DNA of 64,000 nt from Macrostomum lignano (lineage: Eukaryota): assembly GCA_002269645.1 (NCBI GenBank), contig NIVC01000642.1:149586-213585 (forward strand). Direction: 5' to 3'. A program made the position numbers and the translations under genes. Position 1 is the first letter of the stretch; each line of letters starts with the position of its first letter. Below, piece by piece: positions 1 to 64,000 of the stretch. The notes under the pieces are model-generated. The model did no database searches, was not told the DNA's origin, and was given only the letters and a program-made list of their open reading frames with translations.

Positions 1-516
1 GTTTCATAACTAGCAATTTTCCCGTATTTAGCTTATATTCGCTCCTTACTGGGCGCTCTTTTGGCCTTTGGTAGAATCTGGCGATCTAAAGGGTGGAGAT
101 CCTCCTTCAGCTCCTCCCTGTGTGCGCGCCTGTACTGGTGGTGAACGAACGACCTTGGCCTTCCCGCCACCCCCTCCTCCCTCTCCTGAACCGCTAAGCT
201 TATTAGAGAGAAAGGGGAGGAGAGAGCGAGTCACATGACTGGATTTCCTATTTACAACCCCTCCTATCTCTGTTTTTCTTCTCTCTCCTCTTCTCTCCCC
301 CACTCCCCATTGCCCTTGGCCTGTACTAGTTAGTGCGCCTGCACTGATAAGTGAGTGCCCTCCTGGACCGCGTGACACTACCCGGGCGCTGAATCCCGTT
401 TCATCGCATCCCATTCTATGCCATCCCACGCAAAATTTCTTTTTTTTTTTGCTTAGCATTTCCGCTTTCTAGTGTAGTGCAATTTGCTTTTTTTCTTAGT
501 TACTTTTTGCTTAGGC

Positions 517-600
517 CATGGGGTCGGCAAGCTCTGTCCGCGGACCACATGCGGCCCTCAAAGCCTCTCTATTCGGTCCTCGGGCCTTTAAAACTTCACA
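517..600 (+). mobile_element. Possible hAT/Charlie-like MITE terminus (single end)
   Basis: catggggtcggcaagc...gcggaccacatgcggccc resembles Charlie-type termini (CAGGGGTCGGCAAAC...GGGCCACATGCGGCCC). No partner TIR or TSD was found. Confidence 0.3.
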
Positions 601-619
601 ATAGCAATGTGACCCGCTT

Positions 620-1130
620 AAGGTTTGTGTCTCTTCTCAGCTGTCCCCTCTTCTCCCCTCTCATCCCTCGCCTCTCTTCTCTTCTCTCTTTCCTCTCTTC
701 TCTCCTCTCTTCCGTCTCCCCTCTTCTCTCTCATCCCTCCCCTCTCTTCTCCTCTTCTCTCTTCTCCTCTCCCCTCTTCTCTCTCCCCTCTCCCCTCTCC
801 CCTCTCCTCTCTTCTCTCTCGTCTGCTCCCTCCCCTCCCATCTCTTCTCTTCTCTCTTTCCTCTCTTCTCTCCTCTCTTCCGTCTCCCCTCTTCTCTCTC
901 ATCCCTCCCCTCTCTTCTCCTCTTCTCTCTTCTCCTCTCCCCTCTTCTCTCTCCCCTCTCCCCTCTCCCCTCTCCCCTCTCCTCTCTTCTCTCTCGTCTG
1001 CTCCCTCCCCTCCCATCTCTTCTCTCATCTCTCCGTTTTCTCTCTTCTCATCCCTCTCGTCTTTTTCTTCCTCACTTCTCTCATCTTTCTACTTCTCTCT
1101 CCTCTATTCCCTCTCCTTTCCACTCTCACC
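620..1130. repeat. CT-rich low-complexity tract with internal duplications
   Basis: Almost pure C/T on the + strand (ctcttctct, ccctctc). It explains ORFs 477..1133, 618..1028 and 625..1296. Confidence 0.9.
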
Positions 1131-1451
1131 TGACCATGATCTTAGGCTTAGGCTCCAAAATATACACAAAAAACTAAAAAAAAAACATTTCGCTTCAAGG
1201 TTCACTTCCAATTCAGTCTGCAGGCATTTTTATGCTTTTTTAGCTCTTAATTTGGCAATGTTTTCATCTTTTTGGCTTCTCGATTTTGGCTTTTAGATTC
1301 AAGCACGATCAAGTGCGCATACCAGCTTGATATGCATATTGGTTGTCTCATATAAATAAGACAGTGTTCTTCTACTGTTGATTTTGTAAAAGTATGTCGC
1401 TAATGTTTTTTTGAAGCGATTTTGGGCCATTCAATTAATTTGTATAGAATG

Positions 1452-2175
1452 TGGTAAATTTGGTATCGGTAGGAGTAGAGTGTGGTAAATTTGGTATCGG
1501 TAGGAGTAGAGTGTGGTAAATTTGGGATCAGTAGGAGTAGAGTGTGGTAAATTTCGGATCGGTAGGAGTAGTGTGGTAAATTTGGGATCAGTAGGAGTAG
1601 AGTGTGGTGAATTTGGGATCAGTAGGAGTAGAGTGTGGTGAATTTGGGATCGGTAGGAGTAGAGTGTGGTAAATTTGGGATCGGTAGGAGTAGAGTGTGG
1701 TAAATTTGGGATCGGTAGGAGTAGTGTGGTAAATTTGGGATCAGTAGGAGTAGAGTGTGGTGAATTTGGGATCAGTAGGAGTAGAGTGTGGTGAATTTGG
1801 GATCGGTAGGAGTAGAGTGTGGTAAATTTGGGATCAGTAGGAGTAGAGTGTGGTGAATTTGGGATCAGTAGGAGTAGAGTGTGGTGAATTTGGGATCGGT
1901 AGGAGTAGAGTGTGGTAAATTTGGTATCGGTAGGAGTAGAGTGTGGTAAATTTGGTATCGGTAGGAGTAGAGTGTGGTAAATTTGGTATCTGTAGGAGTA
2001 GAGTGTGGTAAATTTGGGATCGGTAGGAGTAGTGTGGTAAATTTGGGATCAGTAGGAGTAGAGTGTGGTGAATTTGGGATCAGTAGGAGTAGAGTGTGGT
2101 GAATTTGGGATCGGTAGGAGTAGAGTGTGGTAAATTTGGGATCGGTAGGAGTAGAGTGTGGTAAATTTGGGATCA
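1452..2175. repeat. 31-bp minisatellite (GGTAGGAGTAGAGTGTGGTAAATTTGGGATC)n, probably intronic
   Basis: Direct 31-bp periodicity, about 23 copies, ending ~120 nt upstream of the acceptor at 2295. Confidence 0.95.
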
Positions 2176-2295
2176 GGTGTGGGATCTCTGCAGTTAGTAC
2201 TTGTTTTGTTAAAGGATCAGTGGGTACATTGAGTTGGTGTGCAAGCGGCATTTAATGGCTACATATTGCTGCCCCTTATCGCCTCTCCGCCTCAG

Positions 2296-5200
2296 GCTTC
2301 GCCGACTTCCGCGGCGACAAGCTGATCTTAGTGATTGCCAGCAACGCCGCCAAGCGCCGTATCGAACTGCGCATCGAAGATCCGGCCGCGTTGCGAGTGC
2401 CGTTGGAAATTTTCCACAACCTGCACCAGCCAGACGGCCTGAGCATCGGCAGCCCCCTGCCGCCAGGCCAGCAACTGACGGTGAATCGCTTCAGCCGTAG
2501 CATAGCCGGGCTGAATGACATCCTGAGCGAGATGGGCCGGCTTAGACCTGCTGCCTACGTCGGCGCCATCCTGGTGATCCCATATACCAATGCCGTTCCC
2601 GAGGCCAGGTTTAGCCGCGTTGCCGGCCGCTATCCCAGCCCGCCGCATGTTGACTCCGAGGCGGCCTGTCAGAGCCGCTCTAACTACAAGATGCTGCAGC
2701 CGTTGTTGCGGCATTTTGCCCAGGTTGCCAGACAGCCAGTCCCTGTGCAACTGTTCGACACTCGCAGCCAGATGGCCCAGCCGTTCTGCCGCCTCCAGCC
2801 CGATGCTACTATTATTGCTCTGCATTTTATCAATGGCGAACCGTTGGTTGCTATGGCAACTATTATTGTCAGCTTGATTGGCAGCGAGTCCACTTTAGTC
2901 CTGCTGGCCGATTGGGGCGCCGCCTGTCCGCGCCGATTGCGACTGCGCGCCGATAATTCTCTGTTGGCGCCCAGCACCGCCGCTGGTCCCAATGCCAGTC
3001 TGACCGTACGGCACAACTGCGCTGATGACACCGAGATCTGGGCCGAGTCCAACCTGCTAGACTCTGTCGGTGACCGAGTTCGAATCGAGTCGGTGCCCGA
3101 GCTGAGTCTGGCTAGTATTCGTTCGACTGGCCGGCTGCTGCGACATTTTATGATTCAATCGGGGCGTTTCAGGAATAGCGATGTGAGTAACGTTTAGCTG
3201 TGGGGCAGCAACTCGTTGCTGTTTTAGATTTTTTAGAAATGTTGGATGTTTTAGATTAGATGTTTAGGCTTCAAACTGAATCTTACCACCCCTTACTGAA
3301 ATCTCACCACCCCTTACTGAAATCTCACCACCCCTTACTGAAATCTCACCACCCCTTACTGAAATCTCACCACCCCTTACTGAAATCTCACCACCCCTTA
3401 CTGAAATCTCACCACCCCTTACTGGAATCTCACCATCCCACAGTGGAATCTCACCACCCCTAACTGGAATCTCACCATCCTACAGTGGAATCTCAACACC
3501 CCTTACTGGAATCTCGCCACCCCTTACTCGAATCTCACCATCCCACAGTGAAATCTCACCACCCTTACTGGAATCTCACCATCCCACAGTGGAATCTCAA
3601 CACCCCTTACTCGAATCTCACCACTCCTTCCTTGAATCTCATACCGTTTACTGGAATCTCGCCACTCCTGACTGGAATCTCATTATACCACTAGAATCTC
3701 AATATCCAACTGGAATCTCATTATACCCACTAGAATCTCACTATCCAACTGGAATCGCCCTATCCAAACTGGAATCTCACTATGCCTACGGGAATCTCAC
3801 TATCCAACTGGAATCTCACTATGCCTAGGGGAATCTCACTATCCAACTGGAATCTCACTATGCCTACGAAAATCTCACTATCCAACTGGAATCTCACTAT
3901 CCAACTGGAATCTCACTATCCAACTGGAATCTCACTATGCCTAGGGGAATCTCACTATCCAACTGGAATCTCACTATCCAACTGGAATCTCACTATCCAA
4001 CTGGAATCTCACTATCCAACTGGAATCTCACTATGCCTAGGGGAATCTCACTATCCAACTGGAATCTCACTATCCAACTGGAATCTCACTATCCAACTGG
4101 AATCTCACTATCCAACTGGAATCTCACTATCCAACTGGAATCTCACTATCCAACTGGAATCTCACTATCCAACTGGAATCTCACTATCCAACCGGAATCT
4201 CACTATCCAACTGTAATCTCACTATCCAACTGGAATCTCACTATCCAACTGGAATCTCACTATCCAACTGGAATCTCACTATCCAACTGGAATCTCACTA
4301 TCCAACTGGAATCTCACTATCTAACTGGAATCTCACTATCCAACTGGAATCTCACTATCCAATTGGAATCTCACTATCTAACTCGAATCTCACTATCTAA
4401 CTGGAATCTCACTATCCAACCAGAATCTCACTATCCAACTGGAATCTCACTATCCAACTGGAATCTCACTATCTAACTGGAATCTCACTATCCAACTGGA
4501 ATCTCACTATCCAATTGGAATCTCACTATCTAACTGGAATCTCACTATCCAACTGGAATCTCACTATCCAACTGGAATCTCACTATCCAACTGGAATCTC
4601 ACTATCTAACTGGAATCTCACTATCCAACTGGAATCTCACTATCCAATTGGAATCTCACTATCTAACTCGAATCTCACTATCTAACTGGAATCTCACTAT
4701 CCAACCAGAATCTCACTATCCAACTGTAATCTCACTATCCAACCAGAATCTCACTATCCAACTGTAATCTCACTATCCAACTGGAATCTCACTATCCAAC
4801 TGGAATCTCACTATCTAACTGGAATCTCACTATCCAACTGGAATCTCACTATCCAACTGGAATCTCACTATCCAACTCGAATCTCACTATCCAACTGGAA
4901 TCTCACTATCCAACTGGAATCTCACTATCCAACTCGAATCTCACTATCCAACTCGAATCTCACTATCCAACTGGAATCTCACTATCCAACTGGAATCTCA
5001 CTATCCAACTCGAATCTCACTATCCAACTGGAATCTCACTATCCAACTGGAATCTCACTATCCAACTCGAATCTCACTATCCAACTGGAATCTCACTATC
5101 CAACTCGAATCTCACTATCCAACTGGAATCTCACTATCCAACTTGAATCTCACTATCCAACTGGAATCTCACTATCCAACTGGAATCTCACTATCCAACT

Positions 5201-7541
5201 CGAATCTCACTATCCAACTGGAATCTCACTATCCAACTGGAATCTCACTATCCAACTGGAATCTCACTATCCAACTCGAATCTCACTATCCAACTGGAAT
5301 CTCACTATCCAACTTGAATCTCACTATCCAACTGGAATCTCACTATCCAACTGGAATCTCACTATCCAACTGGAATCTCACTATCCAACTTGAATCTCAC
5401 TATCCAACTGGAATCTCACTATCCAACTTGAATCTCACTATCCAACTGGAATCTCACTATCCAACTTGAATCTCACTATGCCTAAGGGAATCTCGCCACC
5501 CCTAACTACATGTAAAGTAAGTCTCACCGTCGCAGCCCCCGCGCCCCACTTACACAACAGAGCGAGATCACTTTCGACGTGCAATTCAACCAGTGGGTCT
5601 TCAGGCCGATGGCCGCCCTGCAGACCAAGCGAATAGTCAGCGGCTTCACTGCGGACTCGGCCCTTGTGCACCTGGATAAATCCGTGCTGAACAACTGCAC
5701 GCACGGGCTGACCAACCTGTCCATCGGTGACTGTCCGCTAATTGACAACGGCACGCATCTCCACCGGCTGCTGCCCACAGTGGGGCTGCTCAGCGCCTGT
5801 CGGATGAGGCGTAGCGGCAACCACATGCTTGCCACTCTGTCAGCCAGCGTCCAGCTGCCCAGCAATGCCGGGCAATTCCTCATCTCGCTGCCATTCTCCT
5901 GGACTCTGCCAGCCGGGATTAGCGCTAATCTGCCCCTGACTGAGCAAACTCGTGACAGTCGCGCTTCGCCAACATCGGCCAGTTCCGCGGCCAGCGCTGC
6001 GCTGGACAAATTTCCATTCCGGCTGACTGTCAGCCAGCTGCTGTTGGATGGCCACTCCAGAGCGATTGAACTGCAATCAACAAGATTGGAATATTTGTAT
6101 AGCGGCGAGCTCATCCATTGCGAGCTGATTGTCCGGGGCTGCGGACAGCCGGTTCCGCTCGTGTCCGATGGTTGCACCAGGAGCGGCGCCCTCTGGCTCG
6201 GCCCGGGCGTCGCCGTGCCGCTGCTCCGACTGCCGTCCTCGCTGCCATCCAGGGTCTGCAGCGGCAGCGGCACCCGGATGGCCGTCGTCGCCTGCCGACT
6301 GGCCGTCTGCCGACTGGCCGAGCCTGAGCTAGCTGGCTTGACATCCGACGAGGCCGTTGCTATGGGAATGCGGCGCTGTCGGCCGCAGGGCGAGGCTTGC
6401 GGCGAGGCTGCTGGACGAATTGCTGCTCGGAATCAAAGTCGCTTGGTTTTGGTGAGGGTCATACGCTAATTCTCCAACTCTCCTGACACATCGCCATTCT
6501 CAAATCCCATCCGCTTAGCATCGCCATTGAATGAGATCTCACCCTCTTGGCACTGTCAGTCGATGAGATCTCACCCTCTTGACATAGTCGATGAGATCTC
6601 ACCCTCTTGACATAGTCAACGAGATCTCACCCTCTTGAGATGGGCAATGAGATCTATCACCCTCCTGACACTGTCAGTCAATGAGATATGACCCTCTTGA
6701 CACTGTCAGTCGATGAGATCTCACCCTTTCGACACTGTCAGTCGATGAGATCTCACCCTTTCGACACTGTCAGTCGATGAGATCTCACCCTTTCGACACT
6801 GTCAGTCGATGAGATCTCACCCTTTCGACACTGTCAGTCGATGAGATCTCACCCTTTTGACACTGTACGAACACCTAAACACGTACCAACTGTTACAATC
6901 ATAAATGATCAGTTATAATCCTACAGTCTGATTTCCACCGCCATCAGAGCCGCAATCTGCCGCTGCTGTCACTGGAAACCGAGGCCCTGCCGTTGAGCAC
7001 ATTGTTTGCCGGTGCCAATGCGTCAGTTGTTAACCATGCCAATAAGCACCAAGCCGCCACCGACGCGCCTCCGGCAGTTGCTGCCGAAGTTATTTCATCA
7101 ACCCATGCCACAATGCTGGCAGCGTCGATGACTGCGGCTCAGCCTACTGCGGAGCCCCGACCGGGCACTGAGACCCCGCGGCTTAGCCAGAGTGCCGCGG
7201 CTAAACCGGACAGACCAGCCTACCAACTGTGGTCGCATCTGCTAGCAGCCGTATTGGCTTTCATTGTAGGCATTGGCACCATGGCGTCGCTCTGGGCTAT
7301 TGTACATCGCCTGCGTTGGCAGCGTCGTCGGCATCGGCGACAGCTTCGCGAGTGTCGCTGCAGCAGCAGCAGCAACAGCGGCGGCGGCGGAGGCGGCGGC
7401 TGCGCTGTTGCCAAATCTTCAGCTGATCCTCTGCTCCGCTTGGGTGGCGGTGGCGGCGGCGCAGGCGGCGGAGGCCATTCCTGCGACTCCTCATCTGGCT
7501 TTGGCGACTGCGGCGGCGGCGGCGGCAGAGCGAAAGTTTAA
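2296..7541 (+). CDS. Betaglycan (TGFBR3)/endoglin-like type I membrane protein: orphan region + ZP domain + TM helix; 5' exon(s) not identified
   Basis: Exons 2296-3182 (ctcag|GC ... GAT|gtgagt), 5561-6451 (acaacag|AGC ... TTG|gtgagg) and 6948-7541 (catcag|AGC, alternative acceptor 6927; stop TAA). Both internal introns are phase 0. ZP-like motifs: LVHLDKS, CPLIDNGTHL, LSACRMR, PLVSDGC, VVACRLAVC, CRPQGEAC. TM segment LLAAVLAFIVGIGTMASLWAIV is followed by the basic stop-transfer HRLRWQRRRHRR. Confidence 0.7.
3275..5475. repeat. Intronic minisatellite: 21-bp unit (CTGAAATCTCACCACCCCTTA) grading into a 19-bp unit (CCAACTGGAATCTCACTAT)
   Basis: Periodicity read directly. It fills most of intron 3183-5560 and explains ORFs 3260-5469. 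Confidence 0.95.
6530..6865. repeat. 32-bp intronic minisatellite (GATGAGATCTCACCCTYTYGACACTGTCAGTC)n
   Basis: About 10 copies inside intron 6452-6947. Confidence 0.9.
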
Positions 7542-7689
7542 AACTGAGGGCTCTAGAGGGAGGGATGGCCTATCTGTGCAAGTGTAGAGCATTATTATTA
7601 TTACATGATGAGGCGCTACTCTATATAATAGCGCCACCTTTTGCTCATTTGAAGATCATATGTTTGATCTATTTGATCATATCGATTAG

Positions 7690-8130
7690 ATCTCGACACT
7701 TGGCACTGTCAGTCGATGAGATCTCACCCTCTTGACACTGTCAGTCGATGAGATCTCACTCTCTTGGCACTGTCAGTCGATGAGATCTCACTCTCTTGGC
7801 CCTGTCAGTCGATGAGATCTCACCCTCTTGACACTGTCAGTCGATGAGATCTCACTCTCTTGGCACTGTCAGTCGATGAGATCTCACTCTCTTGGCCCTG
7901 TCAGTCGATGAGATCTCACCCTCTTGACACTGTCAGTCGATGAGATCTCATCCTCTTGGCACTGTCAGTCGATGAGATCTCACTCACCCTCTTGGCACTG
8001 TCAGTCGATGAGATCTCACCTCTTAACACTGTCAGTCGATGAGATCTCACCCTCTTGACACTGTCAGTCGATGAGATCTCACCCTCTTGACACTGTCAGT
8101 CGATGAGATCTCACCCTCTTGACACTGACT
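7690..8130. repeat. Second array of the same 32-bp minisatellite, 3' of the stop codon
   Basis: Same unit as 6530-6865, about 13 copies. Confidence 0.9.
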
Positions 8131-10014
8131 CTTGATCTCGAAAGTTTAAACTGAGGGCTCTAGAGGGAGGGATGGCTTATATGTGCAAATGTAGAACATT
8201 ATTATTATTACATGATGAGGCGTTAACCTATAAAAATAGCGCACTCGCAATCTGGCGATTCCCATTCATTGTGACTACCTCTTAGGTCTGTTTAGTATTT
8301 GAATTTGTTTGTTCTTAGGCGAGTAGTAATTGTGTGCAAGTGTACAGTAGTTGTTGTGTTAGATGTGTTGTACATAACAAAGGGTGATTTTTCAACTAAA
8401 CCTACCGATATGTCAGCTTCTAGTCTATCTGTCTGTCTGTCTGGCTTATGCCACGCGTTCTGTCTCCAAATCGTTATTCCAGGCTAAAAAACTGTTTCAT
8501 TGCTCACTAATCAGTGCAGGTAAACCATTTTTAACGGTTAGAAATCTTTCTAATTTGAAGTTCCGATCAGGGTTTTGAACAGTAGGTTAGTGATTTTGTG
8601 AGAAATAGTGAATTGTTCTTGCTGTGCATCATTCTGTTCCATCCGATTAATTATGGAGATATTTTTATGCAAAGCAGCGGCGCGTCTTTTCCTTTTTCCC
8701 TCCAATGATTAACAGCTTCTGGATACCCCATAGGGGGCCAAACAAGTCAAAGAAATATTGAACGGCTTGGTCTCAAGGGGAGAGAAAATAACCCTAAGAC
8801 AGCGGCGCGTGACTTGTCCGGCTTTCTGACTTGACCACGTTTTGTCCTCTGGGATTTAACCCCCCCCCTCCCCCTCACTTGCCGCTTTGAGGCAGTTCCG
8901 GCACTTGCTTGACTACAAGTGATTAGGGAGTGAATGTTAAGCAAAGCTGCCGTATTGAAATAATTACAGCTTTTTTATTTGCGTAAAAATGCAATTTAAA
9001 CACACTTCTGCAGGGCTCCTAAATCACTAACTGCCTCAGTATATTAATTGTACTTTAAATTTTCTTGCTTTTATTGCTTCTCTGCTTGCCTGTTATAAAG
9101 TTGTCAAATTTTAATAGGGACTCAAACTTGACTAAGTTTTTTACGCTTCAAAAATCATATTTTTCTGTTCGAATAATTCTTTAATTATGTAAAAATCTAT
9201 AAATCTTACAATTGCTTTGTTTCTTGTCTTGTAAATTTTATATTGTCTGCAACTGTGCACTACTTACTTGACTAACAGTAGTATATATTGTATGCAAACC
9301 CGGCAATTCGCCGCAGCGTAACAATCAGGGATTTATTGTTTCATTTTTTCACCTGTCGATATCGGATTTGAAAAGAGGATTGTACACCAAGCACCCGCTC
9401 CCCAAGCCGCTGTGTATGTTTCATTCAACCCATAATTTTCCATTTCAATTTGTTTCTGTACAGGCCTGTACGCATCGTTGTCTTATATTGTCTTATAATT
9501 ATGCAATTGATGTGTAGCCCGTATGTACTTTTCCCATAATAATCCTCTGCTGTTGCATAGGAATCTACCTCGGTTTTTGCCAGGCATAGCAACAAGCTGG
9601 ATATCAAGTCGAGCTGAATTCCAGTGATCTATTTTTCAAATAATTATACCCCTACGCCACGTAAGGTTATGCAATTTTTCGAAGTCTACTACTTCTTTGT
9701 CAGAGTAGTAGTATGAAAGCAACACAGTTAAGAACACGTGTTTCAAACTGATTTGTGAGCAGACGATGAAAGGTTTGTTAGCCTAAGATTATGCATTCAA
9801 ATTTATTGCATTACATTACTGGGTCGGCAGAAACGACAAACCGCAAAATAAAATTTCATGTAACAAACTGACAGAATTACCAGAAAACAACGCTGACATA
9901 AGCACAAAATTGAGCATAAAAGTAAGTTAATGTGAATTTTTTGACAACAAATTCCTAATTACACGCGAGATTTAATTGTAGAAATTCAAAAATTTTTATT
10001 CTGGCTGCACGCAC

Positions 10015-10390
10015 AGTATCTATGGGATGGTTGTTGTTTTCGGTATCAATTCGGTAGCTATTCCGTATTTATGGGCCACACCGTTGCTTTTCGGTATCTA
10101 TGGGACACCGTTGCTATTCGGTATCTATGGGACACCGTTGCTATTCGGTATCTATGGGACACCGTTGCTGTTCGGTATCTATGGCCCACACCGTTGCTTT
10201 TCGGTATCTATGGGGCACTATGCTGCTATACGGTATCTATGGAACACCGTTGCTAATGGGACACACCGTTGCTATTCGGTATCTATGGGACACTGACACA
10301 CCGTTGCTATTCGGTCTCTATGGGACACCGTTGCTATTCGGTATCTATGGCACACACCGTTGCTAGCCAGTATCTAGGGGAACATGTTGC
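10015..10390. repeat. 27-bp minisatellite (CGGTATCTATGGGACACCGTTGCTATT)n
   Basis: Direct periodicity; explains ORFs 10027-10463. Confidence 0.9.
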
Positions 10391-10986
10391 TATTCGGTAT
10401 CTGTGCTTTGCCATTGCTAAAAGTGACTACAAAGCAACCAAATTGGTACTAAAGAGGCTTTAACTGAATAAAAAATGCAGTGGCTGATAGCTTAGAGTGA
10501 TAAATTTAAGTGTTGAAAAAGCCGCTAAACTCATTTATAAATAGCTACGAATGCAGCTGCATAACCTGATGAACTTTGCTTAGTGAGATGAGAAATGATT
10601 ATACTGGGCCGTAATAACTAAAATAATGTTTAACAAACGAGTACAGACTGGGTTACTACCAATGATTTCTCGATAAAGAAAAGGCACAACATGTTCTAAT
10701 CAAAGTACTACTGATAAAAGAAAACAGTAGATAAGAGCGCGAGCGCGTCCCCCATTCAAAATATTTAACAATAGATATTCGGTATGCACTACTTACCTGA
10801 GCAAAAAACGCAGGTAAGTAGAAAGTGACGAATAGAAGCAGAAAAAAATTGCGCGGAAATAGAAACTACGAGACAACCAGAAGTAGGAAGCTGCTAGAAC
10901 TGATGGAGTTCCATGCTAAAAATGATACAGATCGCTCTTTAGGTGAATATTTTAATCCAACGTGACAGACAAACTCGATTCCCAAC

Positions 10987-11534
10987 TCAAATCAGCCTGA
11001 GAACCTCGGCCGAGTCCAGGAACACTCGGCCGGAGAAGCCGCCAAGCGCCAGTAGAGAATCGGCGCCGAGCGCCACCAGACCCAGACCGGCGCGCGGCAC
11101 CGCCAGCTGAGCGGAGGACGCCGACAAACAAGAAGCCGATGTCGCTTTCGCCGATGCGGCGAGATTCTCGCAGCCGACCAGCGCCGGCTGATGGCCGTCG
11201 GAGCCGCCGACGAGCCACAGGTCGCCGGGGCCCAGCGAGGCCATGGCGGCGCCGCGCCTCGGACAGGCGAGCGACAGCGGCTGCGACTGCGTCGGCTCAG
11301 CGTCGTCCACGAAGTCGTCATCTGAGGAGGATCCCCGGCCGAGCATCAGGTCGGATGTGACCGGATTGGCGTCCCAGCGGTTGACGCGCGGATCCCACAC
11401 TTCTAGGCTGGCCAGACAGCCGCCGCTCCAGCCGTCCGAGCCGCCGGCAACCCACAGCTGGCCCTGGGATGGCGGATGGGGCAGCTGGGTGTTCGACTGT
11501 CTGTCTGTCTGTCTGTCTGTCTGTCTGCCTGTCA

Positions 11535-11574
<40 letters not shown>

Positions 11575-14500
11575 TAGTGTCTGTCTTAGTATCTGTCTTA
11601 GTGTCTGTCTTAGTGTCTGTCTGTCTGTCTGTCTATCTGTCTGTCTGCCTGTGTCCTAGTGATAGTTAATCTATCTTTTCGACTTTCTGCTATTGGCATG
11701 TCTAAGTGACTAACGGCAGGTAACACAGGTAAAATAGGAAAGAAATGAAATTTTAGAGACGACTCTAAAACGACGAGATGTCACGTTACAGGTCGCCACG
11801 TTAGAGTCGCCTGAGAGCCACTCTAAAGTGTTTTTATTGTTTGCGACTCTGGAGCCGCAGAGTCAGATCTGAGGCGTGCCAGAGACGCTGCAGAATGACT
11901 GATTTGCGTCTAAAGCGCATCTGAGTCACTTTCAATTACATCATTGTTTTTTTGTCAATATTAAACTAACCTGGGCAACGCGCATCAATGTCGCGCTGCC
12001 AGTACAGCTATCAGATACTTGCCTGGTGAGCGGCCATGCAGCACTCGTTTCTGGGTTCGGACAGTCCCGGCATTGCCTGCCAGCGGCCGACGCGCGGGTC
12101 CAACCATTCGGCGTAGCGCACCGACGCTGCGCCGTATCGGCCGCCGACGGCAAACACGGCGCCGTTTAGTTCGGCGACGGCGCAGCCGCTGCGGGCGCGC
12201 GACATCGGCGGGCCGGGCAGCCAATGGTTGCCGTCGAACTCTTCAACCTGAGTGAGCGAATGGCGAGGATTCAAGCCTCGGGGATCTGAGGAGGTGCTCA
12301 AGCTGAGGATCCAATGAGAAGGTGATCAAGCCGAGGATCCAATGAGAAGGTGCTCAAGCCGAGGATTCGATGTGAAGATGCTCAAGCTGAGGGATGAGTG
12401 CATGATGAGAAGATGCTCAAGCTGAGGAGTGCATGATGAGAAGATGTTCAAGCTGAGCAGTGCATGATGAGAAGATGTTGAGGAGTGTATGATGAGAAGA
12501 TGCTCAAGCTGAGGAGTGCATGATGAGGAGATGCTCAAGCTGAGGAGTGCATGATGAGAAGATGTTCAAGCTGAGCAGTGCATGGTGAGAAGATGTTCAA
12601 GCTGAGGAGTGTATGATGAGAAGATGCTCAAGCTGAGGAGTGCATGATGAGGAGATGCTCAAGCTGAGGAGTGCATGATGAGGAGATGCTCAAGCTGAGG
12701 AGTGCATGATGAGGAGATGCTCAAGCTGAGGAGTGCATGATGAGAAGATGCTCAAGCTGAGGAGTGTATGATGAGAAGATGCTCAAGCTGAGGAGTGCAT
12801 GATGAGGAGATGCTCAAGCTGAGGAGTGCATGATGAGGAGATGCTCAAGCTGAGGAGTGCATGATGAGGAGATGCTCAAGCTGAGGGAGGAGTGCATGAT
12901 GAGATGTTCAAGCTGAGCGCTCAGCCTGTGCCTGTGACGCTGGGCCTCCAGCTCACCGTGGCCAACTCAGAGACGCCATCGGAGCCGCCGCAGGCGAATA
13001 CACGGCAGGCGCCGGTTCTGCCAACAACAGCGGCTGCAGAGAAGCGACTACGCGGGCCGCCTGCTAGCTCGGGTCCGGGACGCCAGGCGCCGCTGTCCGG
13101 GCAGTAGATCTCGCAGCTGCGCAGACACTGACCGCGATTATAACCCCCGGCAACCAGCAGTTTAAAACCGCCTTCGCTTTTATCGTCCAGTCTAACAGCG
13201 CCAAAGGAGGCCCTGGGCGACAGCATGTACGGGAAATGATCGCCGTGGCCGCTAGTAGACGCCGAGTTGTCGCTGTGAAATGAGACCACGCTGCTCTGGG
13301 CGGACGAGCGGCGTCGAACCCGGCACTGCTCCCGCAGCAGGGGGTCCTCGGCTAGGGGCAGCTGGCGGACGCTCATGAGACAGAGGGAGGGGCCGAGCCG
13401 GGCGAGCAGGAGCAGGCAGCTGGCGCCAGCCCGCTGCTGCGGCTGCTGATCGATTATTGACAGCACTCGAGAGGGCAGCTGACGTGAGGAGCGCTGGTTG
13501 TTGCTCTGGGATTTATTAGGGAAGAGAGGGAGGCTGAGGCTGTTGTATTTGAAAATCACAGTGTATCAGGCTGGCTCAGCAACTGACACTCTGGGAGGCT
13601 GGCTCAGCAACTGAGGATCTGGGAGGCTGGCTCAGCAACTGACACTCTGGGAGGCTGGCTCAGCAACTGACACTCTGGAAGGCTGGCTCAGCAACTGAGG
13701 ATCTGGGAGGCTGGCTCAGCAACTGACACTCTGGGAGGCTGGCTCAGCAACTGACACTCTGGGAGGCTGGCCCAGCAACTGACACTCTGGGAGGCTGGCC
13801 TAGCAACTGACACTCTGGGAGTGGGAGGCTGGTCCAGCAACAGAGGATCTGGGAGGCTGGTCCAGCAACTGAGGATCTGGAAGGCTGGCCCAGCAACTGA
13901 GGATCTGGGAGGCTGGCCCAGCAACTGAGGATCTGGGAGGCTGGCCCAGCAACTGACACTCTGGGAGGCTGGCCCAGCAACTGACACTCTGGGAGGCTGG
14001 CCCAGCAACTGACACTCTGGGAGGCTGGCCCAGCAACTGACACTCTGGGAGGCTGGCCCAGCAACTGACACTCTGGGAGTGGGAGGCTGGTCCAGCAACT
14101 GAGGATCTGGGGGGCTGGCTCAGCAACTGAGGATCTGGGAGGCTGGCCCAGCAACTGAGGATCTGGGGGGCTGGCTCAGCAACTGAGGATCTGGGAGGCT
14201 GGCCCAGCAACAGAGGATCTGGGAGGCTGGCCCAGCAACTGAGGATCTGGGAGGCTGGCTCAGCAACTGACACTCTGGGAGGCTGGCCCAGCAACTGACA
14301 CTCTGGGAGGCTGGCCCAGCAACTGACACTCTGGGAGTGGGAGGCTGGTCCAGCAACTGAGGATCTGGGGGGCTGGCTCAGCAACTGAGGATCTGGGAGG
14401 CTGGCCCAGCAACTGAGGATCTGGGGGGCTGGCTCAGCAACTGAGGATCTGGGAGGCTGGCCCAGCAACTGAGGATCTGGGAGGCTGGCCCAGCAACTGA

Positions 14501-17500
14501 GGATCTGGGGGGCTGGCTCAGCAACTGAGGATCTGGAAGGCTGGCCCAGCAACTGAGGATCTGGGAGGCTGGCCCAGCAACTGAGGATCTGGGAGGCTGG
14601 CATAGCAACAGAGGATCTAACGCACCATGATCTTAGCGTGCATCCGACGCGAATCAATGTAATCCCTCAGCTGAGGCAGGTGGCTGGCCAGCTCAAGCTT
14701 CGCGTCGTCGGCGGCCGCAGCGTCCTCGGGACCCGAGGAGTCGGACAAAGCCACCGCAGCAGCCGCAGCGACAACAGCCGTGGCGAACTGCTGCTGCTCG
14801 CAGTCGATAACAGCCGAACCGTCTGAGGTCAGGTAGAGCAGGTGAACCTGGCCGGCGATGTGCGCCAGGAGTCGCTGAGCAGTGGCTGTCTGGCAGAAGT
14901 CGCCGAGAGTAGCGACAGCTTCGCCGTACTCCTTCGCCCCGCCGGAGCCAGTCACTGTATTCCGGTCCGCGTCCCCGTTGTCGCTCAAGTCCGTGTCGCT
15001 GTCGGAAGAGTCGGAGTCGGAAGTGCGGCGGTGTCGATCCCGACAGTCCAGTATCAGACGGTGTAGGGTTCCGGCGAACCAGTCGCACAGCAGGTCGCCT
15101 ATAGCGGCTGAGCTGGCGGTCTCAGTGGAGCCGACTGCGAGTGAGGACAGGTGTGTGTGCTGCCAGCTCTTGTTTGTGCGCTGCCAGCTCTTGTTTGTGT
15201 GCTGCCAACTCTTGTTTGTGCGCTGCCAGCTTTTGTTTGTGTGCTGCCAGCTCTTGTTTGTGTGCTGCCAGCTCTTGTTTGTGCGCTGCCAGCTCTTGTT
15301 TGTGCGCTGCCAGCTCTTGTTTGTGCGCTGCCAGCTCTTGTTTGTGCGCTGCCAGCTCTTGTTTGTGTGCTGCCAACTCTTGTTTGTGCGCTGCCAGCTT
15401 TTGTTTGTGTGCTGCCAGCTCTTGTTTGTGTGCTGCCAGCTCTTGTTTGTGTGCTGCCAGCTATAGTGAGTGTGCTGCCAGCTCTTGTTTGTGCGCTGCC
15501 AACTCTTGTTTGTGCGCTGCCAGCTCTTGTTTGTGTGCTGCCAACTCTTGTTTGTGCGCTGCCAGCTTTTGTTTGTGTGCTGCCAGCTCTTGTTTGTGTG
15601 CTGCCAGCTCTTGTTTGTGTGCTGCCAGCTATAGTGAGTGTGCTGCCAGCTCTTGTTTGTGCGCTGCCAACTCTTGTTTGTGCGCTGTCAGCTTTTGTTT
15701 GTGTGCTGCCAGCTATAGTGAGTGTGCTGCCAGCTCTTGTTTGTGCGCTGCCAACTCTTGTTTGTGCGCTGTCAGCTTTTGTTTGTGTGCTGCCAGCTAT
15801 AGTGAGTGTGCTGCCAGTTCTGAATCAGTCAGTGGGTAGGTACCTACGACACTAACGACACTCGTAGTGACACTAACACATTACATATTAAGGGAAACCT
15901 CTATAAAGTCACACAATATAATAATACTCATACGTGGATTTCGCATGGTATTCATAGCATAACTTTCAACGGAAAGCAGCTAACAGAACCCGTTTTTTCA
16001 GGCAGTTTAAACCCAGTTTTAGTTGTAGGAGTTACCAGTAGATCGAATAGCGATACATAAATCACATGCAGTCGCAGTCAGCTAAAGTAGCAATTTCACT
16101 CTCACTGCTAGTGCCTGCTATGCCATCCCAAAGCGGTGTAGCTAGGAAGGCAACAAGTAAACATGTTATTGCGCACTTTTATAATCAAGTCGTGACTCGT
16201 GACTTAAGAGAAGTTTGTTAACTTTAAAGATATTAAGAATTCATATAGATTGCGTAACTCTTACCTAGCAGGTCAACTTTTATCTTAGGCAGCGGACAAT
16301 CCAAGTCCAAGTCTACTATCTCTGCCAAATGCTGCACAATGTAGTTATCGATACCGTCAACTAGGCTGTCAAAGTCGGTTACTTGGGAGCGAAGCTCTGA
16401 AACATGGCACAGAGTTTTGGGAGAATTCATACAGATAGTATTAGAGGAATTCATGCCGGATTACCCGTGACACCTGTGGGATTTTAGATCAATGGGGGAT
16501 TAGTGGCAACACCTGTGGGATCTGAGATCCATGGGAGATTAGTAGCGAGACACCTGGGGGATCTGAGATCTATAGGAGATTAGTGGCGAACACCTGTGGG
16601 ATCTATGGGAGATTAGCGACGCTTGTGGGATGAGATCCATGGCTATGGGAGATTAGTGGCGACACCTGTGGGATCTGAGATCCATGGGAGATTAGTGACG
16701 ACACCTGGGGGATCTGAGATCCATGGGAGATTACTGACGACACCTGTGGGATCTGAGATCCATGGGATATTAAAGGCGAACATCTGTGGGATCTGAGATC
16801 CATGGGAGATTAGTGGCGAGACACCTGGGGGATCTGAGATCTATAGGAGATTAGTAGCGAACACTTGTGGGATCTATGGGAGATTAGTGGCGACACCTGG
16901 GGGATCTGAGATCCATGGAAGATTACTGGCGACACCTGTGGGATCTGAGATGCATGGGATGTTAAAGGCGAACATTTGTGGGATCTGAGATCCATGGGAG
17001 ATTAGTGGCGAGACACTTGGGGGATCTGAGATCCATGGGAGATTAGTGGCGAGACACCTGGGGGATCTGAGATCCATGGGAGATTAAAGGCGAACACCTG
17101 TGGGATCTGAGATCCATGGGAGATTAGTGGCGACACTAATGTGAGATCTGAGATCCATGGAGATTAGCGACACCTGTGGGATCTATAGGAGATTAGCGAC
17201 ACTAGTGGGATCTGAGATCCATGGGAGATTAGTGGCGACACGTGGGGGAGCTCCAAGATGCACAATCAAGCTGCGGAAAAGAAGGCACAAAAGCAGAATA
17301 CACCAACCAAGCACGTTGCGCGGCTTCAACCCAGCCAGTAGTGTCTGGGCGCAGTACTTGACCAGAACAGGCAGGCGTAGGTAGCAGGCTGCCGAGTGCA
17401 GCTGGGCCAGAGCCAGAGGCTCCATCGAGCCGGGATCCGGCAGGCAGCCGGTGTACACAAAGTGCAGTGCATGGCCAAACGCATCCGGCGTGAGATGACG

Positions 17501-17695
17501 CGGCAGGTTAAAGTGTCCACAGTTTGGTTCCTCAGTTAGCAGGCGCATGAAATGCGGTGACGCCGCCGCTAGAACGCATTTGTGCACCAGAAAGCGGCGC
17601 CCGTGAACGCTAATCTGCAGATCGCAAAACATGCCCTCCTCGCGTAGCTTGGCCAGCTTGGCCAGGTGATCGGGTATGCCACTAGGCTCAGACAT
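10987..17695 (-). CDS. BTB-BACK-Kelch (Kelch-like family) protein, ~759 aa
   Basis: Exons (-): 17695-17308, 16396-16265, 15134-14626, 13505-12957, 12247-12023, 11463-10987. Total 2280 nt; intron phases 1,1,0,0,0 all match. BTB motif FCDLQISVHGRRFLVHKCVLAAASPHF; BACK-like LVDGIDNYIVQHLAEIV; Kelch repeats LLVAGGYN, VFACGGSDG, VFAVGGRYG, LWVAGGSDG, LWLVGGSDG, LLALGGFSG. Confidence 0.9.
11498..11655. repeat. (CTGT)n microsatellite in Kelch intron 5
   Basis: Tetranucleotide run read directly. Confidence 0.95.
12290..12915. repeat. 31-bp minisatellite in Kelch intron 4 (GCTGAGGAGTGCATGATGAGAAGATGCTCAA)n
   Basis: Direct periodicity, about 20 copies. Confidence 0.95.
13567..14617. repeat. 28-bp minisatellite in Kelch intron 3 (GGAGGCTGGCYCAGCAACTGA[GGAT/CACT]CTG)n
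   Basis: Direct periodicity with two interspersed variants; starts ~9 nt inside the donor end of the intron. Confidence 0.95.
15155..15820. repeat. 21-bp minisatellite in Kelch intron 2 (CTGCCAGCTCTTGTTTGTGYG)n
   Basis: Direct periodicity; explains ORFs 15122-15855. Confidence 0.95.
16470..17245. repeat. ~39-bp minisatellite in Kelch intron 1 (GATCTGAGATCCATGGGAGATTAGTGGCGACACCTGTGG)n
   Basis: Direct periodicity with indel variants. Confidence 0.9.
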
Positions 17696-18801
17696 TTGGG
17701 ATACGGTATAGCCTGTCCGTTTAAATGTTGTGGTCTCTCTGGACTGCTAATTTTAAGTGCAACGCATTCAAGCATGCAAGTTTTTATTCAGAGTCTTGAT
17801 GTTCAGAATGAACTTGAATAGACAATATAATGGCATGAAAACACAGTAAACACAATCATGCTTAAGCCATGGATCACTGGTTTGATTTTGTGTGCATTCA
17901 TATTAGTTTGTGGCTTGTGCAAAAAATATCCTAAGGCTACATTGCTGCTAAGCTTTTGGAAAAAAAGGCCTACATTTCGGTTTACACACAATGATAAACC
18001 TTAAACTTAATTTGGTATATAAACAAAGTTTATCAGAATATAAATAAAAGAAATTTGTAATCAATTTAAATGATCAAAACATTTTGAACATTTTGCATAG
18101 GAACATGAATTTTATTAAGTCAAACGTATACTTTTACAATTAAAAAACATAAAAAGCATGTTTAACTTCATCAGAACTATATAAATAGCAATGCTATAGT
18201 ACTTAGCCATTGCTACTATGAGCTATTTAAACATTTTTTAAATTATCAAGTTAGTTCATAGATAAAACAATTTCTAATCTTAGCATATTAGCATAAGGTG
18301 CTAATATTTGTTTTTATTGCAATAGGCAATCTAACAACATTGCTATTAATATTTTATTAAAATGCCATAGGGTTAATAATCTCTCTATTAAAATCTACAT
18401 ATACTAATTAATGTAATAAACATGACATTAGGAACAAAAATTACTCCATAATGTTTTAGCTCTAACTTTTTTTGCTTAAACTCTAGCTACATTCCAAAAA
18501 GGCTTTAGATCTTATAGTTAGACATAGTCCATTGGATTTTTAATACAAATAGTTGGTAGATCACTAGATCAGTAGCAGCATTGTTATAGACTAGATTGGC
18601 AATAGCATTGGGCAATGGGCATTGGCACTTATCACATTTTTTCTAGTATACACATACACTAAGCTATGCCTTTACTTAAAAAAATAATTATAAATAGTAA
18701 AGTGATTGCAGTTTCACTTTAACTTTATATAATTTATCCCATATTATACTTAAAATTATACTTAAATAATTTTTATGAATGATATAGAAATATTATATAA
18801 T

Positions 18802-19449
18802 GGCAACCAATCAAAAGGGTGACAGATGAAAAGGGCAACAGTCAAAAGGGCGATAGTCAAAAGGGTGACAGGGTATTAGACCAAGAACTACTTAAGTAGA
18901 AGGATGGGAAACCTTGTTTCTTTGAAAATCTTAGAATCTGCCTCCTATCAAAAGCAATAACAAGATATGTTAAGACATTAGAAATATTAGAATTGTGAGT
19001 GTTGGTATTGTGCATGTATATATACATTAATGTACATTTAAACATAGTTCAATGAGGTTTATTTATTTTATTTATTTACTTCAAATACTGGAGAAAATTC
19101 AGCCGTGGCAACTGCTTAATAGATGATCTAGGCCTACTAAAGGCGGTTAGTGAAATAAATGGACCTCACTGAACCACATTTTAACATTAATAGTGTGTCC
19201 AATATGTGTTTAGCTTTTATACATAACTGCTTGTACATTTTTAACAATGTAACAATGTATGGTAACAATACCATATATTGTTTTAACAAATACAAGTATG
19301 ATATATTTTTACTGCTCTAGTAGTAACAAATACTTCTAATGTATGTGGAACTTGTAATTTCAATATAAGTACACTGTAACTGTCGCCCTTTTGATTCTCG
19401 CACTTTTGACTATCGCCCTTTTGATCTGTCACCCTTTTGACCTGCAGCC
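18802..19449. mobile_element. Non-autonomous foldback/Mutator-like MITE
   Basis: ~65-bp imperfect TIRs built from 15-bp subrepeats (TCAAAAGGGYGACAG), termini GGC...GCC. Flanks ttatataat (18793-18801) and ttgtataat (19450-19458) give a 9-bp TSD with one mismatch. Confidence 0.7.
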
Positions 19450-20900
19450 TTGTATAATGTAGTAAAAATAAATAGTATAATAAAAATTATGTTGAAAAAT
19501 GATAGACAAAAATTGAAACATTTTATACTATTAATAGATAAAGGTTTTTGGATAGTTTCTTCTTTCATTTTCTATCTTTATCTTTATTTTAAGTGGACAT
19601 TAGTTTTAATTTAGAAAAAAGTTTCTTTTTACTTATCAATAAATACAATTACAAAACTTGTAAAGATTCCAATGATATATATATTATAAGTTATTTTTTG
19701 ATATTTTAGGATTTTAAAATATACTATTCACTTAAAAAGTTTTAATTTCTTATTGATTTTTGTATATTTTTAGTAGCTGGGTCATTTTAAGATAGGGTGT
19801 CCTATCATGTTTTTTAACTTTAAACATTTGTAACTTTTGAACCAAAAGGCAAAATAGATCTAGAACAAGGCTGCAAAAAGCAATCTGTATCAAACTTCTA
19901 GTTCCATATTTTTATAGGTCCCAGGTCAATTCGGTGACAAGACATTTCGGTGACAACAACTTCGGTGACAACTTGGGACGTTTCGGTGACACCAGTGGTC
20001 AATTCGGTGACAATCTTTTTAGACTTGGTTTGACTATTTTTCGTTGTTAAATATTAAAATATAGCTGTCACTATAAACTCTTAATAAAGTATTGATGGTT
20101 CGTATGCTATCAATTATCTTTTTGTTTGAGTGCGTTTCGAGGCATAATCACTTATAGCGCGCACTTAATTTTATCCATACTTTTCATTTTTCAACTCAAG
20201 TCAACTGTCAACGATCCAATTGATGATTCGATTTTTTGTACTACATCTACTACATGTACATGTATTGTAGATGTACATGTACATGTACGTCTTAAAGCCA
20301 TTGAACGAGTTTAGAAAACAACTGTATACCTATAGCGTAGCTTATGACTGTATATACGAGTATGTTATGTGCTAATTCAGGGACTAAGGCAAAGGGCGCC
20401 AATAGGGGCGGACCCACGGATAGAGCTTGATAGAACTTATTGACCCCCCTAAAACCTAAAAACTTATTAACCCAAAAACTAATTGAGCACCATTTAAACT
20501 AGATTTTCGCCTCCTACACGCATTTTTGCACCCCTAGCTTAAAATAAATTAGCGCCCCTCATACTCATGTTGGCGCCCAAAACTTGGACCGACCGCGCCC
20601 CCCGCCCCCTCCCCCCTTTGATGTATAGTCAAAAGCTATAGCTTCTTCTTGGTGTCTGATTTTCGTAAACAAATTTATTGTCGTTACTAAATCAAGCTAT
20701 TTCAAAGCAGTAGTTACAGTGCAGTGCAAGTATATGAATCGATAGTATAATGAGCTGAATGATAGAGAACTAAGCAGTAAACATATTTGCACCAAAAAAG
20801 GCGTCAACACAAGTCGACACAACATGTACAGTACAGTATTTAATATAATGAGTATACGAATCAGAATACTCATTTATTCTGATCACTGTCAGAATACTCA

Positions 20901-21020
20901 CAGTGGCGCAACCGGGGGGGGGGGGCGGTTGCCCCTCCTTCGGGGGACACCGGAAAAAATCAAAGGGGACCAAGCGAATGATTCGCCCTTCCCCTCAACA
21001 AATTTCTGGTTGCGCTACTG
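20901..21020. mobile_element. 120-bp hAT-like MITE nested in the MULE
   Basis: TIR cagtggcgcaacc / ggttgcgctactg (12/13 match) with a poly-G interior. No TSD; the right end abuts the transposase remnant. Confidence 0.55.
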
Positions 21021-21041
21021 CGAGAGTACACAGTCGTCATG

Positions 21042-21725
21042 TCACTTCGGATTAAAGAGACGACCACAGGATTTAAGCAGCCGCCGAGTGCTTCGAGTAC
21101 CTTGTTCATGTTCCGCCCAGTAGCGAAATAAACGAGACTGAACTGTGCGGTACCCTTGCCGCTGCTCTCGACGCAGTACCCCTCTGGACAGCAGGTGAGC
21201 CTGGAGTGGCACCAGGATAGCTTCCTCGTGGAGCAGTTGCAGCAATAGATAGAACTGGAGGTTGCGTCTTCCCAGCTTTACGGTTTAGGCGATAGTGCCA
21301 GCCCTCCAGGTCGTTGTTGGTCCTGATGGGCTGACCAAACACGCAAATGTCATCCGCTTTCCAGTTGCTGCCTTTGCCCAACCATGTACTGCCAATGTAC
21401 TCGCATAGTTCCTGCAGCCTTTCGTCTACCTGAGCAGCTTGCGAAGCTCGGAGGCTTTCAAACACCTCGTTAATCTCGTCACGTGGCAGGTACGGCAGTG
21501 CCATCAACTTCCGGACGAACCGTTCTGTGCCATCATCATCACGATAGGACTGCTGCAGACCCACGTTCTGAACTTTTCGCCAGACTGCCTAGGTCCAGTG
21601 GAAATTGCAGCCCTGCACTTCAGCCTGCGGAAAGATGCATCGAACCGCCTTCCAGGCTGGCTGCTCATAGTCGAGAACGAATCTCGCGGGTGAGAAATCG
21701 GGAGCGAATCTTCGAACTTCCCTTA
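21042..21725 (-). pseudogene. MULE transposase C-terminal remnant
   Basis: Translation FVLDYEQPAWKAVRCIFPQAEVQGCNFHWT*AVWRKVQNVGL...LMALPYLP...RTNNDLEGWHYRLN carries the MULE D(F/Y)E, CxFH and RTNNxxEGWH motifs. Premature TAG at 21591-21589, a frameshift near 21260 (continues in ORF 21042..21245), and the N-terminus is absent. Confidence 0.85.
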
Positions 21726-24258
21726 AAATGGCTTTAAGGGACTAAAATGACTTTACATTTATACACATGTACGTGTTTATGTTGACATGGTCACGAGCCG
21801 CGACCATAAGTTTACTGTACACGCACAGGACAGTTGTCAATAAGCGCCAAAACTAATTACAAGATAATTTCAAGCCAACTCACCCACACTCGTAACCTAT
21901 ACTCTGTGAGGCGCACATACAGTAGCGGATCTAGAATTTCATTTGGGGGCCGAAAGGGGGGGGGCGTCGGTCCAAGTTTTGGGCGCCAACATGAGTATGA
22001 GGGGCGCTAATTTATTTTAAGCTAGGGGTGCAAAAATGCGTGTAGGAGGCGAAAATCTAGTTTAAATGGTGCTCAATTAGTTTTTGGGTTAATAAGTTTT
22101 TAGGTTTTAGGGGGGGTCAATAAGTTCTATCAAGCTCTATCCGTGGGTCCGCCCCTATTGGCGCCCTTTGCCTTAGTCCCTGAATTAGCACATAACATAC
22201 TCGTATATACAGTCATAAGCTACGCTATAGGTATACAGTTGTTTTCTAAACTCGTTCAATGGCTTTAAGACGTACATGTACATGTACATCTACAATACAT
22301 GTACATGTAGTAGATGTAGTACAAAAAATCGAATCATCAATTGGATCGTTGACAGTTGACTTGAGTTGAAAAATGAAAAGTATGGATAAAATTAAGTGCG
22401 CGCTATAAGTGATTATGCCTCGAAACGCACTCAAACAAAAAGATAATTGATAGCATACGAACCATCAATACTTTATTAAGAGTTTATAGTGACAGCTATA
22501 TTTTAATATTTAACAACGAAAAATAGTCAAACCAAGTCTAAAAAGATTGTCACCGAATTGACCACTGGTGTCACCGAAACGTCCCAAGTTGTCACCGAAG
22601 TTGTTGTCACCGAAATGTCTTGTCACCGAATTGACCTGGGACCTTTTTATATAGCTGCTTATGAATCCTAAATTAACTAAACACATAGGTCATAGTAGAG
22701 CATAAACTAGGCCTATGCTGATGGTTATTTGGTGATAAAAATGACTTGACTTAGTTTGAATTAATTTATTTGTATACCTAACTTTTATGCTTTTTCCTAG
22801 AATGTTTCCATAGTTCAGATTGTGTTTTAATGTACACTGGGTTTATGCCAGAAAAAATGACAAGACCTCATTTGTATGCCAGGTCCATAGTCCAGATCAT
22901 GCTGGGTGCATGCCTGAACAAAAAATCAATAGTTACAAATGCACACTAATAAAACTGAGTGCATGCGACCATTCTTAAAACTCTATTGGTGCTGCAACAA
23001 CAAATGACCTTTTTTCCCATTGTGACAATAAATGACCTTTTTTATTGCATAATAGACCTTTTTGACAGATATTTGATTCATTTTTTTGCTTTTTGGCAAT
23101 ACTATTTATAGTAGAAAATTGATACATGCATAGATTTGTTTAAATGAGTTATTACTAAAAAATTATGATTGATATTTTCTTATTTAACAAGTCTACTTTA
23201 TGACTTTCAGACTTATGTTAATGTTGGTTGCTTGCTTGCAAGTTGCAGCCATTGCTGGTTGGGTTGGGCTCCCTAAATACATATGCCCTTGTAATAGTAG
23301 TAGCAATATTAAATGACTCAGGAAAAAAGCCTGACTGGTCAATATGAAAAGCTGTTTATCTAATTTTCTTGTTAAAAGTAAATTGAATGTACTAAATCTA
23401 AATTATAGGCCTCCTCTTGGGCCTAGGCGCCTCCCGAAGTTAATATTTTCTACGAACTTATTAAATTTGAGTTTGCGCAAATTCAAATTACTTTTTGTAT
23501 ATTAAAAACAAAGCAAAACATGCCAAGTACAGTAAACTTTGTAGCACAAAATAAGATTAGCTTTAAGAAAAAATTATTTTAGTATATTTAAATCTTTCGG
23601 TTTCACACAAGTTGTGTAGGCTGGTGTATTTATAGTGACGTTTAAATTTGACTCTCCGGCCTGTAAAATAATGAATTGCCGATACTAACACTTGAACTTT
23701 CAGCCGTCGAGAGTGCCAAGTCAGAGCGCCAACTCTTATTATAACAATCGATGATTTATATTTATATTGGTTACTTATCAGTCATTAAAACAAAAGTTTC
23801 ATTATAAAATTATCTTGCAAAATAACATAAATTACATACAGTAAAAAGTACAGTGAGATAAATACAATATAAATACTATAATACCAATACAACCTGATAA
23901 GAGTAAATACGAAATTATTTACTTTTAAATTACATACGCAGATATACGCAGGCTCTGCGCTGCCCTGCCCGCCGACTAATTAGGTCTATGAGCAAGGACA
24001 ATCCTATGCAATTTTTGCCTTAATAATTCCTGTTCTGTATTTAAATACAGCCTGTTGTTCTATTGTTTTTCGTTGAAGACCACCCGAAGATGCTGTAAAA
24101 TATATTATTAGGCCGAAAGGCGTGCTTTTAATTAAATACAAAATTTAGTACTGTGATTAGTTCTGTAATTTGTAAATTCTGTAAAACAAAGTTCTGTAAT
24201 GTGTAAATTATAAACTCCTACTAGGGCCTAGTACTGTTATATTTCTAAGTATATATTA

Positions 24259-24828
24259 GGTCACCCAATAAAATGCAGAATCCACAGCAGAATTGGAATT
24301 ATGGAATAGCTCAGTAAAATGTGGAATCCGTAGCGGAATGGTATAATGCAGAATGAGCAATGGAATCCAGTAACTTTAACTAAAATGCAAATGCAAAGTA
24401 GCTGAAGTGCATTTTGATCTATTATTATATATAATCTTATAACAATAAAGCTTTCAAAATTTTACCAAACTACTACTAGAGAGAAAATTATGATACTTTT
24501 CAACACCCATCAGCCATGTTATTTATGAGAGAACCTATATTACTACTTTGAGTAAGGTCCAGTAGATGCTGCTATTTCTAGTTCAGTTTGCCTCCATATA
24601 GAATCATATTCAAATTTCTTTATATATCTTTTTTATATAGTTAAATTGCTATAGGCAAAGCTATATATATTTAAAATTTCATTTTTTTATCCTTATATTT
24701 TTCATTTTATATTAGTGGATTCCATATTTGATTCTGTATTTTACCATTCTGCTGCCAATTCTACATTTTACTAGGCCTATGCTATTCCATTCAGATTCCC
24801 CTGTGGATTCCACATTTTACCGGGTACC
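24259..24828. mobile_element. Decayed foldback MITE with GGT...ACC termini
   Basis: Left ggtcacccaataaaatgcagaatccacag versus reverse complement of right ggtacccggtaaaatgtggaatccacag. Perfect 8-bp TSD ATATATTA (24251-24258, 24829-24836). Confidence 0.7.
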
Positions 24829-26511
24829 ATATATTAGGCCTAGCAAATACAGACCATGGTCAGGAAGGTGCAGCGTGTGCGTCGGAATGACATCCATCAA
24901 AATTTTTGTTGTGCGCCACGTGTGCTGAGAAAAAAAAATTATTTGTGGTCCATGCGCCGAGAAAAATACACTTGAAAAGCAGCACTATCAAGTATTAAGT
25001 ATCTAAATTGAATCAATACCAATGGAAGTTCAAGCAGTTCAATTATGGCTTCAATTTGCAAAATATAAGCAAAAAGGCGCAACAAAAGCCGCGAAAGGCG
25101 CAAATTTGTTAAGTTAAAAGCTACGATTAATGAAATTTGAAATAGAAACAACATTGGAAATAACGACTATCGTATCGACTATTGTTTATTTTATTAATTG
25201 ATTGATCCCAAATAGACTACATTGTTGCAGCATTTTGGCTAAGAATATCATGATATAATATCACCATATCATAATATCTGAGCCTTTTTGCTGCACTTAT
25301 TCGTGATATATTCCAGCAAAACTGTATATACGGGTGTTGATTAACATTTAATATATGTTTTTTTATTAAGCATTATTATATTGTCACGTACACTGACGTA
25401 CCTTGTGCACCATGCGCCGATGCGCCGAGCCCATGCGCGCGGCGCAGTGAAGTGTGCGCCGTGCGCCGGCAAATTGCTGATTTGCGCCGGAGAATTCTGA
25501 GGATTCTACCGTCTTCCTGGCTGTGGAATACAGATAATTTGTTCAAAACTTTAGAGCAATGCTAGGCCTGTGCCATGGAGGATTTAGTAAAAAAAATTCA
25601 CATTTTAAGCAATTTATGCACTTTTGGATAGAAAGACTTGGATTTAGAGAATTTTAAGATAGCCTATGTTAGATGTCACTTTCTATATATGTTCATTTTT
25701 ATGCTTAGTATATCATGGCCATAAGATAAAGATAGTCTCGACTCTCTTACTAGGCCAGCCCTAGGCTTACTATAAATGTAAATTTTGAATTTTATAATTT
25801 AAGCATATTTGAATGGCAATAGGGCAGGACTACTAGCTATATAGTAACAAGCTTATTTGACTAAAGCTAGTGCTAGCTAAATAGTAGAAAAATTTTATGG
25901 GCAATAGGCCCAGCTGGCTAGCTAGAGTTTTGGCACCACAACACAACTCATTTTCTAAGTCCTAATGGCTATGGATCTGGCAGTGCTATATAGAACTTAA
26001 AAAATATTTTAAAAGATTAAAAAGACTAGGCCTAATAAGAATATGGCTTATATCTATTTAAAATTCAACATTAAAAGTATCTCCTTTCAAATCTTGAGAC
26101 TCATCATCTAGTCTTAAATCTTATCTAGAACAAAGTCTCAATTTCTGCCACTTATAGAAAAACTATACTCCAGAAGGCATAGATCATGCTGAAAAATTCT
26201 AGCATGCATTTAGTTTAGCCTAAAAATTGTAGCATGCATTGGCATATATTTGGGTATTGTATGCCAAAAGTGGCATGTTGGCATGCTATGGCATAGAAAT
26301 AGCAGGCATAATAATAGTGAGGCATATTTTTTAAGACAAAAGTTCATGAAAAGACTTTGTATTATGAAGTGAAGACAAGAATTCATACTTATTTTTATTG
26401 CAAAATAATAAGTAAATTTTATTGTGCCAAAAAAGTTGTATATTTATTATTTGCATGCTACAATAGTTTTAAAAAATGTTGAAGACTCAATAATATGATC
26501 TACATACATGT

Positions 26512-26663
26512 GCAAATTTGGGAATCACCTGGCCATTTCTATTGGCAACATACACATGTAAGTCGCTATTGGCTGAGAGCAGTCACGTGACTACTATTCC
26601 ATCCAATAGCAACTTACATGTGTGTGTTGCCAATAGAAATGGCCAGGTGAATCCCAACGTTGC
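26512..26663. mobile_element. ~150-bp palindromic MITE-like element
   Basis: ~60-bp inverted arms (gggaatcacctggccatttctattggcaacatacacatgtaagtcgctattgg) with few mismatches and a central palindrome agtcacgtgact. No clear TSD. Confidence 0.65.
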
Positions 26664-27642
26664 GCCCAAGCATGATGATCTAGACTATAGTAGAAAAACA
26701 ATATTGAAGAATGTTCCTAATATTATAATAGCCTTGCCAGATCTATAGCTATTAGAAAATGAGTTCTAGTGCCAGAACTCTAGCCAGTGCCATTATTTTA
26801 CTAGTATAGCTATATGGGCTAAATAAACACTGCTATTTATACTAAACTATATAATTTTTTAATATATAGCCTCTAAGCTAAAATATAAATTTTCACATTT
26901 GAAGCTAGCTAGGACCAATCTCAAATGGGATTAGCCTAAGTCTAAGAAGCATAGCATAATAATCTATAAAGTACTACTACTGACAGTAGGCACAAGCGCT
27001 ATAAATAGGCCATGAAAGGATGAGGCCCCTACTGCAAGTCCCTAAAGTAGAGTAGAAATGTTTGTATTTTGATTGATTTTAATGCAATGAAATAGTTTCT
27101 CCTATATTAGATATATATTACCTTGTATGCTTATGACTATGTTCTAATAAATATAAAATGCTAGTACTAGTCATAATGATTATATTGGCTATTGAATGCT
27201 TAAAAATCTAGCTCTTTTACTTTGAGTAGACTAGTGTAGTGAAAGTCCTTTTACTTGTCAATATTAATTATTATATATAGCTAGAAGTAAATTTTATTAA
27301 AAGTAGTTTTGCAAATAAATAGGAGCCTAACTTTGCAATGCAATTACATATATTAGAAGCCTGCTTAGACCTGAAAGCCATATTTAATTTGGTAATTGTG
27401 ATTTTGGTTTTAACATTTTACTTTAAGCATAGCCTTGCAACTTAGTATATAAAACGAGTCCATTACTAAAATTTGTTTGAATGAAGGGCTATTGCTATGC
27501 TTCCAGATTTATACTTCTACACACATTTAAAGTACACTATTATGTGCCAGTGCATAACAACTTTTTAATGCATTTCAATGTCTTGTTTATACTACAGTAA
27601 CAACCAACTGTCCAGCCAACCAGACAGAGCCCAGTCATCTCC

Positions 27643-27984
27643 ATGGCAACCAGTGCTGGTGGTGATGCCACCTACTCGGTGAATGACAAGGCTAAGCCAG
27701 GCTTCATTCGGGTCTCCTTTGACCTGCCAGGTCTGAAGAAGGGCCTGCTAGATGGCAGCAAAAATGCCAAGAAGACTAGCAATTCAACCCTGAATGTGTC
27801 AATCGCGCCTGGCTCAGCTCACTTTGGCAGCGTGTCAATCAAAGGCCAGACGAAAGGTCACGTGATTGAGTACCAGCTACGCGCTGATCCCTCCGAGCTG
27901 CTCGGCGCGTGGCTTGGCTCCCCGCCCAGCTACTATGAGGTTGAGCAGGGAGTCCTGAGGGTCTTTCTCAAGCTAGCTGATTGA
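27643..27984 (+). CDS. Small HSP20/alpha-crystallin-domain-like (or CS/p23-fold) protein, 113 aa
   Basis: GC-richer ATG-started ORF in an AT-rich background, preceded by an acceptor (tactacag| at 27597). Motifs IRVSFDLPGLKK, LNVSI and YEVEQGVLRVFLK resemble the start and end strands of an alpha-crystallin domain. Confidence 0.6.
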   Translation: MATSAGGDATYSVNDKAKPGFIRVSFDLPGLKKGLLDGSKNAKKTSNSTLNVSIAPGSAHFGSVSIKGQTKGHVIEYQLRADPSELLGAWLGSPPSYYEVEQGVLRVFLKLAD

Positions 27985-28559
27985 TTGGATTTTTAATGAT
28001 AGGATGTGCAATTGTGTCTTTGAAATTAGCAGTTAGAAATTGCAAGCTAGCTAGACATTTATTGACCATATTCGTCGCTAGTAGATTTATGTTATTATTT
28101 CTGCTATTAAGCGTCCATGAATATTATTGTATTTGTCATGCTTATCGGTTTATTAAAATATAAAGTTATTTTACTATGATCTATATTTATAAAATTTTGT
28201 TTGTCTGCTGTTTTGCCGCTAATAAAAATCAGTTGTTGCTGTATAATCGGCAAGTGATTTGCTTTTGTTTATTTATCCCAAACAAGCAAGGCTCGCTTCC
28301 ACCGCCATGCCATCAGATGCAGTCAGGTCAGATTTTGTGTGATCGCAGAATTTCTAAATTGAAGTTCAAGATTTATTTCTACATTTAGTCGTGTGATTTG
28401 ATGGCAGTGTGAATCAGCCTTTAATGTGTCGCTTTCACTAGCTGGCAATTTGACATCAGGATAAATTTGTTAAAGTTGTGAGCTAGGGGAAGTCCTGTAG
28501 CAGCGGTCGGCAAACCTTTTTTACCTCAAGGGTCAGATAAAGACAGGTGAGAGAGGAAA

Positions 28560-28971
28560 GGAGAGGGGAGCGGCTGGAGAGGAGCTCGGGAGACGCTAGA
28601 GAAGAGGGAGACGCTAGCGAAGAGGGAGACGCTAGAGAAGAGGGGGAGGCTAGGGAATAGGGGGGAGACCAGAGAAGAGGGAGAGGCTAGAGAATAGGTA
28701 GACGCTAGAGAAGAGGGGGAGGCTAGAGAAGAGGGTGACGCTAGAGAAGAGGGGGAGGCTAGAGAAGAGGGTGACGCTAGAGAAGAGGGAGACGCTAGAG
28801 AATAGGTAGACGCTAGAGAAGAGGGGGAGGCTAGAGAAGAGGGTGACGCTAGAGAAGAGGGGGAGGCTAGAGAAGAGGGTGACGCTAGAGAAGAGGGGGA
28901 GGCTAGAGAAGAGGGTGACGCTAGAGAAGAGGGGGAGGCTAGAAAAGAGGGTGACGCTAGAGAAGAGGGGG
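28560..28971. repeat. 18-bp purine-rich minisatellite (GCTAGAGAAGAGGGRGAC)n, left part
   Basis: Direct periodicity; same unit as 30618-31410. Confidence 0.95.
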
Positions 28972-30617
<1,646 letters not shown>

Positions 30618-31410
30618 TAGAGAAGAGGGGGGGGGCTAGAGAAGAGGGAGACGCTAGAGAATAGGGAGACGCTAGAGAAGAGGGAGACGCTAAAGAAGAG
30701 GGAGACGCTAGAGAATAGGGAGACGCTAGAGAAGAGGGAGACGCTAAAGAAGAGGGAGACGCTAGAGAATAGGGAGACGCTAGAGAAGAGGGAGACGCTA
30801 GAGAAGAGGGAGACGCTAGAGAATAGGTAGACGCTAGAGAAGAGGGGGAGGCTAGAGAAGAGGGTGACGCTAGAGAAGAGGGGGAGGCTAGAGAAGAGGG
30901 TGACGCTAGAGAAGAGGGGGAGGCTAGAGAAGAGGGTGACGCTAGAGAAGAGGGGGAGGCTAGAGAAGAGGGTGACGCTAGAGAAGAGGGAGACGCTAGA
31001 GAAGAGGGAGACGCTAGAGAAGAGTGGGAGGCTAGAGAAGAGGGGGATCGAGGCTAGAGAAGAGGGAGACGCTAGAGAAGAGTGGGAGGCTAGAGAAGAG
31101 GGGGAGGCTAGAGAAGAGGGTGACGCTAGAGAAGAGGGAGACGCTAGAGAAGAGTGGGAGGCTAGAGAAGAGGGGGAGGCTAGAGAAGAGGGTGACGCTA
31201 GAGAAGAGGGGGAGGCTAGAGAAGAGGGTGACGCTAGAGAAGAGGGAGACGCTAGCGAAGAGGGAGACGCTAGAGAAGAGGGAGACGCTAGAGAAGAGTG
31301 GGAGGCTAGAGAAGAGGGAGACGCTAGAGAGAAGAGAGAGACGCTAGAGAAGAGGGGGAGGCTAGGAACAAGGGTGACGATAGAGAAGAGGGGGAGGCTA
31401 GAGAAGAGAG
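30618..31410. repeat. 18-bp purine-rich minisatellite, right part
   Basis: Direct periodicity; explains ORFs 30864..31436 and 31120..31347. Confidence 0.95.
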
Positions 31411-33629
31411 GGAGACATGCAGCGTCACAGGGTTAAATATTGCGGCAGCAACGCCAAGAAACTACTGCATGGAAATTTAAGGTTTCAGCCATGCTTTCAA
31501 TTAAGCATGCAGCTGCGAGCGCGCTACTGTACATGCAGCTGTGAATGCAGTTCAGACTTTTGGCAGCGACTCTCTGGAAGGAGCTGGTGCCAACCCGACG
31601 GGTGGTTCAGGGCGTCGACATGGCATGGGTTTATAGTGATTGGGGGGAGGACAAAAATACATGAGGTTAGCCAAAAATGATCTACATGTACATGTAAATT
31701 TACTATAAATTCTTACGTATACTTTACATATACACTTTCTCAGAATCACAGTGTTGTCACTTGAATAGCAATTTTTTAGTGTCGCAGACAGATCTAGGCG
31801 CTATTTTGTCGCCCTGAAGCAAATTGATTTTCATCACCGCGGTCACAGAGATATGTGGGGATGGGCCGTGGTCAACTTCCAACTCTTTTCTTGTTTATTT
31901 TTTTAGCTTCGAACCGCCCAGGCCAACCCCCATTAAGTGTATTGTTATGCAAAATTGTTATGCAAAACATGATATTTATGCAAAATTGTTAATAAATTTC
32001 AATTTCAATAACTACTTTACGATACATAAGCAGAAATGTTTGTATAAGATTTTGTTTTAACTGGTATATTTGCATTTAAATTTGCTTCTTAACAACAGAT
32101 TTTTTGTGACTACTAGGGGGCCTAGCGTATAATGCGTTATGCGCTGAGGGGCAGAGACGATAATTCTCATACTATACAGCTTCAATATAGGGTATAGTAT
32201 ATGCTCTGAGCGTTGGGTCAGAGTCGATTATTCCTACAGCTTCAGCAGTCAGTTAAGCTTGTGTCCATTGAATGCTATCATTTTATTAGGGTTTATAAAA
32301 TGCACCATCAAGATGTATGCAGCTTTTCTTTTAACATAGGTAAGTGCAAATATAATTCATTCAAATTCAAAATAGCAACTGTCCACAATTTTTTGTCTAA
32401 ATTTATATGAGTAGGCCTAAGCTTAACCAGGCTCTAGGCATTAAGAGAACCAATACTGCAATAGAATAGGTTTAAATTTTCAAGTCAAAAGCTATAAATT
32501 GCTCATTGATAGGTTCCAGTTCCTATGGTTCATTTCAGAAAATTGAAATAAAGCCTATCCACATCCACATAGATGTATGGCAATAATTTCCAATTTAATC
32601 TTAGATTTAATCATACGACCTAGTATGGTTATATTTATATGGTCATAATTTGTAATATTTATTTTGGTTTGGCATATTTTTGTGTGCAATAGTCTATTAG
32701 CATACATTGGCATACATGAGCTTATGAGCTAGGGAAGCAATTTTCATTCTGGCATACACCAGTATATGATCTTGACCCTGGCCCCTTGCAAACTTAAAAA
32801 TTTACATTTTTGTAATGTAATATGTACTGTACTAAGAAAAGACAATTATAAAAGAATAAATACTTTAGATATACTAAAAATGAAAACTATAGGGGCCTAT
32901 ATATTCAGATATACTAAAAATGAAAACTATATATATATATATATATATATGTGTATGTATGTGTGTGTGTGTGTGTGTATCAATTAGCTCCATATAAATA
33001 GCTGTCTTATTATCATTTAAGTGATTATCATTATTATCATTTGTCTGATTTTCTTAAAATTTGCACCATTTCATTAGAAATTTTTGCGCCTTGGTACGAC
33101 TCGTATATGTATCTTGACTATCTTGGCTTGATGCTAAAGGCATTAAATATTCAAAAAACATGCCTTTTTGCAGAGGTCAAGCAGCTCTTTCATCTTGAAA
33201 ACCATTGTAAAAATGCTAGAAAAAAAACTGACTAGTTGAATGCTGATTCTGAAATAGATTGCATTACAGCTGAATTGTAACTGTGTAGAAGCATTGCATA
33301 AGACTAGCTAGATTTAGATTGCATAATTATATTTTTGACTTTAATTGAAACTGATATAGACTGCCTAAGAAATTGATTATGTCATAACTGCTATGCTTGG
33401 AGCATTGAAAGCATTGAATTTATATATAAGTTATAAAATTTGTTACCAAAATGATGTGAGCTAGCCTAGAGGTGAACAGACTAAACTGCAATTGCAGCAA
33501 CATGGGTTAGAATTTTTAGAGTCTAGAAGTTTTTTATTAAATTTTTTTAATGTCAAGAAATCTAAGAAAAACTTTTAAAAGTGTTAGTTAAAAAACAATA
33601 AGCATCATGTAATTAATAAAAAATAATCT

Positions 33630-34900
33630 CAAAGCAGATTGTCAATAATCTTATAATAGCTCTCCAATAATCTCATAGCAACTCTTTAGTAATCTTAGCA
33701 GCTTTGCAATAATCTCATAGCATCTTTTCAATAATCTCATAATAGCTCTTCAATAATCTCACAGTAGCTCTTTAATAATCTCATAGCAGCTCTTCAGTAA
33801 TCTCATAGCAGCTTTGCAATAATCTTATAGCAGCTTTGCAATAATCTCATAGTAGCTCTTCAATAATCTCATAGCAGCATCTCATAGTAGCTTTTCAATA
33901 ATCTCATAGCAGCTTTGCAATAATCTTATAGTTGCTCTCCAATAATCTCATTGAGATGTCAAGACTTATGGGGATTATTGAATGCTGAGATGTGTAAGCT
34001 TGGGTGAATTACTGAGATGTCAAGTCTTGGGAGACTGCTGGGATATGTACGCTTGGGGGAATTACTGAGATTTCAAGTCTTGTGGGATTGCTAAGATGTG
34101 TATGCTTAGGGGAATTACTGAGATGTTAAGTCTTGGGGGTATTGCTGAGATGTGTATGCTTGGGGAATTACTAAAATGTCAAGTCTTAGGGGATTGTTGA
34201 ATGCTGAGATATGTAGGTTTGGGGGAATTGCTGACATGTCAAGTCTTATGAGAATTGTTAAAATGTCAAGGGGAGATTATGATTTATTGATAGATTTGCA
34301 TCAACTATTGAGGGGACAACATGATTTATTGAGAAGATAGAAAAATCTAGCAGGTAGGACAATTTTAAAGAGAGTAGCATGACATATTGAGGGAACAACA
34401 TGATTTGTTCTAGATTTATAGGTGAAGCATGAAATTTCAAGGTGATTTCTAAATAAAAAAGTTCCTGATAAAGCATTTCCAGGGGATAGTTTGAGATTTC
34501 CTGGTATAGTGTGAGATCTCTAGCAGATTGAATGTGATGTGATTTTTCAAGGGGTAGCCCAATTTTAGAGAGAATAGTATGACATTTCGTGGTGAGAGCT
34601 GGGATATCAATGGAAAAGTGCAAGAGATAGCTAGAAATATCAATGGGATGGCTAGAAATGTCAATTGATAGCAGGGGATATCAATGGAAAAGTGCAAGAG
34701 ATAGCTAGAAATATCAATGGAAAAGTGCAAGAGATAGCTAGAAATATCAATGGGATGGCTAGAAATGTCAATTGATAGCAGGGGAAATCAATGGAAAATT
34801 TTAAGAGAATACTAGAAATATTGATAGAATGGCTAGAGATGTCAATGGATAGCAGGGGATTTCAAGAGATAGCTACAGATATCAAAGGGATAGCAAGAGT
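33630..34900. repeat. Three adjacent decayed minisatellites (aataatctcatagcagctcttc; ggattgctgagatgtcaagtctt; gagatagctagaaatatcaatgg)
   Basis: Degenerate periodicities read by eye; boundaries approximate. Confidence 0.7.
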
Positions 34901-35463
34901 TATTTAAGGCATAGTTCAAGGAATTTTATAGGGGGATATCTATGTGAAAACATAGCGTGATAATGATAATCAAGGGGGTAGCAAGAGTTATATATGGTGT
35001 AGTATAGGGAATAATATAGGGGGATGAGGGGGAGGGGGATCAAGAACTATGATTTCTCTAGTTTTTTTATAGTTTTATATGTTAAATTTGCAGTTTTCTC
35101 ATATAAGTTTCAACATTGAATTGCAAATAGTCTAGGGGGGAATTATCAAACATACATATATACACACACATACACATAGAAACATGTCAGTTTTAGTATA
35201 TTGAGAGGGTAAGAAACAGTATATAAATTGCATATAGATTGTGTATATATTGTCTTTCAAAATTTCTTCTCTAGTGCATACTGTCCCACTTTCCTACCTA
35301 TGGTTGCCTATTTGTATCCTTATTGTAGACAGTTTTAACCAAGCCAGGAATGTTTACTAATATAAAATGCAATCCCATAGGACAAAGCATAAAAGAACTA
35401 TTTTTGTGAAACATTTGCTAAGATTTCTTCTAACTCTTAACTTGTTTTTAAATCTAATTTTAG

Positions 35464-38400
35464 ATGTAGCCAAGAAAGGTTATCAAGATTTCATTGCGAC
35501 CAGGTAAGTATATTTATTGTTCTCCAACAAAATTCTCATTTCTATAAGTATTTTGTCTTTCTTGAGAAAGCAGAAAGTTGATCCAACTTTAAGTAATTTT
35601 TTCATCTATTTCCTAAGAGATAATTTACTTTTCTTCTTATAAAATCTTTGAATGCTGTCTACATGAAAATGCTAAAAAGTTAGCATTTTTTAAATTGGAA
35701 GCAGATAGAAAGCAAATATTTGCTAATGTGGTATATGGGTTTCTTGTTTTATTGATTTCCCAATTGGACTTTCATCTGTCGTCCATCTCTTCAAGAAGCA
35801 TTCTTTACCTTGAACAGGCCCCCAGCCCGCTGCCCCTACGACAGCCGTCTGTTCCGCTCCATTATCAATCGTCACTTCGAGTCCAGCGACTCTCTGCCGC
35901 AGTCATCATCGCAGCAGCAGCAGCGGCGGCAAAGCTCTGGAAGCAGCTGTCGGAGTCGTCGAAGTCAGGCACCAGCTGAGCGACTCAGCGGCGGCAGCGG
36001 CGGACTTGCCGACGTCAGCAATGGCTCAGTCTCAAGCTCGTTGCATCGTCGGGAATCGTCGCGCAGCGCCATGCTAGTCCAGCGCAGCCTTCGCGAGCTG
36101 ATGCGCCAGCAGTCGCTGAGTCAGCAACAGCAGCAGCAGTCTTTAGCGTCCAATCCAGTGTCTCGACGTGAATCCTCGCTGTCCATGGCTCCGCTTGATT
36201 CGGCGCCCAGATCGCCCTGTTTCACCACTCAGGATGAGCTGATTGAGCATCTGGGCGGCTTGCTGACTGACCGCTGCCAGCAGCGACAGGTGCCCCAGGT
36301 CAAGACCGAAGATGATGCTGAGGAGGGGGTCCGGTTTTTTATTGGCTCCGATCGGACATCCTCGGCCGCTGCCGGCGACGCAGCAGCGCTGGCGAACTCC
36401 GCCCAGGCCGTTGCCGACTGCCTGCTAGGCCTGCCGCCGATGCCCCAGACTGAGCTGTCGCTAAGCGACATCACCGAGCATCAGAGAATTATTAAGCGAA
36501 GCAGCGAATTAATCATTTTCGCTGTGCAGTGCCTTGATCAGGTCCAGCCGGCGGATTTAGGAGACGACGAGAAATGGACTATGTGAGATCCCTTAACGCT
36601 GGATGCTGACCTCTAATACCATTGTCCATGTAGGAATCTCTTTTGAATACAATATATTTATATCGTTTCTATTTGTGTACAGGAGCCAGCTCAAAGTGCT
36701 CGGTCTCCTCACGGCTCTGGACCAAGCTGGCTGCGCTGACGATATTGACTCGACAGACGGCGAGGCGTTGCTTAAATGGGTAAGTGAATGGTTGAGGACT
36801 TGGATTAATGTATTCCCCAATAGGCTGGGTCGGTGTATTGTCAGTTGGGTCACATAGATCAATCTAGGCCAATAAAGGCTATTAGGTCAATTCAGGTCAT
36901 TGGTTCAATTTTAGTCTTTGGGTCAATTTTATGTCATTGTGACATTTATTTCGGTCCTCTGGTCAATATAGGCCATCGTGTCAATGCGGGTCATCAGGTC
37001 AATCTAGGTCATCATGTCAATCTTGGTCATCTTGTCAATCTTGGTCATCAGGTCAATCTAGGTCAATCTGGGTCATCATGTCAATCTGGGTCATCAGGTC
37101 AATCTAGGTCATCATGTCAATCTTGGTCATCAGGTCAATCTGGGTCAATCTGGGTCATCAGGTCAATCTGAGTCATCAGGTCAATTTAGGTCATCATGTC
37201 AATCTTGGTCATCAGGTCAATCTAGGTCAATCTGGGTCATCATGTCAATCTTGGTCATTTAGGTCAATCTAGGTCAATCTGGGTCATCAGGTCAATTTAG
37301 GTCATCATGTCAATCTTGGTCATCAGGTCAATCTAGGTCAATCTAGGTCATCATGTCAATCTTGGTCATTTAGGTCAATCTAGGTCAATCTGGGTCATCA
37401 GGTCAATTTAGGTCATCGTGTCAATCTTGGTCATCAGGTTAATCTAGGTCAATATTAAGTCATTCAGGTCAATTTAGGTCAATCTAGGTCATTTAGGTCA
37501 ATCTAGGTCATTCAGGTCAATCTAGGTCATCAGGTCATCTAGGTCATTTAGGTCAATCCTGGTCATTCAGGTCAATCTATGTCATTCGGGTCAATCTGGG
37601 TCATTCAGGTCAATTTAGGTCATCCGGTCATCTAGGTCATTCAGGTCAATCCTGGTCATTCAGGTCAATCTAGGTCATTCGGATCAATCTAAGTCATTCA
37701 GGTCAATCTAGGTCATTCGGGTCAATCTAGGTCATTCAGGTCAATCTAGGTCTTTCGGGTCAATCTAGGTCATTCAGGTCATTCTAGGTCATTCGGGTCA
37801 ATCTAGGTCATTCAGGTCAATATAGGTCATCAGGTTAATCTAGGTCAATCGTAAGTGATTCAGGTCAATTTAGGTCAATCTAGGTCATTCAGGTCAATCT
37901 AGGTCATTCGGGTCAATCTAGGTCATTCAGGTCAATCTAGGTCATTCAGGTCAATGTAGGTCATTAGGTTAAAGGTCAATGTTATCCCTCCAGCCCCCGC
38001 CAGTCGTTAACCGCCCGGCCCCGCTCTCATCATCCGCAGAGCTTTAACCAGCTGCGCAGTCATTTATTCTTCCCGGACGGCCGAGTGTCCAGCTTTCTGT
38101 CCGAGCGGCTGGCCTCCGTCTGGCCGAGCCGTCAGTCCGGCATTGGCCGGCTTGTCCGAGACATTCGTCTGGAGATGGCGCTGCCTGTCAGCGACGACGA
38201 AGACGAAGACAGCGACGCTCCGCAGGACGGCGAGCCTCTGTTGAACAGCTTGAACGCCAGCCAGCACGACATCGCCAGCGGTAGCGGCCTTCTCGATGCC
38301 ACCATCGAGGACGCCAATGCCGAGTTTCCCGACTTGTCGGCCGCTCCGGCCATACCGGCTTTCTATTGCGGAGTTGAACCGCCGGTGCTGTGCGACACCG

Positions 38401-39476
38401 GCCGCGACGGTGGTCTCGGCCGGTCCGGACTGCCACGGTGCGGCAGCGCCTCATCCACAGTGCTGCGCGGAATGACCAGTGAGGAGACTGCTGCTTTGTT
38501 TTACTGCTGTCGTTTGGCTCGATGCTTCAAGCTCGAAATTTCTTAAACTTGAAACTTCTCAAACTCGAAACTTCTCAAGCTCAAAGCTTCTCAACCTCGA
38601 AACTTTTCAAACTCGAAACTTCTCAAGCTTGAAACTTGAAACACATTCATACGTATAAACCGCCAACGCTGCAGAGGTTAAGCAGTATTGGTCGTGGTTA
38701 GACTACGCCACTTGCGTCAACTCCTAGACATCTAGAAAAAGAATCTATTTTTACTCTATGCTAGCAATGCTACTTATTAAGTAACTTGAAACTAAATTCT
38801 CCATCTGAAATTTTTCTTTACCTATTCGCCCGCAAACACAGACCAGCGCCAGCTCTTTGTCCCGGCCGCCACGGTGGCCGCCACCTCCATTGTTGGCGCC
38901 GGCCGCCTGGCATCGTCAGCGTCGTTTGCCGGCGCGCCTGGGACGCCGCCTTCGCCCGGGCAGCAGGCGGATAAGAAGAAACGGAAGAACAACTCGTCTA
39001 AAAGGCGCAGCTCCCGAGTTCGAGTGTTGGAGACGCCGACACCGAAGCGGAGCCGCCTCCGGCTGCAGCGACTGGCCTCGGAGCGGACCCGGCACTGTCC
39101 CATCGTCATCGGCGAGTCGCCGCCGGGGTCGCCGAGCTCGCCGAGTCCGTCGGCCTCCTTGCTGATGCTGCGTGCTGCTGCCGCCGACAAAGAGAATCAG
39201 CAGCCAGCCAGAGCGCGCAGCTGCCGAGCCGCCGCACTCGCCGACGCCTGGGTGCAGCGGCAGCGGGACCGAGAGGCCGAACTGACCCGCTTTGACGATC
39301 AGAGCGTCGGCGGCGGGCTGTACGAAGATGACGACTTGAATTCGCGCGGCTCGCAGCATTCGGTGGCCAGCAGCAGCGCCTGCAGGCGGATCTCCTTCCA
39401 GCCCGACGGCGGCAGCAGCGGCAGCGGCCTCGTTCGGCGGGCGTCTCAGCTGTTTGCCAATCTGGTCAGCCCCTGA
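35464..39476 (+). CDS. Probable Treslin/TICRR (Sld3-like replication initiation factor), partial; 5' exons not identified
   Basis: Exons 35464-35503, 35818-36582, 36683-36779, 38040-38478, 38842-39476 with matching phases 2,2,0,1. The gene structure is solid. Identity rests on the paired CDK-site motifs RVLETP...VIGESP and on FTTQDELIEHL resembling the Treslin FKTEEELLSYI region (from memory). Confidence 0.55.
36960..37965. repeat. Intronic array of 9-bp subunits (AGGTCAATCT / AGGTCATTC)
   Basis: Fills most of intron 36780-38039. Confidence 0.9.
38545..38640. repeat. 16-bp repeat (AAACTTCTCAAACTCG)n
   Basis: About 6 copies in intron 38479-38841. Confidence 0.75.
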
Positions 39477-40495
39477 GTTGCACTGTTTATCTCACCGTCT
39501 GACCCCTGCGTTGCACTTTTTATCTCACCAGTCGGACTCCTGAGTTGCACTGTTTATCGCACTGTCTGGCCCCTGAGTTGCACTGTTTATCTCACCGTCT
39601 GACCCCTGAGTTGCACTGTTTATCTCACCGTCTGACCCCTGAGTTGCACTGTTTATCTCACTGTCTGACCCCTGAGTTGCACTGTTTATCTCACTGTCTG
39701 ACCCCCTGAGTTCCTCTGTTTATCTCACTGTCTGACCCCATGAGTTCCACTGTTTATCTCACTGTCTGACCCCTGAGTTACACTGTTTATCTCACTGTCT
39801 GACCCCTGAGTTGCACTGTTTATCTCACTGTCTGACCCCTGAGTTGCACTGTTTATCTCACTGTCTGACCCCTGAGTTGCACTGTTTATCTCACTGTCTG
39901 ACCACTGAGTTGCACTGTTTATCTCACTGTCTGGCCCCTGAGTTCCACTGTTTATCTCACTGTCTGACCCCTGAGTTACACTGTTTATCTCACTGTCTGA
40001 CCCCTGAGTTGCACTGTTTATCTCACTGTCTGACCCCCTGAGTTCCTCTGTTTATCTCACTGTCTGACCCCTGAGTTGCACTGTTTATCTCACTGTCTGA
40101 CCCCCTGAGTTCCTCTGTTTATCTCACTGTCTGACCCCTGAGTTACACTGTTTATCTCACTGTCTGACCCCCTGAGTTCCTCTGTTTATCTCACTGTCTG
40201 ACCCCTGAGTTGCACTGTTTATCTCACTGTCTGACCACTGAGTTGCACTGTTTATCTCACTGTCTGACCCCTGAGTTGCACTGTTTATCTCACTGTCTGA
40301 CCACTGAGTTGCACTGTTTATCTCACTGTCTGACCCCTGAGTTCCTCTGTTTATCTCACTGTCTGACCCCTGAGTTACACTGTTTATCTCACTGTCTGAC
40401 CCCCTGAGTTGCACTGTTTATCTCACAGTCTGACCCCTGAGTTGCACTGTTTATCTCACAGTCTGACCCCCCCTGAGTTGCACTGTTTATCTCAG
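39470..40495. repeat. 33-bp minisatellite (CCCCTGAGTTGCACTGTTTATCTCACTGTCTGA)n
   Basis: About 30 copies; the first overlaps the last codon and the stop. Confidence 0.95.
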
Positions 40496-40849
40496 TGTTC
40501 ACTCTACTTTATCTGGTGCTTAAATCAGTTTTTGGCTTGAAAACAAATTATCGATAATGGGTCAAATTAATTACTATGCATTACAGAAAAAGTTGGCAAT
40601 AATTTAATGACTTTCGATAAAACGAACTTGTAGTTTGGTATAGCAAAAAGTCTCACAAAATCACCTTATTTATTATCAGCTTTGAACAAAATTGCATTTC
40701 TTCAGCTTTAAAATCTGCATGTTAACATTAAACAGTGTGCAGTTATATTTAACTTAATCACTCTTTACAATTTACCCCAGCATATGCTTTCAATTTCTTT
40801 GTGCATTGCTTTGAAATTTTTAGTATGTATATTTAATCATTCACTGTAT

Positions 40850-41290
40850 TCACAGATGGTTAAATAACCGGTTCACAGGTGGTTAGATAACCGGTTACCA
40901 GGTAGTTAGATAACCGGTTCACAGGTGGTTAGATAGCTGATTCACAGGTGGTTAGATAACCGGTTCACAGGTGGTTAGATAACCGGTTCACAGGTGGTTA
41001 GATAACCGATTCACAGGTGGTTAGATAACCGATTCACAGGTGGTTAGATAACCGATTCACAAGTGGTTAGATAACCGATTCACAGGTGGTTAGATAACCG
41101 ATTCACAGGTGGTTTGATAACCGATTCACAGGTGGTTTGATGACCGATTCACAGGTGGTTTGATAACCGATTCACAGGTGGTTTGATAACCGATTCACAG
41201 GTGGTTTGATAACCGATTCACAGGTGGTTTGATAACCGATTCACAGGTGGTCAGATAACTGTTTCACAAGTGGTTAGATAACCAGTTCTC
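40850..41290. repeat. 23-bp minisatellite (GGTTAGATAACCGRTTCACAGGT)n
   Basis: Direct periodicity, about 19 copies. Confidence 0.95.
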
Positions 41291-42538
41291 ATGTGATTCC
41301 CTGCTGTGAGACTACCCAGTGAAACTAAGCCGCCGCAAAGCGGCGCAAGTTTTAATTGCTTCATTTTTTAGCCATTTGGCTTCACTTAATTAACACTAGT
41401 AATGAACTGCTGTGCTAATCTCTAATCTCTTTCATCCATGTCCCGCTGGTTTATTTTGTGGTCCCGTTTATTTTATTATTTTATTCTAATATGTACTTAT
41501 ATGTACGCTTTGCTGTACTGTTGTACAAAGTTATCTGATTACAAAAAATAACAGAAAAAGACTATAAATATCTAAAAAAAGTTTTACGAGTAATATTACT
41601 CTGAGCATTGGCTGCATAAGCATACTGCTAGCAATGCTATTCTTACAAATCTGCTATCTAGATGGTGTTTTCTTATGTTGCTTATTTGTGTACGTTAAGT
41701 GTTACTGCCCGTACTGAATCTGCACCTGTGCAGCTTCCCGATTTATTAAATAAATGGCGTTTTGCATGGGTACATGTCCTCGACGCTGGTTGTGTGGAAA
41801 TGGTGCACTGGGTGTTAAATCATTGATGTCAAACCAAAACAGTTCAATCGACAATTTCTTGGCTAACATTGAGCCCAAGGCAACAGCTCCACTGTCTACT
41901 TCATGCAGTTGTTTAACAACAGCAAAATACAGGGCGCGGAATTTGCGGAATAAAACTTTTAAGTTGGCGATTACATATAGTCTGATTAAATTTCAGTACT
42001 TCATTAGGGCATCAGAGTACGCGGACAACAAAACAGAAAAGGAAAAAAATGTCTGCAAAACAAAAAGAACGGGGTAAATAAATTACTTGCAATTATTGAT
42101 TAGCACACGGATAATTGGGTGGCACAGTCGCGAGGCAACAGAAATACAGTTAAACAAAAATTTCTTATGATTTATCTTCTCATACGATTCCAACTATTCA
42201 AAAAAAATTAACGATGTTTAATAACACCGGAAAACGGCATAACGACAACACCGGAAATATTTCCAAAGAGAATCTGAGAACATAATTTTTGGAAATATTT
42301 CCAAAACAGATGAAAGAACAGTGTTTTTTAATATTTCCGGAAAGACTTGGACAACAGTGTTTCACGGAAATATTTCCGGTGTTTTTTTTAACTTAACTAG
42401 CTCGTATCGTTAAAGAAAATCTGAATATAGCTAGCAATATTTAACGAAGCGACTATAATTAAAACTACGACGATTTCAAATCGATTCCACACTATCAGAA
42501 GTTTCACACAAATACATGTAAAGAGTCAGAATGAAGCT

Positions 42539-45500
42539 TCATTCCTGCAGCCGGCCGTCCTCGATCAGGCGATCCAGGAAGTAGCGCACCCGGTCCATCT
42601 CCTCCACCCTGTTGGTCATCCGGACAACGTCGAGCAGCTCCTTGATGCCGACATTCAAATGCCGATTCTGCGTCTCCTTCTTGATCCTGTCCAGCTCCTC
42701 TTTGGTGAACTCGGCGCTGTCAACTTTTTTCAGCGCCTCCAACAGTTCGTCAGAATTGGTGAGATTGCTGACGTGAATCTTGCCGGCCGTGAAGCACTGG
42801 ACAAGGCCGAGTTCGAGCAGCGCCTCCCGGCAGCTGGTGGTGCCCAGCAGCAGCAGGCTGCGATTCTTCGGCAGCGGCGCAGTGATCAAATCGCGGAGCG
42901 CCTGCAGCACGTAGTTCGAATACCTGGCATTGGGGTCAGGGCGGTTGCTTTGTCATGTTTTAATACAAAACACTCGCTGCTATCTTCTTCAGTGGGCGAC
43001 CGTGTCTCTTGGTGTGGGCGCCCCCGTCTCTTGGTGTGGGCGCCCCCGTCTCTTGGTGTGGGCGCCCCTGTCTCTTGGTGTGTGGGTGCCCCCTGTCTCT
43101 TGGTGTGGGCACCCCTGTCTCTTGGTGTGTGGGTGCCCCCTGTCTCTTGGTGTGGGCGCCCGTGTCTCTTGGTGTGTGGGTGGCGGGTGCCCCCTGTCTC
43201 TTGGTGTGGGCGCCCCTGTCTCTTGGTGTGTGGGTGCCCCCTGTCTCTTGGTGTGGGCACCCCTGTCTCTTGGTGTGTGGGTGCCCCCTGTCTCTTGGTG
43301 TGGGCACCCCTGTCTCTTGGTGTGTGGGCGCCTCCCGTCTCTTGGTGGGCCAGGGGGTCTGATGGCGCGAGAATCAGGCTTGTCCTGTTCGCTGTTCCTG
43401 TTACTCTGACTTCAGTAGTAGCGTAAGGTAGTATTTTATCAGTAATACGTCGTGCATTGTTACTGATAGTAGTAGTATATGCGTAGATTTTGCAAGACAT
43501 GTATCACGCAATTAAATATCTATTACTAAATTACAAAAGTAGAAGACTCATGATGCAATTCATTGCAGAAAACTGCATTCAGCTCACCTGGGCCCAACAG
43601 GGCTGTAGTCAATAAGGCCTTCTAACCCGTCCAAAATAATCACGGCCTGTTTGGCTTTGTGCGCGTCGTCAAAGTGCTGCTTAATAGCCTGGCATTTGGC
43701 CACCTCGCTGTAGCCAATCATGCGCTTGCTGGTGCACAGTCGGACATAGGAGAATCCCGATTGGCGGGCGATGTGCACCGCCAGGGCGGTTTTGCCTGCG
43801 GCGAGAATTAATAAAACACGGATAGTTAAGCAATGTGCTTAAAACAGGTCGCACCTACCGATCAGGTAGGTATGCCAAGACAAGAGGTGTCTGGGGGGTG
43901 ACACCAAGACAGACACTAACCATGTGACATCAAGACAGACACCATCCAGGTGACACAAAGACACCATCCAGGTGACACCAAGACAGACACCATCCAGGTG
44001 ACACCAAGACAGACACCATCCAGGTGACACCAAGACAGACACCATCCAGGTGATATCAAGACAGACACCATCCAGGTGACACCAAGACAGACACCATCCA
44101 GGTGACACCAAGACAGACACCATCCAGGTGACACCAAGACAGACACCATCCAGGTGAAACCAAGACAGACACCATCCAGGTGACACCGAGACACCATCCA
44201 GGTGACACCGAGACAGACACCATCCAGGTGACACCAAGACAGACACCATCCAGGTGACACCAAGACAGACACCATCCAGGTGACACCGAGACACCATCCA
44301 GGTGACACCGAGACACCATCCAGGTGACACCGAGACACCATCCAGGTGACACCGAGACACCATCCAGGTGACACCAAGACACCATCCAGGTGACACCAAG
44401 ACACCATCCAGGTGACACCAAGACACCATCCAGGTGACACCAAGACACCATCCAGGTGACACCGAGACACCATCCAGGTGACACCAAGACAGACACCATC
44501 CAGGTGACACCAAGACAGACACCATCCAGGTGACACCGAGACACCATCCAGGTGACACCGAGACACCATCCAGGTGACACCGAGACACGCCAGTCACTCA
44601 CCGCTATTAGGCGGCCCCTCGAGCAGCAGGGCCACGGGCCGACCGCTGTCCAGGCTCTGCTCGGCCTCGGCGCGGGCGGCCCTGGTGGCCAGACTGCCGT
44701 TCTGCACGATGTGCTGCACCGGCTCGCCCCAGTCGATGATGCCGCCAGTGATGTAGCGGTCCAGCTCCTCTTCCTGGGTGCCGAACGCCGGCTTGACGTC
44801 GTGCTCGAGCGCGTGCATGAAATCGCCGCGCTGTACAAGGAGGCGATCCACGGCGTCCGGATCCAGCCGGACAGTGTCCGAGGCCTGCAAATGTTATTAG
44901 TCGGTGATCCAGTGTATTGCCTTTTTAGTCAACTTCCAAATTTAGCTTCCGGTCTATAGGGTATGTAGCTTCCGGTCTATCGGGTATTCAGCTTCCGGTC
45001 TATCGGGTATTTAGCTTCCGGTATGTCGGGTATTCAGCTTCCGGTCTATAGGGTATTTAGCTTCCGGTATGTCGGGTATTCAGCTTCCGGTATGTCGGGT
45101 ATTCAGCTTCCGATCTATCGGGTATTTAGCTTCCGGTATGTCGGGTATTCAGCTTCCGGTCTATAGGGTATTTAGCTTCCGGTCTATAGAGTATTTAGCT
45201 TCCGGTATGTCGGGTATTCAGCTTCCGGTATGTCGGGTATTCAGTTTCCGGTCTATCGGGTATTTAGCTTCCGGTCTATCGGGTATTTAGCTTCCGGTAT
45301 GTCGGGTATTCAGCTTCCGGTCTATCGGGTATTCAGCTTCCGGTATGTCATGATAATAAAAATCTGATCTGACCAAATTTCCAACGGCCTTGGAAGGGGC
45401 TCACCTGCACCAATCGGTTCATGGCAGTCACGGTGGCGGCCCGAACCAGGCCAGCCAGTTCGGCGCCAGAAAAATTCTTCGTCTCCTTGGCCAGCTCCTG

Positions 45501-45761
45501 AACGTCAACGTCCTGCGCCAGTTTGCCGTTCTTGCGCAGCTGCCCCGTGTGGATCTCCAGGATCTGCAGCCGGCCGTGCTGGTCCGGCAGGCTGATCTCC
45601 ATTTGAACCTCGAAACGGCCCGGGCGGAGCAGAGCCTCGTCTATCATGTCCTTGCGATTGGTCATGCCGATCACCAGGATGTTGTTCAAGGGCTCCACGC
45701 CTTCCATCTTGGTTAGCAGCTGGTTCACCACCGTGTCGTGCACCTGGGAAGATAGATAGAC

Positions 45762-45816
<55 letters not shown>

Positions 45817-46285
45817 CAGATCCTCCCTACCTGCGTGCCACCGCCAACCGAGCCGCGAGTTTTGCAGATGGCGTCAATCTCGTCAAAGATGATGATGTGC
45901 AGGGCGGAGTTGTTGCCAACCCGTTTGTACTCTTCCTCGGCCTCGGCAAATAATTGCCGAATTTTCGACTCGCTCTCGCCGACATATTTATCCAGAATGG
46001 ACGGTCCGTTGACGATTTTTGGTTCGCGGGCGTTCAGCATCTTGCCGATCTGGCGGGCCATGAGGGTCTTGCCGGTGCCCGGCGGCCCGTACAGCAGCAG
46101 ACCGCGCACGTGGTTCATGCCCAGCTGCTCCACCAGGTCCGGCGGGAAGATCCTTGAGGCAAATGTTCGACGAAATATGTCGCTAAATTCTCTGTCTAGG
46201 CCGCCGATGCCCATCATGCTGAAGTTCCAGTCCGGATTGATGATGGACTGGTACACCTGGGAGTGGCGGCGGGGCGGGCGGCGCT

Positions 46286-46366
<81 letters not shown>

Positions 46367-46537
46367 GCAGACAGACAAACAGACAGGCAGGCAGACAGAC
46401 AGACAGACAGGCAGGCAGACAGACAGGCAGAGAGACAGTCAGACAGACAGACAGACAGACAGACAGTCAGACAGACAGACAGACAAGCAGACAGACAGAC
46501 AGTCAGACAGACAGACAGACAAGCAGAAAGACAGACT

Positions 46538-46586
<49 letters not shown>

Positions 46587-46635
46587 GCAGACAGACAGGC
46601 AGGCAGGCAGACAGACAGGTAGACAGACAGGCAGG

Positions 46636-46674
<39 letters not shown>

Positions 46675-46696
46675 GCAGGCAGACAGACAGACAAGC

Positions 46697-46741
<45 letters not shown>

Positions 46742-46768
46742 GGCAGACAGACAGACAGACGGAGATTC

Positions 46769-46808
<40 letters not shown>

Positions 46809-47799
46809 GGACAGACAGACAGACAGACAGGCAGGCAGACAGACAGACAGACAGACAGACAGACACAGACAGACAGACACAGACAGCGAGTCAAGTGAGC
46901 AACCATATCATTCAAATTAGCCCCACCTGCTTGCCCTTAGCCTTGCCGGTGAGGGTCAGTGGTGAGTCGGCGCTCAGTTTCTCAAACGTGACGATGGTGT
47001 TGCCAGAGACAATGCCAGTCTTAGCCGGCTCTGTGCGGCCGTCGGGCAGCAGGAGCTCCAGCTCTTTGACACGCAGCAGCAGGTGCCGCTTGTCCTTGTA
47101 TTTGAAGACCAGCTCCTGGCCGACTGTCAGGGGCATCTGAGGGAAGCACTGGGTGAACTCCACCCGCATGTCGTCCGTGTTGTAGGGATCGTTGGTTGCG
47201 CTGCAGTGCGTGCGGAGTTTGGATGGAGAGTTGCGATGATTTTGAGAGAAAATGTTAGACTGCACTACTCAAAGTAGAGTTAGAGACATTTCAATTCCAC
47301 TCATACATGCGCGACCTCCAAAATTTGGTTGGCCGTGCGACTTAGTTTTAACAAAAATGCGACGTAGTTGTTGGCCAAAAATGCGACTTACATGTAAAAA
47401 ACGCAATTAACGCAACTTTGGGTAAACGGCAGGAGTAACTATAACTGTCTTATAAAGCCAAAATGCCTCGGCAGCTACTTAGTACTACTACTTGGTGCTT
47501 TTTGGGTGGGCATTTTTGCGACTTCCATGGTTGGCCGCCAAATCGGTCGGCCGGATAGGCCGACTCGGCCGACTGTTGCGCATGTATGATTCCACTTGTA
47601 AAAGTAAAAACCTGTCCCTAAATGTACTTTTGTTCTCAGACTGGTTTGCTTTTAGCGTCTGTTTATGTGTGTGCATGTCTGTTTTTAGTGTCTGTTTTGT
47701 CTACTTTAATGTCTTTCTGTCTGTGTCTGCCAGCCTGTATGTCTGTCGGTTTGTCTCAGTGTCTGCTTGTGTCTGTCTGCCTGTCTACCTGTCTACCTA

Positions 47800-47838
<39 letters not shown>

Positions 47839-48399
47839 GCCTGTCTGTCTGAATCTCCGTCTGTCTGTATGTCTGTTTGTCTGTCTGTCAGCCTGTATGT
47901 ATGTCTGTTTGTCTCAGTGTCTGCTTGTGTCTGTCTGCCTGTCTACCTGTATGATATCTGTGTCTGTCAGCCTGTATATCTGTCTATTTGTCTCAGTGTC
48001 TGCTTGTGTCTGTGTGTCTGTCTGCCTGTCTACCTATTTGTCTGTCTGTCTGTCTGTTGTCTGTCTGTCTGTCTGTCTGTCTGACTGTCTGTCTGACTGT
48101 CTGTCTGACTGTCTGTCTGTCTGTCTGTCTGTCTGAATCTCTGTCTGTCTGTCTGCCTGTCTGTCTGAATCTCCGTCTGTCTGTATGTCTGTTTGTCTGT
48201 CTGTCAGCCTGTATGTATGTCTGTTTGTCTCAGTGTCTGCTTGTGTCTGTCTGCCTGTCTACCTGTATGATATCTGTGTCTGTCAGCCTGTATATCTGTC
48301 TATTTGTCTCAGTGTCTGCTTGTGTCTGTGTGTCTGTCTGCCTGTCTACCTATTTGTCTGTCTGTCTGTCTGTTGTCTGTCTGTCTGTCTGTCTGTCTG

Positions 48400-48449
<50 letters not shown>

Positions 48450-48904
48450 GCCTGTCTGTCTGAATCTCCGTCTGTCTGTATGTCTGTTTGTCTGTCTGTC
48501 AGCCTGTATGTATGTCTGTTTGTCTCAGTGTCTGCTTGTGTCTGTCTGCCTGTCTACCTGTATGATATCTGTGTCTGTCAGCCTGTATATCTGTCTATTT
48601 GTCTCAGTGTCTGCTTGTGTCTGTGTGTCTGTCTGCCTGTCTACCTATTTGTCTGTCTGTCTGTCTGTTGTCTGTCTGTCTGTCTGTCTGTCTGACTGTC
48701 TGTCTGACTGTCTGTCTGACTGTCTGTCTGTCTGTCTGTCTGTCTGAATCTCTGTCTGTCTGTCTGCCTGTCTGTCTGAATCTCCGTCTGTCTGTATGTC
48801 TGTTTGTCTGTCTGTCAGCCTGTATGTATGTCTATTTGTCTCAGTGTCTGCTTGTGTCTGTGTGTCTGTCTGCCTGTCTACCTATTTGTCTGTCTGTCTG
48901 TCTG

Positions 48905-48938
<34 letters not shown>

Positions 48939-49557
48939 GACTGTCTGTCTGTCTGTCTGCCCGTCTGTACTTTAGCTACACTATCAAAGCGCTTTAAATA
49001 CACTGAATGTACTCAACTTTCCACTCACTTTTTCTTCAGCAAGAAATCCGCCTCAACAAGCAGATGAGCGATGGCAGCCTTACGGGGGTCAAATTTGTGC
49101 GATAATTTTATGAAAACTTTCTCGCCAATGCTGACGTTGGTCCAACGACGCTGAAATAGAATAAAAACGGCAGTTATGACCTGAGATATCCCTGTGACCC
49201 CTGTGTGTCACTAACACATAGATGACAGATTAGCACAGGTAATTTACCTGAATTAGGCTGAATCCAACTTGGCCTCTGGTCATTTTAGGATTAGTTCCCA
49301 GCATGAAAATAAAATCTCCTTTTCCACACTGCAGCACCAGGTGTCTGAAATGAAAATATATAAGTTAATAAAAAAAGAAAGTAAAAACACATCAAATAAA
49401 AGACAAACACAATGAAAATAATCATTAAAAATGAAGGAAACACTTACTGAGTGGTAGAATGTAGAACATCTTCAGGGTGAAAAAACAGCTGGTTTGTCAG
49501 AGACAGCTCATCAGAAGGGCATTTAGCAGCCTCAAATGTTTGTGGTGATTGAGCCAT
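42539..49557 (-). CDS. NSF: N-ethylmaleimide-sensitive factor (vesicle-fusing AAA+ ATPase), ~747 aa
   Basis: Exons (-): 49557-49448, 49344-49248, 49150-49029, 47200-46927, 46256-45831, 45743-45405, 44884-44602, 43795-43588, 42923-42539. Total 2244 nt with all phases consistent. Motifs [30 protein letters not shown]1 Walker A GPPGTGKT, Walker [32 protein letters not shown]2 GPPNSGKT. Confidence 0.97.
43000..43350. repeat. ~22-25-bp minisatellite (GGTGTGGGCGCCCCTGTCTCTT)n in last NSF intron
   Basis: Direct periodicity; explains ORFs 42659-43500. Confidence 0.9.
43875..44588. repeat. 22/26-bp minisatellite (GACACCATCCAGGTGACACC[GA/AAGACA])n in NSF intron
   Basis: Direct periodicity. Confidence 0.95.
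44940..45345. repeat. 23-bp minisatellite (AGCTTCCGGTCTATCGGGTATTY)n in NSF intron
   Basis: Direct periodicity. Confidence 0.95.
46285..46885. repeat. (GACA)n microsatellite in NSF intron 4
   Basis: Tetranucleotide run. Confidence 0.95.
47302..47588. mobile_element. 287-bp hAT-type MITE in NSF intron 3
   Basis: TIR CATACATGCGC(G/A)AC; perfect 8-bp TSD ATTCCACT (47294-47301, 47589-47596); subterminal tgcgac motifs. Confidence 0.85.
47690..48960. repeat. Complex (CTGT)n microsatellite with ~300-bp higher-order duplication
   Basis: The marker gaatctccgtctgtctgtatgtc recurs at ~47851, 48167, 48462 and 48778. Confidence 0.9.
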
Positions 49558-49577
49558 TATCTTTATTGAATATATCT

Positions 49578-50639
49578 CTGAAAATTAATGGTTAGATGTA
49601 TTAGTATGGTATGACATATAGTAGCCTATAGTATACTAATATGGTATATCCTATAATAATATATAGATTAAGCAAAGCCTGCAGTTATTTAATATTATGC
49701 ATAGTCAAAGTGACTCAAGGAATATATTGTAAGTCCTAACTATTAATAAAATAATTTTACATTTTGCCATTTCCTACATTGAATTCTTGATGTTTACCTT
49801 TAGAAACTTAAATGCATGCATAAAAAACTAATTTATACCAATAATTTTATTTTCTATAAAACATTTTTATCTTCATAAAAGACTACTATAGTATTAGTAG
49901 TAATCATAATAAAGCAAAAATTGTAATCAAACTTTTAAGCCTTGAGCCTTAATATCAAGCCTAAGTGGTTAAGCCCAAAAGCATTATTATCATTATTTTA
50001 TTTGTTATATATATAGACATAAATAGAAAACTTATTGCATAATAGAAAAAAAATTATACAATAGCAATACTCAATAGCAATCTACAAAACTTAATCCACA
50101 AGACTAAATATACATATACTTAAAAACATTATCATTGCCCAAGCGCCGCGCCGCAGAACGAGTTTTTGCCAGGGGGGCAGGACCAAGTTTCCGAAACTCA
50201 AGCCCAGACCCTGTCTTGGACAATGACCAAAAATTTGAGCAAAATAATGCTGTTGAACGGTATTTGAGGGGGGGGCAATGCCCCCCTAACTCAATGTCAG
50301 GGGGGGGGGCAGCTGCCCCCCTGCCCCCCTGTTCCGTGGCGCCTGTCATTGCCATGTTATTATCATTGAAAACTACCAATCTAGACCTAGCACCTAGACT
50401 GAATGGTGTAAGACCAAGACCACCACACACCAAGACTGCCACACTTGGGAGCTAGGAGAGGAATTTGGCTCAATGTGTTATTAAATGGTGCGAGAGAGAA
50501 GATAAGTAGGTAGGAGAGCCAGCAGGACAAGCCTGCGAGAGAAACCTATGACTAAGCCTATATAGATTAGTATATAGGAAATAGGTTTATGTCATTTAAC
50601 AAAGTTTAAAATTTCAATGCCTTTATGTCAATGATACAC

Positions 50640-50671
<32 letters not shown>

Positions 50672-51326
50672 GCAATAATATTGCTCTATCAAAGGCCTTA
50701 AATTTAGAATAATAATGCCAATGACGCCTACCGTTTGTACTAGAACACAAAAAGGGAACTTCCCTTATTCACTTATCGAGTTTAAGTACGATTTTTTGGT
50801 TCCCTGTAATACGACACTAAAATTTATAGGCTGTGTGGAACACGTTTAAATCTGTGACCCCACGCGAAAACGTAAAATTTCTGATATTTTTTATTTTACA
50901 GAACTTTTATATTATAAATTTTTACAGCTTAGCAGAATTTTCAAGTATCTCATAGAAAATTTAAATAGTGTCTTAATTTATACAGCCAGTTTGTTAAGAT
51001 TTTTGTGATGAATAAAAAATCGTTTTTTCTAGGAAACCTTCGTCTTCGCCGAGCAATTATCCTGAGCAAACTGAGCTGGCTTTCAGAATCTTTTGAAGAC
51101 AATCTATTAGTCTGCTACTATTTTCATGCGTGCAATGTTAGAGAATTGAAAGGCCGAACTAAACTGAGCCCTTTAAGGCATTATCGTTGCTCAACCGTTG
51201 AATCGATCGCAGTCCATGGCCAAGTTATATTCGCTCACTGTTTAAAGAAGACCGCAAAATTCAATAGACATCGTACTAAAAAATAGACTTTAGAATAGCG
51301 TAGCGTGAAGTAGTAAATACTCTTAC
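49578..51326 (-). other. Probable NSF 5'-UTR intron
   Basis: Acceptor ttttcag| 20 nt upstream of the ATG; candidate donor CAG|GTAAGA at 51327/51326. The acceptor could instead be a trans-splice site. Confidence 0.45.
50140..50345. mobile_element. 206-bp hAT-type MITE
   Basis: TIR CA(A/G)GCGCC(G/A)CG; perfect 8-bp TSD TCATTGCC (50132-50139, 50346-50353); poly-G/C subterminal region. Confidence 0.85.
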
Positions 51327-52201
51327 CTGGCAATACTATGCATACAGAGTGATTACGATCATAGCTTGTACATGCAAAAAGGGCCGGCTATGCATGTCAC
51401 AGACAGCAGACATGCAATTAAACGCTTGCGAGGCACGTCTGCACGCAATCGATGTACAGATTGTACAGATCGAGTTGCATAAGAGTGCATCCATGTAACG
51501 CACACTCAACCTGATCAGCCGGCCAATGCTAAAACTGACTAATACCGGGACGCCGCGATGTTTTACTTATATAGGTAGGATCATGTTTTTTGAGAGCGTT
51601 TATGATGCAAGATACAATTGCATCCGTAGATGATTAAATTTAAATAATGCAAGCAAAAACAAGCCAAGCATTAGCTTAAAAGTACAGTGTTTATACATAA
51701 AAAGTTAATTATTTTAACCCAGAGAATGGTTAATTAAATTGTTGCACTTTTATTTGATGCGAAATGAAATTCAGTGAAACAAACAAGGAAAACTCGTCGT
51801 GTGCCGAGCTGGTATCAAAGGAGAATTTAATGGTTTCAATGAAGCTATAATACAGTTTTCAGATAGGAAAACAAACTGGTTTTAACTACAGTATGTACAA
51901 GTCAAGGACGTACAAAAGTAGACAACCGGGGAGCCGCTTCTTAAGCTTCTTCACACGCCGTCGAGATTCCAACTTCAAATGCTCTTACATTTTAAAGTGA
52001 CTTGCCTGCTAAGCTTTCTTAGAATGAGACTTTAAGCGTAAAATCGGCCTTCAAAAGAATTCTAAGAAACGACTTATACCCCAGGCTTTCTACTTGCAAG
52101 TTGCACTTAATAGGAATACAATTCAAACGCACAAAGGGGAGATTATTAACTAGAGACGCGGGACAGCAAAGACTGAGGAGCATCAGACATTGGCCGGCCG
52201 C

Positions 52202-55200
52202 TCACAGCAGCGCCTTGTGCCGGGTCTCGAACGCTTCCAGCTCGCGCACAATCTTGGCCCGCTCGCGGAGCGCCTTCCAAGCGGCGTCGCGGTCCTTCTT
52301 TAACGGCTGGCGTCGCTTCTGCCGGTAGGCCTGCAGCCTGGCGTGCGCCTCCACCACGTCGGCGTCGGCCACAGCCAGGCGACGCCGGATGGCCTGCCGC
52401 TGCGTGTCCAGCTTGGCCGCCGCGTACAGCCGCCGCAGCGTGGCCCTGTTGAAGTCGCACAGTCGGCGAAGCTCGCGCTGCCGTCCGCGCAGCGCCGTGG
52501 CCACCTCGTCGTCCGGATCGGCCGAGGCCGAGGATGAGGAAGTCAACTGGGCGGCCGCGGCGGCTGCGGCGGCGGCAGCTTCAGCGGCGGCGGCTGCGGC
52601 CACCGCGCCCTCTGAGTCGCTTTCAGCGCCGGCTCCTCCAGCGCTGGCGGCGCCGCTGGCGGCCCCGGCAGCTGCGAGCCTGCCGGGCGAGACGCCGTGC
52701 CGTTCGAGCTGCTTGCGGAGCCGGCGCTCCAGCTTGCAGCTGTTGGAAACCCCCAGCAGTTTGGCCAGCTGCTTGGTTGGCAGCGCGGCGAGCTGCGCTG
52801 TCTGCTGCATCTGCGGTGCGGCGAGATGAGGCTTTGATGGCCTGAACTCCTTACTGACACAGTCCTGAACTCAATACTGACACAGTCCTGAACTCCCTAC
52901 TGACACAGTCCTGAACTCACTACTGACACAGTCCTGAACTCAATACTGACACAGTCCTGAACTCACTACTGACACAGTCCTGAACTCACTACTGACACAG
53001 TCCTGAACTCCCTACTGACACAGTCCTGAACTCACTACTAACACAGTCCTGAACTCAATACTGACACAGTCCTGAACTCACTACTGACACAGTCCTGAAC
53101 TCACTACTGACACAGTCCTGAACTACCTACTGATACAGTCCTGAACTCACTGCTGACACAGTCCTGAACACCCTACTGACACAGTCCTGAACTCACTACT
53201 GACACAGTCCTGAACTCACTACTGACACAGTCCTGAACTCACTACTGACAAAGTCCTGAACTCAATACTAACACAGTCCTGAACTCACTACTGACAAAGT
53301 CCTGAACTCACTACTGACACAGTCCTGAACTCACTACTGACAAAGTCCTGAACTCACTACTGACACAGTCCTGAACTCACTACTGACACAGTCCTGAACT
53401 CACTACTGACACAGTCCTGAACTCACTACTGACAGACCAAACTCAATACTGACAGCACAGCAGCCGGTCTCACCAGTCCAGGATCGTCAGTGTCGGTCAG
53501 GGTCTCCGACTTGCAGACTCCGCTGTCTTCATCGTCATTGGCCACCAGAGCGGCCACCAGCTGCTGAGCCAGCGGCCCCAAACCGCCCGCATCGGCGCCG
53601 GCGCCAGAGTCCGCGCTGCCCAATGGCGTCGAATCGACGCAAATCTCGGCCTGCAGGCGCATCATGAGAGCGGCGCCATTGTCGCCAGCCGACTGTTGCT
53701 GGGAAGAATCGGAGGTTGGCAGCAATCCAGCGTCGATCTCGCCGCCATGTTCGGCAATGGCGCCGTTACGACCATTTTTGCCGTTGCTGCTGTTGCTGCT
53801 GCTGCTGCTAATGCCGTTGAAGCCGCTGGCCGACTTCGACTCGCCGTTGCTGGCGACCTCGGCGGCGGCCGAGTTAGGCAGCGGCGGCATCCGGAAAAAG
53901 CCGGAGTCTTCGCCGATCTCGTACGATCGAATTAGCAGCTCCAGCGAGTGCAGATTGTCCTCCGTGATCTCGGCGCAGTACGGCTCCATCAGGGCCCAGA
54001 ATTTGTTCGGCACCTCGTAGAGACCCGGCGGTGCGTCAGCCTGCTGCTGAGGTGTCGCCGACTCCGCCGCCGAGTCGGAATTAGCCGAAGCTCCAGCAGG
54101 TGCAGAAGCAGCAGCCGCAGCGACAGCAGCCGCCTTGTTCTTCCGCTGCTGATAGACACCGCCTGGTCGGAGCGGCTTGTTGTTTCCTGGAAAAGCGGCC
54201 ACCGCGGCGGCGGCCGCGGCTCGTTTAGCCGGCGGCGCCAGAACTTCATCGGCAGACAGAGGACTGGCTGAGGCGTCGGCAGCGGCTGCGGCACCTGCTG
54301 AAGTGTTGCGCTTTTTTTATCACCTTCAGATCTATCCTTCGGATCCGTCCTTCTTATCTATCCGTCCGTCTATCTATCCGTCCTTCGGATCTATCCGTCT
54401 ATCCGTCCGTTTATCTATCCGTCCTTCGGATCTATCCTTCGGATCTACCCTTTGGATCTATTATTCGGATCTACCCTTCGGATCTATCCTTCGGATCTAC
54501 CCTTCGGATCTATCCTTCGGATCTATCCTTCGTATCCTTCGGATCTATCCTTCGGATCTATCCTTCGGATCTATCCTTCGGATCTATCCTTCGGATCTAT
54601 CCTTCGGATCTATCCTTCGGATCTATCCTTCGGATCTATCCTTCGGATCTATCCTTCGGATCTATCCTTCGGATCTATCCTTCGGATCTATCCTTCGGAT
54701 CTATCCTTCGGATCTATCCTTCGGATCTATCCTTCGGATCTATCCTTCGGATCTATCCTTCGGATCTATCCTTCGGATCTATCCTTCGGATCTATCCTTC
54801 GGATCTATCCTTCGGATCTATCCTTCGGATCTATCCTTCGGATCTATCCTTCGGATCTATCCTTCGGATCTATCCTTCGGATCTATCCTTCGGATCTATC
54901 CTTCGGATCTATCCTTCGGATCTATCCTTCGGATCTATCCTTCGGATCTATCCTTCGGATCTATCCTTCGGATCTATCCTTCGGATCTATCCTTCGGATC
55001 TATCCTTCGGATCTATCCTTCGGATCTATCCTTCGGATCTATCCTTCGGATCTATCCTTCGGATCTATCCTTCGGATCTATCCTTCGGATCTATCCTTCG
55101 GATCTATCCTTCGGATCTATCCTTCGGATCTATCCTTCGGATCTATCCTTCGGATCTATCCTTCGGATCTATCCTTCGGATCTATCCTTCGGATCTATCC

Positions 55201-55861
55201 TTCGGATCTATCCTTCGGATCTATCCTTCGGATCTATCCTTCGGATCTATCCTTCGGATCTATCCTTCGGATCTATCCTTCGGATCTATCCTTCGGATCT
55301 ATCCTTCGGATCTATCCTTCGGATCTATCCTTCGGATCTATCCTTCGGATCTATCCTTCGGATCTATCCTTCGGATCTATCCTTTAAATCTTTAGCAGTC
55401 AGCTAGGACCTGCGGCTTATCATACTAGACTGTATCAGAATTCCCACTTAGGAGTAGAACAATTGGAACATCGTGTCACAGTTTTTATTTCAAAGCTGGC
55501 AACAAAAACTGAGCCCTGAGCTATTTCTCGTTGTCTCACCGTCAGCGCTTGTCGAGTCCTCGCGACGCCGCTTCAAGGAGATGGTCAGAGCCAGCGGCTT
55601 GCCGGGAACTGACTTGACCACGGCCGCTCCCGGCAGCCATTCTGACTTGTTCGACCGGGTGATCAGGCCGCCAGGCAGTGGGGTGCCGCTGATCTCCGCG
55701 GCAAGCAGGAAGCTGCGCTTGTTCACATTGGCTAGCAGGGTCTCAGCCTCCCACTGCAGCCGGTCAATGTCCTCCGGCCGGACAGCTGGCCGGCTCAGCA
55801 GGGCAGCGATGCCTGGACACTCGGACTCCAGCGTCACCGACGGCAGCCACAGCGGGGACAT
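52202..55861 (-). CDS. TADA3: Transcriptional adapter 3 (SAGA/ATAC HAT module), ~601 aa; start codon uncertain
   Basis: Exons (-): 55861-55540, 54297-53454, 52841-52202, phases 1 and 2, total 1806 nt. Motifs EDIDRLQWEAETLL, PNKFWALMEPYCAEIT, GPLAQQLVAALV, DDEVATALRGRQREL...KKDRDAAWKALRER match ADA3. The frame is open upstream of 55861, so an extra 5' exon is possible. Confidence 0.9.
52842..53453 (-). repeat. 23-bp minisatellite forming essentially all of TADA3 intron 2
   Basis: Unit (-) GTCAGTAGTGAGTTCAGGACTGT, about 26 copies, spanning donor to acceptor. Confidence 0.95.
54328..55383. repeat. 13-bp satellite (GGATCTATCCTTC)n in TADA3 intron 1
   Basis: Roughly 70 copies, mostly perfect. 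Confidence 0.97.
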
Positions 55862-55959
55862 TGTTGAGTCGGCCGCCGTCTGCCCGCCTCTGTGCGACTG
55901 ACCGCTCTTGGACTTCGACTGCGGGCATGATGCAGCGATGAAGATGGCAGATATCTCAG

Positions 55960-56560
55960 AGAATTCCCATAGACACTGCCTAACAATTCCCATAGACACT
56001 GCCTAACAATTCCTATAGACACTGTCTAACAATTCCCATAGACACTGCCTAACAATTCCTATAGACACTGTCTAACAATTCCCATAGACACTTTCTAACA
56101 ATTCCTATAGACACTGTCTAACAATTCCCATAGACACCGCCTAACAATTCCCACAGACAAATCTTAACAATTCCCATAGACACTGCCTAACAATTCACAT
56201 ATACACCGCCTAACAATTCCCATAGACAAATCTTAACAATTCACATAGACAAATCTTAACAATTCCCATAGACAAATCTTAAGAATTCCCATAGACACTG
56301 ACTAACAATTCCCATAGACACTGACTAACAATTCCCATAGACACTGACTAACAATTCCCATAGACACTGACTAACAATTCCCATAGACACTGACTAACAA
56401 TTCCCATAGACACTGACTAACAATTCCCATAGACACTGCCTAACAATTCCCATAGACAAATCTTAACAATTCCCATAGACACTGACTAACAATTCCCATA
56501 GACACTGACTAACAATTCCATAGACACTGACTAACAATTCCAATAGACATCAACAAGAAC
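55960..56560. repeat. 23-bp minisatellite (AACAATTCCCATAGACACTGCCT)n, array 1
   Basis: Direct periodicity. Confidence 0.95.
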
Positions 56561-57224
56561 TTCCAGAGACAACACCAAACATTCCCCATAGACATCCACT
56601 AACTAGATAGACACCCAAAGCCCATTCCTCTAGCTTACTAACAGTAGTGAAATCTAACACTGCAGCATTTTTATGACAAAAAAACAGCCTGTAGGACGCA
56701 TTATACATGGCGCAATGAAGCAATCTATGCAGCCGCCACACCTGTATGCGTCCGGCATCTTGAAAACACCTGCTATCCATTTTTCAGATCGGTGTTCGCC
56801 TACTGTAAGCTGGTTGCCGAGCAGTTCTATAGTCAATTTCATTGCAAAGTTATAAATGCACTTGACTATGAATGCATTTGGCAAACCAGCTATAAAGACG
56901 ATAGTTTAAAACTTAAAACTTTCTAAATCACATCATATCTGTTATTAAAGATAATACAATGAAAAAGCCAAACTATTATTTCAGGAAAAAGAAGACTAAA
57001 TAAAATAAATTTAAAATGAAACCGTCTATATTTCTGCTTTAGCAAAAGAAAACAATGCAAAGGTTTGGTGCAAAAAGTGGTGGGGGGAATTCGATAAATC
57101 TTTAAGGCTTAGATAAAAAATACAATATCATTGTGCTACTAACAGTAGCATGTACGGACTTCAAGCCAGTTTGGAACTAAAACATGCAGTTGGCTTATCA
57201 AGTTTCTGATAAGAGATGTTTCTG

Positions 57225-57690
57225 ATATTCCCATAGACACCCATAACAATTCCCATAGACACCCATAACAATTCCCATAGACACCCATAACAATTCCCAT
57301 AGACACCCATAACAATTCCCATAGACACCGCCAAACCATCATCATAGACAATGCCAAACAATTCCCAGAGACACTGCCTAACAATTCCCAGAGACACTGC
57401 CTAACAATTCCCATAGACACTGCCTAACAATTCCCATAGACAATGCCAAACAATTCCCATAGACACTGTCTAACAATTCCCATAGACACTGCCTAACAAT
57501 TCCCATAGACACCGCCAAACAATTCCCATAGACACCGCCAAACAATTCCTATAGACACTGCCCAATAATTCCCATAGACACTGCCCAATAATTCCTATAG
57601 ACACTGCCTAACAATTCCCACAAACACCGCTTGAAAATTCATTTAGACCTAACAATTTTCATAGCCAATGTCTAACAATTCCCAGAGACA
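57225..57690. repeat. Same 23-bp minisatellite, array 2
   Basis: Same unit as 55960-56560, separated by ~660 bp of unique DNA. Confidence 0.9.
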
Positions 57691-58484
57691 CCGCCTAGAC
57701 AGATTACAATGCGTATTCTGTATTCACTTTCAGCTACTACTGTTAGTAAAGAAAAACTTATGATAACAAGTGGGTACAAACTTACAATCAAAATACATAC
57801 ATAGCTACTGATATAAAAGGGCAGTAGTAATTCGAGGTTATTAAACAGCTTTTTGAGGAGCTAGGAAGGCAAAAAAATTCCAAATTATCAGCAGTTAGCA
57901 CACGAACTCTAGTATGTGGCAGCAACATCTTGAGCACAGGGTACAATATCATCCCAAAAAACAACAAAAATTGATTGTAAAAAAAGGTCGTCAAGTCAAA
58001 AAGTAAACCGATTAGGGGAAAAACTAGAGCATTGAAAAAAGAAGGCACAATATGCATATAGGCTTCAGATAAGGATAAATCTCTATCTATATTCTATATA
58101 TAGAAATCTAAATGGTAAAACAGAGAATAGCAAAGAAAGCTACTGACAGGGTAGATCTGCAGCAATTCTGTCTAGATGACACCCGGTCGTCGCAAGTATG
58201 TGACAAAAACAATTTGAAAATTTAAAAAATAAATCAGAAAGCCGATGATTACCAGCTAAAAACAAAGTAAGCTAAGATACTACATACAAAACATTAAATA
58301 ATATAAAAACTCTGATTGATGGCTGCATGTCTATACAGATGATGCAAGGCTTGTGGGCGTGACCGATCCAAACAAGTGCACTGGGTAACTTTTAGTAAGC
58401 AACAGATGAACTGGTAGATTGATAGCATTCATTTTGGCTGGTTGGGGAGCGGTAGATACAGCATAAAGGTAGAAAAGTTGAGGG

Positions 58485-58760
58485 TAGCTGGGTAGATTAG
58501 AATGTAGCTGGGTAGATTAGAAGGTAGCTGGGTAGATTAGAGAGTAGCTGAGTAGATTAGAGAGTAGCTGAGTAGATTAGAAGGTAGCTGGGTAGATTAG
58601 AAGGTAGCTGGGTAGATTAGAGAGTAGCTGAGTAGATTAGAGAGTAGCTGAGTAGATTAGAAGGTAGCTGGGTAGATTAGAAGGTAGCTGGGTAGATTAG
58701 AGAGTAGCTGAGTAGATTAGAAGGTAGCTGGGTAGATTAGAGAGTAGCTGAGTAGATTAA
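58485..58760. repeat. 20-bp minisatellite (AGTAGCTGRGTAGATTAGAG)n
   Basis: Direct periodicity. Confidence 0.9.
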
Positions 58761-58784
58761 AGATATAAGAATAGACATTAAACA

Positions 58785-59030
58785 TAAGCAGCTGAGCACA
58801 GGCCAGACAGCAGCTGAGCACAGGCCAGACAGCAGCTGAGCACAAGCCAGACAGCAGCTGAGCACAGGCCAGACAGCAGCTGAGTACAGGCCAGACAGCA
58901 GCTGAGCACAGGCCAGACAGCAGCTGAGCACAGGCCAGACAGCAGCTGAGTACAGGCCAGACAGCAGCTGAGCACAGGCCAGACAGCAGCTGAGCACAGG
59001 CCAGACAGCAGCTGAGCACAGGCCAGACAA
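58785..59030. repeat. 22-bp minisatellite (CAGCTGAGCACAGGCCAGACAG)n just after the ASB stop
   Basis: Direct periodicity, about 11 copies. Confidence 0.9.
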
Positions 59031-59037
59031 CACCCAG

Positions 59038-60696
59038 CTACTCCGGCCAAGGCCAGGCCGGCAGTCCCAGGCAGAGGAAGTCGCGCAGCCTGCAGGGCAG
59101 CCAATTAGCGGTCTGCCTGGCCGCTGTCGGGCCGAGCTGCCGCAGTCGGCGCCAGACGGCTCGCCTGGCCAACGCAGTCAGCTGCTCCGGCCGCTGCCCC
59201 GCAGCCGTGGCGGCCGTCCACGCGGCCAGAGGCGCTTGGCCAGTCGACATCGGCCGAGGCGGAGCGGCGCCGAAAGCGAGCAGAACTTCGGCAACTCGGC
59301 AGTGGCCGCGAGAGCAGGCAACCGCCAGCGGCGTTTCGGCGGCTGGACCGCAGCGGCAGCGGCAGCGGGCCTCCAGATCGGCGCCGGCGCTGGCCAGCAG
59401 GATGGCCGCCTCCGGCTGGTTGTGCGCGGACGCATAGTGCAGCGGCGAGCCCAACCGGCTGTGGGAATCCAGCAGCGGAGGAAAGGGCTATGGCATGTTT
59501 TTATAGCCCACTACAAATTATTCCATCAATACGCTTACACTGCCGCTGTCAGTGGCAAAGAACACTTTTGATCCAATTTCTTTAACGACCGTATGGTTTT
59601 TTGTGCAGTTTTTTGGTGATGTACTTTTACTGAAAAACTCTAGCCGTCAAAAACATTTCTTAGAAATATCAATAATAATCGCCCGGTTTGGCAAATGACC
59701 TGCCCCAAGCCTCACCTGTCCGCCCCTAAGCCTCACCTGTCCGCTCCTAAGCCTCACCTGTCCGCTCCTAGGCCTCACCTGTCCGCTCCTAAGCCTCAAC
59801 TGTCCGCTCCTAGGCCTCACCTGTCCGCTCCTAAGCCCACCACCTCAAGCCTCACCTGCCCACCACCTCAAGCCTCACCTGCCCACCACCTCAAGCCTCA
59901 CCTGCCCACCACCTCAAGCCTCACCTGCCCACCACCTCAAGCCTCACCTGCCCACCACCTCAAGCCTCACCTGCCCACCACCTCAAGCCTCACCTGCCCA
60001 CCACCTCAAGCCTCACCTGCCCACCACCTCAAGCCTCACCTGCCCACCACCTCAAGCCTCACCTGCCCACCACCTCAAGCCTCACCTGCCCACCACCTCA
60101 AGCCTCACCTGCCCACCACCTCAAGCCTGACCTGCCCACCACCTCAAGCCTCACCTGCCCACCAACTCAAGCCTCACCTGCCCACCACCTCAAGCCTCAC
60201 CTGCCCACCACCTCAAGCCTCACCTGCCCACCACCTCAAGCCTCACATGCCCACCACCTCAAGCCTCACATGCCCACCACCTCAAGCCTCACCTGCCCAC
60301 CACCTCAAGCCTCACCTGCCCACCACCTCAAGCCTCACCTGCCCACCACCTCAAGCCTCACCTGTCCGCCCGATCCAGACAGGCGCCCCGCTCAATCAGC
60401 AAGCGCACTAGTGCCAGATGTCCCGATCCCACTGCCATGTGCAGCGGCGTGGAGCCCCAATCGTTAGCGGCGTCCAACTTGGCGCCACGGCCAATCAGAA
60501 AGGCGGCAACCTCGAAGCAACCGGCTGCGCAGGCCTCGTGCAGGCCGGTGTTGCCGTTTGGGCCGGCGCGCGTGTCGACGCCGAGATCGCCGGCGCCGAG
60601 GCTGCGCGCCACGGCTGAGAGGCGGCCAGCGCGCACGTGACCAAGCCAGCGGGCGGCCTCAGCCTCGCGATGGGCGGCAGTCAATAAGAGCATCAT
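59038..60696 (-). CDS. Ankyrin repeat and SOCS box protein (ASB family), ~251 aa
   Basis: Exons (-): 60696-60362 and 59458-59038, phase 2, total 756 nt. Ankyrin repeats GNTGLHEAC, GSTPLHMAV, GSPLHYAS, ETPLAVAC. C-terminal SOCS-box-like PEQLTALARRAVWRRL...LPCRLRDFL. Confidence 0.88.
59700..60361 (-). repeat. Array of 23-bp and 21-bp units, each containing the 5' splice site CAG|GTGAGG
   Basis: Units (-) GTGAGGCTTGAGGTGGTGGGCAG (~23 copies) then GTGAGGCTTAGGAGCGGACAG (~6 copies), beginning at intron nt 1. Confidence 0.95.
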
Positions 60697-61104
60697 TTGT
60701 TTGCAATATTCAAAATTCTTCCATTGATTTACTTGTACTACCGCTAATAGCAGTGTGAATATATTTTTGAAGCATTTTGGCAAAAATATCTTTTTAAAAA
60801 CCCTTAACTGCCCCTATAAGTAGCACGGATCTAAAAAAAAGCTAAATTAAAATATGCTAGAAACGCTGCTGTATCCAACCCTACAAGCCGCCCCCGCTTT
60901 ACTATCGCGCTCGCTCTGTCTGACCCCCTCTAGCCGCAGGCGCGTCTTTGCAAACACAATGCTGAAATGTTAGCGAAAAATAAAAAGTTAAATGGAGGCC
61001 GGAGTACCACTGGAACTGCAGTAGCTGCGGAAAATGTTGAACAAGTTAGTAACGAAAATGGCTAATCGAATAATAGGTGACAGACCTTATGGCTTATAAA
61101 AGGA

Positions 61105-61670
61105 GGGCGGTGAGGGGCGGATTCAAGGACTGCTCATGGGAGCGCAGAGGCAGATTCAAGGACTGCTCATGGGAGCGCAGAGGCAGATTCAAGGACTGCT
61201 CAGGGAGAGCGGAGAGAGGCAGATTCAAGGACTGCTCAGGGAGAGCGGAGAGAGGCAGATTCAAGGACTGCTCATGGGAGCGCAGAGGCAGATTCAAGGA
61301 CTGCTCATGGGAGCGCAGAGGCAGATTCAAGGACTGCTCATGGGAGCGCAGAGGCAGATTCAAGGACTGCTCATGGGAGCGCAGAGGCAGATTCAAGGAC
61401 TGCTCAGGGAGAGCGGAGAGAGGCAGATTCAAGGACTGCTCAGGGAGAGCGGAGAGAGGCAGATTCAAGGACTGCTCATGGGAGCGCAGAGGCAGATTCA
61501 AGGACTGCTCATGGGAGCGCAGAGGCAGATTCAAGGACTGCTCATGGGAGCGCAGAGGCAGATTCAAGGACTGCTCATGGGAGCGCAGAGGCAGATTCAA
61601 GGACTGCTCATGGGAGCGCAGAGGCAGATTCAAGGACTGCTCAGGGAGAGCGCAGAGAGGCGGATTTAAG
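61105..61670. repeat. 33/36-bp minisatellite (GATTCAAGGACTGCTCATGGGAGCGCAGAGGCA)n
   Basis: Two interspersed unit variants. Confidence 0.95.
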
Positions 61671-61928
61671 GACACACAGAGAGCACAATTAGTTTATTTC
61701 ACGCTAGTGAAAGGTGAAGCAACGTGACAAATAAAAGCCTAAATAAAATTTGAAATTGAACCGAACATAAAGACGCAATTATTAAGAAATGCCAGTCATT
61801 TAACAAAGAAATCCAGCAACTCGAAACCAATATATTTTGCTAGCAAATCACTTTTCTAAACACTGCTAAAAGTTCAACCTGCCAAAACGTCAAGCGCACA
61901 GCAGCAGCGGCACCTCGCTAAGGCTGAC

Positions 61929-62262
61929 CTGAACGTCCACCGGGTCAAACAGTTCGTTATCAAGAAAATAAGGCGTCTCTTTTTTCTTTTGCTTCTCCAG
62001 CTCTTCCGGCGTAGGCTGCTGGGCCGACGCGGCGGCCTCATTGTTGCGCAACAGGCGGACAGAGACGCCGCCAGCCAGTAGTTGAGTCTCAGAGCAGTCA
62101 GTGTAGAACTGATCGATTCGAGCTGCGGCAGTGGAAGAGTCGCCACCAGACAGTCTGGTGCCGATGGCCCGCCACAGCTGGCCGCCTGATAGGCGAGCTG
62201 GGAGCACCTGGCAATGAAATGTTGCGGGCAGCCTTCGCTTCTGAGATCCCAGATCACAGTCC
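61929..62262 (-). CDS. Orphan coding exon of an unidentified gene
   Basis: GC-rich island with acceptor tacttctag|G and donor CAG|gtcagc. Open frame DCDLGSQKRRLPATFHCQV...PYFLDNELFDPVDVQ with G/C-rich third positions. The frame could also run on to a stop at 61890. Confidence 0.5.
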
Positions 62263-63610
62263 CTAGAAGTAGTAATAGAAAATTACGTCCATACCTCACT
62301 TTTCAATTGCAAAACACGTAATAAGGTACCCGTCAGAAATTTTATTACGCACATACCTTATTTTTGTATTAAAAATCAAGTAGTAAGGTACCGAACCAAA
62401 TGGTAGGGTATTCTACAGGAATTGTAACTACACTGCACCGCACCCACAAAGAACGAGAAAGAAAAGACCCCAACAACACCAATCAACCAAGTTGCTGAAA
62501 AACGACAGCTATTTCTGCATTACAAGAATAGAGGAAACACACACCCACAAAGAACAAAAGAAAAGATCTTAATAAATTGCAGAAGTCAAAATTGTGCCAC
62601 AATCCCTCTGCAAGCAAAACCCAGCTCAGAACAGGACACAGGCAGTAAATAAGCCACGTGCTGCGCCCAGCGTTTTTTGTAACAGGAGTCATTCAAGACC
62701 CCAATTTTTTCATTTTCGAGAAAAGACCATTGAGACTTACGAAACTAAGTATACTTGAATACAACTTGACTAAAATATAATACGCCAAAAGAAATATGCA
62801 GTTTTTAACTCTCAGTCACCGATCGAGAAACCGATCAAATCCAAAAAACCAGGTAATTGTAAGTGTTGCTGTGACAAGATCCGCCTGAGTTCGGTACTGA
62901 CGGCCATGCACAATAATAAACTGAACCATCGTAGTAAGAAACAGTCTTTCGGTCGAATCAAGTTGACATGTCTATATATTTTAACAGATGAGATACACGA
63001 TTAGTTAATTCATGACGTTAATTTCTTGATGCAAATGAACGCAAAAATGCGATTTGACAGTCTTTTAAATAACTTTAAAATTCCCTAACGAATAGTGGAT
63101 AAATAATTACAATACTAATAATACCAAATTATTTACGAGCTTCGTTCCATTGCACAGTCAGGCGTCCGCAGTCAAATCGCAGTAGTCAACCGTAGTGACT
63201 CTTCCCGACTCCTTCTCCCTGAAGAAGAAACGGAAGCAGCCAGCACCTAGGGCTTGTACAGCCAGGGCGTATTTACCTTCGCAAGCCGTGACATGCTCGG
63301 GTACATATATATCCCGGCGGCGGCCGCGCAAAGACCCCGTTCTTGAACGCTGCAAAGAGAGAAGACGCAGCCCATTACTACCTCATTAGCCTCTGAATAA
63401 ACAAAAAGCCAATGCTTACCATCTCTCACATATCGCTCAGCTAGTTCCTTCTTTTGCGCGATTTGTCCATATTGGTAGTGAGTGAATGCGTTTAGACAAG
63501 ACTAGAAAATTTTCCGGACTGCTGTCGGTAGGATCTTATATTCAGCAAAATTACTCATAGGGACGACTGAGATCTCATGTGGTGGATTAGGGAGGGTCAG
63601 GGTTGGTTGA

Positions 63611-64000
63611 GAGGAAGGGTGGATCGAGTTGGGAGCCACCAACGTAAAGGGAGCGAGAAGGGGGTTCGTTCTACCTAGTCAGCAGAGGGTTTCGCGTTGG
63701 CGGCAGCTGCAACCTTTAGATGATAAAGACTATTTCTTTGTGGCGAATACAGACACTTCGAATCTTCCTGGTAGGCATTGGGTTGTAGTTGGGTGAGTAG
63801 CAGGCGGTTAGGGGGGCGCCGTGGACGAAAGAGTCGGGGAATATTTTGATACGCTTGGTTTAAATCCATCGGAAAATATTAGACGGTGGTTGAGGCGAGA
63901 ATGTGGGGATTTTCAAAATTGGTCCTACAGCCGATTTGCTATTCAGGATCCTCGGACTGGTCATTGTGGTATTTGGGTGTTGTTTTATTTGTATTTCAAA
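63611..64000 (+). pseudogene. Adenain-type (clan CE, C5-like) cysteine protease of a Polinton/Maverick or related virus-like element; truncated by the window edge
   Basis: Frame 63719+3n reads DDKDYFFVANTDTSNLPGRHWVVVG*VAGG*GGAVDERVGEYFDTLGLNP...WSYSRFAIQDPRTGHCGIWVLFYLYFK. This shows NTD-PGxHW (His), EYFD (Asp) and IQ-x5-HCG (Gln, Cys) in the expected order. Stops at 63794-63796 (TGA) and 63809-63811 (TAG). Confidence 0.8.

What the first reader, a model, noticed from the sequence alone, without database searches (positions are those of the whole stretch)
2296..7541. Betaglycan/endoglin-like TGF-beta co-receptor architecture in an apparently non-chordate genome
Seen: three in-phase exons giving a long N-terminal region, a Cys-patterned domain, one TM helix and a Ser/Gly-rich tail ending in AKV. 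Recalled human betaglycan segments line up with it: CKAKMNGTHF vs CPLIDNGTHL, IVAVEKD vs LVHLDKS, LNGCGTR vs LSACRMR, CELTLC vs CRLAVC, CVPPDEAC vs CRPQGEAC. In the orphan region, IIAPNSI/SMTMTKSIRDD/LVKWALDNG line up with LRADNSL/SLTVRHNCADD/TEIWAESN. Betaglycan and endoglin are best known from vertebrates. An orphan+ZP+TM protein in a probable flatworm would suggest an older origin for type III receptor modulation (inference).
Basis: partly seen in the sequence, partly recalled or inferred. Interest (0 to 1): 0.7.

Follow-up and report, generated by a model that had tools for sequence, protein, structure and literature searches.

The report
Flatworm betaglycan/endoglin-like membrane protein gene
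This is a real, already annotated gene of the flatworm Macrostomum lignano for a single-pass membrane protein whose outer part is predicted to fold like the ligand-catching "orphan" domain of the vertebrate TGF-beta co-receptors betaglycan and endoglin, which would be the first such protein seen in a protostome, although its sequence is no more like theirs than chance allows.

Summary
The window is the last 64 kb of Macrostomum lignano contig NIVC01000642.1. The finding covers exons 2-4 of GenBank gene BOX15_Mlig026668g2 (PAA79292.1, 872 aa). UniProt calls it a "ZP domain-containing protein". The exon with the signal peptide lies about 3 kb upstream of the window.

The gene model, the transmembrane helix and the -AKV tail are confirmed. 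Their match to the flatworm protein is not statistically better than chance: Smith-Waterman z is about 0, hhalign probability is 0.1-0.3%, and HMMER and Pfam find nothing.

A template-free AlphaFold2 model of the N-terminal 369 aa was built from flatworm sequences only. Its five best hits among 350,542 PDB chains are all BG or endoglin (ENG) orphan domains (E = 5e-6 to 9e-3). The next hit has E = 0.09. Four conserved cysteines mirror the orphan-domain disulfide pattern. A zona pellucida (ZP)-type cysteine pattern follows, with no furin site before the membrane.

The model is poor (pLDDT 46, TM 0.2-0.27). The conserved PDZ-binding tail is absent. Homologues were found only in M. lignano.

Verdict: the architecture claim is partly supported, family membership is unproven, and function is inferred. 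BG is already known in echinoderms, so the possible novelty is its presence in a protostome.

The parts
2296..3182 (+). Coding exon 2 of BOX15_Mlig026668g2 (aa 83-378). It encodes most of the orphan-like N-terminal region. Its first two bases complete the split Gly83 codon (phase 1). It ends in phase 0 before GTGAGT.
   Evidence: 99% identity to P0001 aa 79-378. AF2 plus Foldseek hits to BG/ENG orphan domains. pN/pS between two genomic copies is 0.33.
3183..5560 (+). Intron 2, almost entirely a tandem array with a 19-bp period (consensus ACTGGAATCTCACTATCCA plus a diverged GAATCTCACCACCCCTTACTG variant, about 110 copies).
5561..6451 (+). Coding exon 3 (aa 379-675), phase 0 at both ends. It encodes the ZP-like module. 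The ZP-N-like part is about aa 400-492 (5624-5902), with Cys 424, 438 and 458. The ZP-C-like part is about aa 530-660 (6014-6406), with six Cys: 565, 583, 623, 628, 651 and 658.
   Evidence: UniRef names it 'ZP domain-containing protein'. Cys are in register with BG and ENG ZP in hhalign, though not significantly. pN/pS is 0.09. There is no Pfam ZP hit.
6452..6947 (+). Intron 3, with a 32-bp tandem array (6531-6866).
6948..7541 (+). Coding exon 4 (aa 676-872 plus stop). It encodes an Ala/Thr/Ser/Pro-rich stalk (6948-7217), the TM helix (7227-7304), and a basic then Gly-rich cytoplasmic tail ending in RAKV (7305-7538). The stop codon is at 7539-7541.
   Evidence: pN/pS is about 1 for stalk and tail. 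There is no RxxR between the last ZP-C Cys and the TM.

Best explanation
The region encodes a genuine M. lignano type I membrane glycoprotein.

Shown:
- The domain order is: signal peptide (upstream exon), an N-terminal region of about 360 aa, a cysteine-patterned module of about 280 aa, a low-complexity stalk of about 100 aa, one TM helix, and a non-catalytic tail of 77 aa.
- The two folded regions are under purifying selection. The stalk and tail are not.

Inferred from structure prediction and motifs:
- The N-terminal region adopts the two-lobed betaglycan/endoglin orphan-domain fold, stapled by Cys21/Cys43 pairing with Cys247/Cys207.
- The middle module is a ZP module with a six-Cys ZP-C and no furin site. 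That would leave the protein membrane-tethered and non-polymerising, like BG and ENG.

Inferred by analogy only:
- It acts as a non-signalling cell-surface co-receptor or reservoir.
- It would capture a dimeric TGF-beta-superfamily ligand (BMP or activin type in a flatworm) through the orphan-like domain, and present it to, or withhold it from, type I/II receptor kinases.

It is best described as an extremely diverged flatworm variant of the type III TGF-beta receptor architecture. It has a different tail, with no PDZ motif.
For: - Gene reality: exact match to PAA79292.1 and to two further genomic copies. Overall pN/pS is 0.37: 0.33 (orphan-like), 0.09 (ZP-like), 0.98 (stalk) and 0.92 (TM plus tail).
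- Paralogue: a 29%-identical M. lignano paralogue, BOX15_Mlig027385, keeps the same architecture and 14 of the Cys.
- Fold search on the N-terminal AF2 model (pLDDT 45.9; aa 77-167 at 64-82):
  - 9fdy_C, rat BG orphan: E = 5e-6, prob 1.00.
  - 9fk5_E, zebrafish BG orphan: E = 3.8e-5.
  - 5hzw_A and 5i04_A, human ENG orphan: E = 1.6e-4 and 2.1e-4.
  - 7lbg_D, human TGFBR3: E = 9e-3, TMt 0.43.
  - The next hit has E = 0.09 and prob 0.06.
- The independent full-length model also had 5hzw_A as its top hit (E = 0.015).
- Cys positions: P0001 has 21, 43, 207, 247. ENG has 30, 53, 182, 207, with disulfides 30-207 and 53-182. Human BG has 28, 52, 197, 221.
- In all of them, the second Cys of each pair is followed within 5-12 aa by a hydrophobic strand: EVHVLNL / EVHIIEL in BG, and QLMTIAITL / ATIIALHF in the flatworm protein.
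- ZP: UniRef names, Cys in register with BG and ENG, and no RxxR before the TM.
- Calibration: ENG's own ZP is below Pfam's ZP-N threshold and is missed by the ZP-C model, so a Pfam negative is weak evidence against a ZP module.
Against: - The AF2 models are low-confidence. Global TM-scores to BG/ENG are only 0.21-0.27, with RMSD around 20 A. The match therefore rests on local-structure (3Di) strings, not on a superposable fold.
- AF2 saw the ENG orphan structures in training.
- No sequence method finds BG or ENG:
  - An exhaustive phmmer search over 1.84 billion representatives returned only M. lignano proteins.
  - PDB phmmer and hmmsearch found nothing.
  - Precomputed Pfam, which includes PF26060 for the vertebrate hits, is blank for this protein.
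  - hhalign probability is 0.1-0.3%, whereas ENG against BG gives 94% (orphan) and 66% (ZP) in the same set-up.
- UniRef labels the paralogue's N-terminal fragment 'CUB domain-containing'.
- The tail ends in -AKV, and in -GAA in the paralogue. BG and ENG end in the conserved -STA and -SMA.
- No orthologue was found outside M. lignano.
- No ligand-binding evidence exists.
Confidence: 0.55

Rival explanations
1. It is a lineage-specific ZP-domain membrane or apical-matrix protein. Its N-terminal region is some other beta-rich module, for example two degenerate CUB-like domains as in CUZD1 or DMBT1. It would act in epithelial surface, adhesion or matrix biology, with no relation to type III TGF-beta receptors. 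The Foldseek hits would then be an artefact of a poor model.
For: - UniRef names the 447-aa N-terminal fragment of the paralogue 'CUB domain-containing protein'.
- CUB + ZP + TM is a common architecture (established knowledge: CUZD1, DMBT1).
- The AF2 model has pLDDT 46 and TM-scores below 0.3.
- There is no sequence similarity to BG or ENG.
- The family was found only in M. lignano.
- ZP proteins in invertebrates are mostly matrix proteins.
Against: - Pfam CUB gives no hit, even at E <= 10, for either paralogue's N-terminal region.
- hhalign against a CUB profile built from cubilin and neuropilin-2 domains gives probability 0.2-0.3%.
- None of the many CUB structures in the PDB appears among the top 50 Foldseek hits, while five BG/ENG orphan entries lead with a sharp gap.
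- A second, differently cropped model gave the same top family.
- There is no furin site for release or polymerisation.
Confidence: 0.3
2. The N-terminal region does share the orphan-domain fold, but the protein is not a TGF-beta-family co-receptor. The fold would be an older ligand-binding or scaffold module, reused in Macrostomum for another partner. The similarity of architecture to BG/ENG would then reflect domain shuffling or deep divergence with a change of function.
For: - The fold-level hits come with no conservation of any sequence feature.
- BG and ENG themselves use different surfaces for different ligands (PMC11865472).
- The cytoplasmic tail is unrelated and is not even conserved between the two paralogues.
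- TGF-beta sensu stricto, inhibin alpha and BMP9/10 are not known from flatworms (established knowledge).
Against: - The complete order orphan-like, ZP-like, TM, short tail is the same as in BG/ENG, not just one domain.
- Sea urchin BG binds a non-vertebrate TGF-beta ligand, Panda. Co-receptor function is therefore not tied to vertebrate ligands (PMC11239237).
Confidence: 0.15

Closest known systems
Betaglycan (TGFBR3)
   Same: - Type I membrane glycoprotein with an N-terminal region of about 340-360 aa.
- In the predicted structure, that region's best PDB matches are the rat and zebrafish BG orphan domains.
- Four Cys at comparable positions (28/52/197/221 against 21/43/207/247).
- A membrane-proximal module with a six-Cys ZP-C pattern: CxLxxC followed by CxPxxEAC.
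- No furin site, and a short non-enzymatic tail.
   Different: - No detectable sequence similarity.
- ZP-N lacks the canonical C1 and C4.
- An Ala/Thr/Ser-rich stalk of about 100 aa lies before the TM.
- The tail is basic and Gly-rich and ends in -AKV, instead of Ser/Thr-rich ending in -STA.
- GAG sites and ligand-binding residues cannot be recognised.
Endoglin (ENG/CD105)
   Same: - The orphan region is the top hit of the full-length model, and is ranked 3-4 for the N-terminal model.
- There are six Cys in the orphan-like region, as in ENG. The first four have matching order and similar spacing (C30-C53 is 23 aa; C21-C43 is 22 aa).
- An extra Cys in ZP-N lies 12 residues before C2: ENG has CTITGLTFWDPSC and the flatworm protein has CTHGLTNLSIGDC.
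   Different: - ENG has a reduced ZP-C with one intramolecular disulfide, and interchain Cys for dimerisation (PMC5464963). The flatworm protein has a six-Cys ZP-C.
- ENG is reported only from amniotes.
- There is no sequence similarity and no -SMA motif.
Echinoderm betaglycan (sea urchin TBR3)
   Same: It is a non-chordate type III receptor homologue. It shows that the family pre-dates vertebrates and can bind a non-vertebrate TGF-beta ligand, Panda.
   Different: It is a deuterostome protein, recognisable by ordinary annotation. I could not fetch its sequence to compare. The flatworm protein is from a protostome and is unrecognisable by sequence.
CUZD1 / DMBT1 (CUB + ZP + TM proteins)
   Same: Beta-rich N-terminal domains, then a ZP module, a TM and a short tail. 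UniRef labels the paralogue fragment as CUB-containing.
   Different: No CUB signal appeared in Pfam, hhalign or Foldseek here.
Uromodulin / GP2 type polymerising ZP proteins
   Same: The same six-Cys ZP-C motif pattern, with CxVxLC followed by a close Cys pair.
   Different: Those proteins carry a consensus furin site and are released and polymerised. No RxxR lies between ZP-C and the TM here.

Membership tests
Betaglycan/endoglin (type III TGF-beta co-receptors) | Type I topology: signal peptide, large ectodomain, one TM, and a short tail without enzymatic domains | tested here: met
   The signal peptide MLLLLLISTSLLAASPVRA is in upstream exon 1. The TM is aa 769-794, the juxtamembrane stretch is basic, and the tail is 77 aa.
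Betaglycan/endoglin (type III TGF-beta co-receptors) | N-terminal orphan domain with the duplicated OR1/OR2 fold | tested here: met
   Met only at the fold-search level. The top five PDB hits of the template-free AF2 model are all BG/ENG orphan domains (E = 5e-6 to 9e-3), and the next hit has E = 0.09. The full-length model gave the same top family. Caveat: pLDDT is 46 and TM is 0.21-0.27, so the topology itself was not verified.
Betaglycan/endoglin (type III TGF-beta co-receptors) | Two N-terminal Cys and two mid-domain Cys forming the OR1-OR2 disulfide staples (ENG C30-C207 and C53-C182) | tested here: inconclusive
   Four Cys (21, 43, 207, 247) are conserved in both paralogues. Their order and spacing resemble ENG and BG. 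Their connectivity cannot be read from the sequence.
Betaglycan/endoglin (type III TGF-beta co-receptors) | Membrane-proximal ZP module (ZP-N plus ZP-C) | tested here: inconclusive
   UniRef uses the name 'ZP domain-containing protein' for four entries of the family. Cys are in register with BG and ENG ZP. Against this, there are no Pfam ZP-N or ZP-C hits and hhalign probability is 0.3%. ENG's own ZP also escapes Pfam.
Betaglycan/endoglin (type III TGF-beta co-receptors) | Statistically significant sequence or profile similarity to BG/ENG (e.g. Pfam PF26060) | tested here: not met
   Precomputed Pfam is blank for P0001, while the vertebrate hits carry PF26060. The interactive Pfam copy lacks PF26060, so only the precomputed result counts.
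Betaglycan/endoglin (type III TGF-beta co-receptors) | Conserved Ser/Thr-rich tail ending in a class I PDZ-binding motif (-STA / -SMA) | tested here: not met
   The tail ends in -RAKV, and the paralogue's in -CGAA. The tails are not conserved between the paralogues.
Betaglycan/endoglin (type III TGF-beta co-receptors) | No consensus furin cleavage site after ZP-C (non-polymerising, membrane-retained) | tested here: met
   In both paralogues there is no RxxR between the last ZP-C Cys and the TM.
Betaglycan/endoglin (type III TGF-beta co-receptors) | Binds TGF-beta-superfamily ligands and modulates type I/II receptor signalling | not testable with these tools
   Needs binding assays and knock-down experiments.
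CUB-ZP membrane proteins (CUZD1/DMBT1 type) | One or more CUB domains N-terminal to the ZP module | tested here: not met
   There is no Pfam CUB hit at E <= 10. hhalign against a CUB profile gives probability 0.2-0.3%. No CUB structure appears in the top 50 Foldseek hits. The only pointer is the UniRef name of the paralogue fragment.
Polymerising ZP proteins (uromodulin, ZP1-4, tectorins, cuticlins) | Consensus furin site and external hydrophobic patch between ZP-C and the membrane anchor | tested here: not met
   There is no RxxR in aa 659-765. A hydrophobic patch could not be assessed.

The most novel reading that the evidence does not exclude
The protein is a true, extremely diverged orthologue or relative of the type III TGF-beta receptors in a protostome, and it binds flatworm BMP/activin-family ligands. 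That would place the orphan + ZP co-receptor at or before the protostome-deuterostome ancestor. It would also imply that such co-receptors have been missed across protostomes because their sequences evolve beyond recognition.
Probability: 0.3. Interest if true: 0.75.

Novelty: new variant of a known kind. Interest (0 to 1): 0.55.

Why it matters
Type III receptors (BG, ENG, TGFBR3L) control which TGF-beta-family ligands a cell can see. They are studied almost only in vertebrates. The papers found here report ENG only in amniotes and BG in echinoderms.

A flatworm protein with the same ectodomain architecture would push this layer of regulation back to the bilaterian ancestor. It would also give a regenerating, transgenic model, M. 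lignano, in which to test it. And it would show that structure-based searches are needed to trace this fast-evolving family.

If the resemblance proves spurious, the gene is just one more lineage-specific ZP membrane protein.

Tried and rejected
- Pfam scans of the spliced protein and of its N-terminal and ZP pieces, for both paralogues, gave nothing relevant. I later found that this Pfam copy lacks PF26060, because human BG orphan itself gives no hit. Only the precomputed blank counts.
- phmmer and hmmsearch against PDB sequences gave nothing.
- The word-indexed protein search with the protein, and again with a two-paralogue profile, returned only self hits.
- The exhaustive phmmer search returned only the M. 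lignano paralogue.
- hhalign against BG orphan, BG+ENG orphan, ENG alone, BG ZP, ENG ZP and a CUB profile gave probability 0.1-0.3% in every case.
- An internal duplication of the N-terminal region, as in OR1/OR2, was not significant. The best alignments do pair LILVIASNAAKRRIELRIE with LVLLADWGAACPRRLRLRAD.
- Smith-Waterman and semi-global shuffling tests gave z of about 0.
- The full-length AF2 model was too poor to say anything about the ZP part (pLDDT 34).
- I did not add BG/ENG sequences to the AF2 alignment, because that would have been circular.
- Literature searches for the gene identifiers, and for flatworm, protostome or lophotrochozoan BG, found nothing.
- 'Not a gene' was rejected. 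The splice sites are canonical, three near-identical annotated copies exist, and the folded regions are under purifying selection.


Full report
**Where the window comes from**

The spliced translation of the three exons is 99-100% identical to GenBank PAA79292.1 (BOX15_Mlig026668g2, 872 aa) of the flatworm Macrostomum lignano. UniRef calls this protein a 'ZP domain-containing protein'. The window is identical to contig NIVC01000642.1 of assembly GCA_002269645.1, from about base 149,586 to the contig end. The gene is therefore already annotated, but only as hypothetical or ZP-containing.

**Gene model**

- In the window the coding exons are 2296-3182, 5561-6451 and 6948-7541, with AG/GT boundaries.
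It encodes aa 1-82, including the signal peptide MLLLLLISTSLLAASPVRA and two conserved Cys.
- The introns are filled with satellite arrays.
- Two further near-identical copies exist on other contigs.
- Comparing the copy on NIVC01000785.1 codon by codon gives pN/pS of 0.33 for aa 20-378, 0.09 for aa 379-665, 0.98 for the stalk and 0.92 for TM plus tail. The counts are small. They agree with two folded, constrained ectodomain regions followed by unconstrained linker and tail.

I wrote out human TGFBR3 and ENG from memory and verified them against PDB chains. TGFBR3 aa 21-358 and 443-781 are 100% identical to 7lbg_D. ENG is 100% identical to 5i04 and 5hzv.

Their similarity to the flatworm protein is not above chance:

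- Smith-Waterman and semi-global z-scores are between -1.1 and +1.1, against 15-21 for ENG versus BG.
- hhalign probabilities are 0.1-0.3%, against 94% (orphan) and 66% (ZP) for ENG versus BG in the same set-up.
- PDB phmmer and hmmsearch found nothing.
- An exhaustive phmmer search of 1.84 billion representatives found only a 29%-identical M. lignano paralogue, BOX15_Mlig027385.
- Precomputed Pfam is blank for the protein, whereas the vertebrate BG hits carry PF26060.
- The interactive Pfam copy does not contain PF26060, and it also misses ENG's ZP-C. Its negatives therefore carry little weight.

**Structure-based evidence**

The full-length AF2 model, with a 4-sequence M. lignano MSA, was poor (pLDDT 34). 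Even so, its only notable PDB hit was the human ENG orphan region, 5hzw_A (E = 0.015). All other hits had E >= 0.6.

A second model covered aa 18-386 only. It used the same kind of MSA and no templates. It reached pLDDT 45.9 and pTM 0.43, with aa 77-167 at 64-82.

Its Foldseek search of 350,542 PDB chains gave these top five hits:

| Rank | Chain | Protein | E-value |
|---|---|---|---|
| 1 | 9fdy_C | rat BG orphan | 5e-6 (prob 1.00) |
| 2 | 9fk5_E | zebrafish BG orphan | 3.8e-5 |
| 3 | 5hzw_A | human ENG orphan | 1.6e-4 |
| 4 | 5i04_A | human ENG orphan | 2.1e-4 |
| 5 | 7lbg_D | human TGFBR3 | 9e-3 (TMt 0.43) |

- After these comes a gap: the next hit has E = 0.09 and prob 0.06.
- The alignments span 361-433 columns, essentially the whole domain.
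- No CUB, Ig or generic beta-sandwich entry intrudes.
- Global TM-scores are only 0.21-0.27. The model is not a superposable orphan domain; the signal lies in the order of local structural states.
- AF2 was trained on the ENG orphan structures. The result therefore means that the network reads this sequence as ENG/BG-like. It is not independent physical evidence.

**Cysteine pattern**

Saito et al. describe the ENG orphan region as two intertwined beta-helix-like domains, each with one helix. The domains are stapled by C30-C207 and C53-C182 (PMC5464963).

| Protein | Cys positions |
|---|---|
| Human ENG | 30, 53, 182, 207 (plus 242, 330) |
| Human BG | 28, 52, 197, 221 |
| P0001 | 21, 43, 207, 247 (plus 293, 324) |
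| Paralogue P0006 | 32, 64, 219, 255 (plus 306, 333) |

All the flatworm positions listed are conserved between the two paralogues.

- In every case, the second Cys of each pair is followed after 5-12 residues by a hydrophobic strand. BG has EVHVLNL and EVHIIEL, ENG has EVHVLFL and EAHILRV, and P0001 has QLMTIAITL and ATIIALHF.
- The model's helix at aa 156-166 (GLNDILSEMGR), followed by two strands, parallels BG NEHLLNWARKEYG-AVTSFTEL-IYIKV and ENG TQILEWAAERG-PITSAAEL-ILLRL.
- These correspondences are suggestive but not statistically testable here.

**ZP module**

Evidence for a ZP module:

- UniRef's automatic name appears on four family entries.
- hhalign alignments to BG and ENG ZP are colinear but not significant. 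They put the cysteines in register:
  - LVHLDKS with IVAVEKD;
  - GDCPLIDNGTH with PTCKAKMNGTH;
  - SACRMR with NGCGTR;
  - HCELI...DGCTRS with TCFIS...NICPKD;
  - ACRLAVC with QCELTLC;
  - RCRPQGEAC with KCVPPDEAC.
- There are six conserved Cys in the ZP-C-like part.

These motifs are generic to ZP modules (uromodulin has them too). They do not place the module with BG/ENG rather than with other ZP families, and a phylogeny at this divergence would be meaningless. ZP-N lacks the canonical C1 and C4. There is no RxxR between the last ZP-C Cys and the TM in either paralogue, which fits a non-released, non-polymerising ZP protein.

**The CUB alternative**

UniRef labels a 447-aa N-terminal fragment of the paralogue 'CUB domain-containing'. 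I could not reproduce this:

- Pfam CUB gives nothing.
- A CUB profile built from real cubilin and neuropilin-2 domains gives hhalign probability 0.2-0.3%.
- No CUB structure appears among the top 50 Foldseek hits.

The C-x(22-33)-C-hydrophobic-strand start of the protein resembles the start of a CUB domain, and that may explain the label.

**Differences from BG/ENG**

- There is no sequence similarity.
- An Ala/Thr/Ser/Pro-rich stalk of about 100 aa separates ZP-C from the TM.
- The tail is basic, then Gly-rich, and ends in -AKV. In the paralogue it is about 170 aa long and ends in -GAA. BG and ENG end in the conserved -STA and -SMA PDZ ligands.
- ZP-C resembles that of BG, not the reduced ZP-C of ENG.

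**What is known already**

- ENG is reported only from amniotes.
- BG is not vertebrate-only. The sea urchin has one BG gene whose product co-precipitates the TGF-beta ligand Panda (PMC11239237). Every echinoderm examined has a TGFBR3 (PMC10381214).
- I found no report for any protostome, flatworm or lophotrochozoan, nor for these gene identifiers.
- I could not query InterPro for the taxonomic spread of PF26060.

**Verdict**

- The architectural interpretation is partly supported by predicted-structure search and by the cysteine pattern. My estimate that the orphan-like + ZP-like reading is right is about 0.55-0.6.
- Membership of the BG/ENG family is not established. Sequence similarity and the PDZ tail were tested and not met.
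- A TGF-beta co-receptor function is inference by analogy, with a probability of about 0.3.
- The main rival, at about 0.3, is a lineage-specific ZP membrane protein with an unrelated beta-rich N-terminal domain.

Noticed in passing
window 1445-2174, 3278-5494, 6531-6866, 7699-8127: Large tandem satellite arrays fill the introns and flanks of the gene. There is a 31-bp unit (about 24 copies) upstream of exon 2 and a 19-bp unit (about 110 copies) making up nearly all of intron 2. The same 32-bp unit (ATGAGATCTCACCCTCTTGACACTGTCAGTCG) occurs both in intron 3 and downstream of the stop codon.
   Followed up: partly
window 7531-7634 and 8139-8242: The end of the coding sequence and the start of the 3' UTR (…AAAGTTTAAAACTGAGGGCTCTAGAGGGAGGGATGG…) are repeated about 600 bp downstream at 90% identity over 105 bp, just after the second 32-bp array. 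This suggests a local tandem duplication of array plus 3' end.
   Followed up: partly
window 6927 vs 6948: There are two in-frame AG acceptors 21 nt apart for the last exon. Which is used, or whether both are, is not known.
   Followed up: no
window 5561-7229 joined to 11059-17603 (+ strand): An older UniProt model (A0A1I8JKM5, 'Protein kinase domain-containing protein', P0002) fuses exons 3-4 of this gene to reading frames further downstream. The current annotation instead places a BTB/Kelch gene on the minus strand there (L001 24013-30567, i.e. window from about 10987). The old model looks chimeric.
   Followed up: partly
window 665-1058: A CT-rich low-complexity block is organised as a 168-bp repeat (2.3 copies, 92% identity). 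It gives long spurious ORFs on both strands.
   Followed up: no
window 45348-46346 (- strand): An ORF carries a Walker-A AAA+ ATPase sequence (…[44 protein letters not shown]…) that looks like an NSF-type vesicle-fusion ATPase exon. It is flanked by (CLSV)n-coding simple repeats. This was recognised by eye only.
   Followed up: no
paralogue BOX15_Mlig027385 (P0006, P0045/P0046; not in the window): UniRef names the N-terminal 447-aa fragment of the paralogue 'CUB domain-containing protein'. No tool available here detected a CUB domain in it.
   Followed up: partly
tool libraries (not the window): The interactive Pfam library lacks PF26060 (TGFBR3/Endoglin-like N-terminal domain), because human BG orphan gives no hit. 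The precomputed Pfam annotations of the protein database do include it. Also, a phmmer search with BG orphan as query does not find ENG in the PDB, although the reverse search does.
   Followed up: yes

What the first reader, a model, noticed from the sequence alone, without database searches (positions are those of the whole stretch)
63611..64000. Adenovirus-type maturation protease: edge of an endogenous Polinton/Maverick-like virus
This frame is not in the ORF track because two stops split it, yet the His-Asp-(Gln)-Cys catalytic set and the NTD..PGxHW signature are intact. In animal genomes such proteases mark Polintons/adintoviruses, which also encode pPolB, integrase, packaging ATPase and jelly-roll capsids. 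Both stops are one C-to-T change from CGA and CAG, suggesting a young inactivated copy. The element probably continues past the window and is the best lead for an undescribed viral element.
Basis: partly seen in the sequence, partly recalled or inferred. Interest (0 to 1): 0.72.

Follow-up and report, generated by a model that had tools for sequence, protein, structure and literature searches.

The report
Dead fragment of Polinton-type viral protease
The last 282 bases of the window are a broken, partial copy of the capsid-maturation protease gene of a Polinton/adintovirus-type DNA virus, left in an animal-type chromosome; this is a common kind of viral fossil, and no other gene of the virus is in the window.

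Summary
Window 63719-64000 (+) matches a profile of 58 distant family members, built without its two close relatives, at 75.6 bits (E 1e-24). It is the only such hit in the six-frame window. The His, Asp, Gln and Cys columns are kept, there are two in-frame stops, and there is no frameshift.

The family is viral-type clan CE, not cellular SENP/Ulp1:
- Its profile hits ASFV S273R (3e-16) and adenain (1e-11), against SENP8 at 1e-3.
- A model of the closest intact relative matches adenovirus proteases best in the PDB, and an adintovirus 'Adenain' at TM 0.65 among viral models.
- Relatives sit in gene arrays with pPolB, A32-like ATPase, rve+chromo integrase and a double-jelly-roll capsid gene. The capsid gene always lies directly upstream of the protease.

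The 'edge of an element' reading is not established. The copy lacks about the first 34 of 150 profile positions. The capsid gene is absent upstream, and no other Polinton gene remnant occurs in the 64 kb. I could not reach the DNA beyond base 64000.

The best reading is a decayed, 5'-truncated endogenous fragment: a new member of a known kind, of low interest. Intact but unnamed relatives (56-61% identical) exist in public read assemblies.

The parts
63719..64000 (+). Partial, broken copy of an adenain-like (clan CE, viral Ulp1-type) cysteine protease gene of a Polinton/adintovirus-type element. It corresponds to residues ~52-143 of the 190-aa relative P0001 and to profile positions 35-117 of 150. 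Breaks counted: 2 in-frame stops, 0 frameshifts, N-terminal part missing (1 truncation). The 3' end (about 47 codons in the closest relatives) lies beyond the window.
   Evidence: (75.6 bits, E 1e-24; HMMER envelope starts at 63680)

Best explanation
Window 63719-64000 (+) is a dead, partial germline copy of the capsid-maturation cysteine protease gene of a Polinton/Maverick-adintovirus-type dsDNA virus-like element. The protease is adenain-like, of clan CE ('vUlp1'). The fragment lies in non-coding DNA of a cellular, animal-type chromosome, next to ankyrin-repeat exons and minisatellites.

In intact relatives the gene encodes a stand-alone 145-190 aa protease with the ordered catalytic set His, Asp, Gln (oxyanion hole), Cys. 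Its start lies at or within about 40 bases of the end of the double-jelly-roll major capsid gene, and overlaps it by four bases in the closest relatives. By analogy with adenain, it is inferred to be packaged and to cleave capsid and core precursors. The closest relative also encodes an adenovirus pX/mu-like core protein.

The window copy cannot make a protease. It has two in-frame stops, lacks the N-terminal third, and has lost the capsid gene that precedes it in all relatives.

What is shown: homology, family assignment, the breaks, and the absence of other element genes in 64 kb. What is inferred: the fragment descends from an integrated element (rve integrase in relatives) whose upstream part was later removed by deletion or rearrangement, or it entered as a fragment. 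At most the protease 3' end plus a terminal or accessory region follows beyond the window.
For: Homology:
- Two intact relatives at E 5e-32 and 2e-26.
- An independent distant-member profile hits only this stretch: 75.6 bits, E 1e-24.
- 14 of 17 highly conserved columns are kept.
- The catalytic H, D, Q and C columns are conserved.

Viral type:
- PDB profile hits are S273R 2.8e-16 and adenain 1.4e-11, against SENP8 1e-3.
- 41/60 members match Peptidase_C5.
- The AF2 model of P0001 has pLDDT 88. Its top five PDB fold hits are adenovirus proteases, and it matches adintovirus Adenain at TM 0.65/0.66.

Element context of relatives:
- L003 carries Adeno_PX (33 bits, above the cut-off), rve+Chromo, a 442-aa capsid-like gene and the protease.
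- L006-L010 carry pPolB PF03175, an A32/IVa2-like ATPase, rve+Chromo, a ~440-aa capsid-like gene and the protease.
- The capsid-like protein matches DJR capsid proteins by fold and has a weak PF21738 hit.

Decay and truncation.

Host setting: ankyrin, NSF and BTB/kelch exons and tandem repeats.

Literature: Polintons encode pPolB, RVE integrase, vUlp1, ATPase, MCP and mCP (PMC11161782). Adintoviruses are defined by Adenain, PolB, rve with chromodomain and FtsK, and degraded copies are endogenized in many animals (PMC8502044).
Against: - The window fragment on its own reaches no Pfam gathering score. P0001 and P0002 have no significant Pfam hit either. The family assignment therefore rests on profiles, fold and context of relatives.
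- The structure evidence comes from a relative at 61% identity, not from the window sequence.
- The DNA beyond base 64000 could not be obtained: 20 exact look-ups of window ORFs failed. 'Solitary remnant' is therefore inferred from one side only.
- In one arrangement of relatives (L008/L009), more than 9 kb of element genes follow the protease on the opposite strand. More of an element could therefore lie downstream.
- The host species is unknown.
Confidence: 0.85

Rival explanations
1. The fragment is the first visible piece of a larger, possibly multi-gene, endogenous Polinton/adintovirus-type element. That element would continue beyond base 64000, with its replication module downstream of the protease, and would be truncated or rearranged only at the protease 5' side.
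For: - In L008/L009 the protease is followed on the opposite strand by small ORFs, an A32-like ATPase, a PC4-like gene and a 1531-aa pPolB.
- L006 and L010 have a few accessory ORFs after the protease.
- The window ends inside the gene, so something of the element certainly continues for at least the missing ~47 codons.
Against: - The capsid gene that precedes the protease in all ten related loci is absent, and so is the protease N-terminus. The element is therefore not intact whatever follows.
- In the closest relative (L003) the visible element genes (a pX-like gene, integrase and capsid gene) all lie upstream of the protease, and in L006 and L010 the ATPase and pPolB do too.
- The contigs of the closest relatives end 80-270 bases after the protease stop, and similarity between them stops at that stop codon.
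Confidence: 0.3
2. It is a pseudogene or exon of a cellular Ulp1/SENP-type (C48) desumoylating protease, or of a protease domain carried by another class of transposon, unrelated to Polintons.
For: - The only Pfam hit of the window fragment itself is Peptidase_C48, at E 0.11.
- 15 of 60 family members also touch C48.
- One member in a sea-cucumber genome is named 'Ubiquitin-like protease family' by UniRef.
Against: - The family profile scores adenain and ASFV S273R 8-13 orders of magnitude better than SENP8 or SENP1.
- In the fold search SENP5 is only rank 34.
- Relatives are short stand-alone ORFs abutting a DJR capsid gene inside pPolB/integrase arrays.
- No further exons of such a gene are seen upstream (one search found a single hit).
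Confidence: 0.03
3. The stretch is not host DNA. It is a mis-assembled read or contig end from an exogenous virus that contaminated the sample.
For: - The match sits at the very end of the window, so its right-hand junction cannot be seen.
- Closely related intact sequences occur as short contigs in read archives.
Against: - The copy carries two stops and lacks its 5' part, which a replicating virus would not tolerate.
- It runs without a visible seam from host-type sequence.
- The window end is an arbitrary cut, not a contig end.
Confidence: 0.03

Closest known systems
Adintovirus / Polinton (Maverick) 'Adenain' or vUlp1 protease (class Polintoviricetes; Starrett et al. 2021, PMC8502044; PMC11161782)
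   Same: - Short stand-alone clan CE protease with ordered His, Asp, Gln and Cys.
- Best two-way fold match of the closest relative is 'Adenain [Terrapene box turtle adintovirus]', TM 0.65/0.66, E 6.7e-9.
- Relatives share the adintovirus gene set: pPolB PF03175, FtsK/A32-like ATPase, rve integrase with chromodomain, a pX-like core protein and a DJR capsid gene.
- Degraded endogenous copies in animal genomes are described for this group.
   Different: - The window holds only 94 codons of the gene, broken and truncated, with none of the partner genes.
- The closest clade (L001-L004) carries no names or Pfam marks in the databases.
- That clade's proteases have a ~45-residue C-terminal helical extension beyond the usual ~146 aa.
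- Sequence identity to typical family members is about 32% (median).
Adenovirus proteinase, adenain (MEROPS C5; PDB 1avp, 4piq)
   Same: - Same fold and same catalytic order.
- Family profile hit at E 1.4e-11 covering the His, acid and Gln-Cys motifs.
- Top five PDB fold hits.
- A pX/mu-like putative substrate is encoded in the closest relative.
   Different: - Only 14-18% identity in the structural alignment.
- The window fragment and P0001 do not reach the PF00770 cut-off.
- Dependence on a pVIc-type peptide and on DNA cofactors is unknown.
- The element carries an integrase, which adenoviruses lack.
African swine fever virus pS273R and poxvirus I7L core proteases (clan CE, C63/C57)
   Same: - pS273R is the best sequence hit in the PDB, both for the single sequences (E 0.013-0.039) and for the profile (2.8e-16).
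- These too are virion polyprotein or core-protein maturation enzymes.
   Different: - They are larger proteins (273-420 aa) with extra N-terminal domains, from giant-virus genomes.
- Fold ranks are 7-8 (pS273R) and 17 onwards (I7L).
Cellular Ulp1/SENP/NEDP1 proteases (Pfam PF02902, MEROPS C48)
   Same: Same clan and the same catalytic residues. Weak hits: C48 at E 0.11 for the window fragment, SENP8 at 1e-3 for the profile.
   Different: - Much weaker than the viral hits.
- No SUMO- or NEDD8-binding N-terminal context.
- Relatives are capsid-linked viral ORFs, not spliced host genes.

Membership tests
Adenain-like / viral Ulp1 clan CE cysteine proteases | Ordered catalytic residues His ... 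Asp/Glu ... Gln (oxyanion hole) ... Cys | tested here: met
   All four columns are present in the window fragment. They are invariant or at least 90% conserved in alignments of 5, 60 and 100 members. They align to the corresponding motifs of 1avp and 6lj9 in the profile alignments.
Adenain-like / viral Ulp1 clan CE cysteine proteases | Significant sequence match of the window sequence itself to a family profile | tested here: met
   A profile of 58 distant members, with the close relatives left out, gave 75.6 bits, E 1e-24. This was the only hit in the six-frame window.
Adenain-like / viral Ulp1 clan CE cysteine proteases | Reaches the curated cut-off of Pfam PF00770 (Peptidase_C5) | tested here: not met
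   The window fragment has no C5 hit; C48 scores E 0.11, 12.8 bits against a cut-off of 20.7. P0002 scores C5 at E 0.12, and P0001 has no hit. However, 41 of 60 family members match C5 at E <= 0.01, best 2e-10.
Adenain-like / viral Ulp1 clan CE cysteine proteases | Adenain-type fold | tested here: met
   Tested on the closest intact relative P0001, not on the window fragment. The AF2 model has pLDDT 88.3. PDB ranks 1-5 are adenovirus proteases, E 5e-7, TM 0.53-0.62. BFVD gives adintovirus Adenain at TM 0.65/0.66.
Adenain-like / viral Ulp1 clan CE cysteine proteases | Complete open reading frame able to give an active enzyme | tested here: not met
   Two in-frame stops; the first ~34 of 150 profile positions are missing; the C-terminal part lies beyond the window.
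Adenain-like / viral Ulp1 clan CE cysteine proteases | Proteolytic processing of capsid/core precursors; cofactor dependence | not testable with these tools
   Inferred only from homology and from the pX-like gene in L003.
Polinton/Maverick-adintovirus element (this locus as an element) | [quoted passage not shown] | tested here: not met
   tblastn of all ORF pieces of ten related loci, including three pPolB genes, found no match in the window. DNA beyond 64000 was not available.
Polinton/Maverick-adintovirus element (this locus as an element) | Retrovirus-like rve integrase | tested here: not met
   No match in the window. It is present in relatives L003, L005, L006, L008 and L010.
Polinton/Maverick-adintovirus element (this locus as an element) | FtsK/A32-type packaging ATPase | tested here: not met
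   No match in the window. It is present in L005, L006, L008 and L010.
Polinton/Maverick-adintovirus element (this locus as an element) | Double-jelly-roll major capsid gene next to the protease | tested here: not met
   In relatives the ~416-446-aa capsid-like ORF ends at or within about 40 bases of the protease start, overlapping it by four bases in L001-L003 and L010. Its model matches DJR capsid proteins. The window has no protein or DNA similarity to it upstream of 63719, or anywhere else.
Polinton/Maverick-adintovirus element (this locus as an element) | Terminal inverted repeats and 6-bp target-site duplication | tested here: inconclusive
   Only short chance-level inverted repeats occur in 61700-64000. 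At most one end could lie in the window, so this is not decidable.
Polinton/Maverick-adintovirus element (the protease's family) | Relatives of the protease reside in arrays carrying the hallmark genes | tested here: met
   L003, L005, L006/7, L008/9 and L010.
Cellular Ulp1/SENP proteases (C48) | Closest sequence and fold relatives are SENP/Ulp1/NEDP1 | tested here: not met
   SENP8 scores E 1e-3 and SENP1 0.15, against adenain 1.4e-11 and S273R 2.8e-16. SENP5 is rank 34 and the NEDD8 protease rank 43 in the fold search.

The most novel reading that the evidence does not exclude
The fragment and its intact, unnamed relatives in public read assemblies would belong to an undescribed adintovirus-like lineage that is, or recently was, active in the host's group. 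These relatives are L001-L004: three lineages 77-78% identical in DNA to one another, with overlapping open reading frames. A larger provirus of this lineage would lie just beyond the window end.
Probability: 0.2. Interest if true: 0.4.

Novelty: new member of a known kind. Interest (0 to 1): 0.2.

Why it matters
It matters little for the window itself. Degraded Polinton/adintovirus pieces are common in animal genomes, and this one is a 94-codon dead fragment.

It has modest value in three ways:
- As a marker that this host lineage was once invaded by such a virus.
- As a pointer to a clade of intact, unannotated relatives that extends the known diversity of adintovirus-type elements. That clade has a 442-aa DJR capsid protein, a 183-190-aa protease with a C-terminal extension, a pX-like core protein and a chromodomain integrase.
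- As a worked example showing that a weak single-sequence Pfam result (E about 0.1) can hide a solid family assignment.

Tried and rejected
1. Short intron instead of stops. I considered that the two stops might lie in a very short intron. I rejected this because intact relatives have coding sequence aligned across that stretch in the same frame.
2. N-terminal extension. I looked for homology in the open stretch 63611-63718. It has no profile match and no DNA similarity to the relatives' protease 5' end or capsid 3' end. The MAFFT alignment there needs a 27-column gap.
3. Minus-strand look-alike. A His-motif look-alike at 63382-63423 on the minus strand scores E 3.4, which is chance.
4. IMG/VR scan for relatives: none confirmed.
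5. Reaching the DNA beyond the window. Exact look-up of 20 window ORFs near the end found none in the collection.
6. Identifying host or sample. A search for run and assembly accessions in papers gave only irrelevant hits. Rfam found nothing in the window.
7. Pfam and PDB sequence searches for the capsid-like neighbour gave no significant hits. Its AF2 model is poor (pLDDT 54). The fold hits to DJR capsid proteins are therefore supportive, not conclusive.

Full report
OBSERVATION. Translating the + strand frame that the finding names gives a continuous reading from 63611 to the window end, interrupted by two stops. I used the frame as it stands throughout.

On its own the fragment gives only marginal database hits. 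Pfam gives Peptidase_C48 at E 0.11. The PDB gives the ASFV cysteine protease S273R at E 0.039.

The protein collection returned two intact relatives, P0001 (190 aa) and P0002 (183 aa), at 61% and 54% identity, E 5e-32 and 2e-26. tblastn places the match at 63719-64000, all in one frame, corresponding to residues ~52-143 of P0001.

As a test that does not depend on these close relatives, I searched 1.84 billion representatives with their alignment. That gave 800 proteins at E <= 1e-3, mostly stand-alone ORFs of 140-180 aa. I then built a profile from 58 of the distant ones and scanned the six-frame window. The only hit is 63719-64000: 75.6 bits, E 1e-24, profile positions 35-117 of 150, envelope from 63680.

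The His, Asp, Gln and Cys columns are invariant or nearly so in alignments of 5, 60 and 100 members, and all are present in the window copy. The copy keeps 14 of the 17 columns that are at least 90% conserved.

Two corrections apply. Homology does not begin at 63611, because the upstream open stretch has no profile match. The copy therefore lacks the N-terminal third of the protease. Breaks counted: two in-frame stops, no frameshift, one 5' truncation. The 3' end is outside the window.

WHAT KIND OF PROTEASE. It is not.
- The 60-member profile hits ASFV S273R at 2.8e-16 and adenovirus proteinase (1avp) at 1.4e-11. SENP8 scores 1e-3 and SENP1 0.15.
- Scanned one by one, 41 of 60 members match Pfam Peptidase_C5 (adenovirus endoprotease) and 15 match C48.
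- An AlphaFold2 model of P0001 built on 100 relatives is confident: pLDDT 88, pTM 0.85.
- Its five best PDB matches are adenovirus proteases (E 5e-7 to 3e-6, TM 0.53-0.62). They are followed by bacterial CE effectors, ASFV pS273R and poxvirus I7L. SENP5 is rank 34.
- Among predicted viral structures the best two-way match is 'Adenain [Terrapene box turtle adintovirus]': E 6.7e-9, TM 0.65/0.66, rmsd 3.6.

WHAT THE RELATIVES BELONG TO. In the contigs of P0001 and P0002 the protease start overlaps by four bases the end of a longer ORF. That ORF is a 442-aa protein (P0003/P0004) with a weak hit to Pfam 'Double jelly roll-like domain'.

Its model is poor (pLDDT 54), yet its matches among viral structures are almost all double-jelly-roll major capsid proteins: MELD virus, adomavirus LO7, virophages, giant viruses and ASFV p72. 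The top hit is a Cotesia sesamiae Mombasa bracovirus protein at 26% identity, E 5e-22.

The 5.9-kb contig L003 carries, in one direction:
- a protein with an adenovirus pX/mu domain (33 bits, above the cut-off);
- an rve integrase with a chromodomain;
- a basic 162-174-aa ORF;
- the capsid-like gene;
- the protease.

More distant members, on NCBI genome contigs and metagenome contigs of 15-36 kb, show the full set. That set is a ~1450-1530-aa pPolB (PF03175 in L006-L008), an A32/IVa2-like ATPase, rve+Chromo, two small ORFs, a ~430-446-aa capsid-position ORF and then the protease. L005 adds an ATPase, a pX-like gene, rve, a capsid-like gene and a protease.

This is the gene set that the literature gives for Polintons (pPolB, RVE integrase, vUlp1, ATPase, MCP, mCP; PMC11161782). 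It is also the set given for adintoviruses (Adenain, PolB, rve with chromodomain, FtsK, pX-like domains), for which degraded copies in animal germlines are reported (PMC8502044).

WHAT IS AT THIS LOCUS. The window is cellular, animal-type DNA. It holds exons with ankyrin repeats (59.0-60.8 kb, minus strand), NSF (42.5-46.3 kb), and BTB and kelch domains (12.9-17.7 kb). These are interspersed with many minisatellites.

I translated every ORF piece of at least 80 aa from the ten related loci and compared them with the whole window. Only the protease fragment matches. There is no trace of pPolB, ATPase, integrase or capsid genes (also tblastx). The 720 bases upstream of the fragment have no DNA similarity to the capsid 3' end or the protease 5' end of the relatives.

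So the gene that abuts the protease in every relative is gone, together with the protease N-terminus.

In the collinear relatives (L003, L006, L010) the rest of the element lies upstream of the protease. In L008/L009 the replication module follows it on the other strand. What lies beyond base 64000 therefore cannot be deduced. I could not fetch it, because 20 exact look-ups of window ORFs were not in the collection.

The contigs of the closest relatives end 80-270 bases after the protease stop, and similarity between them stops at that stop codon. This fits a protease near an element end, but it does not prove it.

MECHANISM.

Shown:
- The fragment is homologous to a capsid-linked viral clan CE protease.
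- It is broken and truncated.

Established knowledge: adenain uses a His/acid/Cys triad with a Gln oxyanion hole, and it matures capsid and core precursors inside the virion.

Inferred:
- In the intact element the protease does the same job. The pX-like gene in L003 fits this.
- The window copy makes no enzyme.
- It descends from an integrated element, or from a piece of one, that was later truncated by deletion or rearrangement.

RIVALS.
- A larger rearranged element continuing downstream: 0.3.
- A cellular SENP/Ulp1 pseudogene: 0.03.
- Contamination or mis-assembly: 0.03.

COMPARISON AND NOVELTY. The fragment works like, and by profile, fold and context belongs with, the Polinton/adintovirus 'Adenain' (vUlp1) proteases. 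It is not an intact member, and the locus fails every element-level test that could be run in the window.

The closest clade (L001-L004) is unnamed in the sources. Its proteases have a C-terminal helical extension. It is made up of three lineages 77-78% identical in DNA to one another.

This is a new member of a known kind, and the window holds only a relic of it. Interest 0.2.

Noticed in passing
window 55000-61700 (and throughout, e.g. 600-1300, 13700-15900, 43000-48700, 54400-55400): Very dense minisatellite arrays produce long spurious ORFs on both strands. Examples: a perfect 13-nt unit x29.6 at 55000-55384, 23-nt units at 55962-56549, 57227-57697 and 59835-60364, and a 33-nt unit at 61116-61673.
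   Followed up: partly
window 42542-46346 (-), 59041-60783 (-), 12924-17695 (-): Host exons: NSF-type AAA ATPase with the NSF lid domain, an ankyrin-repeat protein, and BTB and kelch domains. They show that the window is a cellular, animal-type chromosome. The species was not identified.
   Followed up: partly
window 21106-21564 (-), inside the AT-rich block ~18-28 kb: A 152-aa ORF without any Pfam hit sits in a block of 28-35% G+C that contrasts with its 45-59% neighbours. It may be a remnant of another mobile element.
   Followed up: no
L003:7-516 and L005:1061-2083, 2099-3121: A protein family without Pfam hits is shared by the close and the distant relative (31% identity over 87 residues, E 4e-9). 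It is present as two tandem paralogues of 340 aa in L005. Its function in these elements is unknown.
   Followed up: partly
L003:3750-5078 (P0004): The best structural match of the capsid-like protein is an uncharacterised protein of Cotesia sesamiae Mombasa bracovirus (R9XLG5, 26% identity, E 5e-22). This suggests a related element inside that wasp bracovirus genome.
   Followed up: no
L010:14692-15463: Arrays of ~77-nt repeats in both orientations lie about 4-5 kb downstream of the protease in this 35.6-kb metagenome contig. They may be a terminal repeat region of that element.
   Followed up: no
L003:3229-3753: The ORF between the integrase and the capsid gene has a strongly basic Lys/Arg-rich C-terminal half and no Pfam hit. 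It is a candidate DNA-condensing core protein.
   Followed up: no
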